Assembly: GCA_047495785.1 (NCBI GenBank)
Contig: JBLDXI010000024.1
Coordinates: 4,030,001-4,094,000, forward strand
DNA: 64,000 nt
From: Lepidodermella squamata
Taxonomy: Eukaryota > Animalia > Gastrotricha
Reading direction: 5' to 3'
The position numbers were made by a program, and so were the translations under genes. Of the stretch, positions 1 through 64,000 are shown piece after piece. The stretch's first letter is position 1. Each line of letters starts with the position of its first letter. The notes beneath the pieces were generated by a model. That model was not told the origin of the DNA and searched no databases. It was given only the letters and a program-made list of their open reading frames with translations.

Positions 1-716
1 CGGTCGCGTGCAATCTAAAACCGCATTATTTCTCTTATTTAGTGATCACTGGTTTTTTCAAAAATAGTAAACTTACCTCTTGTATCTTCTTGCCTTGGGC
101 TGAAATCTCTGAACAATGCGTTGTGAATCGAAAAATTGTGAAAAGATTTATTTATCTACTACTAACCTTTTTTATTGTGATGATGACCACATTTTTGTGG
201 AAGGGATTAGCATTTTTTGGTGAAAGATAACTATGTACCAACCACTAACAATCCGGTTTGAGATCAGTGCAATTCCAATTCATCTGTGTATAAAATGCGC
301 GTTTTCAGATGAAAATTTCATATTTTTTATTTTGCAATTACTAGGATCATTTTTTTTACATGGCGCTATTCCGCCTGAATTTGATACCTTGCATTTGAAG
401 GAAGCAACTTTATAAATTCAGGTGAGGCCTTTTTTATTTTTTTCTACCGCTTAAATGCTTACTAGGAGGCATTTCTTGTCTACATTAACACATTTTTTGA
501 ATATAATTCGAAAAATGGATGGCAGAAAAAGTTAAAAGTAGCTAAATATTCCTCCTTAAAAAATTTTAATATTTTTTATCTGCTATGAATTTGACGGAAA
601 AGGATAAAGAAATTTGGAAATCGCTCGTTTCAATGAGAAATACGCCTTCGGATTAATTTCATAAAAAGATTCCGGTTTTCGCACTGTTTCTTTCCTAATT
701 TTTGTCTTTTTTTAAG

Positions 717-3098
717 ATGGATGACCATGCCTTATCGATCAGCGTTGAGCAGTTGCAGCAAGTTCGTCGCGAACAGCGCGATCACTTGATGTCCCTCCCC
801 CAACGGCGCAAACTCGCAAAACTCGCGTCCTGCCGACACTGCGACGTAACCGGATGCCGCTGCCCCGGTTGGATCCCGGCCTCAGCTGACTCAGTCCAAG
901 ACTCTGAGGTCGAAAGCCGCGCCTCATCAAGCGATGTCTCCGTTCAACAGAACTGTAAAACGTGTCATCACGAGCTAGACGACCACGGCTGTTCAGATTT
1001 AACCGACAAAAATCAAGACGCAATTTTCGGACTGGTCTGCCTGAGTCAAGACGTTGTCTCCCTGTACAGCTCCGTTCAAAATCAAACCGACCCAGATGCG
1101 AAACAAATTTATTTCTACGTCTACAAGCAACTTCGGCGTTGTTTAGACACCCTAACCCTACCTAGTCAGCCGATTTTCAAACCAAGCCCGCCCTTCGAAC
1201 AAGCGCCATCGATTTGCCGGCTACTCGCGAATTTCGTCGTGTATCACGGTATGGAAGACGGCCAACAACTAGCCGCGTTATTCCTCGACGTTTTCGACGT
1301 GTGGCAAATCCCGTTTCCCGGCCAGTTAGTCGCGAAATTGAACTCAAAAGAATTGAAGGAGTACTATGAAGAATGCGTCCTCGACAACACCGAGCTGCTG
1401 AGTTACTACCGAACTTTCTACAGCCAGTGGTTGTGTCACTGTCGAATTCCGGCGATTTCAGCCCGGCTGAGCCTACCATGCTGGCGGGCGACGTCCGTTT
1501 TCGGTCAGAAATTACTGCGAGCTGTTTTCCCGTTATTTCGAGAAGACCTCATCGCGCAATGCAAGGCTGAAAAATCGCAGCGAGATTTGGTCGCGAAACT
1601 AGTCAAATTCCTCAACCTCATGCAGTCCGACTTCCAATCGGCGAAAAATGACGACGATTGCGAGTGGTTCTCCGCCAATTACAGTTTGAACGGTTTCAAC
1701 CCGAAATTTCTACAAAGCCCGGCCTTGATCGACTCGGGTGTGCAGGTCCAACAGCCGCAAATCGATGAGAAAAAGCCACAAGTCACGGGGCGGAAGCGAC
1801 GTGGCTCAACTTCCGGCTATCAATCCGGCGCTGGGAAGCACTCGAAACACGACCATGAACCTGATTCTCACGTACCGGGTGATGTCCCATCGAAAGTTTT
1901 GACCGAAATTCTGAAAGAAAACCCGTTGCTAAGCGCGCCTCAAACGCCTCATTCGTTGAATCCGCACTTATTGGCTATTGCCTTGCGTGATGAGAGGGCC
2001 AGGTTAGACTACCAGTCCGGCATTTTGTCCGTCCATGTCGTCAATAATTCGCCTGCGATTCGAGAGCCGAGTTCGACTAGCGATGAATTATCGTTGTTTC
2101 TGCTCGCGGCTCAGAACATTTTCACGGCCCAGCTGCCGAAAATGCCGAGGCCGTACGTCGCGCGGCTGGTTTTCGACCCGAAACACCGAACCCTGTGCCT
2201 GGTTAAGAAACTCGACCCGACCACCCCGATTTTAACCGGCCAAGCTGGGATAACGCGGCGAGTCATCGGCGCTATTTGCTTCTGTGCGTTCCCCCAACGC
2301 CAATTTTCTGAGGTCGTATTCTGCGCTGTCTCAGCCGAAGAGCAAGTCCGAGGTTTCGGCACTTTCATGATGTCCTGCCTCAAAGAATGGCATGTCCAGC
2401 ACGGTTTTCGACACTTGTTAACCTACGCGGACGAATTTGCGGTCGGCTATTTCCTGAAACAGGGCTTCACCGCTGATTTCAATCTACCGAAATCGCACTA
2501 CGAGGGTTATATCAAGGAGTACGAAGGAGCTACCTTAATGGCGTGTGAACTGCAGCCGAATGTCCCTTACACGCATTTGACGATTGGAATTCGGCAGGTT
2601 CGAAAGGTGGTCGAAGCTCTTGCAGTCAGACGGCGCCGGGATGTCGTCGTCCGCCGGCCTGGTTTGACTTGTTTCGGTTCCGACGTCAAGCAAATTCCGA
2701 TTGAATCGATCCCTGGCGCGGTCGAGGCCGGTTGGTCCGAAGAAACGGCTGGTGAAGATTCGCAGCAAGATTTGAACTCTGACTCAGATTCGCTGCTGTC
2801 AGACCTCAGGGGCGTTTGGAACCAGGTCAAATCGCACGCTTCAGCCTGGCCGTTCCAGAAGCCGGTCGATAAAACGGAGGCGCACGACTACTACGACGTG
2901 ATCAAGTACCCGATGGATCTGAAAACGATTGGCGAGCGGTTGAAGTCGCGTTACTACCACAACAAACGGCTGTTTGGCGCTGATTTCGCGCGAATGTTTG
3001 AGAATTGCCGGAAATACAACGCTCCGCCGACGGAGTACTACAAATGCGCGAATAATCTGGAGAAGTACTTCCTGCAAAAAATGCGAGAACTCGACTAG
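717..3098 (+). CDS. KAT2A: Histone acetyltransferase GCN5/PCAF (KAT2), intronless CDS
   Basis: PCAF N-terminal Cys motif (KLAKLASCRHC..GCRCPGW), GNAT motifs (QLPKMPRPYVARLVFD, EVVFCAV..EQVRGFGT, LTYADEFAVGYFLKQGF, YIKEYEGATLM) and C-terminal bromodomain (AWPFQKPV..DYYDVIKYPMDL). First ATG at 717. Confidence 0.96.
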   Translation: MDDHALSISVEQLQQVRREQRDHLMSLPQRRKLAKLASCRHCDVTGCRCPGWIPASADSVQDSEVESRASSSDVSVQQNCKTCHHELDDHGCSDLTDKNQDAIFGLVCLSQDVVSLYSSVQNQTDPDAKQIYFYVYKQLRRCLDTLTLPSQPIFKPSPPFEQAPSICRLLANFVVYHGMEDGQQLAALFLDVFDVWQIPFPGQLVAKLNSKELKEYYEECVLDNTELLSYYRTFYSQWLCHCRIPAISARLSLPCWRATSVFGQKLLRAVFPLFREDLIAQCKAEKSQRDLVAKLVKFLNLMQSDFQSAKNDDDCEWFSANYSLNGFNPKFLQSPALIDSGVQVQQPQIDEKKPQVTGRKRRGSTSGYQSGAGKHSKHDHEPDSHVPGDVPSKVLTEILKENPLLSAPQTPHSLNPHLLAIALRDERARLDYQSGILSVHVVNNSPAIREPSSTSDELSLFLLAAQNIFTAQLPKMPRPYVARLVFDPKHRTLCLVKKLDPTTPILTGQAGITRRVIGAICFCAFPQRQFSEVVFCAVSAEEQVRGFGTFMMSCLKEWHVQHGFRHLLTYADEFAVGYFLKQGFTADFNLPKSHYEGYIKEYEGATLMACELQPNVPYTHLTIGIRQVRKVVEALAVRRRRDVVVRRPGLTCFGSDVKQIPIESIPGAVEAGWSEETAGEDSQQDLNSDSDSLLSDLRGVWNQVKSHASAWPFQKPVDKTEAHDYYDVIKYPMDLKTIGERLKSRYYHNKRLFGADFARMFENCRKYNAPPTEYYKCANNLEKYFLQKMRELD

Positions 3099-3474
3099 CT
3101 CAATTCTTGTCTCTTCTTTTCAAGAAACCCTGTATGACTGATCATTTTTTGAGCGTGAAATTTCGATTTTTAAATTCGAAAAATTATTGCAGTGCATTAG
3201 TATTTTAAGGCGGAATTTTTCATTTTGCTGTTATTCAGTAGTTATTACTATCCCGAAAGTTTGATCTTGAAAAATGATCAATTACTGATGGTTTCTTGCG
3301 GTTTTTAACACCATTTTTTACGCTTCTTTGTATTGTTGTGTTTCTTCTTTTTGGTTACCGTTTTTGATACGACCTCGATTAAAATCGACGAATTTCTGAA
3401 AATTTCGAATTTTCTCTTTTTAGGACGTATATTTTTTGAGTTTTGTCGAGTTTTCTCTCCTCAACTAACGCAAA

Positions 3475-4798
3475 ATGAACAAGGACCGTCTGGAAAAGCT
3501 TGGTGAGCAGGTGCGCATCGGTGGCAAGGGCTGCCCGCGCCGCAAGCGGAAGGTCGTCCACAAGACCGTCGCCACCGATGACAAGAAGCTGCAGGCGACT
3601 CTGAAGAAGCTCGCCGTCAACAACATCCAGGGCATCGAGGAGGTCAATATTCTGCGCGACGACGGCTCCGGCACCGTCATCCACTTCAACAACCCGAAGG
3701 TGCAGGCCAGTTTGTCGGCGAACGTTTTCGCCATCACTGGCCACGCTGAGGACAAGAAATTGGGCGATATCTTGCCCACCATTTTGCCCCAGGTAAGTAT
3801 ATTTCGAAAAATCACTCGAAATTGAATCATCTGAATTCCTTTCGCGGCTTATCGACTGGTCCTTAGCGATATATACTCCTTAAGCCTCTCGATTAAACTC
3901 GAGTAATTACAAAGGCACCGCGTTTTTACGTCGGCCGCGCTAATCCCCCGCACGCCTTTGTTCGGCGCGTGAATGAATTTGTGACTGGGAACAATACTAA
4001 CAACTAACAATAATAATAATACTAGTAATAGGTAGGCAGCTCGTGAGAGTAGCAGGGGCGAGTAACGGCGTTCACACGCTTACTTTGAGGCTTAGACATA
4101 TATAGGTATACTCGCGAATTAGTCAGCGCGCTTTTTCTCAGGCGGCTGCTGATCGATGCGCGGTTTCAGCTTCCTGTCGAGCAGCTGAAAACTCATGCTT
4201 TCTTATTTACATTTCTCATTCATTTCATGTCGTTATTTTTTATTTTTCTACATATTTTTTCCTGCGCGCCAAATATATCCTATTTGTTTCACATTTCAGA
4301 TTACTAATTTTGGCTCAATTCTTGCTAATATCTTTCGAAAATTCAGTAATTCTTAAATTCTCAGGCGAGATATTTTTGAAAAATTGGTAGAAATTACTAA
4401 CAAGCGGGGATTAATCGATTATTAAAAATTAAGGAGGATATGTTAATAACAAATTTCAAACGTTGCTTTCCTGATTTATTTCCATTTCTCGCCAAATTTT
4501 TGGGCAAATTTTGGAGTAAGCCGTTAACTTCTGAATTTAACCTCATTCTTTCATGCATTCGAAAATATTGTAAATTCGATGTATTAAGAAATTGAATTTC
4601 GACTTTTAGCTTGGTTCTGAGAACTTGGCCAGCCTTAAGAAGCTGATGGCCCAGGGCGGCGCCCTCGGTGGCGGCCCTGGCGGAGCGGCCCGCGCTGGCG
4701 AGGACGACGAGGAAGTGCCTGAGTTGGTGGGCAACTTCGACGAGCCGTCGAAGAAGGAGGCGACCGGCGCCGGCGCGTCGGCGATGAAGGTCGACTAA
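3475..4798 (+). CDS. BTF3: Nascent polypeptide-associated complex beta / BTF3 (exons 3475-3792, 4610-4798)
   Basis: [45 protein letters not shown]; exon 2 gives [14 protein letters not shown]; canonical GT..AG intron. Confidence 0.95.
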
Positions 4799-5517
4799 GA
4801 ACTTGATCTACCCAAGCTGCTTTCCAACGAACGTTGTATTCGCCTCTGAGCAATTGCACAATTTGAATGGGAAGTACAATAATACAAAACAATTTGAAGC
4901 AGCGTGGATGAGTGTGTTCGTTGTACGTGTGTGTTGATCAGCATTCTGAAATAATCATGGCATTCGCTTATGATCTAGTGGTTCTTTGTTTTTTGAAGAA
5001 GGAGTTGTTATGGGGAGAGAAAAAGTCGTTACAAAGCAGCGCCAGAGTTTGGTATACGATATATACATACATGAAAAGCGTGTAATAATAAAGCAAAAAT
5101 TATATTCAAAATATATTCGCTTTTTGTTGATCATATTTAGCAACGCCGCGTGATCATTTTTCCTTACGTATCTTCTTCCATCTTGTCCTTATCTTCTTTC
5201 GTGATTGATTCCACCCGTGAAAATTTACAAAGATGAAATGCTATCATTGCTTATATACATATAAGGCCAAGTTATGTTTACTGAAATTATATATACATTA
5301 CTCTCATTGCTGCTGAAGTAATGAAAATTGACAATAATAAAATCTTATAAGGTGTGAAATTAAATTTTACCAAATATTTTAACGTATTTTCTGATTTTTA
5401 CATTAGGTGCTTATTAATTTTATACAAAAAGCCTTGTTTACTTCTAGTCAGATTCAAAAATTAAAAGTGAGTTTTAACGATTCTTTTCGATTTTCCATAT
5501 CTAATATCGAATTTCAG

Positions 5518-6742
5518 ATGTTTTCTGTAGGCAAAGCGACATCACCCACATTTGAAGCAATTGAAAATATCTCCGACTATATTACCGCGGTTGAAACGCG
5601 CTTCTGTTCCTCTGCTCGAGATGGCCACTTGGTTATCGGAGTTTCCGGTGGTTCAGCCGTCGAAGTCACTGCCGCGGCTCTAGAGCGGCTCTACAAGGGT
5701 GGACAAGTTAAGAAGGTTGACATTTTCTTCTGCGACGAGCGTATCGTGCCCGAGGATGATTCGGAATCTATTTATGGCGCTTATAAGAAGAAGAGTTCTC
5801 AAATTCTCGATTTCTGCAAATTCCATCCTGTTGAACTCAGCCTCAAGGAAGGTGAGTAATAAGTAATATATCCAGGGGCGTAACCAGCTGGTTGTTTTGG
5901 TTGTTCAAACAACTACCAAAATGAAAACTCAAAAACCCCTCTTCGGCCTATTTTCTGGAGAAAATGGCTTAAATAGCTTAAAAAGTAGACGAAATGTTGG
6001 CAAAATTATCAAAAAATTTCTCGCTTCGCTCGAAATCCCGACATTGTCAATAGTTCCTATTGAAAATCGGCGCTTTCCGACTTTGGATTATCCTGAGAAA
6101 AATGAAAATTTCACTATCAGATCCATAACAACTACCAAAAGAAATTCCTGGTTACGCCCCTGAATATATCTTGTACTTTTTGAATCTTTTTGAAATTTCT
6201 TCATTTTTCATGTCGAATTTAATTGATGAGAATTGATCAAATTAAGGTGGAATTTTCAAAAATATTTATTCCCATTTTTTCCAGCCGACGCCGTTGCCAA
6301 GGACTACGAGAACAAAATTCGCTGCTTCTTCAAAGTTCAGGATGGCGAAATCCCGAAATTCGACTGTCTCCTGCTTGGCATGGGCGATGACGGCCACACC
6401 TGCTCGCTTTTCCCAGGTCACGCGGCCTTGAACGAAAAAACTCAACTCGTTACAGGTTGGTCTTTTAATATCAAATATAGGACGGACTTGGAGTGTTGAC
6501 TCAATGATTCAGGAGTGACTAATTCGCCGAAGCCGCCCCCGGTTCGCGTGACCATGACCTACCCGCTGTTGAATGCCGCCCACAACGTGTTATTCCTGGT
6601 TAGGGGTCAAAGCAAAGCCGCGACAGTGCGAACCATCGTGAAACGCGAGGCGGGTTTCGAAAAATTACCGGCCGGCCACGTTCAACCCGCTGAACCGGTT
6701 TTCTGGCTGCTGGATAACGCAGCCGCTAGCCAGCTTCAGTAA
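5518..6742 (+). CDS. PGLS: 6-phosphogluconolactonase (exons 5518-5851, 6285-6455, 6513-6742)
   Basis: GVSGGS, FFCDERIVP, FDCLLLGMGDDGHTCSLFPGH, SPKPPPVRVTMTYPLLN, WLLD motifs; splice phases consistent. Confidence 0.93.
5873..6162. mobile_element. hAT-like MITE (290 bp) in PGLS intron 1
   Basis: 15-bp perfect TIR CAGGGGCGTAACCAG/CTGGTTACGCCCCTG; 8-bp TSD AATATATC at 5865-5872 and 6163-6170. Confidence 0.9.
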
Positions 6743-7194
6743 ACAAATTTGACGATACCTTTTAAATAGAGGAAGATAAATGACCCAAGGTAATTTTTTA
6801 CTTGTCAGTTGTTTACTTGGGTCATTTCTTACGTTCTCTATTGTAAGTACCAAATTATTCTAATTTTTCTGAAATTATTATTGGCGATAATTCAAAACTG
6901 TTGTCTCTCTTCGTTATAATATTCAAAAGCGGGTTAAAAATGCTTTCTGAGACTGCCCGCCCGGTGTGATTATCAACTTGTCCGTCTATTGATTTGTTGT
7001 TTTGTTGCCCGACCCGCTTTCGGCGCTTCCCGGTTGTTATATTCACGATTTTTCCTGCTTTCTCGCCATAATCTAGTAGAAACACAAGCACAAACGCTCA
7101 CACTGCAGCAATAATGCCATTATCATTCCTATTGTTGCTTATATTTCAATTGTTATTATAACTGAACTACTCTGCTTCGATATGCCCTACCGGC

Positions 7195-7264
7195 CGACTG
7201 ACTGACTGACTGACTGATTTTGAAGAAGAAACGTTGTTGTCCGAAAGCCGTGTGTGTGTGTGTG
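7195..7264. repeat. Microsatellites (GACT)n and (GT)n
   Basis: gactgactgactgactgactga at about 7196-7217; gtgtgtgtgtgtgtg at about 7250-7264. Confidence 0.8.
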
Positions 7265-8328
7265 CACATATGCGAGAATGAATACACATGTATGAAGAAG
7301 ACAGCAGAACGCATCGTTGTTTAAACGTAATGTTATTTGCCCATCAGCTGCGCACACGCGACCCGCAAAACTAACTGCTACGGCTTCTGTCAATCAATCA
7401 ATCACTAGATATATGCTGTAGGCAGTGATAGTGAGGATGACGGCGGCGAGGGTGATCGTTTCACGTCCGCAAGTGGTCAGTAACTACGTTACTACTGCGA
7501 ACGCTATTATTTGCCTCGCCATTAGCAATTAGCCACCTTAAAATGCTTTTTTCGTGAACTTTCGTTATTAGATTTCAACGGAGGAATTTATTGGATTTAA
7601 TTTTTGGCTTTTGTCAACTTCCGAAAAATTGACCTAATTTTGGCGGCGCACATCACTCTGTTTCTCGCTCGTGAAGACTGACTCAATTAAATTTTTATGA
7701 ATTCTCTAAAATTGAAGGATGTTACATTATTTATCCAAGATTTTTATTCTTTTGATGGAAATTTGCTCGAATTTGATTGATTCTTTAGAAAATTCATTTT
7801 TAAGGTGGAATTTTTCTTTTTATTCTTTCTCGATTCGATATTTTATTTGATTTGATAATTAAATCAGGGTTATTTTCATTTAAGAGAAGGATAAAGACTC
7901 TTTAAGCTTTACTTCATTTGGTAGGAAAGAAAAATGCATCGTTTTCTATGGGCATAAGAACGTTAAAGGAATCCGTAAAGATTTTTTTCGTTTCTTATGT
8001 AAATAGTGTGCGTTTTCCTATATCCGCTTTCTTCGCGTTGTTTACTTGTAAAATCATTGATAGGTATTGTGTTTGCTCATTTCAGGCGCGAATTTTCTGC
8101 GCACTCAAATTTGAAATGTTAATCCAATACTATTGCATTCCCTTTTTTAGGACGCCTTTTTATTACTTACTAATTTATACTCCTGATCGGTTCATGCGAC
8201 AACTACGACAAATCAACCGCAGAACGTGTTAAATTTTACTCAACAACATCGGCAATCTCTCGCTGAATAACAACAATCTCAAAAAGATCATCATCACATT
8301 TTACCGATATTAACTTATTATTATTACT

Positions 8329-11300
8329 ATGGTGCTTGGTGGTAATTTGCCGGCCTGGTGCTGCTGGTTGGCAACGGCCGCGATTTTCATCACTCAATCT
8401 AACGCCTTAATCATTGAACCTCGGATAGTTGACAACTGCACATTCGACGTGGTGGACCCGGGTATTGATCCGTGTTTCTGGATTAAGGAAGAATCGCCCG
8501 AGGCTGAGGGTAAATGTATAGGCCTTGACAACCCAGCCACAACACCATCGCCAAATGCCGAGGTCGCGAAACCTAAGACTGAATTTTCGGGCTGGAACGA
8601 GTGGAATTCCGGGCAGTACTTCCCGGCGTCTGATCTCAGTGGTGGCGCTGCGTCGGAACAACAGAAAAACGAGCAGTCACTAGTTCGATGCCCGATTGCC
8701 TATATCAATAAGGAAGGCGCAAATTCGACCGAATTCACCAACGCGACAATGACAGATGACGAGTCGCAAATCGAGTACGGGGTGGATTATTCGATTTTGC
8801 AATCAACAAACTGCTTATTCTGGCCTCTATACGACCACTCAGGGGCTCGCATGCAATATCAATACGCCGTACTGAGGTCTGGTGTATCAAATCGAGCCCG
8901 ACTGATTTTCAACTGCCAAAATTATGTCCTAAATTCGACCCTGCTCGGGGAAGATAATGTCTGTTTGACCTTTTGGTACTATCTAGAGCCAAATCACAAC
9001 GCCGCGGTTCTATCAGTAAACCAAAAAGTTAACACATCGTGCTATTCTCAGCTATTTTCGACTGAAAATTCGAAATTAGTGACGTATGGTCGATGGGCCC
9101 AGGCGAAGGTCAGAATTCCGTTGTTTCGAACTGGCGGCCAGTTGTACTTCGAGGCGGCTAAAACTAGCGAGCAGTACTTGCTGGACGGAATCGCCTTGGA
9201 CGATATCGTGATCTATGACAGCTCGTTCTGCGGTCCCGAGTCCGAAAACCCGGTCTCGCCCTCGAAATGCGTTGAATATCGAAGCCCAAGTTCGAGTATT
9301 TTAATCGATAAACGAGTCATTCGCGACTATTGTAACGTCGATAATTCGACTTCCTGTTCGAATTGGCGCCCGATTTCCGATCAATTCCGGCCGTGGAAGG
9401 CTAGTACCGCGATTCTAAACGCCGGCGATCGAGGCATTGCGCGTTGCTGGTCGAATACGCCGATGGAAAATTGCGTGTTATGGCCGGAAAAAGACCGAAC
9501 AAACGAGGCGTCGACGTCGCAAGAAGTGTCTGGCAAGTACTTTTTCTCGCTGTTCAAGCAAAACTTCAGCACTACGCCGCATATGATGACTTTCGAGTCG
9601 TCGAAACTGCTGGATATCGAAAATTTGGCTGAGGAGAAGCGCGCGTTGTGTTTGACGTTTTGGTACGTCATGGAGCCGACTCACAACATCAACTTGGCGG
9701 TTCATGTCAGCTATGATGGCAATGTTGTGGCTAACGAAACGCTGTGGCGGATTTTCAATGGCACTGGGGTTTGGTCGTTTGCTCAGGTCGAACTGTCAGT
9801 TGCCCGGCGAAAATTGTCTCGAGTCTGGATTTCGGCTGTTAAGGTTTGTAATTAACTTAAATTTGAAATATAGATTCGGAATGCCTGGGTATCAATTTTA
9901 TTTTTTGGCTACTTGGGGGGGCCTTTTAGATGAAAATAATTAAGATCTTTAATCAGCCAAAAGCTTGGTTAGATGAGCAAAGGACTGCTAGCAGTTTCCC
10001 CGCGGCTTATAGCAGTTGCAAGGGGGTTTTGAGTCCCTGTGCGCGCTGTGAGCAATTCTCTTCGACATTTGCCGCTTCTTATCGCGCCGGGGCGCGGCAG
10101 CAGCGCCTTGAAAAGGCATCACGTTAGCTTGGTTCACAAGCGCCGGAAAGGAGGGACGATGACACGTCTCCGTCCGGAAAGCGTCAATTACAACGGTGAG
10201 CGTTAATGACGTTAGCTTAAGTTGAGAGTTTCTAACCTCGCCAAAGATACTAGGCAAGCCGCGTAAGAAAATACAAGATAAGGAAAAATCGTCCGTGGTC
10301 CAGCCTGCTTTCGTTGTAGCCTCAACAGACTTAACGAAGGCGCAGACGTAGCCCTCCGGAGTCAAATGTCCCATCTGAAATGTTTGAAAAAATTGTTTGC
10401 TCTAAGATCCTTTAATTTTGTTAAGCGATTTAAAGGTTTATTTTAAGCTGAGGCTTTTTGAGGCTTTTTAATAAGAATACATAATTTTTTAACTTTATTA
10501 ATTTTAATTTGTGTTTTTCAATGTAGAACAACACGCAATGGGTGTTTGACGGTCTTTCTATCGACGATTTGTCGATTTTCGAAACCGAATCCTGCCCAAC
10601 AATGCCACCTGCCGCCAAGGTGCCTCGAGGCTTATCAGTGCCCAATGACCATCTGCTTCCATCGCTCATCGTGCCAAGAACTGCTGCTTCAACGAGGAGT
10701 GCTCAGAATTCTGGCTCATCAACCGCGAGACCAAAAACTTTCAACGATCCGATCGACGTGTTTTTCGGCGTGACGACGACGATTTCTATTGCAAGTACAA
10801 CGACTGGCTCAACTTCGACTGCTAGGACTTCAACAAGCCTTCCTCGAACTACTGCTGCTCCTTCCACTACAACTACTACTCGCTCCTCGACTGTTGTTAC
10901 TACGCTGCCTGTTACTACAGCGGGGGTGACTACTACTGCGACTAGTTCGTTAGCCACTACAACTGGAATTGCGAATGTGAGTGAGGAGTCCGTGAGAGTG
11001 GAGTCGATTCAGTCTACAACGGTGGCTCCTACTACTCGATTGGCTACTACTACCTCGACTACAACGATGCCTTCTACACCAATCAGCACCACTGTTGTTA
11101 CGACTAGAGGTGAGAGATTCGAACATTTCTAACTATGAATTATCAGTTTTTCTGTGAAAAGAATTTTAATAAATTTGGGAATTTTTTAATTTGAACAAGG
11201 AAAAGTGAGGTCCAGCTACTTTTTTTAGCAAATCACGATAACTTTCTTCGATAAATTTGGAAATGATTAATTCTTGGTTTTCACTATAAGGCTTGAACCA

Positions 11301-14018
11301 GTTTTTCTTGCAGATTTGCACTGTTAAATTTTCTATGATGCTTCCATCCTCCTTAAAAGACACGAAAACCCCTTCAAATCGCCTAGAAGTCCTTTTGTTT
11401 CGGAATTTTTATAAGCTACCATAGTTTTATCAATAGTTTGATGATCTAGCGAGATTCTTAACATCAGAATAGCCAAATAATGAAAGAATAGTGTGTAGAA
11501 AGTGTAGAAAGTCGAGAAAGTGTGTAAAAAAGCTAGGATTTTTTGAGGAGTTTAATTTTTTTTATTTTTCAGGTACAACCGTTGTGATCCCGTTGCTGCC
11601 TGTAACTTCGACCTCGACATCGACCTCTACTACGACTACAAGACCCACCACGACCTCGTCAACAACTACCACCCCTACAAGTACCACAGCAACCTCGACC
11701 ACGACGAGAACGACTAGTACCACCCCGACAACGACAACTAGTACTACTACTCGTAGAACTAGCCCTTCTACCACGTCTTCAACGACCACGACTACGACAA
11801 CCCCGAAAACAACGACTACAACGACTCGAAAACCGACTACCACGACGACTTCGACCGAGCCAACCACAACCACAGTTGAGGATGAAATTCTGCCGCCCTA
11901 CGTTGAAGTCGCGAAGAGCAAACCCCCGGTCATTGTCCCTCGCCCCTCTCTGAACCTAACCGAGGTCCTTTCAATCCGAAACGACCAAAACCGGTTCAAT
12001 ACCGACGAAAACGGTGTGACCAAGGCGACCGGGTTGAGCGGCATGCCGATGGCTGTGGTTATCGGGGCGTCGGTCGGCGGGGCCCTTGCCTTTTTCTGCG
12101 TGGTCGGCTTTTTCATCTGGGTCTCGGTCTACTGCGTCCGGAGCCGGGGCGCCCGGGGTCGCAGCTCGTCTTTCTCGAAACGCGTGTACAAACCAGCGGC
12201 AGCCACTGCCTCGCTTGCCCCGGCCGTGTACGTGCAGCCGTCTTTCCCCGGCAGTCCGTCCCAGTTCAACCGGGCTAGTCAAAACGCTGCGGCTGGTCTG
12301 GCGCCGGGTAACCGGGTCATGTTGTCCGGGGTCAATAGTTCGTTGGTGCAGCAACACGGCACGCTGAATCGCAGTTACGCCCAGAGCACCAATACGTCGT
12401 TGGATGTGACTTTCTACTCGAACTTGCCCAAGTCGATTGCGGACAGGACTCCGGCGTGGCGGGAGGTGTCGCGGCCGCAAAGGGTAGGCGATAATGACGA
12501 ACCAGTTGCTTACTTTATCCCACTTGAGTGCTTGAACCAAAAACCTCGCAGAGGCAATCCTGTCATGTGATTCTCATATTTTCTGATCACTTTTAATTTT
12601 TTCTGGTTTATTCGTCCAATTTTCGGAAAAATAAAGGTCCTGCAAGAAAATAGATTCAGAAAATACCAAAATTTCCAAATTATTTCTGAATTTATTTTCG
12701 TTCCTAATTTTGCGATTTTGTATCAATTTTTAATTTTTTTCAATTTTTTCATAGCCTCGGTTATTACCAGTTACTAACGAAGAAACTGGAGCGGCAAATG
12801 GCGGCAATGGTATCTTCGGCAAACACCGCCCGCTGCCTCCGATCAAAAACGGCAGTGCGAATAACAGCACCAATAACGGAAATGCGCCCTCGGTTGCGCT
12901 CCTCCAGCCTAATGGCCAGGTGATGTTGTCGCAGAGCCGCTTCGCTACCATGGACCCGCGTGTTCCCTCGACTTTCGCAGCCGCCAACAATGGCCTGCAT
13001 CCAGACGAAAGAGCCTTTGTAAGTATATTCACTTGAATCTAGCTTAAAATTTGTGTTCAAAGTCTCATATTTATATTTTAATTGAAAATTGAGAAAAATA
13101 TTCCGAATTTGACGAAATTTGAATGTGATGTTTTCAAATTTATCGCTCAGCAACCTATCCAAGAATCCGGTAAGCCTGATGGCGCTAAAGCAGACGAGTG
13201 ATCAGGAAACAACCCCGCCTCCTCATAATTTATAGTGTGTATAATTTCATTTACTATTCAAGGAGTTTTCAGTTCTTAACGCTTAATAATTTTACAAATA
13301 CATGATTAACCCGCTTCAGAACTGCTTGGCCGCTTGCGTATTTTGAACGCTTAAATAATTTTTAGAATTAAAAAATATTTTCAAAATGTTGGGTCTGTAA
13401 TATTTGTTTTTAAATTGAAAAGCAAATATTGGGCCATTTGAAAATATTTTTTCCCCATTTATTTGTAATTTTTCTTATATTTTCTGATTTTTTCTGCAGA
13501 AGTGGCAATCTGAACAGCAGCGAGCCTTGATATATCGAGCCAGTAACGGCAATATAAACGACCCTCATTCCGACAAAGTACCCCTGACAATGATGACCGA
13601 ATCGAACGGGAGCGGCAGCAGCCCTGAAACCGCCTTGAATGTCGTCGAAGAAACCGACCACCCCTCGGTTATCAACTCAACAAACCCGGACAACTGGTCA
13701 ACGGTCGTCATCACCCAGGCCCATATTCAGGGCGTAAATGGCGGTATGAGCAAGAGTAAACTGAAAAATCTGAACCCTTCGATACAGGGCGATCAATCTC
13801 TTCGCTACTACCACCCCTCGATTTCGAGCAACCCCTATCACCGGATAGACACGTCCCAGTCTTCGGCGAATAACGCGATGACCGATGAATCTACAGGCAC
13901 GGCGCGGAGTTTCAACGCCTCGTCCGATGCGCTATTGGTAAATGGGTCGAATGTCGCAAATGCTGGGTCGATTCTAATGGCGGCGTCTGGCAAAAATTAC
14001 AAGGCCACTGCTTTCTAG
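8329..14018 (+). CDS. Type I membrane protein: signal peptide, two MAM domains, Thr-rich mucin stalk, TM helix, long cytoplasmic tail (exons 8329-9843, 10527-11109, 11573-12483, 12755-13018, 13500-14018)
   Basis: MAM signatures twice (CLTFWYY...W.QA.V...GIALDDI; CLTFWYV...W.FAQV...LSIDDL); poly-Thr stalk; hydrophobic VVIGASVGGALAFFCVVGFFIWV; all junctions GT..AG and in phase. Confidence 0.78.
9960..10400 (-). mobile_element. Degenerate LTR-retrotransposon gag-like fragment in intron 1 of the MAM gene
   Basis: ORF 9988-10374 has IFLRGLPS.F (copia-type gag motif) and a decayed Cys knuckle (PCNCYKPRGNC); GC-richer than the flanking intron. Confidence 0.4.
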
Positions 14019-15724
14019 ATTTTTTATTATATAGTCTTTTCTACCAAATTATCACCCAAGCACCGTGATTAAATCGGTTGTTAAATACGCGGAGATATGC
14101 GAGAGCGGCTGGTCGCTCTTCTTATTGCAATTGAAATACTTTATAAATTCTGTGCTCAAAAAATCAACGAAAATTTATGACAATTTTTCTATCTAAAACA
14201 CATACGCTTCCTTAATATAAAAAATTGTTCCTCATTTTTTTGCAATAACTTGCCGAATTTTGCACATCATAACACAATTTGTTTCTCTTTTTTGATATTT
14301 TCATCTCGAATTGTTTTATGCATAATAACAACAACAATGACGATTAACAAGACATGCAATATATATCACACATCGCCTCGATTTTTATTACGACGATACT
14401 ATGCAACCGGTGTTAGATCTTGTTGGCGACTCGATCGGTCGTTCCTTTTTTGATACCATTGACGTGCAATTCCTAGCCCTTGTTGCCATGATGTGACTAT
14501 CGCCGCCGCCGAGAACTTGATTACGAAAATAACAATCTTTCTTATAAAATTTGTTCTATGTGTTGTAAATAAGAAATAACAATCGTGCATGTATAAAGTC
14601 GCTGATGATTGGAAATCAGGTTAATTTAATGCAATTATATGCCAAATATAATCGTGAAGAATAATCAAGCCAAATCGTGATGTGAATGGAATATGATTGC
14701 TTTAAAGTTTGCACAACAAATTATGATGACAATGATAATTTTGATTTATGATTCGCTCTATATTCATTATAAAGTACACTTTTCAGAAAAAAACGACGAA
14801 TGCCAAATAAAAATGTCTTGTTGAACAAAGAGAATCGCCTTTTAAACAGCTGGCTATTTGGTCTCGGTAAAATTTGTAGGCGAAGATTCCTGGAACGAAG
14901 GAATCTGTGCTCGGAGAGCGTTGGGTCACACCTGTCAGATTGCAGTATCATCAAAATTATGTGTCAAAATTCGAATTGTTCGAACTAATTACATACTAAT
15001 ATTGGCACCTAGGTTGGTTTGTCTTGGGATTTCGAACGTTCCCCCACCGAAGGAGTCTTTGCCTTACCACCCTCGAGACTTGCGATGCCAAAGACGTTCC
15101 ATTAGTTTCGAGAATCGTTCGGATAATCTTCAGTAAGAGCGATGATCCTCGTCTTGAAAAGAGTAGTTCTCTCGTAAAATGGGCAACATGAGGGATGAAG
15201 GCAATGGGCTTATCGTGTTGAGTTCGGTAAATCTGTAATCCTATTATGTTATTCTCTGATGGTTAACTGGAGAAAGATAACGAAAGGATTACTTTACACA
15301 TGCAAACCAAGCAGCAACCAGTAGCAAGCTCGTAACGTTTCTAGGTAACGTCAATGATGGAGCAGGAATTATGAAAACTTCGCGCAAAATCTATCAGATA
15401 GGTAGGCATTAATTTTACTTTCAACAGTGCTTCACAGTTGGTGTGATGAGTGTGCCTGATCGATGGTCTTTTTAGTCAATTTTGAGCTTCTCAAAGGCGC
15501 TGCGGTAATGAATATTCGTTCTATCTACGGTGAGGATTTGAAGAAATTAACAGTGAGCGATTCTCACGGTAGGATAAATTAGGCGATCAATCCTGCCCCG
15601 GCTCAGTAATTCTGCAGTTTACGTAAAGTTGAGGTGACTAATTCCCATGGGATCAACAGACAAGTTTCCCACGCTTCATCTATTTAGCAGCAAAAACTCA
15701 GATCAAAGTCATACAATAAGCAGA

Positions 15725-17506
15725 ATGATGAAGTATCTTTGTTTGCTAATATCCACCGTGTTATGGAACCATGTGGAGGCGTTGTCTCAAAAGGTTATTC
15801 ACCCAGATCAAAAGTGTACTTATGATTATCTTCTTATGCCATAGTCACTGAACGCTTCGGAATATTTGCGATGGAACAACCGGTTTTTACATGCCTGTGA
15901 AGACGGAGATCTAGCGCAAGTCGAGCAAATCACTGAATCACTGGAGAAATACGGCGTGTTTGACGTCAACTACCAAAATCCAACGGCGAACTCTATTGAT
16001 TACATCGGTTACACTTGCGTTCATCATGTTGCGAAATGCCCCAAGGACAAAATTGGTAATCGAATCAAATTGCTAAAATTTCTCATCTCAAAAGGGGCTA
16101 ACATCACCACCCGAACGAAAGACGACGGTTACACCGCTCTTCATGTTGCCGCTAGACACTCTTGTGTTCAGGTAGCCGAGTTTTTATTGGATCACGACAT
16201 ACCTGTCGAGGTGAAATCAACAGAGAACGAGACGCCGCTTTTTCTGGCGGCAACTTCGACAGGTAGATTTTATTCGTTCGACGCTCCGTTGAAGGATCAG
16301 CTGAACGTTGTTGAATTGCTTGTCAAACGTGGCGCATCTGTCAACCAACGATGCTTCGGCCTATCCGTGTTAAGATTGATTTTGAGAGATGATATCGAAG
16401 CCGCCAAGTTTTTGGTATCAGAAGGCGCAATAGTCGAAAGGGATATTATTGTCGACCTTTTCAATCCATCCATCTCCAGGTTTTTTAGCCAGGATGTCTT
16501 AACGTGGATTCTCGGCATCAGACCTGAACTAGTCGAGAGTTATGTGTTACCGTTCCTAGCTAACAATTCAGCCGAAATCATCAATCAGCATTTTCGAGTT
16601 GACCTTATGTCACGAAACATCACTGAGATGCTCCTGGACAACGTCTTGAGGACTTTCGTCAAGATTCTCGTGTTCCAATCGAATATGAATGCTTTGCGTC
16701 ATTCTTCACAATTTTACGCCGCTGTCATGAGGTGCGAACGCCCCTTTGACCTCGTGAAGTTGATGCTTGAAAATGGAGCTGAAATCCGGCCAGAAATATA
16801 TCCAGAAGCCGCAGCAAGTGATACATTCGGCTTCGAAATGGTTGATCTGTTATTCAAGAGCAACGTTTCCATCTTAGGATATGAACTGAGCGCATTGGAC
16901 GCAGCTGTGAGGAAGGGAGACTACAGAGTGGTCAGGATGCTTTTCGATAGAACAAATGTTGGCGACATTTTCCGAAAGAGCAGCTCGAGAGATGACATTG
17001 CAATGCGGGCAATTGTAGATGATGGGTCTATCCTTCGATTCCTTCTCAACGCTGGTGCCTCGCTGAGTAACAGTCGTGGAACGCCGGAATTGAGTATGTT
17101 AATTAGCCGTTGGTCCTACGAAAATTTCCTTTACTTTTTAAACCGCGGGCTGTCGATTTTTTACGTTGATTCCTTTAATCGAAATATGCTTGAATGGATT
17201 TCTCTCGAGTCTCACAACGATTCAAAAAAAACTGCGAAATATCTGCTTGAAAATGGAGTCAGCCCGAATGCGGTTAGCAACAACACTGGCAGCACGCCGT
17301 TGTTCAGAGCTGCGGCTATTGGATCTCTCGCCTTGGTTAAATTAATGGTTGAGCATGGAGCCGATGTCAATTTGGTGGACTTCAAAAATGCAACAGTTTA
17401 TCACCACGCGATAATGTTTGATATTGAGAAGGCGATCTATCTTTTGGATAGAATGAACGAGGCGACCAGACAGATTTCGCTTACAACCAACCCTAACTTG
17501 TGGTAA
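15725..17506 (+). CDS. Ankyrin-repeat protein with predicted N-terminal signal exon (15725-15793 spliced to 15845); 3' end may extend via a further intron
   Basis: Ankyrin consensus repeats (GYTALHVAA, NETPLFLAA, GSTPLFRAAAIGSLALVKLMVEHGADVN); a 51-nt GT..AG intron joins MMKYLCLLISTVLWNHVEA in frame. Confidence 0.8.
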
Positions 17507-18115
17507 CTTATGGTATAAGTTGTTATAAGTTTTATGAAGTGGGAAATCTTATTGCTGAATTATGCTGAATTTTATAGTTTTGCTTCGAATGAATTTGACC
17601 GATGTGCAATTTATATGATTCAAATGATGAAATGATGTGATCAACGTGACCATTGACCATGGAAGTAAAAACGGACGAAAGTCTGCTTCACAGCAACTTG
17701 AAAAATAATTTTTGGCTTTTTTTGTCAAATTTAAATACCTGCCAACAGAGAAATCGCGGGAAAGGCCAGGTCGAAAAGACAAATAAACAAAAGTCCAGCC
17801 GACAATTTCATATGCATTTCGCATTTATGAATGCTTATTGCTGATAAATACCAGCCAGATTTATCAAACTTGGCAATTGAATCAGGCCAACAGCCATTTT
17901 GTTATTGTCCTTCCTGCATTGAAAGGACCGAAGATTTTTCAATGACGCATTTACGCAAGTGATTGGTAACGTGAGTAGGTGAGAAAAAAACAAGCTTTGC
18001 GGGTAAAAAAAACCTACGAAATGCGTGACTGGTAGCGATAAAGCCCGCGATTTCCACGCGCATTCTCGGCAATAAAGCCCGAAGAAATCGCACTGATTTG
18101 TCCAGTCGCAGAGTC

Positions 18116-19761
18116 ATGTCGCTAAATTTTGTCAACTTTGTCATAGTTGCCTCGCTGGCAACCGTTGGCCTGACCGAGGCCTGGCGATATGTTCAAAGCT
18201 CGACGCCCGAACAGGGTGACTGTGTCTATGCAGATTTCGACCCAACTTCACTGCAAGCGAGGGGCAAGTACAAGCCTAGATCAGCCATCGACGTGATCAA
18301 GCGTGTCGTCAATGGAAAACAGGCCGATGTCGAGCAATGGCCTTGGCTAGTCGCGCTTCTGTATAATTCAAAAAGCTGTACAAAATTCGGATAATTTCAA
18401 GATTTTTTTTAGGACACCTGATGGTCCAATCAAAAGCCAGGGACGCTCTTGGGACATCAACTGCGGCGGCACTTTGATCCACCCTGAATTCGTTCTAACT
18501 GCCGCTCATTGCGTTATGTAAGAAAAATAACGCAATTTTATCCCCGGAATTATTACAATTTTTCATCTCAGATCTACGGAAAATGACACTTACTACTTCC
18601 GCCGACCCAATCAGGACAATTTGGCTCGAATCGGCGACAAAAATCTGTATACCAATGACGTGCCATTCACCGATATCGTCGTTGATGCGACTTACACCCA
18701 TCCGCAATATGATCGTAAGAGAAATTTCTTTCAACATTTTCCAAATCTCTAAACATTTTCAATTTTTTATTTTTCGAATAAATTTAAAATTGTATTTTGT
18801 TTGTAATAGCTTTGCTAGTCGATACTGGTAACGATGTTGCGCTGATGCATCTATCGCAGCGCTATACTCGAACGGCGAGTGATCCAATCCGGGTGGCCTG
18901 TCTCCCGGCCGTCTCTCGCCAACAGGTCCCAGCCGGATCTTCGTGCTACGTCGCAGGCTGGGGCGCCACATCGACTGACGGCGATATCAGCCAGACGCCA
19001 CTATACACTGTTTTGCAAGCCACCTCATTCCAGGTTTGCAATCGGGCATACGAATTCGCTTCAGCACAGGCTGCGGGTGATGGGCGCCTGTTTTGCGCTG
19101 GGCCCCCTGGACGCACCCGCACTGACACGTGCACAGGTGATTCGGGTGGTGCGATTTTTTGCAAAAATCCAACAGGGACTGGTCTGGATGCGATGTGGCA
19201 ACTCAATGGTTTGGTCTCATTCGGAGGAGAAGGTAAAGAATTTGGAAAAATAAACATTAATTTTTCAAAAGTTTCAAAACTTGATTTTTTGAAATTTAAA
19301 CAAAATTAATTGTGAAAAATCTAAAAACTCATTTATATTTTCAGAACTGAAATTTTTGGATTGTAACATTCAAAAAAATGATTTTTCTGAAATATTAACG
19401 AACATATTTTAATCTAGAGTGTGCCCCTCGAGATTTATCACCCGGTGTCTACACTAATGTGGCCTATTACCGAGATTGGATCGTAGCGACCATGGCTCAG
19501 CATCTCGCAAGGGGTGGAGCTTCACAGCCCAGCCAACCCAGCTTACCTTCTAACCAACCTAACCAGCCAGCTCAAACAACTCGACCAAGCATGACGACCA
19601 AGCCTTCCAAGGGCGGTAGTTGGAGTCTGCCCTGGGTCAGTGGCGGAGGTGGTTCGAAAGGCGGATGGGGCAGTGTTTGGGACGGCGGTCGCGGGGGCCG
19701 CTACGACTACGGCGGCGGACGTTACGGAGGCGATCGATGGGGCGGAAAAGGATGGTGGTGA
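18116..19761 (+). CDS. Secreted trypsin-like (S1A) serine protease, multi-exon, with Gly/Trp-rich C-terminal tail
   Basis: Signal peptide, KR|VVNG activation site, WPWLVAL, CGGTLIHPEFVLTAAHC, NDVAL, DTCTGDSGG, PGVYTNVAYYRDWI. Confidence 0.9.
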
Positions 19762-20256
19762 TTTTCGCCTAGTTTTCACGCTGAAAGTTTATTATTTTTC
19801 GGGTGTTTCCGGTGCTTCTTAAATTTCTTCTGTTCGTCATCGGTGAATCATCATCATTAAAATATTTGAATTTTTATGTTTTTATTATCCAATTTTTACT
19901 ACAATTATATTTTAACAAAATATCAGCATCACATCGATTTAATTGCGAAATTAATAGCCGCTCACAGGAGTACATCACGTGCACGCTCAGCTTTCGCCTC
20001 GAAACCTCTTTTACAAAATCCACGAAAATCGCGAGAGCTTTTTGCGTTATTTTCAAGCATCCGTACGTGAGTGGATATTCGCAATTATTTTGTTTGGACT
20101 ATAAAAACCGGGGAAAATTGAATTAAAATATCGCGCAAGAGTTGACACCATACGTTGAAAAACGAGACAAAAATAAAAAGAAACAAAAATATTATGTCAG
20201 TGGTAGGATCAGCATTTTTCCCAGGATGATTGATGATTTCAGGTATTATGGCATGA

Positions 20257-20807
20257 TCATCTCATAGCTACGAAAACCATGGCAGCTGTTAGACTCAGCA
20301 CGGCTTTGAAGCCACTCAGGCTTTGATACATTCCAGTACCAGCAGTTCCACCAGCAGTTTCTATGGAAAATAACATAATTAGAGACATATCTCAATCGAA
20401 TCCACTCAATTTGCTCGATAAATTGACATATGCGTCCAATACTGTTTTAACATTTCGGTTTCAGACTTACTTGCTACCGCAGCTGTTGTCGTAGCAGCTG
20501 GAGCGGCTGTTGTAGGCGGAGCTGCTGCGGCAGTTGTTGGAGCCGGCGCAGGTCGTGCCGTGGTCGGAGCCGCGGCAGGTTGGGTGGTTCCAGCCGGGGG
20601 CGTCATAGGCGCCGTGGTGGCACTGCCATTGTTGTTGCTCGGCATCGTCATATTAGCTTGATTCGACGTAGCCATGACCATTGTGGTACCCGCTGCCGGT
20701 GCCATGGTTGTACCAGCCCATGTCATCGGGGGCACGGTAGTTTGAGCACTGATAGGCGAGCTGAAAGCCAGGGTGATTACAGCTAGAACAACGCAAGACA
20801 ACGCCAT
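20257..20807 (-). CDS. Small Thr/Ala/Pro-rich mucin-like protein, probably GPI-anchored (exons 20807-20471, 20360-20257)
   Basis: Signal peptide MALSCVVLAVITLAFSSPISA; T/A/P-rich body; exon 2 supplies a hydrophobic tail FKAVLSLTAAMVFVAMR*. Confidence 0.7.
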
Positions 20808-21660
20808 GGTTTATCAGATCTATCAAAACTCTAAACCTAAAAAAATGAAGACAAAAAACTTGCTCTATTTAATCGAATCATGTCTCTAGTCAAGATAATT
20901 ACTCTTGACAGGGCGTGCACGAGATCATTAACCACCCTCAGTTAATAAATAAAAAACGCGCGAATTAACGCTATTTCGATACTGAATGCTGAATTCATAC
21001 ATTGTAGATTTTAAAGAATTAAATGAGAGATAGATACCAACAAAGGATAGCGAAGCGTTAAATGGGCGATTTTATTAACAGGTGTATAATGCGTGCGAGT
21101 GAAAAGCACTGAAATTTGTTTCGAATTTATGTATCATGACACGCATATCAGCGCGCGCACGGCTTTTAGCCCGCATGCGATCAGCAGGTGAAAAATGATA
21201 CCTGAAACACCCACAGCTCTTTATTATCGACCTGAGCTGCTTTTTGCTTCCTGCTCGCCAGCTATTTCTCGATACATTATTATATTATTATCAGGAGCCG
21301 ACGGCACTCGCTGCGATGCTATCTTGTAATACTAATATGCATTAGGTAAAATTATAGCTGACGCTCGTCTCCGTATTATATAATATCGTAATGATGACGA
21401 GCAGCATCCGAGTCGTGTTTTTATTTTAGCGAGCGTAATTATTAAGCATTTTTTCTACCTTTTCGACGTGGTTGAAATTTAATATTTTTTTTGCTGTCGA
21501 TGATGGGCCCGGTGCACAGCTTTTAATCGCACTTAAGAATTCGCCAGAAAATTTTCTACTCCTTTCCCGATGAGCGTAGTAGCCCTGGATTAGCTTGCTA
21601 TAAAACACCCGCGAACAGACGTTAAAATTTTTCAGTACAGAGTATCGATTTCAACGTTTA

Positions 21661-22267
21661 TTAATTTGGTTGAGTAATTAAGGAGGCTTTCACAATAAAT
21701 AAAACACCTAAGGCTAAAGTTGCTTCCAGAAGGTAATAATGATCTGAAGTTGAGATTCCAACGCCTTTGTTGCAATAATCAGTCTGAAAAAAAATAAAAA
21801 ATTCGAAGTTTGAACAAAAAAAAATAATTTGCAGATGTTACCTGGCAACAAGTTTGCTGATACTGGTAAGGAATGGGGTTAGCACTTGCTGTTATAGTAC
21901 CACTGGTACAATTTTGAAGAGCGCAAGACCTAAAATCCATGGGCCAGCCCGATCGAATCTTTGAAAAATCAGAAAACCAATTTTGACAAATTCTAAATGT
22001 TTGAATTTTTTCAGGAGACTCACAACGCAGTACGTGTAATTGTTAGCTGCATCGCATTTGATGACCGTGTAAACGCCTCCAGCGGAGCAGCTCGTGCAGC
22101 TGAAGCAGTAAAGGGCCTCTAAAAATAGAGTGATAAAACCTCGAGTGACATTTTATTACTTCGTTCCAACCTGTAACTGTGGCTTGGTGCAGTAGAATTA
22201 TTAAAACGACCGACGCAGAGGCGAAAATCCATTTCGACGAATTCGATTTCAAGTTTAGTTGGAACAT
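21661..22267 (-). CDS. Ly6/uPAR (three-finger) protein, probably GPI-anchored (exons 22267-22171, 22118-22024, 21958-21842, 21783-21661)
   Basis: Spliced translation: signal peptide, EALYCFSCTSC...KC...YC...SC..NC...TCCQTDYCN (10 Cys, terminal CCxxxxCN) and a hydrophobic tail; not recovered by the ORF track. Confidence 0.85.
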
Positions 22268-22683
22268 CCTAAAAATGCATTTCACAATGTTATCAGTCAA
22301 TTCTGATGCGGATATAAGCCTTAGGTATTGGTGTTGAAACATGTTTGAATGAGCTCGTGAGAAAAAACATGAACACGAAGTTTAATAAGGCTGGGGGAAC
22401 AAAGGGTCCTCGCATTTTTATGACTCGGCTAATTTACTACGCGTGTGATCGTGACTGGTGTAACAGGTAACCATTGTTTACGCTCCTAATAAATTTCAAG
22501 TGTAATTATGACGGGCTTATTCATCGTGGCAAAAATAGAAAATTGAAATTGTGCGGGGGTCGTTATGCTGTTTAGTTACCATTCATTTTTCTATTCCGCC
22601 AATAGCTGGATACTCGTTTGACTGAGTTTCGATCCGAAGTGAAAATCACTGGATTCAGATTATTACCTGTTACGAATTGCTCA

Positions 22684-22750
22684 ACTGGCACGATTGCTGG
22701 CACGATTGCTAGAACTGCTAGAATTGCTAGAATTGCTAGACTGGCACGAG
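22684..22750. repeat. Short tandem repeat (ctggcacgattg / tgctagaa units)
   Basis: ctggcacgattg x2 followed by about three tgctagaa(c/t) units. Confidence 0.6.
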
Positions 22751-22942
22751 GTATACCTCCGATCATAAATTAGAAAATTTCGCCAATTGGCTTAAAAAAG
22801 TTGAGCAATCGTTCCTATTTTCTATTTGTGGGTCTTTCATAAGCGCGGAAAATATCAGGTTCTAATTTTGTGAAAGTCTTGGATCTTGGATTCACCATGA
22901 AACTTCTTGGTTTGCTGCAGCATGTAACACGTGTCGTGCATA

Positions 22943-23121
22943 TCGTTAACGACGCGCCAAAACAACCACTTAGATGACTCATTCGATCGTACTTTTAGTC
23001 GCCTAACGTAATGGTGAAGTACGTTAGGCCTTTTGAGCACCGATTTTTTCCTAATTTAGAACGTACTTTCCTCATAAAATCTATAAATAGTAAAGTGGTT
23101 GTTTTGGCGCGTCGCTAACGA
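22943..23121. mobile_element. MITE-like element, TIR about 30 bp, TA flanks
   Basis: tcgttaacgacgcgccaaaacaaccactt ... aagtggttgttttggcgcgtcgctaacga, TA on both sides. Confidence 0.7.
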
Positions 23122-23866
23122 TATCATTTGCTATTCGCCAACGTTTTGCTGAAATTCGGCATCTCCGCAACATAATTGATAGAAAATGAGTGGGACCCGG
23201 AATAGTTCGTCAACTCATGTAGCAGTTGCGTCGTACTTCCACAGCGGAAGAGCGATGAAGCTACGGCAAAAGAACGGCGCTACTGCGGCAATACTTGGGC
23301 GAAATAACTATGGCGCGCAAGCCAAAAAAACAGCGCGCTTGTCCCAACAGGTGAACTGGTCCCATGTCCCATGGCCACAACTTTTTGATCAGCGGAGTCA
23401 CATATCCAAGTTTGCTCATGTGCTTTCAGCACCTACTGATCGGGAGATGGGTTAGCATAGTTCTGTCATCTATCGTCACAACCATTCCATTAAATTCGGA
23501 TGACAACGTCACTTCGTTTTTAATCCCACCATTTGGAATTTGGATGAATGCTATGAATCGCTAGTCTATTCTCATTTCAAGTTAATTTAAAGCCTTCCAT
23601 TTCTTAGAAGATTCGCTTGCAACAATTTAAATAATTTCAAGCTCTTAGCTCAATTTTTCCTATATTTTTCAACCAACTTTTTCACGGTCAGTTTATTCCC
23701 GTGTTTTTACAGCATCATGAAGAGATAGTGCAGCCAAAAGCCTGCTTACCGCCGTATTTAGCATAAATATACCAAGTAGTAGGTATAGTTCACGTTATTT
23801 TAGCGCTATTCTGCGTTTTTTCAGTCACGAATGTAATAAATGGTTATACGGACGAGTTTTCATAGC

Positions 23867-23939
23867 GGGGTTGTGGCGCAATGGACAACGCGTCTGACTA
23901 CGGATCAGAAGATTCCAGGTTCGACTCCTGGCAGCCTCG
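23867..23939 (+). tRNA. tRNA-Arg (anticodon ACG)
   Basis: 73 nt; acceptor stem GGGGTTG/CAGCCTC, anticodon arm TCTGA-CTACGGA-TCAGA, GGTTCGACTCC B-box, T-run downstream. Confidence 0.96.
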
Positions 23940-24681
23940 AATAACTTTTTGATGCTAATTTTTCCATATTAAGAAGAACTTGCATTTTTCTCATTTTTCT
24001 AACACTCCAAAGAGATTTTGTCGCATAGTTAAGAATTTCTTGTCCTCAAATTGTAAGGCGAATCAAGCAACATCATCTAATCTACATCAGTTCGATTCGA
24101 TTATCTGGGATTTTAGAAGAATTCCCCTGATGTTATTTTTCACATTTTACCATTTTTCTGGACTAACCAAAAAGTTGATAAAAAAGTCAGAAGTATCATT
24201 TGATTTCATCTTTTTTATTATTTTTATCTTTCTCTATTGAACTTGTCAATCAGCAACCGAAAGCAAGGCCCAAAAAATAACAAATAAAGAACTTCATTGT
24301 TCGGCATATTTCATCACCACGCAACACATTCCCGCAAAATAAACATAGTATCAATAAGAGGTTAAAAGAGGTTGAAAGGAAATAAGTTGCCTCGATTAAT
24401 TTGCGGCTAAATAAAAATAAAATCGAATCAGCCCCAGCTTTTACGACCACAATTTATCAAATAAATCAGTTGGGTAGATAGGTATGAACTCCAATTATTT
24501 CAACAACACCAACAACAATACTGCGGTTCACGTCAGATTTAAGGCCGATTTTTTGTATCAGCTCAGAAAAAATCAGCACAAATAATCTATTTTTTCTACA
24601 ATTGCAAACATACTAAAAACTAGACGCAATTTAAGGTTGAATTTTTTTCCATCAATTATATTTATTATAGGTAAGAAGAGC

Positions 24682-27600
24682 TCATAGCTTGGAGGGGTCT
24701 TTGCTACCGTCGACACCATCACAGTTGGAATCGCTCATTTTGAACAGCGTGTAGATTTTCTTGGCCTGGGGCGCGAATTCTGGCGTGCTGGCGAGAATGA
24801 GCTGACCGGTTCCTTTGTAACGGTTGAAAGCGGCTATCACTTCGCGGACAAATGGCGATACAAACGCCGGGCCTTCGATCGCTAGAACTTCGTCAATCTA
24901 AAATATGAAGAAAAAATGAATTACTCGGTTTTTCGAAAATTAAAAAAAAATGAAATTCAATAATCGAGATGAATGTTTTAATTTACTGAAATTTGTTGAC
25001 ACCACTATCGAATTCATTTCTCTATTATATTTCTTTGAATATAAAGCTAGCTTCCTATATTTACGGTAACAGCACCAAATTTGATTTAAGTTTAACCTTT
25101 TTTAAAACTGCGTCTCCTTGGGAATTTTTCAACAACATGATCCTGAATCTTATTACTAATTATTCAAATTGGATAGGGCGAACGAAAAATGAGGAGACAA
25201 TCCTGTTCAGTTCACAAAAGCTCGGTATCAACTCTCGCGACAGTCTGATCCACTTTTTGGCGGAGGAAAGCCATTGCCAACTTCGAATAAAATGTCCCCC
25301 GATCTGGAACCCCGAGTGAGTTTGGTTCCAGAAAGTATTTCTTAGCTCCGAAAAGGTCTGAATGGAGTGTTGAAGTATAAATTAAAGGAATCCCTAACAC
25401 TTTTTGCGAAAGAAATTTAAGTGATTACAGACAGTCAGACTGATCCATCGCCTTCAATGTCGGGCTTGGGTTATCTGGAAGATAGTAACAAAGAAAACAC
25501 AGCCTATTTCTTCATAGGCATCCGCATCGAAACAACGCGAAGCTCTCACTGCCTCGGCACCCCCGACTTTCACTGCAACTGCGTCTATTGCAGCACTGAA
25601 GAAGCCACTGACCAAGTATTCAACTCCACCACCTCAACCGGGTTCGAAGCGGGCAAGAAGAGCGAATAAGGGCGATAATTCACCAACTACCGCGTGCATC
25701 ACGGATTATTTAAAGAGTGACAGCCCAAAGAAGAGCGCGACAACAGCAAGCCGAACAACGAGCGCGCCATCTACTGCGCACTTTGATGTTGTGCTCTCGA
25801 TCCGTAACTGAGACCAACTACTAGCAACTAACTACTAAATGACTCAATAAACACTAAAAACTGAAAACTGACCGCGGACAACAATAAACACAGCCTAAAA
25901 GTCGCCCAAACAACATTGAAATCTCGATATGCCATGATAATAACCCGGAATTAATGGACCGCAAACTTCATAAAAATGGCCTGGATTTGAATGAATTTAA
26001 CTTCTGCCAAGCGTCTAGGAGTTTAGGCTATGACTTTAATAAGGTTTTCAAACCGTTCACATTGAAAACTTGCGAACAGATGAGGTGCGTTAGGGTATGT
26101 ATTAGAGAGTTTGTGTGTGTTTTCTGTGCGAAGTAGCGCAAATTCAAATGCTGAAATGTACTACTCTTTTCACCTAGAATGTTTTTACCTATACGTTAAA
26201 CTGAAGTATAATACTAATGCGCGAGCCGGTTCTTCGGAAACTGAATCACTTGGATAGTTTATCAGATCTCGTCAAAAAGCTGTTCAAGTTATTCAAGTTG
26301 ACCTGGAGTGAGTTTATTGTGATACTTTAGGCCCAAAGGAGAGGCCCCCGGTGTCATCGGATGACGACTCGGAAGCGGAAGCCCCGGTTGTTCGTGCTAA
26401 ATCGGCCGGGCCGGCCAAGGCACCGGTTAAACGGGGCCCTGGTAGGCCCAAAAAGACAACATCGGATGAAGATTCAGATTCAGAAGCGAAAGCCCCGGTT
26501 GGTCCAGCTACGTCTGCCAAGACTCGGCGAGCTCGATTTCAACTCGAGTCGAGCTAGGCAGCAAAAACATTATTGATTTTGATTACACTGTGATTGTGAT
26601 TGTTCTGTGATAGTTTTTGTGTGCTTAAATAGTGATGGAGATTTGAAAAAGGAAAATAATAGGTCATTTCAGTAGTCAGTGTATTTTTCAAATTTTGATT
26701 GGAAACTTGGAAAGCTACGGTCACATTACCACGATGTTGCTACGATGCCACTAAGACGCGAATTACGATTGGAGTGGTCATTTTTTACTCGCTTGTCGAA
26801 CAAATTTAAGAATTTGAGGCAAGCATGATTTTAGAATTGAACAGCACGACTTGGGCAGAATTTTACGGCGAATTTAATGAATATTTATTAAGAATTATAT
26901 CGGTCAACTACGACACTCGTCGAAGTTCCGAGAAGCGGTATTAGGCCCATTGAAAAATTCAAAATTTTGGTTCCGCTACAGCAAATTTGGTTCCGGTGAA
27001 AGGAGAATACATTGTAAATAATATTTAAAAAATCAAAATAATATTCAAATTAATTCCTTGAAACTTTTAGCATTTTACCATTTTTCTGGTTCCACTAATA
27101 ATTTTTACAACTTTCAAGTTTGAAAATGTGATTACTCACCGATTTCCAGCCGACCTCGGCGATTTCCTTGCCATCTGGCTCCGCATCGCGCGTAATCGGC
27201 CTGCATAGGCACATGTAGTACGTATCACCCGTATCAAACCGGAACGGATAGACGTGGCGGAACAGCATTATCCCGACAAATTCCACCTTAACGCCCGTTT
27301 CTTCAAACACCTCGCGAACACACGCCTGCGACAGCGTCTCGCCGCTATCAACCGACCCGCCCGGAAATTTCCACCCTAGGTATGGGCCGTGCCTCTCGCG
27401 GATACACAAAACCTTGCCATTGTCCGGGTCGTAAACAAAACCGCCCACTCCGATGTTATTGCCGCAATATTCGGGAATCGACGACGGTTGGCCTTCGACC
27501 AGCCACCGCGTCATTACTAGATACGTAGGTTTAGAATGGTGAAAAATGAACTCATGCGTGACGGCGATGGGTATCAAATGAGCGTTTTTTATCGATATAT

Positions 27601-27816
27601 TCAGCCAAATCGAACGCCGGCCAACTTCTTTCCACGAAGCGAGGCTTTCGATCAGAGACTGCTCGAAATGAGGTCCTTCGATGTACTCATCGCCGATAGA
27701 TACAATAACGCCATTAAAACTGAAAAAAACAAGAGAAAATTTGAAAATTAACGGAAAAATTACGAAAAAGACCTGTCTACTTTGCCGTCTAAAATTTGAT
27801 TTGAGTTTTGTGCCAT
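24682..27816 (-). CDS. NUDT6: Nudix hydrolase NUDT6-like (exons about 27816-27773, 27719-27140, 24897-24682)
   Basis: N-terminal domain L.G.VDSFNGV...SLASW...G.RSIWL...F.FHH...Y..MTRWL; Nudix box GGSVDSGETLSQACVREVFEETGV; last exon continues in phase (WKS|IDEVL). Confidence 0.85.
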
Positions 27817-27891
27817 GTTATTTTGTGAGAATTTTTATGACCTATTTAAGCACAAAATTCAAATTTTTTCGGATTTATTTGAAAGCAAAAT

Positions 27892-28311
27892 TTACCTAGT
27901 TTCTTCCTCGGATTCTTTGAAAGCTCGCTTGATTTTCAGCCTTTCAATATTGCGCCGCTTTCTCTCCTTTTTATGCTCGGTCGATTCGACTTTTTCCTGC
28001 GCTAATTCCGACTTAGCACCGTTGTAGAACACGTCGAGTTGCAGGCGAAGTTTCTCACGGGCGCGGTCTCGATTCTCGAAAAGTGACCTCGATTCGTGGG
28101 CTTTCACAACTAGACCCGTTGGCTTGTGTTTAAGCTGGACGCAGTTCGATGATTTGTTAACCGACTGACCGCCCGGACCGCCGCCTTTTATGAAGCTCTC
28201 CTCGATGTCGGCCTCGTTTAGGACAACCGGCTTGTAGTCGTCGCTTAAATTGCGGCGAAAAATTGCAGAAAAATTACGCTGGGCAAAACAACGCCTCAGC
28301 GCAAAACTCAT
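27892..28311 (-). CDS. MTRFR: Mitochondrial translation release factor in rescue (C12orf65/MTRFR)
   Basis: Mitochondrial-type N-terminus, EESFIKGGGPGGQSVNKSSNCVQLKHKPTG, RS..ENR..AR, basic C-terminus. Confidence 0.92.
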   Translation of the reverse strand: MSFALRRCFAQRNFSAIFRRNLSDDYKPVVLNEADIEESFIKGGGPGGQSVNKSSNCVQLKHKPTGLVVKAHESRSLFENRDRAREKLRLQLDVFYNGAKSELAQEKVESTEHKKERKRRNIERLKIKRAFKESEEETR

Positions 28312-28994
28312 GAAAAAATCTAAAATTAAAATAATTAAACATTATTTTTGTTTTACTCCAGGTACAAATAATTTCTCATACTCAAGCGAGAACCTATGTT
28401 ATATTATATAAGCTTGTAGTTTTTTCACGTGATAAAACCGCGATTTCTGGGCAGGGAATTTTAACCCAGACTATGACGAACGGACCGCGTCCAAAAATGA
28501 GCAAATATTGTGATAATATTTATTACACCATTTTCAAGATAACGCGTATGTTGTTTTTATCTACGATTACAGCACGAAACGATGACAAAAATCTACAGAA
28601 CTGATACATAGAATGTGAAAGAACAACGGGAAATATTTATGCGTAGATAACTCGGAAAAATTTCGCGATTCGAATTTCAAATAATTTCAAAATAATTTTC
28701 GAAATTGCTCTCGCAAAAATTCTTCCAAGTGAACTGATTGAATATATTGTCAAGCACGGGAAAAAAATTTTCGAACGGGTTTTTATTTGATTTCGAAATA
28801 CATTAAATTTCGAAAACGGACAAGTTTAATCAATAATTATTTTTCAACATTAAATGCACATCAATAGGAACAGAAAAAAATGGCAACAAAATTTTCAATA
28901 AATCAAAACGATTTTTCTGTATATTTAGTTCATGCACTCACGTTTGAAATAGCCGAACCAAAATGGTCGCCATTCTTTTTTCGATTTTTTCTAT

Positions 28995-30744
28995 TCACAT
29001 TTTGACTTTCATAATTTTCGATTTCTGACGCTTTTTCATCTCCTTCTTCATCTGACGAGCCTCGAGCTTGCTCTGGCGCTTTTCGTCGTCCATTTCCATG
29101 ATTTTCTCCTTCTCTTGACGGATTTTCTCCTCGCGCTTCTTCTGCGCCTCCTCCTGGCGTTGCGCGTGCTGCTCGCGCATGTAGCGCTCGAGCATTTTCT
29201 GGCGGTTCTTGTCGGCCTTGGACTTGGCCTCGCGGCTCAGGCGCAGACGCGCATAACGGTCGATGAAGTGCAAGCAGTATTGAACGAGCGGGCGCATTTT
29301 AGCCATATCGTCAGCAGACTGGCCGGGCACGTTGAAGCAAAACGTGAACGTTGATTCGGTTTCAGGTACTTTAGTACCATTTCCTTGGTCCTTTCTAAAA
29401 TTAACAAAAAAAATTCAGTTGAAAGACGTAAATTCATCTCAATTGTATAAAAACCAATTTAAATCAATTTTGCAAGAAAAAAGTTAAGGAGGATTTTTTG
29501 AAATTGACAAAAATTTTATAAATTTGATAAAATAATAAAATTGTTTGACAAAGCAAGTCATTATATGTTAAATGCTTTCGGCGAGTAGTACTGTGGATCA
29601 ATTAATCTTGTGTGTAGGGAAAATTAAAGCGCGTCTTACTAAGATTAGTTATCAGGCATTGTTTATGAGGTAAATCGATAAAACTTACTCAGCTTTCAAG
29701 CCGGAGTATTGATCAGAAACATGAATGTAATCGATGTATTCGGAATATTGTTCAAACATATTGAGCATGCGCGAATCGAGAACAGCTTCGGCCGCCTCGT
29801 GAATCTCACTCAAAACCTGGAATTGACTAGGCAACCCGTAACTCTCGCCGCGCTTTTTATCACCACAGAAGCTAGCGAGATCGATCATTTCTTTGTGAAG
29901 GTTTGCAAGAGCTTTCTTCGTTCCAATCGCCAGGACAAACGTGTCAGCTGCATCTTTTTCCATGGTAACGCGAATGATCACCTTGTCGTATTGCGGCTTG
30001 AAAAGTTGCGCGACTAAATGGAGCAGACATTGGCGTTTGATGAATCGTAACTCGACAAGCATTCCTTCGCAGCAAACACGGCCCGAGCACCATAAATTGT
30101 AGATATGCTCGGCATTTTTCAGCAGAGTAACGCTGTTACTCGGCTCTTTACCTTGGCCGTCATCGCCAACCAGCGAGAAATTGTTCTCCAATAACTCGCG
30201 GTGAGAATCTAACCAGGCTTGGGCCAGCTTAATATTTTTGCTGCGACCAGTAAGGTAGTTCAAGAAGTAAATAACGATAATGGCAACCATGATCAGCTCA
30301 GCGACGTAAGCATCAATGCGACCACGGCGAGGCAAGGGAACGTTGAGAACAGTTGGTTCTTTGAACTTTTCAGTCTTGACCTTCTCAGTTCGCTCGCCAT
30401 TTCCGTTTTCGAATTCTTCGTCGTCTTGAAGGAACGCATCCTCATCGTCATTTTCGACGGTGATCGCCTCAGCGTCTTTATCTGGTCGAGCTGCAGCTGG
30501 TTTCGGTGTAGGTTTGGCTTCCTGCTTTGGCTCTTGATGAATAGGTTTTTGCTGCTTAGGCGGAGGAGCTTCAAATTCTAAAACGATTTAAAAATAAATC
30601 CAAAGCTCGTAAAAATTAATGTCAAAACAAACCTTCTTCGTCAAACTGCTCGAATTCGGCAAATTCATCGTCAGAAGAATTAGCAGCCGGGTGTAAAATA
30701 GCCATCAGCACCAACATTATTGCGATCAACTTGAGAGACACCAT
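28995..30744 (-). CDS. CCDC47: PAT complex subunit CCDC47 (3 exons)
   Basis: Signal peptide + DDEFAEFE, TM helix then YLTGRSKN, WCSGRVCCEGMLVEL, IHVSDQYSG, basic coiled-coil C-terminus. Confidence 0.92.
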
Positions 30745-30925
30745 TTTCGATAATTTCTAAATATTGGAAATAAAGGAATTAACGATCTCGTTTACTATTG
30801 AAATATAAAAGTCAGCCATCACCGTATTTCACCATCAACATCTTTACATATTTCTTTAATTCTGGTTTTCTTGCACAAAGTTTACCAACTCAATAAGTTT
30901 AACCTATGTGGAAAATTTAATATTT

Positions 30926-31186
30926 CTATGCGGTGATGCCGACAGATGTGTTTTCTGATGGATTTGATGCAGATAATTGCGCGCGGAATCGCTCGACGTC
31001 ATCGAGGGTGAATATGATGCGAATGATTAGGGAGCAGCTAGGACAAGTGGCAATGTCTTCCCCATTTTCCAAGTCATCCAGAGATATTTCGAAGCGATCT
31101 CCACATGGGCATGGATAGTAAAACTTGGCATCGTCGTTATTGAAGTCCAAATCCTCAATTTCAATCTCGTCGTGATAGACCGACAT
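30926..31186 (-). CDS. DPH3: Diphthamide biosynthesis protein 3 (CSL zinc finger)
   Basis: MSVYHDEIEIEDL..YYPCPCGDRFEI...GEDIATCPSCSLIIRI. Confidence 0.96.
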   Translation of the reverse strand: MSVYHDEIEIEDLDFNNDDAKFYYPCPCGDRFEISLDDLENGEDIATCPSCSLIIRIIFTLDDVERFRAQLSASNPSENTSVGITA

Positions 31187-31281
31187 AGTCAACACAATTT
31201 CTAAACAAGTCTATTAAATATCAAATGGATGAATAGCTTGGTAGAAAACTCTCTCATAACTCATCAAGATCATTTAATATG

Positions 31282-32740
31282 TACTAACAGAAATTTTTGC
31301 GAGGACTTTATTTCTGCGAATGGCCAATTTTTCAGGTAGTTTTAATTTCTGCGGACAAAATTTTTGCGAATGGAAAAAATGAGCTTTTTTCGGAGAATTC
31401 TGATCGCTTCCGGAGGGTTAAGGCTGAGGGTTAAAAGTTGAGGTTAGGGTTATGTTGGGGGTGGGTTGCCCTCTGAGAGTGAGCCCTCTTGGCACTTCTA
31501 CACACGAAATTGGAAGAGGATCGGCAACTGACGTCATAACGTTTAGCTGTTCTTAGCGTAACGCTATTGACTATTGGTCCGGGTCAACTTTCAAAACCCA
31601 AACCAGCAAAAAGAACAGGTCTAACCCTAAGATGACTCGTGAATATTTTTGGCTTTGAGAGATAGAAAGGTAGCTGTCTTAACTGACATATTGTAATTTG
31701 ATGGCGAAGCTATTTTCAAAAAGGATTTCCCCGGTGCTCTCGCCCCTATCAATAGTTTTGAACTCAACGAGCCATGCGCGAGAAGCGTCTGCCGAAGGAT
31801 GAACTCTTATACCAGGAAGGCTGCAAATCAACATTGAGCAAAATCCCTGAGCTTGAATCCGTCGTTTTTTTTCATTTACCGCGAGGTTCACTTGTAGAGA
31901 TGTAAACTACGCCCGCTGAGCCTCGAGAAAGTTTTCACTAGAAATTTCGTTTTTCCAACGACAGTTTGAGCACAAATTCTTGTACGAACCCGGGCTTCGA
32001 ACCCGTGCATCACTAAAACCCCACTAAAACCTATACTAGTTGCAGTGGCGGAGATAAGAGGTTGTTCGGGGGATGCAAGCGACCGTAAATTACCGTAAGC
32101 CGTAACCCCAAAAATGGACCTTTTTAGCCCCTCTTTAGGCTTTAGGCAAAGAAAGCGCCAAAAGGCTTTCCGAAAAGCCCACAAGTAGGTAAAGCCGAGT
32201 ACTGCTATGTGTCTGCTATATTCGGTTGGCTCACATGACAATAATGATGACAAGGCGTTTTTGTGGCGATGAAAAACTACGAAAAATCGAAAAAAAACAA
32301 ACACGAGCTGGAGACTTTATTTAAAGTTCCCTGGGGTTTTGAAAAATGAAGTTGTGACCCCCTTACTCAGACTATTTTCCCACCTCGTGCTAGCTTAGCT
32401 TATCCGACTTATTTCCGCCACTGGCTAGTTACCTGTTACCTAGGAACCGGGCCACTTTGCTCATTAAATCTGTGAAATTTTATCCTCTAGGCCATGCTAA
32501 TTGCTCTACATACCATGGAAAATGGCTAAGGGGCCCAACCCGGCTAGGTAGCCTGTATTCCCTTGCTTCATATGAAGGGGCATGCAAACTTTCACGAGCC
32601 TGAGCGATTATTGCTTCGTTTTAAGCGAATTCTGAAGAATTAGTGGGACTTAAATTCTGCGAATTTAATTTTTGCGAGTCAAAATTTTCTCGCAGATTCG
32701 CAAAAATTAAGTCCTCGCAGAAATTTCTGTTTTTACAGTA
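31282..32740. mobile_element. Non-autonomous TIR element (about 1.46 kb), degenerate and possibly composite
   Basis: Left aacagaaatttttgcgaggactttatttctgcgaa matches the reverse complement of right ttcgcaaaaattaagtcctcgcagaaatttctgtt; no long ORF. Confidence 0.65.
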
Positions 32741-33277
32741 TATTAAATACCCATCAACGCCTTCACTTTTGGCACAGTGGGTAGAGTATGCAGAGCCAAA
32801 CATAAATTAAGTGATAAGGGGACAAGATGCAACTCAGCTCATAAAGAATATAGTAAAAAATCTCATGTTAGAAATCGTTGAATGACGCAATCGGGTTAGA
32901 GAAAATAATATTGAATATTGCACGCAAAAAATGCGAACTACATGGGCAATTATCAAGATCCAAGCAAGGATCAACGTCTGGACTATCGGTGATAAAAGGC
33001 ATACACGAGAGCAGATTGAGACATCACGCTCTGACTCTAATTCAATCCTCAATTACACTTGGATAACTGCAGAATCGATCGGCTATCGGCTTGACTTGGC
33101 TTCTGGCCTGGACTCTCTCGACACGCAGCTGTTGGAAAAGGGCTCAGCGAAAAGGCTAAGAACGAAAAACGGCTTCAGCAACCTGCGATTACTCGCTTGA
33201 AACTTTTATCCATTAATTTTCGGTCATTTAAAAACATTCGTTCTACAAAATTTTGTTTTTAATAAATGTCATAAAAT

Positions 33278-35486
33278 AAAAACTTCGCTTTTTGATTGAT
33301 CATCGTAAACGCGATGATGACGAGCCGGCAAACACGGCAGTTCTGACTGACGTTGTGCTACACTGGAAGCTTAAAGTCCCAAGTTTTTCTTCGTTCCCTA
33401 GTTCCCCTTTACCTATTTGCATACTTAGCAGGGACATTCTTTTAGCTCCGAATACCTGGAGCTTTTGACTGCGGCGTCCGCCGATTGCTGATTGCTTCTA
33501 GCATCGATCTTAGGCGTCGTTTTCATGTATTTGTTTCTTTTTACTACGTTTAGCTATTACAAAATGAGCGGTTTCAAGCGCGACAAGAAGGAGGAAGAAG
33601 AAGTCGCCAGCAATCCTCTTTACGCTATCGACAAGAGCACAGTGTTGCAAGATGCCAGATACTTTAATGAAAACAACGTTAGCCCTCGGCGCTGCATCCA
33701 AATTTTGACGAAGCTTCTTTATTTGATCAACCAGGTATGCATAGACCCAGAACTTTTCACAGTAGATATATACCGTATTTTACGAATTATAAGACCCTGC
33801 CCTGTATTTTTTTCAAACGAGGTTCAAGTCCTGCCCTGTATTTAGGGTCTGCCCTTTAATTCGGCTCTGCCCTATAATTTTTCGAACCTAATCAGTCACC
33901 TGAAAAGTACCTATATCAACAGTTAAAACCGCCGAATAACCCCTATAGCTACTGCCTTCCACCTGTGACTACACGCGTGAAGTGTGTACTCATGTAGATT
34001 AAGGTGGATAAAGGACGATTAGTGCACTTACTGACGAAAAATCGCAACCTATCCAACTTTAACCACTTACGCAGCAGGCGCTCATGTAAGCCACTTCATA
34101 CAAGGCCCTGCCTATTAATAAGGTTCTGCCCTTTATTATTTCAAATGACCATTACCCTCTGCCCTTTATTCCGGTTCTGCCCTATAATTGGGTCCTGCCT
34201 AATAATTCGTAAAATACGGTATATTATTGTTCAACATTAGGGTGAGTCCTTTGGAGTTCGCGAAGCCACTGATGCCTTTTTCGCGATGACGAAGCTATTT
34301 CAGCTGAGAGATCAAACTGTGCGCCAACTGATGTACATTACTATTAAGGAAATGACAACTATGGCCGAGAATGTAATCATCGTCACTAGCAGCCTGCAAA
34401 AAGACATGACTGGCAAGGACGACGTTTTCCGTGGACCTGCTATCCGCGCTCTTTGCAAGATCACCGATCTTGGCATGATGCAAGCCCTTGAGCGCTACAT
34501 GAAACAAGGCATTGTTGACAAAGTGCCGCCAGCTGCTTCAGCTGCTATCGTAGCATCTATCCATCTGAGCCGATCAGGTTCTGCCGGAGCTGATTTAGTT
34601 CGACGTTGGATCAATGAAGTACAAGAAGCTGTCAATTCCGACAACGTTATGGTTCAATACCACGCCTTGGGTCTGCTTTACGAAATCCGCCGTTTGGACC
34701 GTCTTGCTGTTGTGAAAATGTTGGGCAAATACGTCAAGCAGCCTCTTCGCTCACCATATGCGTCGACCTTCTTGATTCGTCTGGCTACCAAGACGATCAA
34801 TGAGGACGAACAAGGATCAGATTCGACGTTGTACGACTTCATCGAAAGCTGCCTGCGTCACAAATCTGACATGGTCGTTCTGGAGGCAGCTCGCGCTATT
34901 GTCAGTCTGCGCCAGTCTGGGCTGGGTCGTGATCTGAACCAGGCAATTTCATCCCTCCAGCTATTTTGCAGCTCTCCGAAACCTGTTCTACGTTTCGCAG
35001 CAGTTCGAACTCTCAGCCTTGTCGCTATGGACCAACCTCAGGCCGTTGCTGCTTGCAATTTGGATCTCGAGGGTCTGATCACCGATCAAAACCGTTCAAT
35101 CGCAACCCTGGCTATTACCACCCTGCTGAAAACTGGCACTGAGTCTTCAATTGATCGTCTGATGAAGCAAATTCAGTCGTTTATGTCTGAAATTTCGGAC
35201 GAGTTCAAAGTCGTCGTTGTCGACGCGATCAAATCGCTGTGCTCGAAATACCCGAGAAAGCATTCCGTTCTCATGTTTTTCCTGTCCCAGGCTCTTCGTG
35301 ACGACGGAGGTTTTGAGTTCAAGAAAGCGATTGTCGCCGCTATTATCGGAATTATCGAGGAAATCCCCGAGGCGAAGGAAGTTGGCTTGTCTCATTTGTG
35401 TGAATTCATCGAAGATTGCGAGCATACCCTACTTGCTATTCAAATTTTGAACCTGCTCGGACGAGAGGGCCCGCGAACTCTGACCC
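33278..35486 (+). repeat. 2,209-bp direct repeat, copy 1 (left target duplication of the LINE)
   Basis: Same sequence at 39919-42127 (offset 6641); all ORF-track translations in the two copies are identical. Confidence 0.95.
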
Positions 35487-35491
35487 TCTGA
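33564..35491 (+). pseudogene. COPG: Truncated COPG copy (about 473 aa N-terminal trunk; stop codon supplied by the LINE 5' end)
   Basis: Exons 33564-33734 and 34241-35491; matches the downstream COPG up to GREGPRTLT, then L-stop. Confidence 0.88.
33773..34219. mobile_element. Tc1/mariner-type (Tc2/pogo-like ends) MITE in COPG intron 1, copy 1
   Basis: TIR CCGTATTTTACGAATTAT / ATAATTCGTAAAATACGG, TA on both sides, subterminal ctgccct repeats. Confidence 0.85.
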
Positions 35492-35598
35492 AAATATCTG
35501 CGATTGAATATTAAATTTTCTGAGATAGGGGACGGCTTTGCCCGTTGTCGCTTAATTAAATAATTACTGAAAACTGGTCCATCTCTCCAGCGATTCCG

Positions 35599-36555
35599 AT
35601 GTTCCGATTCGAGGCGGAAGATGGAGAACTGAACGAACTGATGAAGCCGTTCGAGTACTTCAGCAATAACCGCAAACTGGGATATTCGACTTGTGCAGCG
35701 TTGGACAAGCGTGTCTCGAAGATCGAAGAGGTCTTGGAGGCAGTGCCCTACATCATGTTCAAGTACGTCGACCGAATGATGAAAACGTTCGAAACGAAAC
35801 TGGAGCAACGAATAGCAACTGGCACCACGAGCGAAGGTCTGAAGTCGCTTAAAGCAGAACTCCACAACGCTGCGGTCACAGCAGCTAGTGAAACGCATGA
35901 GTTCCTAAACACGCAAATGGTGTCGATCAACACTGAGTTAAACAAATGCAAGCAAGAGACAGAAAAGTGCAAGAAGGAAATCGACGATCTAAAACCGAAA
36001 GTCGATCAACCCAAAAAGTCATACGCCGAGGCAGTCGGTCAACTGAAGAAACAGGTGGCTAAAGTGGAGGCGAAAATTGAAGCGGATATTTATGCAGGAG
36101 CCGTCGTACTGAACGGAGTGAAGGAGGGCGAGGGAGACTCACTCGTAAGCGCGGTGAAAGCGGTGCTACCTCGGCTGCAGGGTGTCTTCTTCCGTGCTCG
36201 CCGACTTGGTTTGAAAAAAGAGAACAGCAACCGGCCAATCCTGGTGGTTCCGATCAACGGGGGTGTCACTGCTGAAAACTTTGACGGCATGGTAAAAGAG
36301 CTGCCAGAAGGTGTCAGAATGCGCCGTTTTCTACCTGCAAACCTAATGGAAGCAGAGAGTGCCCTATCGGCCGAGGGAAGAAAGTTGAACCCAGAGAAAA
36401 AAGAGGGCGTTTACTTCCAAATTCGTGGGCTACGAATGCGTGTCGTCAACAAAGATGGCATCGCACGACTGCGATACGACGTGGGATCCAAAAAGGCTGT
36501 ACTCAGCGAAGAGGAGGAAGCTGTATTCGACGGCTTCTTCCGACTACGAAAATGA
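35599..36555 (+). CDS. LINE ORF1 (coiled coil + RRM-like + C-terminal domain)
   Basis: Heptad-rich N-half; VVLNGVKE...RARRLG...NRPILV motif typical of L1/CR1/L2-type ORF1p. Confidence 0.85.
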   Translation: MFRFEAEDGELNELMKPFEYFSNNRKLGYSTCAALDKRVSKIEEVLEAVPYIMFKYVDRMMKTFETKLEQRIATGTTSEGLKSLKAELHNAAVTAASETHEFLNTQMVSINTELNKCKQETEKCKKEIDDLKPKVDQPKKSYAEAVGQLKKQVAKVEAKIEADIYAGAVVLNGVKEGEGDSLVSAVKAVLPRLQGVFFRARRLGLKKENSNRPILVVPINGGVTAENFDGMVKELPEGVRMRRFLPANLMEAESALSAEGRKLNPEKKEGVYFQIRGLRMRVVNKDGIARLRYDVGSKKAVLSEEEEAVFDGFFRLRK

Positions 36556-39500
36556 CGTTACGAAAGAGCGATTGCGTGGTGGCGGGTGTTCTCCTGGAAC
36601 CTCCAAGGGTATCAGGAGATAAAGTTGGATGAGATGAGGAAACTCTTGAAGATGTGTGATTTTATCGGCTTTATCGAAACATGGCAGTTAGCTGGAAAAA
36701 TGCCCGAATTCTCGAAATTCAAAAAATTTGATACCTCAGGAAAGAAGATCGGAAAGGGCAGATTGTCAGGAGGACTAGCGGTCTACGTCAAAGAAGAAAT
36801 TGCTATCAACTGCCAAGTTGTTTGGTCAACATCATACAGTCTGTTTCTGTCTGTAAAGCAGGGCGCTGAGAAAATACTAATGGGCTGGATATATCGACAC
36901 GAGATGGAGAACTTCGACGAGTTTGATGAACAAATTCGAGCTTTGAGTCGAGACCATCAAACAGTGCTCTTGATGGGGGATTTCAACTCCAGACTGGGCC
37001 AGGACACAGAACTACCAGATGAACTGGACGAACTACTGCCTCGTAGATTAAGTGAGGATCAAGTCAAGGATCACCCATCGTTCGATGAATTCGCCGACTT
37101 TATCAACAGCAACGATCTCGTGGTAATCAACGGGCGAGTCACTCCAGAAGATAGCCGACATGCTACGCGACCCGGAAGTAAGTCTGTTCTAGACTATGCT
37201 TTGATAAACTTTGATAACTTCGAAAATATCGAGAAAATGAAAATTGAAGAACAGTCCAAAGTCTCTGATCACAGAGCAATATCAGTGACGATGAAAAAGA
37301 ACAGTGTGGCGACAGAAAGAAATCACATCGATCGTCATATGTTCGAATCGGAACTACGCGATTTCGCCTTGCAACTGGGTGGCAATGAGACGGCAACGAC
37401 CATATCTCGCGGACTAGACGAAGTGGCGGAGAGATCGAAGAAAAACTGGAAATGGAGAAAACCGAAATCAAGCTGTGGACCAGGACCGGTGGGTGTGCGT
37501 CCAAGCAAGCTAGCTACTCTATCGGATACGGAGCGGTTCGAATTTCTTTTGGCGAAGCCTAATAAAGTCTGGGAACTCAAGAAAAAAGATCCAAAGCAGA
37601 AAATGCCAACGGCAGATGAATTCCGTGCTCATCTAGCGAAGTCCCTGGGAAACCAAACAATAGGCAACCGCGCAATAGAGACGAAGACAAGACACGTAAA
37701 CTCGATCAACACGATTCGAGCAGTCAAAAGAACAACGAATTACGACGAAGTCCCAACCAAAGTGATTAAACTGGACCAACTAAGAGCCTGGACAAATCCG
37801 TTCGTCAGGTTAGGAACTCATACTGGGTACCCGTTCTCTCCTCCTCAGGAAACTTGTTCGCGAGATTCGATACTGGACCCGATCACCCAAGACGAGGTGA
37901 AACAAACGGTCATGGGCTGCTCAAGAGCTTCGGCGGCGGGCATTGATGGAGTCAGCTATGAAACGATACGGAAAAATATCGACACATTGGCGCCAGTCCT
38001 GAGTGACCTCTACACGAAAATCCTGAAAGGCCAGCCGTACCCCAAGTCCTGGAAAAAGGCAATGATAACGCCAATTTTCAAAATTGGTGACCCGGGCGAT
38101 GTGAAGAACTATCGACCAATTTCGCTGCAGCCGTGCTACGCTAAACTGTTTTCGAAGATATTAGATCAAAGGTTACGTAATTGGCTAAGATTGTTCGCCC
38201 CTCTGAAAAACTGCCAGTTTGGATTTCAAGAGAATCTATCGACAATGGATGCTACCACAGTGTTGTACACGGTCCTCGCTAGTTGGCTAGAGAGACACCC
38301 CCGTGTCTATGCCATCTTCATCGACTTTACCTCTGCATTCGACAAAATCGACAGGGAACTGCTATTCCGGAAATTGGAAAGACGTGGAATCCCGTCGCGA
38401 CTTGTTACGCTCCTTAGGGACATGTACTGCGAAACAAAGGCTGTTGTTTCAGTTGGCGAAAAACTGTCTGCCGAATTCGTAACATCAGAAGGCGTGAAAC
38501 AAGGCGACCCGCTGTCACCCCTCCTGTTTTGTATATATATTGATGACCTAGAAGACTCGCTGAAAATCCCTGGAGTACCGGGTTTGCCTCTGGCAGAAAA
38601 GAGTGTTAGGTGTATCTTATTTGCGGACGACGTTGTGCTGATCTCGGCTTGGCGACACGAGATGGAGGGATATCTACTTCGACTCAAAAACTATGAGCGA
38701 GAAAACTCGATTGCGGTGAACAAGAATAAGACAAAATATATGATATTCGGTGAGGAAGAAGAAGGAAATGTCCCTCTCACATTCGACGGTGAAAATCTTG
38801 AAAAAGTTGAACATTTCAAATACCTGGGCATTTGGCTTTCAAGAGATTTGTCATTCAAAGAAGCCCTGAAACAAGCGCGACTGAGAATCGCGCGAACTGC
38901 CGGGATGTTGCCGAAAATTTTCGATAAATTTGACAAGCTCCCCATCGAGAGCATTCGTACCTTGTATCGCGGTGTTGTACTGGCAACGGGCCTCTACGGC
39001 GCGGAGCTCTGGGGCCTTGACCGCCAACGGGCCCTCGAGCCGATACCGTGGCGCTTAATAAAGAGGGCTCTCGACTTACCGACCTGCTCAAGCCACCGAC
39101 TCCTAGCTAGAGAGATCTGGATGCCCGACCCTAACAACGAAAGGCGCATGGCAGCAATTCGGTACTATTGGCGTATGAAAGAGGCAAAAATCGGTACGCT
39201 CCTGTACTCGGCATACGAAACGCAAAAATACATGAAACCGACGATGAAGAACAAAGTTGACCGTGTGGAAAAAGAAATGGTTAAAATCCACCTCCCGGGC
39301 ATACTGAAAGCAAACGTGGACAGCAAAACTGCAAAGGCCGTCGTCCGACAAAGATATGAGGCCCTGAGCCGCGAAACGAACGCGAAAAACCTAGGTAGCC
39401 GACCATGGTCGATCAACCCAAGAACAAGTGGCATTTCGTACGCCGAGAAGTATTTTGCGAAATTGGGGCGTGAAATGGGTCGAATCCTACTTTTGATTAG

Positions 39501-39741
39501 ATGTGACGCGCTATTCGGCAATTCGGTTTACGTTAGTAATCAATGCAAGCTCTGTTCGTCACCTACGCCGGCTTCCTCTTGGCGACTTCTAGACCACCTC
39601 ACTTCAAATTGTACCGCCATCGACGCATCGCTCAGACTGAGCCAAGCTCAGATAGACAAGCTACTATTCGCCGGTGCAGAAAATCGAAGCAGCGAAACGC
39701 TGAAAAAAATTGATGAGATTGTAAAAATTTATTATCATTAA
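36556..39741 (+). CDS. LINE ORF2 (APE endonuclease + reverse transcriptase + Cys/His C-terminus); open from the codon after the ORF1 stop
   Basis: SWNLQG, FIETW, MGDFNSR, LDY, SDH; NYRPISL, QFGF, FIDFTSAFD, GVKQGDPLSPLLF, LFADD, FKYLG, YGAELWG, C..C...H....C. Confidence 0.95.
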   Translation, partial: RYERAIAWWRVFSWNLQGYQEIKLDEMRKLLKMCDFIGFIETWQLAGKMPEFSKFKKFDTSGKKIGKGRLSGGLAVYVKEEIAINCQVVWSTSYSLFLSVKQGAEKILMGWIYRHEMENFDEFDEQIRALSRDHQTVLLMGDFNSRLGQDTELPDELDELLPRRLSEDQVKDHPSFDEFADFINSNDLVVINGRVTPEDSRHATRPGSKSVLDYALINFDNFENIEKMKIEEQSKVSDHRAISVTMKKNSVATERNHIDRHMFESELRDFALQLGGNETATTISRGLDEVAERSKKNWKWRKPKSSCGPGPVGVRPSKLATLSDTERFEFLLAKPNKVWELKKKDPKQKMPTADEFRAHLAKSLGNQTIGNRAIETKTRHVNSINTIRAVKRTTNYDEVPTKVIKLDQLRAWTNPFVRLGTHTGYPFSPPQETCSRDSILDPITQDEVKQTVMGCSRASAAGIDGVSYETIRKNIDTLAPVLSDLYTKILKGQPYPKSWKKAMITPIFKIGDPGDVKNYRPISLQPCYAKLFSKILDQRLRNWLRLFAPLKNCQFGFQENLSTMDATTVLYTVLASWLERHPRVYAIFIDFTSAFDKIDRELLFRKLERRGIPSRLVTLLRDMYCETKAVVSVGEKLSAEFVTSEGVKQGDPLSPLLFCIYIDDLEDSLKIPGVPGLPLAEKSVRCILFADDVVLISAWRHEMEGYLLRLKNYERENSIAVNKNKTKYMIFGEEEEGNVPLTFDGENLEKVEHFKYLGIWLSRDLSFKEALKQARLRIARTAGMLPKIFDKFDKLPIESIRTLYRGVVLATGLYGAELWGLDRQRALEPIPWRLIKRALDLPTCSSHRLLAREIWMPDPNNERRMAAIRYYWRMKEAKIGTLLYSAYETQKYMKPTMKNKVDRVEKEMVKIHLPGILKANVDSKTAKAVVRQRYEALSRETNAKNLGSRPWSINPRTSGISYAEKYFAKLGREMGRILLLIRCDALFGNSVYVSNQCKLCSSPTPASSWRLLDHLTSNCTAIDASLRLSQAQIDKLLFAGAENRSSETLKKIDEIVKIYYH

Positions 39742-39878
39742 AAGGTTTACTTGTCGGTGTATGAATTAAAAAATGAATACAAAACGTCGCTTTAAGATTT
39801 ATTAATTTCTGTTTCCTGTTTTTTTTTCCCTTCTATGTGCTTTTAAAAATATTACTGACTGGCTGACGAAAACTAATA

Positions 39879-39880
<2 letters not shown>

Positions 39881-39920
<40 letters not shown>
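39881..39920 (+). repeat. (TCAA)10 LINE 3' tail
   Basis: Ten perfect TCAA units directly after AATAAA. Confidence 0.95.
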
Positions 39921-39922
<2 letters not shown>

Positions 39923-42127
39923 ACTTCGCTTTTTGATTGATCATCGTAAACGCGATGATGACGAGCCGGCAAACACGGCAGTTCTGACTGACGTTGTGCT
40001 ACACTGGAAGCTTAAAGTCCCAAGTTTTTCTTCGTTCCCTAGTTCCCCTTTACCTATTTGCATACTTAGCAGGGACATTCTTTTAGCTCCGAATACCTGG
40101 AGCTTTTGACTGCGGCGTCCGCCGATTGCTGATTGCTTCTAGCATCGATCTTAGGCGTCGTTTTCATGTATTTGTTTCTTTTTACTACGTTTAGCTATTA
40201 CAAAATGAGCGGTTTCAAGCGCGACAAGAAGGAGGAAGAAGAAGTCGCCAGCAATCCTCTTTACGCTATCGACAAGAGCACAGTGTTGCAAGATGCCAGA
40301 TACTTTAATGAAAACAACGTTAGCCCTCGGCGCTGCATCCAAATTTTGACGAAGCTTCTTTATTTGATCAACCAGGTATGCATAGACCCAGAACTTTTCA
40401 CAGTAGATATATACCGTATTTTACGAATTATAAGACCCTGCCCTGTATTTTTTTCAAACGAGGTTCAAGTCCTGCCCTGTATTTAGGGTCTGCCCTTTAA
40501 TTCGGCTCTGCCCTATAATTTTTCGAACCTAATCAGTCACCTGAAAAGTACCTATATCAACAGTTAAAACCGCCGAATAACCCCTATAGCTACTGCCTTC
40601 CACCTGTGACTACACGCGTGAAGTGTGTACTCATGTAGATTAAGGTGGATAAAGGACGATTAGTGCACTTACTGACGAAAAATCGCAACCTATCCAACTT
40701 TAACCACTTACGCAGCAGGCGCTCATGTAAGCCACTTCATACAAGGCCCTGCCTATTAATAAGGTTCTGCCCTTTATTATTTCAAATGACCATTACCCTC
40801 TGCCCTTTATTCCGGTTCTGCCCTATAATTGGGTCCTGCCTAATAATTCGTAAAATACGGTATATTATTGTTCAACATTAGGGTGAGTCCTTTGGAGTTC
40901 GCGAAGCCACTGATGCCTTTTTCGCGATGACGAAGCTATTTCAGCTGAGAGATCAAACTGTGCGCCAACTGATGTACATTACTATTAAGGAAATGACAAC
41001 TATGGCCGAGAATGTAATCATCGTCACTAGCAGCCTGCAAAAAGACATGACTGGCAAGGACGACGTTTTCCGTGGACCTGCTATCCGCGCTCTTTGCAAG
41101 ATCACCGATCTTGGCATGATGCAAGCCCTTGAGCGCTACATGAAACAAGGCATTGTTGACAAAGTGCCGCCAGCTGCTTCAGCTGCTATCGTAGCATCTA
41201 TCCATCTGAGCCGATCAGGTTCTGCCGGAGCTGATTTAGTTCGACGTTGGATCAATGAAGTACAAGAAGCTGTCAATTCCGACAACGTTATGGTTCAATA
41301 CCACGCCTTGGGTCTGCTTTACGAAATCCGCCGTTTGGACCGTCTTGCTGTTGTGAAAATGTTGGGCAAATACGTCAAGCAGCCTCTTCGCTCACCATAT
41401 GCGTCGACCTTCTTGATTCGTCTGGCTACCAAGACGATCAATGAGGACGAACAAGGATCAGATTCGACGTTGTACGACTTCATCGAAAGCTGCCTGCGTC
41501 ACAAATCTGACATGGTCGTTCTGGAGGCAGCTCGCGCTATTGTCAGTCTGCGCCAGTCTGGGCTGGGTCGTGATCTGAACCAGGCAATTTCATCCCTCCA
41601 GCTATTTTGCAGCTCTCCGAAACCTGTTCTACGTTTCGCAGCAGTTCGAACTCTCAGCCTTGTCGCTATGGACCAACCTCAGGCCGTTGCTGCTTGCAAT
41701 TTGGATCTCGAGGGTCTGATCACCGATCAAAACCGTTCAATCGCAACCCTGGCTATTACCACCCTGCTGAAAACTGGCACTGAGTCTTCAATTGATCGTC
41801 TGATGAAGCAAATTCAGTCGTTTATGTCTGAAATTTCGGACGAGTTCAAAGTCGTCGTTGTCGACGCGATCAAATCGCTGTGCTCGAAATACCCGAGAAA
41901 GCATTCCGTTCTCATGTTTTTCCTGTCCCAGGCTCTTCGTGACGACGGAGGTTTTGAGTTCAAGAAAGCGATTGTCGCCGCTATTATCGGAATTATCGAG
42001 GAAATCCCCGAGGCGAAGGAAGTTGGCTTGTCTCATTTGTGTGAATTCATCGAAGATTGCGAGCATACCCTACTTGCTATTCAAATTTTGAACCTGCTCG
42101 GACGAGAGGGCCCGCGAACTCTGACCC
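39919..42127 (+). repeat. 2,209-bp direct repeat, copy 2 (right target duplication of the LINE)
   Basis: Matches 33278-35486; starts at the end of the TCAA tail. Confidence 0.95.
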
Positions 42128-43510
42128 CTGCCAAGTTTATTCGATACATCTATAATCGAGTTTTGTTGGAACAGCCGGTTGTACGAGCTGCTGCCGTCGC
42201 TGCTTTAGCCAAATTCGGCGCTGCTTGTGACGCTCTGAGGGCTAGCATCATCGTCCTATTAGAGCGGTGCTTGCTTGATGTTGATGACGAAGTTCGAGAC
42301 CGCTCGACTCTATACGTTCATCTGTTGAAACGCGGCGATAAGGCCTTGATGTCTCAGTACATTTTGAACTCACTGCCTGTCGCAGTTGCTCCGTTAGAAC
42401 GAGCCCTTCACCAATACACGCTGGCACCAAGCGAGGCTCCGTTCGACATTCGAAGCGTCCCAGTTGTCGAGGCTGCCCCGATCAAGACCGGCCGCCCAAC
42501 CGCCGGCCCTGCTTCATCTGGTCCGACTAGCGGCCAACCGACCGGCGCCCAGGAGAAGACCCCGTTGACCCGGGCTGAAATCTACAAGGAACAACTCGCC
42601 CGTATTCCGCAATTTGCGAGCCTGGGGCCGTTGTTCAAGTCAACCCAGCCGTTCGATTTGACCGATGCCGGCACCGAATACCAAGTCTCAGTTGTCAAAC
42701 ACATCTTCGACCGCCACATCGTTTTCCAGTTCGACTGCACGAATACGCTGAACGACCAACTGCTCGAAGTTGTTCACGTGCAAATGGACACGAACGACGC
42801 GTTTGAAGTCGTGTGCTCGATCCCGCTGCCGCAGCTGCACTACAACCAGCCGGGTATCACCTACACGTGCGTTCAGTTGTCCGACGACCCGCTCGCGATA
42901 ACCGGCTCCTTTGCTTGTGTGCTCAAATTCAACGTCAAAGATTGTGATCCAGCCACCGGCAAGCCGGAGACCGATGTCGAGTACGCGGATGAGTACGCCC
43001 TCGAGAATTTGGACGTGACTGTTGCTGACTTCGTCGTGCGCATCGCCAAGCCGAATTTCACCGCCGCCTGGGCTGAGTTGGACGGCGTTCCAGAGGTTGA
43101 TGACACCTACGCTCTGACCACCGTCTCAAGCCTTGATGGTTCGTTATTAGCCCTATATTTAGCGTTCAAGTTGCCCGAAAATATGATTTTCGAACTCATC
43201 AATCTTCCTTAAAAATCTCAATTTTTCTGAATTTGAGCCCTAATTTTTTAATTTTTTTTTTCGATTTTTCCTTGTAGAAGCCGTGAAGAGTCTCATTGAA
43301 ATCATGGGCCTGCAGCCGTGCGATCGATCGGAGAAGGTGCCCGAGGGCAAGGCAATCCACACGCTGTTCATGTCCGGCATCTACCGCGGCTACGCCGACG
43401 TGCTAGTCCAGGCGAAACTCGGCCAGGTCCAGGCCGGAGTCACACTTCAGTTGACCGTGCGCAGTTCGGACGAAAACGCCGCCAAGGTCATTGCATCGGC
43501 AGTCGGCTAA
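40205..43510 (+). CDS. COPG: Coatomer subunit gamma, intact (about 886 aa; exons 40205-40375, 40882-43138, 43278-43510)
   Basis: [11 protein letters not shown]...[50 protein letters not shown], appendage-domain motifs (TEY.V..VKHIF..HIVFQF.CTNTLND). Confidence 0.96.
40414..40860. mobile_element. Tc1/mariner-type MITE in COPG intron 1, copy 2
   Basis: Duplicated together with the 2,209-bp repeat. Confidence 0.85.
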
Positions 43511-43850
43511 GCCGGCGAGAACATTCACACATTAATTGTTGTGATCGCGGGATAGCGAAAAAATGAACATAATTTAAGGTGGACTTTTTCTGCTATAAAG
43601 TAATATTAATGAGTGTGGTAAAATATTATTATTTGGTGAAAAAATGGATTAATATCAATCCATTTTAAAATATTTCGCATGTGAAACAAATATTGTGTTG
43701 TCATTTCGGGTTGTGTGCTTGATGAAAAAAAACAGCTTTCGTTTATTCGAAATATTATTATAATAATATGCTGCTAATTAACCACCAGTGAATCAAGTAA
43801 AACTTCGGTTATTGGGCTATATACCTGGTTGTGTTTTTTGTAGTGTTAAC

Positions 43851-44878
43851 ATGAGGACTTTGTTGTTTCGGCATCGCGAGACGCCGCGCAAGTTGGCCAG
43901 CGCGTTGTACCCTGGTTCGGGCCCGGCTGAGCGGTTGGAGATCCTGCGGCGCCTGGTGACCAATGTCGTGCGCCACGAACGCGTTGAACACACTTTCTAT
44001 CGACTGGCTGAAACGCGGCAATACGTCGAACTGGTTAATAAAATTCGAATAATATTTTTCATTAAAACTGATGAAAAATTGGTTATAAAATTAAAAATAA
44101 TCAATTCCAAAGTATCTCTTTAGCGGAACCAAAAATTCCAAATTTTTGAGTAGCTAAATTTCAGAATTTTCCGTGATTTCAGGAACAATCCTTTAAAAAA
44201 TGATGAAATTACAATTTTTCGCAACTGTTCAATAAAATTTCTTCCTCATCATCATCACTTCAAGAATCGGCATGATGATAGGTTGATGAAATGATTCGAA
44301 AAATGATACTGTGCCTAGCTTGGGTTTGGTGCCAAGTTGAAATTTGGTCCCGAAAAAAGTTCAACAATTTTAATTTTTTAATTTTTCTAATTATATAATT
44401 TTTAGAAATTCAGCGATCGATTTATTATTGAATTTCAATTTCTTTAAATTTTCACAATTTTTTAAATATTTTTTGTACGATTATTTTTCAGCTTATTCAA
44501 CAAGCAATACAACATGGTGATCGGCATCAACCGACCATGGAAGTGGCTGATTATTGGCTGCTCGAGAAAGACCTGATTCCGAAACTGTTTCAAGTCCTGG
44601 CGCCTAGATACCAGTCCTACGCGACCAGTTTCACGAAACTCCACCGACTGCCGCCGTCCTACCCTGGCCTAGACGTGCCGCAGGCTGTGCTTGAATTGCG
44701 CGGCAACCCGTGGCCACCGATGATAGCCGGGTCCATCGAATCCGACCGGCGGAAGAAGCATTTTCTGCCGAATATCCTGCTCGATGCGGCTCGAGCCGAG
44801 TTCCAGCAGCGGCAGAACAAAGCCAGCAATCCTAGTCCGCCCTCGACCAACGCCCCAGAATCCGGCAATAAGGAATGA
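43851..44878 (+). CDS. MRPL17: Mitochondrial ribosomal protein L17 (exons 43851-44033, 44492-44878)
   Basis: LRRLVTNVVRHERVE...AETRQYVE|LLI..AI, EVADYWLLEKDLIPKLFQVLAPRY, AVLELRGNPWP. Confidence 0.92.
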
Positions 44879-46010
44879 TTTGCAAAACAAAACGAGCCAA
44901 ATTTAGATTTTATGACGATTGTGCCTCTGAAACGAGTGATTTGTTCAACGCTCAACTTGATAATAAAATAAAAGCTCACATCAAATCGATACAGGGTGTC
45001 TCATAAAAGTAACTCAGTCAAAGAAAAGACTGTGGAAAGGGGTCAGACTCTCCAAAAACCAAGGCCATTTCTGATCTCATGGAACTGCTTATTAATATGC
45101 CACTTGTCGAACAGAATGAAAAATCCGAAGAAATTCCGTCGAAACTCGTAAAACACCGATCCATTCCCATCGGGTTTTCTTCAGTGAAATCGTACAGAGA
45201 ATCATACGGAATGCTTCCATCTGCTTCCATTTACTGATTATACCGAATGTCTCCACGAAAAGCAACAATACCAGTAGTCCCGCGTACCACGAGACTTTCG
45301 GCATTGTTCCGAGTTCATTATTTTCATGCAAGTATCGGGGTTCAAGTTTTAATTTCTTGAATTTTTGAAAAATTATTTGTTACCCAGTTTATTATTAAAA
45401 CGACCAGAATCTAGAGACATCATCCAAATAGCCTGAGTCCGGAGTTGAAATAGGTAATCCTTTAGCTTCAAATTCAATAGCGCGTAATCAGTAACCTTGC
45501 ATATACGATTCACTACTTATTCGGTTGCTAGCTTCACAGAACACAATCTTTCGCAGCTATTCGAAAAGTGGCCAATGCTTGATGTTTGCCTCCATCCTGA
45601 CTCCGCTGCGCACAATCTTTTTCTACAGCAAGCCTTCTTCCGCATCTTTGGCGTTATCCACTGGCATAGCAGCGAATCATTCTCTCATCGCAGCAACGTT
45701 TCAACTCTTCCGGGTGAAGGAAGTGGGCTTTAAAATACACAGAACTCACCATCAGTGAAGTGAAGTTCCCATCGGAGTTCGAGAGAGTAATTTTTTTATA
45801 CCGCAGTGACTGTGATCAATTTTTCATTTCCTATTTTTAGCAAATACTCTTCCCCCGTCAATTAGCATGTTTGCTGAAAGCTGTTTTACTTGATACAATT
45901 ATCCACGTTTGGGATATTGTCAAATCGATGCGAGCATCCCAACGGAAATTATGAGACACCTGGCCAAAACGTGGACTTGAATCGGACGGCACAGAGCTGC
46001 CAAATCCAAA

Positions 46011-47216
46011 ATGATGCTCGTCATCATGCTTATCATTGAGATGCTTGCGAGCCCTATTCTTGCTGGAGGAAACGATTCATCGGCAGGGGAAGATGTAATG
46101 CCCTTGTTGTTCAAAGACTGCAAACTGTCACCCAGCGCCGTAGTTCCTAATATGGCCAGTTCTCGAAAGCCGGTTGCAGTGGAAACCACTCTTTCCTTAG
46201 ACACAATAGTCGGAATAAGCGAGTTGGAAGAAACTATAGAACTAACGGGCGGCCTTCTCGTTACTTTCTACCTCGACTGTTTGGCAAAATCAGCTGTTAA
46301 ATACAACGAGACATACGAGGTTCCAGTTTATGGCGTCATTACTAACACCAACGACTATTGGCGACCACCGATCACGTTCATGAACAGCCGCAATGATCAC
46401 GGCCTTACTCAGAATGTCTACCCTGCTATCCTGATGTATCCATTTCTTGGCACTGCCGCCTACGTTTTTACTGGATTTTTCACGCCAAGATGCCCGATGA
46501 ATTTTGAAACGTAAGCTAATATGCCTTTGCAGGTTGCAGAAGCTGCCTATTTAGCCGTTTCCATTAACCTCAGATTCCCATTTGATACTCAAACCTGTGA
46601 ACTCAGCTTTGGATTGTATCTACCAAGCAGCGCGATAAGTATCAAGAAGCATAGCAACATTTTCAACAGCGGCCCAGGTAAATTCGTCTCGCCAAATATA
46701 GGCTGGAGGCTTCTGAATTCCTCGAGCGACTTCAGCCTGCGTCAGGCTTCTGGTATCGGCTATTTCGAACTGTCAACTTCAATAACAATCAAACGCCGGC
46801 CTGATTATTTTATCGCGAACATCGTCATGCCGTGTTTCTTCCTAACTGCAGCCCAATTCGTGACGTTTTTCATGCCGACCGAGGCCCCGGAACGTGCGAG
46901 CTATGCTGTAACGATTCTGTTGAGTTTCACTGTCATACAAGCCCAGGTGCAATTGAACATACCGAAAACCCCTGTGAACATTCTGATCAACGACGTGATT
47001 CAGGCGGAATCGATCTCAGCCCTAATTGTTACCCTCTATGCTGGTGTCACATGTGCGTGGTACAAATCGTCGCACAAAAGAGCGAATCGAGTAATTGAGA
47101 TCTTTTGCGCGAAAATCTTGCTATGCCGCCTGGTTGATTTAATTTCTGCGTCGATCCTCGCCGCCATTTTGATCACAATCAATGCCGGAGTTGGATATTT
47201 CATTTACACAGCTTGA
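46011..47216 (+). CDS. Cys-loop ligand-gated ion channel subunit (nAChR-like, non-alpha), paralogue 1; intron 46511-46573
   Basis: Signal peptide, WRPP, Cys-loop CPMNFETFPFDTQTC, pre-M1 IKRRP, M2 PERASYAVTILLSFTV, four TM segments. Confidence 0.88.
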
Positions 47217-47423
47217 GCTTCAACGGCGTATAAGAACGGTCAAGACGAGAACTGAATCCTTGAACTAGAAGTCGACATTGCTAATTACCGATGTTAATTT
47301 TCATTCTTATATTATTTAAATGACGATTCAATTTCGAATTAAAATTACCACCAGATTCCATGAGAGCTGACATGTGTGTATTCAAAATTTTCATGTGGTG
47401 ACGTTATTTATAGTTTTTGTGTC

Positions 47424-48010
47424 TGTGGCGGTGATGCCACCTGCGCCGTGACACGCGCCCTTGCGGCACGCGTCCGCTTCTCCCGCCACGGCGCCCACGG
47501 GCCCACCTAAGCACGCTCCTATCATTCATCAATCTGTCATTTCATATTTCATTCATATTTCATTACGCTTTACCGGTGCCTCCGCAGGGTCCTCTCACCC
47601 TATCGTCCGCCTCTGCTAACTCAGCCGTCAGCCGATTCCACCGTTAATCCGAATTACTACTGTTACCTAGAACATATTTTATCTATTTTTACTCATCACA
47701 TCGGTACGTTGTATCGCGATCCGCGATATCCACTCCGCCTGCCTACTCCGCGTGATCGGTAATTTATTGTTACGGCCTGAATAACCTCAGTTTCATATCG
47801 CCTTCATTTCAACAGCTTTGCTTACGTGCCGTTTGTCTGCTTCTCCTCCCGGCTGACTGCTTCGCTTTATCTCGAACCCGGTATGCCACCTCGCCCTACC
47901 TTTATACACTTTTTCCTTACACTGTGCTTGTATACAGGGCCTTGATTTTACCTGAATAAAAGACCTGATTGCCAACAACCAGTTGTGCTCCTATTGGTCT
48001 CACTGTTACA
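47424..48010 (+). repeat. 5' LTR
   Basis: TGTGGCGG...CTGTTACA; matches 55866-56452 wherever compared. Confidence 0.96.
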
Positions 48011-48011
48011 C

Positions 48012-48029
48012 TGGTGCATCGGCCGGGAA
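48012..48029 (+). promoter_or_regulatory. Primer-binding site complementary to the tRNA-Gly(GCC) 3' end
   Basis: TGGTGCATCGGCCGGGAA is the reverse complement of ...TTCCCGGCCGATGCA-CCA. Confidence 0.88.
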
Positions 48030-48036
48030 ATCCGTC

Positions 48037-49716
48037 ATGCCCGCAAAGACCCGCTATGGGAAAGCGCCTCCCTCGCCTGTCGTGTCGCCTCCTCCTTACT
48101 CTGCAGCGACAAGAGGCAGTGGACGTGGCCGTGGCCGCGGAGGTCGTGGTGGCGCCCGTAACAGCCGGAAACAGCCTGACTTCTCGTCGCCGACGTCGCC
48201 GGCCGACACTGCTGTGCCCTGGGGATCGCCGTCACCCGTTCGCACCGGCAAGCGGCAGCCCTCGCCCGCCCCGCGGAATCGGACGCCGCAGAGGCCGCCG
48301 CCGCCTTCCAGCGCACCTGTCTCCGACTTCGAGAGGCTACTGGCGTTCGCCGATGTTGCCACGCTGGAACGGTTCCTCGAGGACGAATTCGCCGTCATCG
48401 CCGGCATGCCGTCAGGTCCCAATCGCGCCGTCCGGGAAGCGCGTCATCACCGCATTCTCGATCTGCACGAACGGCGCGTGGATGAGGAACGCGACCGCGC
48501 TCTGCAAGACCGCCTGGTTGCCATCGCCCCGGCTGCAACCGCCTACCGCCTCGATCCGACGGCCCCAAGCCGCCCGACGGTCCCACCACCACCGCCGCCG
48601 TCAGTCACGTTTTCGTCGGCGCCTGTGAACATCGAACCGGCCGCAATTCAGCCTCGTCCGGGTCCAACTACGGCACCGCCTCCTGCTGCTACCTCGAACC
48701 TCAAATTGGCTCGATTGCAGCCCACGTCCGCCAGCCTCACCTCGACGGTCCTCTCGGCTCCAACCAAGTTGAAGGACCTAGTGGAAAAACAGGGCGCCAA
48801 GGAGCCGCTCCTTACCTTCGCCGCCCGCTGCAAGGCCACTCTCGCCACGGTCGAGCTGCCCGACATTTCGGCCCTCACGAACCTGCTGCATGGCTTGTTC
48901 AACGACACGTGCAAGGCCGCGCTCAGCAGCATGCTGGCAGCAGGCATCAGAATCGATTCGCTGGACCGGCTTTTCGACGAGTTGGCCCTCCGCGTGCCTA
49001 GCACGGCGGTCGACGAAGAGCCCAAGCAGCAAGCTGGCGAAGCCGTTGTAGTTTTCGGTGACCAGTGCCGACGTCACGTGCGGCACCACTACCCTGGTCT
49101 ACCTGACGCCGCCTCGGACAAGCTGGCAGCGCGCCTTTTCCTGGCTGGCCTACGCCCTGGCGAGCTCAAGCGCCATGTTACCCTGCGCGACGAGGAAGCC
49201 CGAGCCTTGCGCGGCGAATCGGCCCCGTTGGCTGTGCTCCTCGCTCACGCTTCGACCTTCGAACGGGCGGAGCTCCGTGTCGCCCCAGAGGACAAGGCCG
49301 CCAAGCAGAAGCCCGCGGCAATCACCATCGCCAGCGTTGCGACCTCCGAGCCCGCGCCGAAGCCTCCGCCTCCTCGGCAAGACCGACCGCCGCAACAGGC
49401 CCGCCGACAACAGTTTCAGCGGCCTCCGCCTCAACGGCCACAGCAACAGCAGCAACCGCCGCAACAACCGCCTTTCCAGCAGCGGCAGCAACAGCCGTTC
49501 AACCCGCCGCCCTCTCGGCCGAACGATTCGCGCCGACCATTTCGCCGCGATCCATGGCCGGAGGCTATTGACCAGTTGGCGTTCTACCACCAGCTGGGTG
49601 TCTGTTGGAGGTGCGGCGCGGCCGATCACTCCTTCCGCGACCTGGGCTGCCCGCAGATGTCGGCGCAGCTCCGAGCCGCCGCCCAGGCGCCCGTTCAGAG
49701 CAATCAGTCAAACTGA
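48037..49716 (+). CDS. gag: Gypsy gag
   Basis: ATG just after the PBS; FLAGLRP capsid-like motif; knuckle CWRCGAADHSFRDLGC. Confidence 0.85.
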   Translation: MPAKTRYGKAPPSPVVSPPPYSAATRGSGRGRGRGGRGGARNSRKQPDFSSPTSPADTAVPWGSPSPVRTGKRQPSPAPRNRTPQRPPPPSSAPVSDFERLLAFADVATLERFLEDEFAVIAGMPSGPNRAVREARHHRILDLHERRVDEERDRALQDRLVAIAPAATAYRLDPTAPSRPTVPPPPPPSVTFSSAPVNIEPAAIQPRPGPTTAPPPAATSNLKLARLQPTSASLTSTVLSAPTKLKDLVEKQGAKEPLLTFAARCKATLATVELPDISALTNLLHGLFNDTCKAALSSMLAAGIRIDSLDRLFDELALRVPSTAVDEEPKQQAGEAVVVFGDQCRRHVRHHYPGLPDAASDKLAARLFLAGLRPGELKRHVTLRDEEARALRGESAPLAVLLAHASTFERAELRVAPEDKAAKQKPAAITIASVATSEPAPKPPPPRQDRPPQQARRQQFQRPPPQRPQQQQQPPQQPPFQQRQQQPFNPPPSRPNDSRRPFRRDPWPEAIDQLAFYHQLGVCWRCGAADHSFRDLGCPQMSAQLRAAAQAPVQSNQSN

Positions 49717-52700
49717 CAGGGCAGACGGGCCAGGTGGCCGCCCGTTCTTGCCCTCCCGACGCCGCCTTAGCCACCCTGTCCGCCGCCGTTGATGCCCTGT
49801 GCGACTTCCCCCTTGCTGGAACCCCCGTTACCGGTCTTGTTGACACAGGTGCTAATGCCACTATTGTTTCCGCCGCGCTCTGCCGTTTCCTGGCGCTGCC
49901 CATCATCCCGTTGCCCACGCCTGTCACTATGAGAACCGCCGATGGTCAGATCGTCGACTCGCGCACGGTCCTCGGCACCGCCCAGCTGCCCTTCTCGTCA
50001 GCGTTCGGACCTCACCAGGCCATTGTGTTGGCCAGCCCTAGTCACGACCTCATCGTCGGCTTGGATTGGTTGCGTCGACACCAAGCTGTGGTCGATCTGC
50101 GACAACTCCGCCTCCGTGGCCTCGACTGGCACTTGCCGATCCACCTCTCGCCGCCGGCCGGGCCTCGCTGGGCCTCGGTTTCCGTCGATGGCCGGCCATT
50201 CTACGACGCCCAGGTCTTGGTCAACGGTCGCATGACTACGGCTCGCGTCAGCACCAGCTCGCCTACCTCGATCGCTACGCCGGCTTGCATGTCGATGTTG
50301 GGTGCAAATTGGGCTCCCTTCGCCCCCGGCTCGCTTCCGCGCCTGCCTTCGTCGGCTGGTCGTGTGGTCCCGCTTGGCCTCGGCTTCCTTCGCTTGCACA
50401 CCTCGACCCATGCGACCGATCTGCCCGTCTTGGTCGTGAGTGGCGACGAGCACCGCCTAGTCCTCGGTGGCTCTCTGCTGTTCGCAAATCGTGCCGAGTT
50501 CAACCTCGCCGCTGGCTCGTTCTCGTTCGCCCCGCCGTCCGCGCCCGATGCGCTCCCCGCCGACGTCGAGGACCTTATCTCGCGCTCTGTGTCTGGCCTC
50601 GGTGACGATGATGCCGCCGACATGCGTGCCTTACTGGTCGAGTTCGCGCCAGTGTTCAGCGACCGCTCGATGGGTATCCAGCTGAAACAGCCGCTCCTCA
50701 TCGAGACCACGGCTACGCGTCCGATCAGTGTGCCTCGCCGCTACATGGGGCCTCACAAGAAGGCCGAGCTTCGCAAGCACTTGCGCTTCCTCCGCGAACG
50801 CGGCCTGATCGAGGTCGGCAACTCACCGAACGCTTGCTGCCCCGTCATCGTGCCTAAGCCCTCGGCGGCCGAACCGAACGGCACCCGCTTCACGGTCGAC
50901 TTCCGACCCCGGAACAAGTTCCTACCCGACCGGTATCACGTCCCGCCGCTCTGGGAGGATGTGACGGAGCGACTTCACGGTGCTAAGTTCTTCTGCCGCC
51001 TTGATCTTCGCCAGGCGTTTCACCAGCTGCCGTTGGCGGAGGAGTGCCGCGACCTGACGACGTTCTACGGCGCCGATGGCGAGAAGTGGCGCTACGCCGT
51101 GCTACCCATGGGCCTGTCGGTCAGTCCTGCCCTGTTGCAGTCCGCGATGCAGAACGAGATCCTGGCTGGTCTTCTGGACCTCTGCATCGTGTACCAGGAT
51201 GACTGCCTGGTCTACGCCGACAGCGTCCCAGAGCTACTTCGCCGCCTCCGCCTGGTCTTCGAGCGCTTCCGAGACTTTCGCGTCAGCGTTTCCGCCGCCA
51301 AGTGCGAGCTCGCTCGCCCAGAATTAAAGTTCCTTGGCCGTCGCCTTTCCGCCTCTGGCGTGTCTCCGGACCCCGATCGCACCCGCGACATCGCGCTCTT
51401 TCCTCGCCCTACCTGCCGCCGGGATGTTCGCTCGTTCCTGGGCACCTGCAATTTTCTACGCGCACATCTGCCTGACTTCGCGACGCTAGCCGCGCCCTTG
51501 TCCGCACTCACCTCGAACGCCGTGCCGTTTGCCTGGTCGGACGACTGCGAAAAGTCGTTCCTCGCCTTGAAGGCCGCCTTCCAGCAGCCGGGCATCCTGG
51601 TCTACCCGGACTTCTCCCGAGCGTTCAAGGTGATGTGTGACGCCTCGGACGTCGGCCTCGGTTGCCTGCTTATGCAAACTGGTGATGACGGTCTCGACCG
51701 GCTGGTTGCTGCGCACAGTCGCCTGCTTTCGCCCGCCGAGCGGAAGTACCCAGCCCTCGAGAAGGAGTGTCTTGCGATCGTGTTCTCGTGTGAACGTTTC
51801 CGCGAATACCTGCTTGGCACCAGGTTCGTCCTCGAAACCGATCACAAGGCGCTCCTGTGGCTTCAAACCCTCCGTGATCCCAGCAAGCGTGTCTGGCGTT
51901 GGTTGGAGATGCTCGGTGACTACCAGTTCGACCTGGTCCACCGTCCGGGTCGCCTCAATCTCGCTGACGGTCTTTCACGGCCATCCGTTGAGCCGGACGA
52001 TGTTGGCTATACTTCCGACGACAGCACCCTGCCCGACGCGACCTGCGCCGCCTCGCTGTCGGTGGCCGACTCGTTCCGCCTCGACCCCGCTGCACTCCGC
52101 GCCGCTCAGTTGGCCGACCCCGATCTCGGCCCCGTACTACGGCATCTGGACCTCGGCGAGCCTCTGCCTCGGCCACTCTCGGCCGGTTCGGCCCGGCTGT
52201 TACAGCTGCAGGACACGGTCTCGAAGGACGACGCCGGCGTCTTCTACATGTCGGTATCGGACCGCTTGTTCCCGCGGCTGTGCCTCATCCTGCCCGCCGT
52301 CTACGTGCCAGAAGTCATCAGAACAGCCCACGACGCGCCGATGTCTGGTCACCTGGGTCGCCGCAAGACCCTCGAGCGCATCCGCGATTACTGTTGGTTC
52401 CCAGGGTGTTACAGCGCCGTCCGGAAGTTCTGCCGCGATTGTGCCACGTGCGCCGCCCGAAAAGCCACGAATCAGTCCACGACAGTGCCGCTAGTACCGC
52501 TTCGCCACGCCGACGAGCCGTTCGCTTTGGTCGCTATGGATGTGGTTGGGCCTATTCAGCCGGCCAGCAGCCAGGGTCATCGATGGGTGCTGACGTTCTA
52601 CGACGCTTTCTCCAAGTTGTTGGTCGCCTACCCGCTGAGGTCAACGAAAGCGCCCTCAATCGTCGCGTGCCTTGAGCGGTTCATCGCGGATTTCGACCTA

Positions 52701-55311
52701 CCCGAGACGCTCCTCACCGACCGTGGCACCAACGTGGACTCGCTCGCTGTCCGGATGTTCTGCGAAAGCCTCGGCATTCGGAAGATACGGACGAGCCGTT
52801 TCAACCCCCGTGGCAATAGCCTGGTCGAACGGAGCCACCGGGTGCTGGCGGACATCATCGCAACCGGCCTCGATCCTAGTCAACCGCGAGCCTGGCATCA
52901 GCAGCTGGTACGGGCCCTGCGCGCCTACAAGACCGCGGTGCATGAAGCCACTGGCGTAACTCCCCACGAGGTCGTCTTCGGCTACCCAGCCCGCACGGCG
53001 ATCAAGCTCTTAGCCGGCCCGGCCACTGGTCCACTTGACCGTCCCGATGGTCCACCAGCGCAACGCGTTGTGCCCCGCCGGTCTCGACTCGACGCCCTCT
53101 GGCAGCACGCATCCGCCAACCTGGACAAGGCACAACAGCACCGCCGCCTCGTCAACGACCGGCACGCCAACTCGCGCCGTTTCTCAGTCGGCGACCACGT
53201 CGGCGTCCGCCTCGAGGACCACGAACGCCAGGGCAAGTTCGCGCCCCGCTACCGAGGCCCGTTCGTCGTCACCATAGACAATGATGTAACAGATCGGACA
53301 CTCACGCACTTGCCTGTTGTCGTTAAACCATAAATTTTCACACTAATTTAAATGCATTGATTTAAAAGGTGGAAAAAGATGTACATCTCCAATTTTTTTT
53401 AAATTTTCATAGAAAGAATCTCCGTCTTTCAAGGATTCCAAAGATCAAAGGCTCATCGCGCGATTCGATGCCGTTGATTTTTAAATTGAAAAACAAAAAT
53501 GTGCATTGAAATTTAGTTGTTGAGTCCTTTCAATTCATTTTTTTCGCGTGGCCACATGTTTCTTTCCTCTTAAAACACAAACACAGATGGCGCCATTTTG
53601 TACTTTTTTATTATTACACATTTTCGAGCATGAAAAGCGAGAAAGCGAGTCAAAAATTTAATTAAATTAAATATTTCCAGGGTGGCTACATGTTCTGATT
53701 TTGAGCTGCTTTCCGTATTTTCATCGGCTGTTTCGTATCGAATTGGCGCATTCGAATTGGTGCTAGGAGTGTACCAGATTTTCTCGAATGATTGATCGCC
53801 GAGTTTTAATTATCGAAACGATAGGTCACCAATGATGGGCGAGTCAGACTAAAATGAAAAGAAATTACCAGCATTTTCTCCAAACCTTATTTTTCTTACC
53901 ATATCGTGCCATCGTGGGTTCGAAAGCTGAAGCATTCAACTACGCGACATGGTGTTACAAGACTCGAGTCGCAGCGAATAGATAGAGCCCGAGCATTTCT
54001 TCCCCGATAAGGGGCAGCGAAGCTTCATTTTGCATGCCTTTCTGAAGCAATTAATTCTTGGAATTCAACTTCATCTCTGCTTTGCAAACTTTAAAAAGAA
54101 AATGAACATCATCAAACAAAATTCAATGTAAAAAGGCAGTTGTTTACAGGGTGCACGAAAAATTTCGATATAATTTTCTAATGAATTTCGTAATAATTTC
54201 TGAATTAGATCTCCGAGTTTTTTTTAATAAAAATCCTTATAAATTTATTTTAAAATGGCTCCGGAATTTATATTAATTTGAAATAATTCAAAATATTTTC
54301 GACCATAAAATAAATATTCGTATCTAAAAATTATGAAAATTATGCACGGTAAAAAATGCTACAGTCATTATTAGGCTGGAAATATTAGGCGAACTTCTCA
54401 GGTTTTAAAGCTTTGAAAATGTCGAAAACTTACAGCCAAAAATATGAAATGTCACTGGTTTTTAAATTAAGGAGGATTCAAACTGTATAGTTGTCAGGTG
54501 GGATTTCTAAAGAAAGATTTCAAACAGAAACCGATGATTATTTAAAAAATGTCCCCTGAGCTCTCGTGGCTCGTGCTAAAGGGTTGAATTTCAAGTGTGT
54601 TGTTGATTCCCATTTGCATTAAAATTTCTCACCACAACTTGTTTTTTCTTCGAGTGAATAATGAGTCATGATTACGCAACACAGTTTTGCATGGTGCTAA
54701 TAATCGATTTTTCGATATTGATTTTCTCGACAACGAAGCCGAATCGCGCGACGGGGTTCGGTTTATTATGGCCGTAAAAAAATGCCCGATTTTCTGATAT
54801 TTTTTTCAAGAATTTATGAGATGTACATATTTTCGGCCGGATTTATAATGGCCGATCCACGGTACAAAGTTCATAATTAAATTTCAATGCGAAGTGTGTG
54901 AGTGTCCGATCTGTAACATTATTGTCTATGGTCGTCACCGCCGTCGACGAGGCCAACAACGACTACCGGTTGGCATCGGTCGAAGACCCGACCACAACGC
55001 TCCCCTGGACGAACCGGCGCAAGCTGGTCGCGTTTCCCGCCTCGGCGGTCGCGAAACCGCTCCCGCCCTTGGCCTCAGAGGCCCCGTCGGACGTGGCGCT
55101 CCCGACGCGTATCCAAGCGCCCTCACCGGTAATGGCCCTCCCGGTGGGCGATAACGGGCCTCCGACCGTCGTCCGGCCTCTCGTGGAGGGGGAAGGAACA
55201 GCAAAGCTGCGCCCGCTCGCCGCCCTGAGACCGCCCGACCGCCTTAACCTCGCCGTCCTCCTGCGCCTCGCCTACCTTGCCGTCGAGGTCGCAAAGCGAC
55301 TCAAGCGCTGA
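49714..55311 (+). CDS. pol: Gypsy pol (protease, pseudo-protease, RT, RNase H, integrase) in the -1 frame relative to gag; interrupted at 53273-54930
   Basis: VDTGA, LDLRQAFHQ, YQDD, CDASDVGLG, ALEKECLA, HHCC zinc finger, D..D..E, GPF; removing the insertion restores GPFVVT-AVDEANN... in frame to the stop at 55311. Confidence 0.93.
53273..54930. mobile_element. Non-autonomous TIR DNA transposon (1,658 bp; P-element- or hAT-like) nested in the Gypsy integrase C-terminus
   Basis: About 40-bp imperfect TIR CATAGACAATGATGTAACAGATCGGACACTCAC; 8-bp TSD GTCGTCAC (53265-53272, 54931-54938); subterminal inverted gatgtacatctc; AT-rich, no ORF. Confidence 0.93.
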
Positions 55312-55853
55312 GGTCTGCACGAAAACTCTCGACATCGATCGGTCCTTCGATCCGCTCCGCCTTGGCGCCGTCTGGCGTCGTTCGCCCGACGGGCGACGGG
55401 TAACGTCTTCATTCTCGTTTGTTGTCCTGCCGTACTACTGTCGTTGTACCGTCCTGACTATCCGGAAACTTAACAGCGCTGTATAAATATTGTAATTTTT
55501 GTACCTGTCCTTTAATTTCTATATGTCGCTTACCTGTAAATCCGCTGAACCACTGTTTTATTGTAAAATTCCCGCGTGGCAAACCGATGACGCCTGTAAA
55601 ATAATGATAGTACTTTAATTCAATCCGATTTAATTTTCCAACAGTTTTTACACTTTCAAACGTTGTTCTTGTTTTTTTTTTCCGCCTTGTTGTGATACTC
55701 TACGATTTCAAAACTTTTACCGAATGCCTCTGTGTCATAATGTAAATCTTTTGTATCAAACGTCATATTGTATATTTATGCATACCGGGTTCCGTCTCAA
55801 TCTATTGATTATGTATTATAACAATTTTTTTTTGTACGCTTCCGCTTCATTTC

Positions 55854-55865
55854 AGTGGGGGAGAG
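55854..55865 (+). promoter_or_regulatory. Polypurine tract
   Basis: AGTGGGGGAGAG immediately before the 3' LTR. Confidence 0.8.
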
Positions 55866-56452
55866 TGTGGCGGTGATGCCACCTGCGCCGTGACACGCGC
55901 CCTTGCGGCACGCGTCCGCTTCTCCCGCCACGGCGCCCACGGGCCCACCTAAGCACGCTCCTATCATTCATCAATCTGTCATTTCATATTTCATTCATAT
56001 TTCATTACGCTTTACCGGTGCCTCCGCAGGGTCCTCTCACCCTATCGTCCGCCTCTGCTAACTCAGCCGTCAGCCGATTCCACCGTTAATCCGAATTACT
56101 ACTGTTACCTAGAACATATTTTATCTATTTTTACTCATCACATCGGTACGTTGTATCGCGATCCGCGATATCCACTCCGCCTGCCTACTCCGCGTGATCG
56201 GTAATTTATTGTTACGGCCTGAATAACCTCAGTTTCATATCGCCTTCATTTCAACAGCTTTGCTTACGTGCCGTTTGTCTGCTTCTCCTCCCGGCTGACT
56301 GCTTCGCTTTATCTCGAACCCGGTATGCCACCTCGCCCTACCTTTATACACTTTTTCCTTACACTGTGCTTGTATACAGGGCCTTGATTTTACCTGAATA
56401 AAAGACCTGATTGCCAACAACCAGTTGTGCTCCTATTGGTCTCACTGTTACA
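55866..56452 (+). repeat. 3' LTR
   Basis: 587 bp, matches the 5' LTR. Confidence 0.96.
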
Positions 56453-57138
56453 GTGTCTTTGCGAATTTGGCACAAGAAAATATCTGAAAGATCTCTCTAG
56501 AAAATTATGCATCTCTGACCTCGGACTTAACTAAACTGACCAAACTGAACTTATCGCAAACATCACACATTTTAGTACGATATTACTCGGAAATTGAAAA
56601 TGTCTAATCATTTTGAAGCTGAATGCTCAGTCTGAAGCCCGAAGACGCTGGTAAGCTTATTCAATGATAGCGCCAATTACAGCGCTTCAATGTGTCGATT
56701 CGACGTTATCAATCACCCGCTCATTGTTTCTTGCTGAAAAAGCTAATTGGTTTCAATTGATATGAAACACACTGTGACAACCTTCAGTCAGTTTTGGCAA
56801 TTTACATATTGTCCGTATATTTGAATACACATGATTAAACTGAATGAAGTGACATGTTCTCCGGGGATCAATGAAGTGCCAATAAAATGCTACCGTACAG
56901 TATCAACAAATAATAATGTTACTTTTTGTAGCGAACCTGAGCAAATAGCTCATTTAATATCAATCCGTTACCACGTTTGCTGAAAGCTTCCGACTATAGT
57001 TGATTGCCAATGCAATAAAATCGTGTAAGCACTGGGAATCAGGTTGAATCGATTCGCGACTCCCAAATGATTTGTACAAGTATTGAATCAAAAGCTACAT
57101 TTCATTTGAATGATCTGTGACTACCGCGCAAGCCCACA

Positions 57139-58335
57139 ATGCAGGTTATATCTCTACTCATCCTCGGAATGAATTCGCTAGCTCTCGGAGAAAACGATTC
57201 ATCATCGGCAGAAGATTTTACTCCCTTGTTGTTCAAAGACTGCAAACTGCCAACCAGTGCGATTGTTCCTAATTTGGCTAATCCAGAAAAACCAGTTTCT
57301 GCTGAAACAACGGTGTCACTTGACACTCTAGTCGAAATTCACGAAGTTGACGAAGTTATAGAGTTAACAGGGAGTCTTTTCGCCACCTTCTACCTTGAAT
57401 GTTTGACAAAGGCAGCCGTGAAATACAACGAAACATACAGTATTCCGACTTACGGCGTAATTACCAACACCAATGACTATTGGCGACCACCAGTCACGTT
57501 CATGAACAGTCGCAATGATTACGGGCTTTCACAGAGCCTCTATCCAGCAGCTTTAATTTATCCGTTTCTTGGCATTCTGGTATATACCTATAGCGGATAT
57601 TTCACACCAAGATGTCTCATGAAATTCGAACTGTACGTTCCAATTGCAAAGTTACCCAACTTAGAATCTGAAGCTTATCCTTTTTTCCTTAGATTTCCAT
57701 TCGATAGCCAAACCTGTGAAGTCAATCTAGCACTATGGCTACCTCCCAGCGTAGTGAACTTCAAGAGGCACACCCATGGTTACATAAATGGACCGAGTAG
57801 ATTCATTTCGCCGAATTTAGGCTGGACGCTTGTGAATACATCAAGCGAATTCAATTACCGTCGAGCAGTCGGAGTTGGCTACCAAAGGCTAACCACATCT
57901 TTCACGATAAAACGACGGCCTGACTACTTCATTTTGAACATCATCATGCCTTGTTATTTCCTGACTGCTGCCCAATTCGTGACGTTCTTCATGCCTCCTG
58001 ATGCCCCGGAACGTGCGAGCTATGCTGTAACAATTCTGTTGAGTTTCACGGTCATCCAAGCCCAAGTTCAGTCAAACATTCCAAAAACTCCGGTGAACAT
58101 TTTGATTAACGACGTGATACAGGCTGAATCAATCTCAGCCCTGATTGTTACCTTTTACGCTGGTATCACTTGCGCGTGGTACCATTCTTCTCACAAAGGA
58201 ACTAAGCGAACACTTAAGATCCTTTCGAAAAAGATTCAGCTGTGCCGCCTTATCGATTTGATTTCTGGGCTGACCCTTGCAGCGATTTTGATCGTTATCA
58301 ACACAGCTGTTGGAATCTTAATTTACTCGAGTTGA
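57139..58335 (+). CDS. Cys-loop channel paralogue 2; intron 57633-57692
   Basis: Homologous to paralogue 1; after splicing the Cys-loop reads CLMKFELFPFDSQTC. Confidence 0.88.
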   Translation: MQVISLLILGMNSLALGENDSSSAEDFTPLLFKDCKLPTSAIVPNLANPEKPVSAETTVSLDTLVEIHEVDEVIELTGSLFATFYLECLTKAAVKYNETYSIPTYGVITNTNDYWRPPVTFMNSRNDYGLSQSLYPAALIYPFLGILVYTYSGYFTPRCLMKFELYVPIAKLPNLESEAYPFFLRFPFDSQTCEVNLALWLPPSVVNFKRHTHGYINGPSRFISPNLGWTLVNTSSEFNYRRAVGVGYQRLTTSFTIKRRPDYFILNIIMPCYFLTAAQFVTFFMPPDAPERASYAVTILLSFTVIQAQVQSNIPKTPVNILINDVIQAESISALIVTFYAGITCAWYHSSHKGTKRTLKILSKKIQLCRLIDLISGLTLAAILIVINTAVGILIYSS

Positions 58336-59146
58336 AATTAATGATATGTCGCTTTATAATCGCGTTATAATTGCTGTAAATGATGAAACCCAACCAAAAA
58401 GGTGTCAGCGTTTTTTAGAATACTCAAGAGTATTATTACGCGAACGCCCTGTATGAAATTGAAAGAATTTTACTGAAAGCCGATTTTTACAGTACTCGGA
58501 TAAAACTTGGAACAAAATTAAAATATTCCTTTTAAATAAAAATCGATCGAGTCGCAAACCTTTATCGAATGATTTGGATGTAGAAATTTTGATAAAAAAC
58601 TAGAAGCTGGCATAACTGATTGGTTGATTGGTTGATTGGTTGAAGGTGAACAAATACAATGAAGGAAAAAGCAAGGTATTGCATCTGCAGATATGGTACT
58701 TTATACTTTATACAATGAACAAATAAAAAACAGTGCTGCTTTGCAGCTTCGATTTGATTAGTGTAAACAAAGCACAGCAATAAGGAAGGCTTCTCGTCTC
58801 GTCTTGGGTCTTGAGTTGCAGCATCTATCAAGGCTCACAGCTATATACTTCAGTTCTCGGCGCTGTCGAAACCTTTCCGTAAAAGTTTGATACATTACTT
58901 GAGAGTGGCTATTAGCATGATCATTCAAGCGATAATAACACTCGACTGACGATTCGATTCAGTCTTCGATCTTCTCAATCTTTAAGATTAAATTTCGCCC
59001 GGTGAGACTTGATTTTACTTTTTTACCAACTACAGCATAGCGTCTGCAACATTTTACTTTTCAGCAAAGTCTCGGTTAATTTCAACCTGTCATCAATAAC
59101 TCATCGAGAAAACCTTCGAGGTGTTAGCGAATAGCACAATAGCGAA

Positions 59147-60343
59147 ATGCTTTTTCCATTATTCGTCGTCATATTCCCTATTATGGTTTCGATTTCCAAT
59201 GGAGATATCATTTTATCGACGGATGACGATTTCGCGCCGTTGCTGTTCAAAGACTGCAAGTTATCCCCAAGTGCCATGTCTCCAAATTTAGCCAATCCAA
59301 GTAAACCAGTTCCTGTCGAGAGCTCACTTTCATTAGACACCGTAGTTCAAATCAACGAGGTTGAGGAAGTAATAGAGCTGACTGGCGCTCTTCTTCTTAC
59401 GTTCCGTCTCGACTGTCTTGCGGAATCAGCCTTGAGGTTAAACAAAACCTATGCCATACCTGCATTTGGTATCATTACGAATATCAATGATTATTGGCGC
59501 CCACCGATTACGTTCATGAACAGCCGAAATGACTACGGACTTACTCAGAGTGTCTACGCTGCAGCTACCTTATACCCGTTTCTTGGTGTTCTCACATACA
59601 CATATGGAGGATACTTTACACCAAGATGTCTCATGAAGTTCGAATCGTGAGTTATAGCGCTAGAGTTTACTGAAAATGAAGTTGTTCCCTTTATCATTAG
59701 ATTTCCGTTCGATAGTCAAACCTGTGAAATCAGCTTAGGATTGTGGATACCTAAAAGTGCAGTTAATGTCACCAAGCACAGCTACAATTTTGTTAATGGT
59801 CCAACCACTTTCATATCGCCGAATTTGGGCTGGAGGCTCATGGATACATCTAGTGAAATGAATATCCGGTCGCTATCTGGCATTGGCTACTTCAGAATGA
59901 CAACTTCGTTCACGATTAAGCGCCGGCCAGATTACTACATTGTCAATCTCATCTTGCCGTGCTTTGTTCTGACTGCTGCCCAATTGGTGACGTTTTTCAT
60001 GCCCACTGAGGCCCCGGAACGTGCGAGCTATGCTGTAACGATTCTACTGAGTTTCACGGTCATCCAATCCCAGATACAGTCAAACATCCCGAAAACTCCG
60101 GTGAACATTTTGATTAACGACGTGATACAGGCTGAATCAATCTCAGCCCTTCTTGTCACCTTTTACGCTGGTGCTACCTGCGCATGGTATAATTCTTCGC
60201 CCAAGAGGGCCAAGCGAAAACTCAACATTTTGTCGGGACAAATCAAATTGTGTCGGCTCATTGATTTGATCTCGGCGTTAATTCTCGCTGGTATTTTGAC
60301 TCTCATCAACGCAACTGCTGGATTTATAATTTACTTGAGTTGA
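59147..60343 (+). CDS. Cys-loop channel paralogue 3; intron 59647-59700
   Basis: CLMKFESFPFDSQTC; M2 PERASYAVTILLSFTV. Confidence 0.88.
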
Positions 60344-61746
60344 TTTCATGAGCTTTTCATTGAAGTGACATAGTTAACTTGGCGTTTTGTCTTGATCCCA
60401 AAAATACTATGTAGAGTGGAAGTCTGTCAATGCCGCTAATTTGTCAAATAAATTAGTCGTTGAAAGAAAAAGTGCGAACTCAGTTTCTGCCCGTAGCCAT
60501 CAGGTATGTGGCTATAAGTTTGTATTGAAAATGATACGCGAAATAGATGCCAAGAATGAGCGATTGATTTCAAAGATTGTATTACATTTATTGGGACAGC
60601 TATATATCTTCGAGAAAACTCGGCGCCTAATTTCCACTAGGAAGAAGGGCTAGCTTTGATTATCTGTTGCAAATTTCCCAGCATAATTTCATGCGGTATG
60701 ATAAGTCCTTAGGTGGAATAGAACAGTATTTGAGCATTAGGCGGGTGCCGTTACATTGGGCTAATATAATAAATCAGCTTAAAAACAAGGCGTAATGCTG
60801 GGATCACTATTTACTCAATGCCTAATGGATGGCAGAACAGAACATGTAACCAGTATAAGAGGTGCGATCCTACCATCCGACGTCGGGCCCATCGAATTAA
60901 AATCATGTTTCAAGGTACGTCTAGGTTATGCCTTTGAAATCGTATAAATGACAACAATATCTTGAAAATCCTCATTCATTTTCGTGAGGAATACAATCGA
61001 TTTTAACTAAAGCGATTATCCATCGTTACTTCCAACGCCAGTTTAATGACAACAAATTCTGGGGATTAGAACATTTTTTCGCATTTAAGAGAAGAGCTCG
61101 ATTTATAATTTTCGCGGATCACCTTCGTAACACCGGCGTCACAGTCAGAGCAGCAACGGTAATGCCTGTTTATGCACACGATCGTATGTCCCTTTTGGAA
61201 CTTGTTACCTGGCATCCATGATAAGTAATGGTAAATTAAGTATTCTTATTGGTTCCCCATGCACTTCTGTAAAAATCTGAGCACCATACTCCTTTAGTAG
61301 TCCTTTAAATCAGGGTAACAACAGGATCAACCTCCAACGAGTAATGCCAGTTAAAACGAATGCGAAGCTTGCGCCTCTGTTCACTCCTTCCTCAAGGTTA
61401 TCACTATGCTTGTTTACCTTAGGTCGGCAGCATCGATTTTAAGTTTCTATCACCACGGGATAGGAAACTTTAGAGCTTCAAGCTTTCTAAGGTGAAATTT
61501 CTAATAACATGATGCCAAAGTTGACACTATTGTTTCATAATGTAATAAAAATCCTCATTTTAATAAATCTAACATTACTTTGGATAAGCTCGTGATTCCA
61601 ACCAGCAATCCTTCCGGCAAACAACATCAGATATTGCGGAAAAGGCACCAGAGGCAAGCCAATATAACCCGCCTTGCTTTGGCACAATACCGATGCTTGA
61701 AGTAGCGTGAGCTCGGCTGATATCGAGAGGATTTGAATTCGAAATA

Positions 61747-63099
61747 ATGTTAACCTATCTTTGCTTACTTCTTCTAACTGCAAATTTCGCCGCAGCAGAA
61801 AATGAGGACGTTACGCCTCTCATGCTGAATGACTGTATGCTAATGTCAAGCGCTGTGGCTCCCAACTTATGGCAACCGGGCCAACCTGTAACAGCCGATT
61901 CATCTTTCCAGCCAGACACTCTATTCTACGTCAATGAGGTTCAACGTCTAATTCAATTCATCAATATATATACTTATTGTACTTTTTTGAAACAGGTTGA
62001 AGAGGTAGTCTCGCTGTCTGGGGCCTTCTTCATCAACTTCACAATCGACTGCTTGGCTGAATCAGCTGTTAAGTACAACGCTACTCGCTCCGTTCCTTCA
62101 TTTGGTATGATAAACAACGCTGAGGACTACTGGCGGCCACCGCTTACTTTCATGACCAGCCGTGATGACCTCGGACTCACCCAAACTGTGCACCCTATGT
62201 ATCTGGTGTATCCATTCCAGGGTATTCTAGTTTACTCTCTGGCTGGAATTTTCACGCTGCGATGCCCTATGGTATTTGAAACGTAAGTTTACGGCTGAAG
62301 TATCAGGTTATGACGCCGCTATATTGATAGAGGATGATACTTGATATTTAACTGAATTCATTGCCTAAGAATGAGGAGAAGCCCAACAGTTGCCTGAAAG
62401 CTCAGCATTAAATAGTCCACAAATTTTACTATTGTTGATGCATTCTTTCCTAAAAGGTTCCCATTCGACGTTCAAACATGCAAAGTCAAATTCGCACTGT
62501 GGCTACCCAGCAGCGTAGTCTCTCTTAAAACACACGGACTGACTTTTATATCTGGCCGAGAGCATTTTTTGAGTGTAAATTCTGGTTGGAAGCTTTTGAA
62601 TGCTTCTAGCGAATCTTACATCGAGTCTAAGCCGCCATTAAGCCGCTATACGCTTCTCACGACATTCACCATTAAGCGTCGCCCAGACTACTTTATTCTA
62701 AACATAATCCTACCGTGCTACTTTTTGACTGCAGCCGAGCTGGTAACATTTTTCATGCCGATGGAGGATTCAGGGCGAGCAAGTTATGCAGTGACTATTC
62801 TTCTGAGCTTCACCGTCATTCAAGCTCAGGTTCAGTCCAACATTCCTAGGACTCCGGAGAACATTCTAATAAACGATGTAATTCAAGCCGAATCGATCTC
62901 AGCCCTGTTGGTGACAATTTACGCTGGCTTGACGTGCGCGTGGTACAACTCGTGCAGTGAAACGGCAGAAAAAGTGAGAACTGTTTTCCGCTGGAAAATT
63001 CGAATTTGCCGTCTGGTGGATTTAATCGCGGGTTTAACTCTGTCTGTAATTTTAATTTTTGTCAATGTGATAGCCGGGTCGCTAATTTATGCAGGATAA
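61747..63099 (+). CDS. Cys-loop channel paralogue 4; introns 61939-61995, 62283-62456
   Basis: CPMVFETFPFDVQTC; M2 SGRASYAVTILLSFTV. Confidence 0.86.
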
Positions 63100-63731
63100 T
63101 ATTGAAAAATGATTGCTGTCCTGGTGATTGGATGCTTTTTATGAAAATTATTTTTCATTCTTGAACGAAATGAGCGAATAATAAATATTTAAGGTTTGAT
63201 ACCTCGAACTGAGACAAAGTTGAGGCCAGCTATATCGAAAAGGATTCAAGTTGAAGTAGCACCTCGGCGCGGCATCGATTTGACAATGGCAAACACTACA
63301 CGGCGCTAAAGAGGGTTCTCGTCTTGGGATGCGGCATAAGTATGTCACCGCGAATCAGCTTTCGATATCAGCCTAGTACCACCGCTCACCGATAATCACT
63401 ATCGAAACTTCATCAAATATTAAAGCAGTGCCATCTCCAAGCTCAATTTCTGCTGATAATTGGCTGCCATTGTTTAACAACACATTTTTTGTATAATGAA
63501 GATGATTTGAGGCTTGCTATGTGCTTGATAATTTACGCGAATTCGATGCACACAGCCATTACGATTTATACTTCGAAAACTTTAAACTTCTATACTTTAC
63601 CGTAAATACCGAATTAGTTTACAGTTCCGTCTAATTATAAATAAACGTCTCAGCGATTAAACCTAATATTCTGGACTCGCAGTATTATTATATTCTCAAG
63701 CCCTGGGGAACAGATGAAAGAAGTACTCATA

Positions 63732-63899
63732 CAGGGTGGCCAAAAAAGTTCCCAGGCGAATTCTATGCGCATCATTTTGATGAGAAGTTTCAAGAAGTTG
63801 AGTAGTTCCATTGGCAAAAGTAAGCTTCAACTTCTTAAGACTCCACATTAAATTGATGCGCATCGAATTCGCCTTCTGCGGAATTTTTTGGCCACCCTG
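63732..63899. mobile_element. Tc1/mariner-type MITE, almost fully palindromic (168 bp)
   Basis: TA|CAGGGTGGCCAAAAAA ... TTTTTTGGCCACCCTG|TA; inverted similarity continues about 70 bp inward. Confidence 0.88.
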
Positions 63900-64000
63900 T
63901 AATGTTACAACTTGGGATTCAGCTGAATGTGAGACCGTCAGCAAAAAGAGGCACAAAATTTCAAACAAAGGTTTTATATTGCGTGATTGAAAACGCATTG

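Follow-up and report, generated by a model that had tools for sequence, protein, structure and literature searches.

A full-length LINE between two identical 2.2-kb copies of the 5' part of a COPG gene, probably a large target-site duplication

Target-site duplications (TSDs) at LINE insertions usually measure from a few to about 30 bp. Longer ones are described for human L1: its TSDs can exceed 100 bp in HeLa cells and are very large in some insertions when cells are deficient in NER, 1-10 kb tandem duplications that are 'regarded as large TSDs' accompany some of its insertions, and in one tumour it bridges the two halves of a tandem duplication (Servant et al. 2017, PMC5223499; Mendez-Dorantes et al., bioRxiv 10.1101/2024.12.14.628481; PCAWG, Rodriguez-Martin et al. 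2020, PMC7058536). In Chlamydomonas reinhardtii, de novo, germline-equivalent insertions of Dualen-4b_cRei lie between duplications of hundreds to thousands of base pairs, with a median of 900 bp, that are read as long TSDs (Lopez-Cortegano et al. 2023, PMC9977147), and R9, an rDNA-specific LINE of bdelloid rotifers, is cited in the same paper as having a 126-bp TSD (Gladyshev and Arkhipova 2009, cited in PMC9977147). An earlier note on the DNA analysed here had called kilobase TSDs rare, and that description stands, although human L1 and Dualen-4b already document them; the kilobase-TSD insertion proposed here is a rare documented outcome and not a new kind of event or a new mechanism.

The window, which is the whole 64-kb stretch of DNA that was analysed, contains two 2,209-bp segments that align globally with no mismatches and no gaps, a comparison for which the earlier note had called, and the segment between them is a LINE in the same orientation as the COPG gene (Table 1). 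Similarity drops at once outside both boundaries of the duplication, and BLAST of the window recovers the same 2,209-bp pair, the sole other long exact repeat being an unrelated LTR pair. Direct repeats of target DNA, 2,209 bp per side, adjoin both termini of the LINE with sharp edges, confirming the proposed order of copy, LINE and copy and its TSD geometry. No short TSD was found in the junction sequences on either strand, and the length of the repeats falls outside the usual TSD range and into the rare 'large TSD' class. The right copy begins at the end of the (TCAA)10 tail, as had been claimed, and the 3' boundary of the LINE is ambiguous by 2 nt because the last AA of the tail is common to the target. 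The left copy does end at 35486, but the further claim that it ends exactly where the LINE 5' UTR begins is circular, because with a single copy of the element at hand the 5' end of the LINE is set solely by the end of the duplication.

Table 1. Coordinates of the duplicated segments, the COPG copies and the LINE within the window
Feature	Position	Strand	Details
Inferred first-strand nick	33273..33282, between 33277 and 33278	-	bottom strand GTTTTT/ATTTTA
Left copy of duplication	33278..35486	+	286 bp upstream sequence, COPG exon 1, intron 1, first 1,246 bp of exon 2
COPG exon 1, upstream truncated copy	33564..33734	+	tblastn of P0049 and P0052, residues 1-57
Intron 1 (GT...AG)	33735..34240	+	about 48 bp of intron plus MITE; second intact copy 40376-40881
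Exon 2 fragment, truncated COPG	34241..35491	+	frame enters LINE by 3 nt, TGA 35489-35491
LINE (non-LTR retrotransposon)	35487..39918	+	4,432 bp, in COPG's orientation
LINE ORF1	35599..36555	+	318 aa, central part coiled-coil-like
LINE ORF2	36586..39741	+	1,051 aa: APE-type endonuclease (3-229), reverse transcriptase (506-750), C-terminal Cys/His motif
(TCAA)10 tail	39881..39920	+	exactly ten units; final AA overlaps start of right copy
Right copy of duplication	39919..42127	+	runs on into remainder of COPG
Complete COPG	40205..43507	+	exon 1 40205-40375, exon 2 40882 to about 43146, exon 3 43271-43507

The intact gene that was said to lie behind the LINE is indeed there: the downstream COPG is complete and aligns with residues 1-875 of an 875-aa mollusc gamma-COP, and among named COPG matches the best are about 63% identical and spread evenly across molluscs, annelids and hemichordates. 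The truncated copy has its ATG at 33564, so that 286 bp separate the left boundary of the duplication from the start codon, and its predicted spliced product is 473 aa; the upstream copy is a putative promoter-bearing stub of 473 codons, predicted to read in the sense direction into the LINE. Most of intron 1 is a 457-bp MITE (33768-34224) that is flanked by TA and has terminal inverted repeats of 26 nt, and this intron 1 feature is missing in the COPG orthologue of a related organism (contig L001, below). Because the intron, the MITE and the DNA upstream of the ATG are all kept, the duplicate was copied from DNA, and a retrocopy of spliced mRNA, which the earlier note had also rejected, is ruled out.

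The L001 contig comes from a different species (82% protein identity), whose intergenic DNA is not alignable with that of the window. It carries the gene order NUDIX, RF-1, CCDC47, DPH3, COPG, mL17, with one COPG and no LINE, and its divergent DPH3 and COPG genes are about 600 bp apart. Because this syntenic contig has a single COPG without the LINE, the arrangement of LINE plus duplication is probably derived. The domain content (MAM, Cys-loop channels, PCAF_N) points to a metazoan, and the DNA is not human. The window also holds a Ty3/gypsy element whose two 587-bp LTRs are identical and whose TSD is a canonical one of 5 bp; it shows that TEs have been active recently and that ordinary TE junctions come out correctly in this assembly.

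The inserted element has no LTRs or TIRs and ends in a short tandem repeat, as expected of an APE-type LINE, with an AATAAA at 39875-39880 just before the tail. A leader of 112 nt precedes ORF1, and the two ORFs share one frame and are separated by one stop codon plus 10 codons. The endonuclease of ORF2 matches Pfam Exo_endo_phos (residues 3-229) and Exo_endo_phos_2, both above gathering scores, the reverse transcriptase matches RVT_1 (E=4.5e-33), and the ORF stops shortly past its C-terminal Cys/His motif. ORF1 has no Pfam family over threshold and no relative among solved structures. With APE and RT domains, two open ORFs and a perfect (TCAA)10 tail, the element is a complete and coding-competent autonomous APE-type LINE. 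As to features of the L1 clade, the solved structure closest to ORF2 is L1 ORF2p (E=4e-27), only marginally ahead of R2 (E=3e-22), and the tail is (TCAA)n and not poly(A). The second, restriction-like endonuclease and the RNase H that define Dualen/RandI were not found by Pfam, which gives APE and RT domains only, and a literature search on TCAA tails gave no clade for the element.

Exact look-ups of ORF1 and ORF2 returned no match and no same-family copy of the LINE was found in the collections searched, among which the host genome is not included. The best relatives of ORF2 are 30% identical in a word-indexed search, 35-39% identical in an exhaustive search of 1.84 billion representatives and 25-32% identical in a metagenome scan. 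The contigs of the two closest relatives were examined, and the nearest one with flanks (contig L041, 35% identity) ends in (CAT)8 and has no clear TSD. Neither sensitive blastn nor tblastx detected a further copy or fragment of the LINE in the 64-kb window. The single other TCAA run in the window, a microsatellite of 3.5 units at 7390, does not resemble the LINE.

The two junctions differ in character. Where the LINE tail meets the downstream copy, the bottom strand is T-rich and the microhomology is 2 nt long, and the terminal TT of the primer could pair with the AA that ends the LINE RNA tail; the earlier note had put this first nick about 290 bp upstream of the ATG, in good agreement with the 286 bp found. 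At the other end, the 5' end of the LINE joins the sense strand within COPG exon 2, where the junction sequence places it as previously claimed. This sense-strand junction, CTGACCC/CTGCC, is unlike the first nick site, and therefore fits a break that was not made by the endonuclease of the element. A shared repeat able to cause a mis-join is present at neither junction.

We think it probable that one recent TPRT event of this autonomous APE-type LINE made the 2,209-bp tandem duplication of its target. The endonuclease would cut between 33277 and 33278 on the bottom strand, the 3' end thereby released (…GTTTTT) would prime on the …UCAA tail with copying of the entire RNA, and the far end of the cDNA would join a sense-strand 3' end 2.2 kb downstream instead of one a few bp off. 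That 3' end could be provided by an unrelated distal nick, by a strand in synthesis or a broken end, either on the sister chromatid or at a replication fork, or by the reciprocal end following about 2.2 kb of break-induced copying, and fill-in synthesis would then yield X-A-LINE-A-B. A distal nick, a sister-chromatid or fork 3' end and break-induced replication would all have the same sequence outcome, and are indistinguishable at that level. Of the reading offered in the earlier note, the structural part (one LINE with TSD geometry, a duplicate made from DNA, an intact gene downstream, and the positions of the first nick and of the exon 2 junction) withstood all the sequence tests applied and is the most economical, whereas its 'second-strand resolution 2.2 kb downstream' is one of several possible routes.

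An assembly artefact would dispense with a large TSD altogether. Two separate LINE insertions in the same orientation, the first at 33278 and the second at 35486 within exon 2, could have been present on different haplotypes or paralogues and merged by an assembler that changed path within the identical 4.4-kb element, which would reproduce both junctions and would also yield copies that are 100% identical. This explanation is unlikely, however, as it demands two insertions in one orientation within 2.2 kb by an element that appears to be low-copy, with no further copy or fragment in 64 kb, and one of these insertions would inactivate an essential gene. Unless heterozygosity is very low, some divergence between two haplotypes would moreover be expected across 2.2 kb that is in part non-coding, and there are 0 differences; neither junction lies in a shared repeat, and the same assembly resolved the LTR element, despite its identical LTRs, with the right TSD.

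The proximity of the LINE nick to an active housekeeping gene, together with the template switching described for LINE reverse transcriptases, raises the alternative of an RNA-bridged repair, in which the reverse transcriptase switches from the LINE RNA to unspliced COPG pre-mRNA and copies back beyond the nick, after which the cDNA anneals to the upstream end by homology. Such a repair would account for the seamless X-A junction as well as for the retained intron, but we regard it as very unlikely. The COPG transcription start would have to be upstream of 33278, giving a 5' UTR of more than 286 nt, which is long given that just about 600 bp separate divergent DPH3 and COPG in the relative, and the RNA would still have to contain the 506-nt intron.

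The final order of segments would be identical if an older tandem duplication of the 2.2-kb segment had been followed by insertion of the LINE precisely at its junction. This sequence of two steps is extremely unlikely, since the insertion would need to be base-exact and to lack a short TSD of its own, as none is present, and since the copies are without any divergence. A 5' transduction, in which a read-through transcript from the COPG promoter crosses a LINE resident in exon 2 and is retrotransposed whole, is in keeping with the sense orientation of the LINE downstream of that promoter, but is scarcely credible: it would have to land exactly at the position of its own 5' end to restore the native X-A junction, the transduced unit would include an unspliced intron and upstream DNA that is probably not transcribed, and the window has no junction of the LINE with downstream exon 2.

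Under the favoured single TPRT event, one breakpoint is extragenic, and for that reason the downstream copy retains its entire coding sequence together with 286 bp of upstream DNA. The earlier note had seen in this a 'gene-sparing insertion mode', but the element itself has no such property: a complete copy is left whenever a head-to-tail duplication has one of its breakpoints outside a gene, so that the sparing follows from the topology of tandem duplication, and selection on the essential gene eliminates the alternative outcomes. That this APE-only LINE family regularly makes kilobase TSDs, as Dualen-4b does, is quite improbable in our judgement. If it were true, a LINE with a 112-nt leader would routinely come to lie behind a duplicate of a host promoter and 5' gene segment while the host gene stays intact, which would capture promoters without gene loss and, in a compact metazoan genome, be a recurrent source of partial gene duplicates in tandem.

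If reads confirm the arrangement, the locus provides a base-pair-resolved and apparently germline partial tandem gene duplicate made by a LINE outside mammals and green algae, with a full-length coding-competent element and both junctions intact. It would then indicate that the 'large TSD' outcome, known for L1 from cell culture and cancer, can also turn up in a genome assembly, and that a module of promoter and 5' exon fused to a LINE can arise next to an intact essential gene, making this a natural case for LINE-seeded gene duplication, exon shuffling and 5' transduction.

Among the known systems, R9 as cited resembles this locus in being a LINE with an exceptionally long TSD, but it is site-specific and its fixed TSD is about 17 times shorter, whereas the insertion described here is outside rDNA. 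Dualen-4b is likewise a LINE flanked by long duplications, and sets a precedent for long TSDs as a family-level property. It has two endonucleases (RLE and APE), however, by which its authors explain the long TSDs, whereas the LINE here shows APE and RT only, and the evidence for Dualen-4b is at the level of the family whereas the present LINE is known from one copy. The L1 events are somatic or from cell culture, are human and are mostly 5'-truncated with poly(A), whereas here we have the assembly of a compact-genome invertebrate, presumably representing the germline, with a full-length element of another family that has a (TCAA)n tail and lies between two copies of a housekeeping gene's promoter and 5' half. 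In both, nonetheless, a single APE-type LINE sits at a head-to-tail duplication junction with its 3' tail at an endonuclease-like T-rich site, and the candidate mechanisms (a distal nick, a sister-chromatid 3' end or break-induced replication) are alike; in both the duplicated target flanks the element, and the 2.2 kb duplicated here is within the reported 1-10 kb class.

Self-comparison of the window reveals a single long pair of repeats in the region of the gamma-COP gene, COPG, and a global alignment that included the flanks shows that the left copy (33278-35486) and the right copy (39919-42127) are each 2,209 bp long and match with zero mismatches and zero gaps, the flanks outside both copies being immediately unalignable. 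The earlier note had described two such copies around a LINE, and both its coordinates and its geometry are correct. There is no short direct repeat flanking the LINE at either junction, so the 2,209 bp constitute the sole target duplication. That not one position differs across 2 x 2.2 kb, together with the intact ORFs and the perfect LINE tail, points to either a very recent event or an assembly artefact.

The coding blocks of COPG were mapped by aligning two proteins to the window: an 875-aa mollusc gamma-COP (P0052), and P0049, which at 82% identity is the closest relative found and is encoded on contig L001 of a related organism. Because the rest of exon 2 and exon 3 follow the right copy only, the downstream COPG is complete as judged by protein alignment. 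Identity of the window COPG is about 63% with its mollusc, annelid, and hemichordate counterparts and 59-61% with vertebrate proteins. The downstream gene has ahead of it 286 bp of native upstream DNA, preceded by the 3' end of the LINE. In-frame splicing of the upstream copy would give a predicted 473-codon product, whose TGA stop codon lies 3 nt past the LINE boundary. Intron 1 (506 bp; 33735-34240 and 40376-40881) is retained in both copies, and consists of an intron of ~48 bp plus a 457-bp MITE that is flanked by TA and carries terminal inverted repeats of 26 nt. Since intron, MITE, and upstream DNA were all copied, the source was DNA, as the earlier note had proposed, and a retrocopy of spliced mRNA is ruled out.

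Coordinates of features of the LINE, COPG, and a tRNA gene in the window
Feature	Position	Strand	Remarks
LINE ORF1	35599-36555	+	318 aa
LINE ORF2	36586-39741	+	1,051 aa
LINE tail	39881-39920	+	exactly ten TCAA units; AATAAA directly precedes
COPG exon 1	left copy 33564-33734; right copy 40205-40375		protein alignment
COPG exon 2 start	left copy 34241; right copy 40882		protein alignment
Remaining COPG exon 2	to about 43146		downstream of right copy only
COPG exon 3	43271-43507		downstream of right copy only; reaches final residue of mollusc protein
tRNA-Arg (ACG) gene	23866-23940		sole Rfam match in window

Contig L001, which comes from an ENA metagenome assembly, matches 27.1-44.8 kb of the window in gene order (NUDIX, RF-1, CCDC47, DPH3, COPG, and mitochondrial L17), and carries a single COPG without the LINE. 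Given the shared gene order, the duplicated, LINE-bearing arrangement is by this comparison the derived one. L001 is not an exact empty site, because the intergenic DNA of the two organisms is unalignable. Its COPG orthologue is without an intron at the exon 1/2 position (5497-5499 in L001). The DPH3-COPG spacer is 2.4 kb in the window versus about 0.6 kb in L001, and a ~1.5-kb segment between these genes in the window (31272-32748), bounded by inverted 50-bp repeats with 85% identity, is probably a non-autonomous TIR element.

The 4,432 bp that separate the copies (35487-39918) contain two ORFs. The ORF2 product combines a reverse transcriptase with an N-terminal apurinic/apyrimidinic-like (APE-type) endonuclease, each of which exceeds its Pfam threshold, and has L1 ORF2p and R2 proteins as the best solved-structure matches. 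ORF1 and ORF2 share a reading frame, and the gap between them (36553-36585) holds ten sense codons and one stop; the endonuclease domain begins at residue 3 of the listed ORF2 and the first ATG comes only at residue 17, an arrangement that suggests readthrough or reinitiation. The leader ahead of ORF1 is 112 nt, with the 5' terminus set solely by the duplication end, suggesting that the LINE is full-length or nearly so. No same-family copy was found in the window or the collections searched, the best relatives being 30-39% identical. On metagenome contig L041 (features at 5-124 and 514-5764), a 5S rRNA gene is followed ~400 bp downstream by the second-closest ORF2 relative found (35% identity), a member of the P0170/P0319 cluster; this relative terminates in a (CAT)8 tail, which shows that the wider LINE group uses microsatellite tails.

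Both junctions, like the LINE anatomy and the duplicated interval, are directly observed. At the 3' junction the (TCAA)10 tail passes directly into the right copy with a 2-nt microhomology, in that the final AA of the tail may equally well be read as the start of the target. The target bottom strand here is GTTTTT/ATTTTA. This T-rich site is of the type nicked by L1-type endonucleases, and the 3' TT of GTTTTT can pair with the AA ending the LINE RNA tail. The 5' junction joins …CTGACCC of the left copy to TCTGAAAAT…, where the LINE starts; the equivalent point in the right copy reads on as CTGCCAAG, and this sense-strand break site is unlike the first nick site.

The most likely reading of the duplication and LINE, and the best available from the sequence, is one target-primed reverse transcription (TPRT) event with a large target-site duplication (TSD), of which we infer the nick, priming, and resolution. 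A bottom-strand nick at 33277/33278 would have opened the event, the full LINE RNA would then have been reverse-copied from it, and the cDNA end would have been connected not to a sense-strand 3' end a few bp away but to one lying 2,209 bp downstream, followed by fill-in synthesis. That 3' end could derive from a distal unrelated nick, from a sister chromatid or replication fork, or from the reciprocal end extended by break-induced replication before ligation, among which the sequence cannot distinguish. The interpretation in the earlier note is the best available account, but its second-strand resolution route is one of several sequence-equivalent options.

The main rival is a path switch in the assembly within the LINE, fusing two allelic insertions of independent origin located at 33278 and in exon 2. 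This reproduces both junctions, but is unlikely, as it requires an apparently low-copy LINE to have inserted twice within 2.2 kb in the same orientation, with one of the insertions inactivating an essential gene, and haplotype differences would be expected between the 2.2-kb copies, barring very low heterozygosity. Considerably less probable is an RNA-bridged event with a template switch to nascent unspliced COPG pre-mRNA, for which COPG transcription would have to begin upstream of 33278. LINE insertion at the junction of an older duplication is very improbable and 5' transduction even more so, each needing an exact positional coincidence.

The Ty3/gypsy element at 47424-56452 has LTRs of 587 bp that match at 100% identity, termini of the TG…CA type, and a TSD of the canonical 5 bp (GTGTC). 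It is evidently a very recent insertion, and shows both current transposable-element activity in this genome and that the assembly renders ordinary junctions of such elements and nearby identical repeats correctly. It contains a gag-like ORF and a PR-RT-RNaseH-INT pol, and its interior is 55-66% GC versus about 42-45% for the genome. The element sits between the first and second members of a tandem Cys-loop ligand-gated ion-channel family (46011-47216, 57139-58335, 59147-60343, and 62569-63099; diverged to 72-76% DNA identity). Further metazoan genes in the window include PCAF/KAT2 and one for a MAM-domain protein. Introns are very scarce, and the organism is an invertebrate with a compact genome.

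The outcome that the earlier note called a gene-sparing insertion mode, conceivably general for the LINE family, requires no special LINE property: whenever one breakpoint of a head-to-tail duplication falls outside a gene, one copy of that gene stays intact, and insertions destroying an essential gene would not persist. Kilobase TSDs are rare but documented. L1 TSDs >100 bp account for <10% of events in HeLa but for the majority in cells deficient in nucleotide excision repair, reaching copy-number-variant size, and according to the authors can duplicate exons (PMC5223499). Whole-genome sequencing of L1-expressing clones and cancers revealed tandem duplications of 1-10 kb at L1 insertions, classed there as large TSDs (bioRxiv 10.1101/2024.12.14.628481), one L1 bridges a 22.6-Mb tandem duplication in a tumour (PMC7058536), and more than half of Dualen-4b insertions in Chlamydomonas mutation-accumulation lines are flanked by duplications whose median length is 900 bp (PMC9977147). 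The present case is another instance of this known rare outcome of LINE integration. It shares the geometry and size class of the L1 and Dualen-4b precedents, but differs in its host, in having an APE endonuclease only, with no second endonuclease, in its (TCAA)n tail, and in being a full-length LINE, with its 5' end taken from the duplication boundary, in a genome assembly rather than in a tumour or clone.
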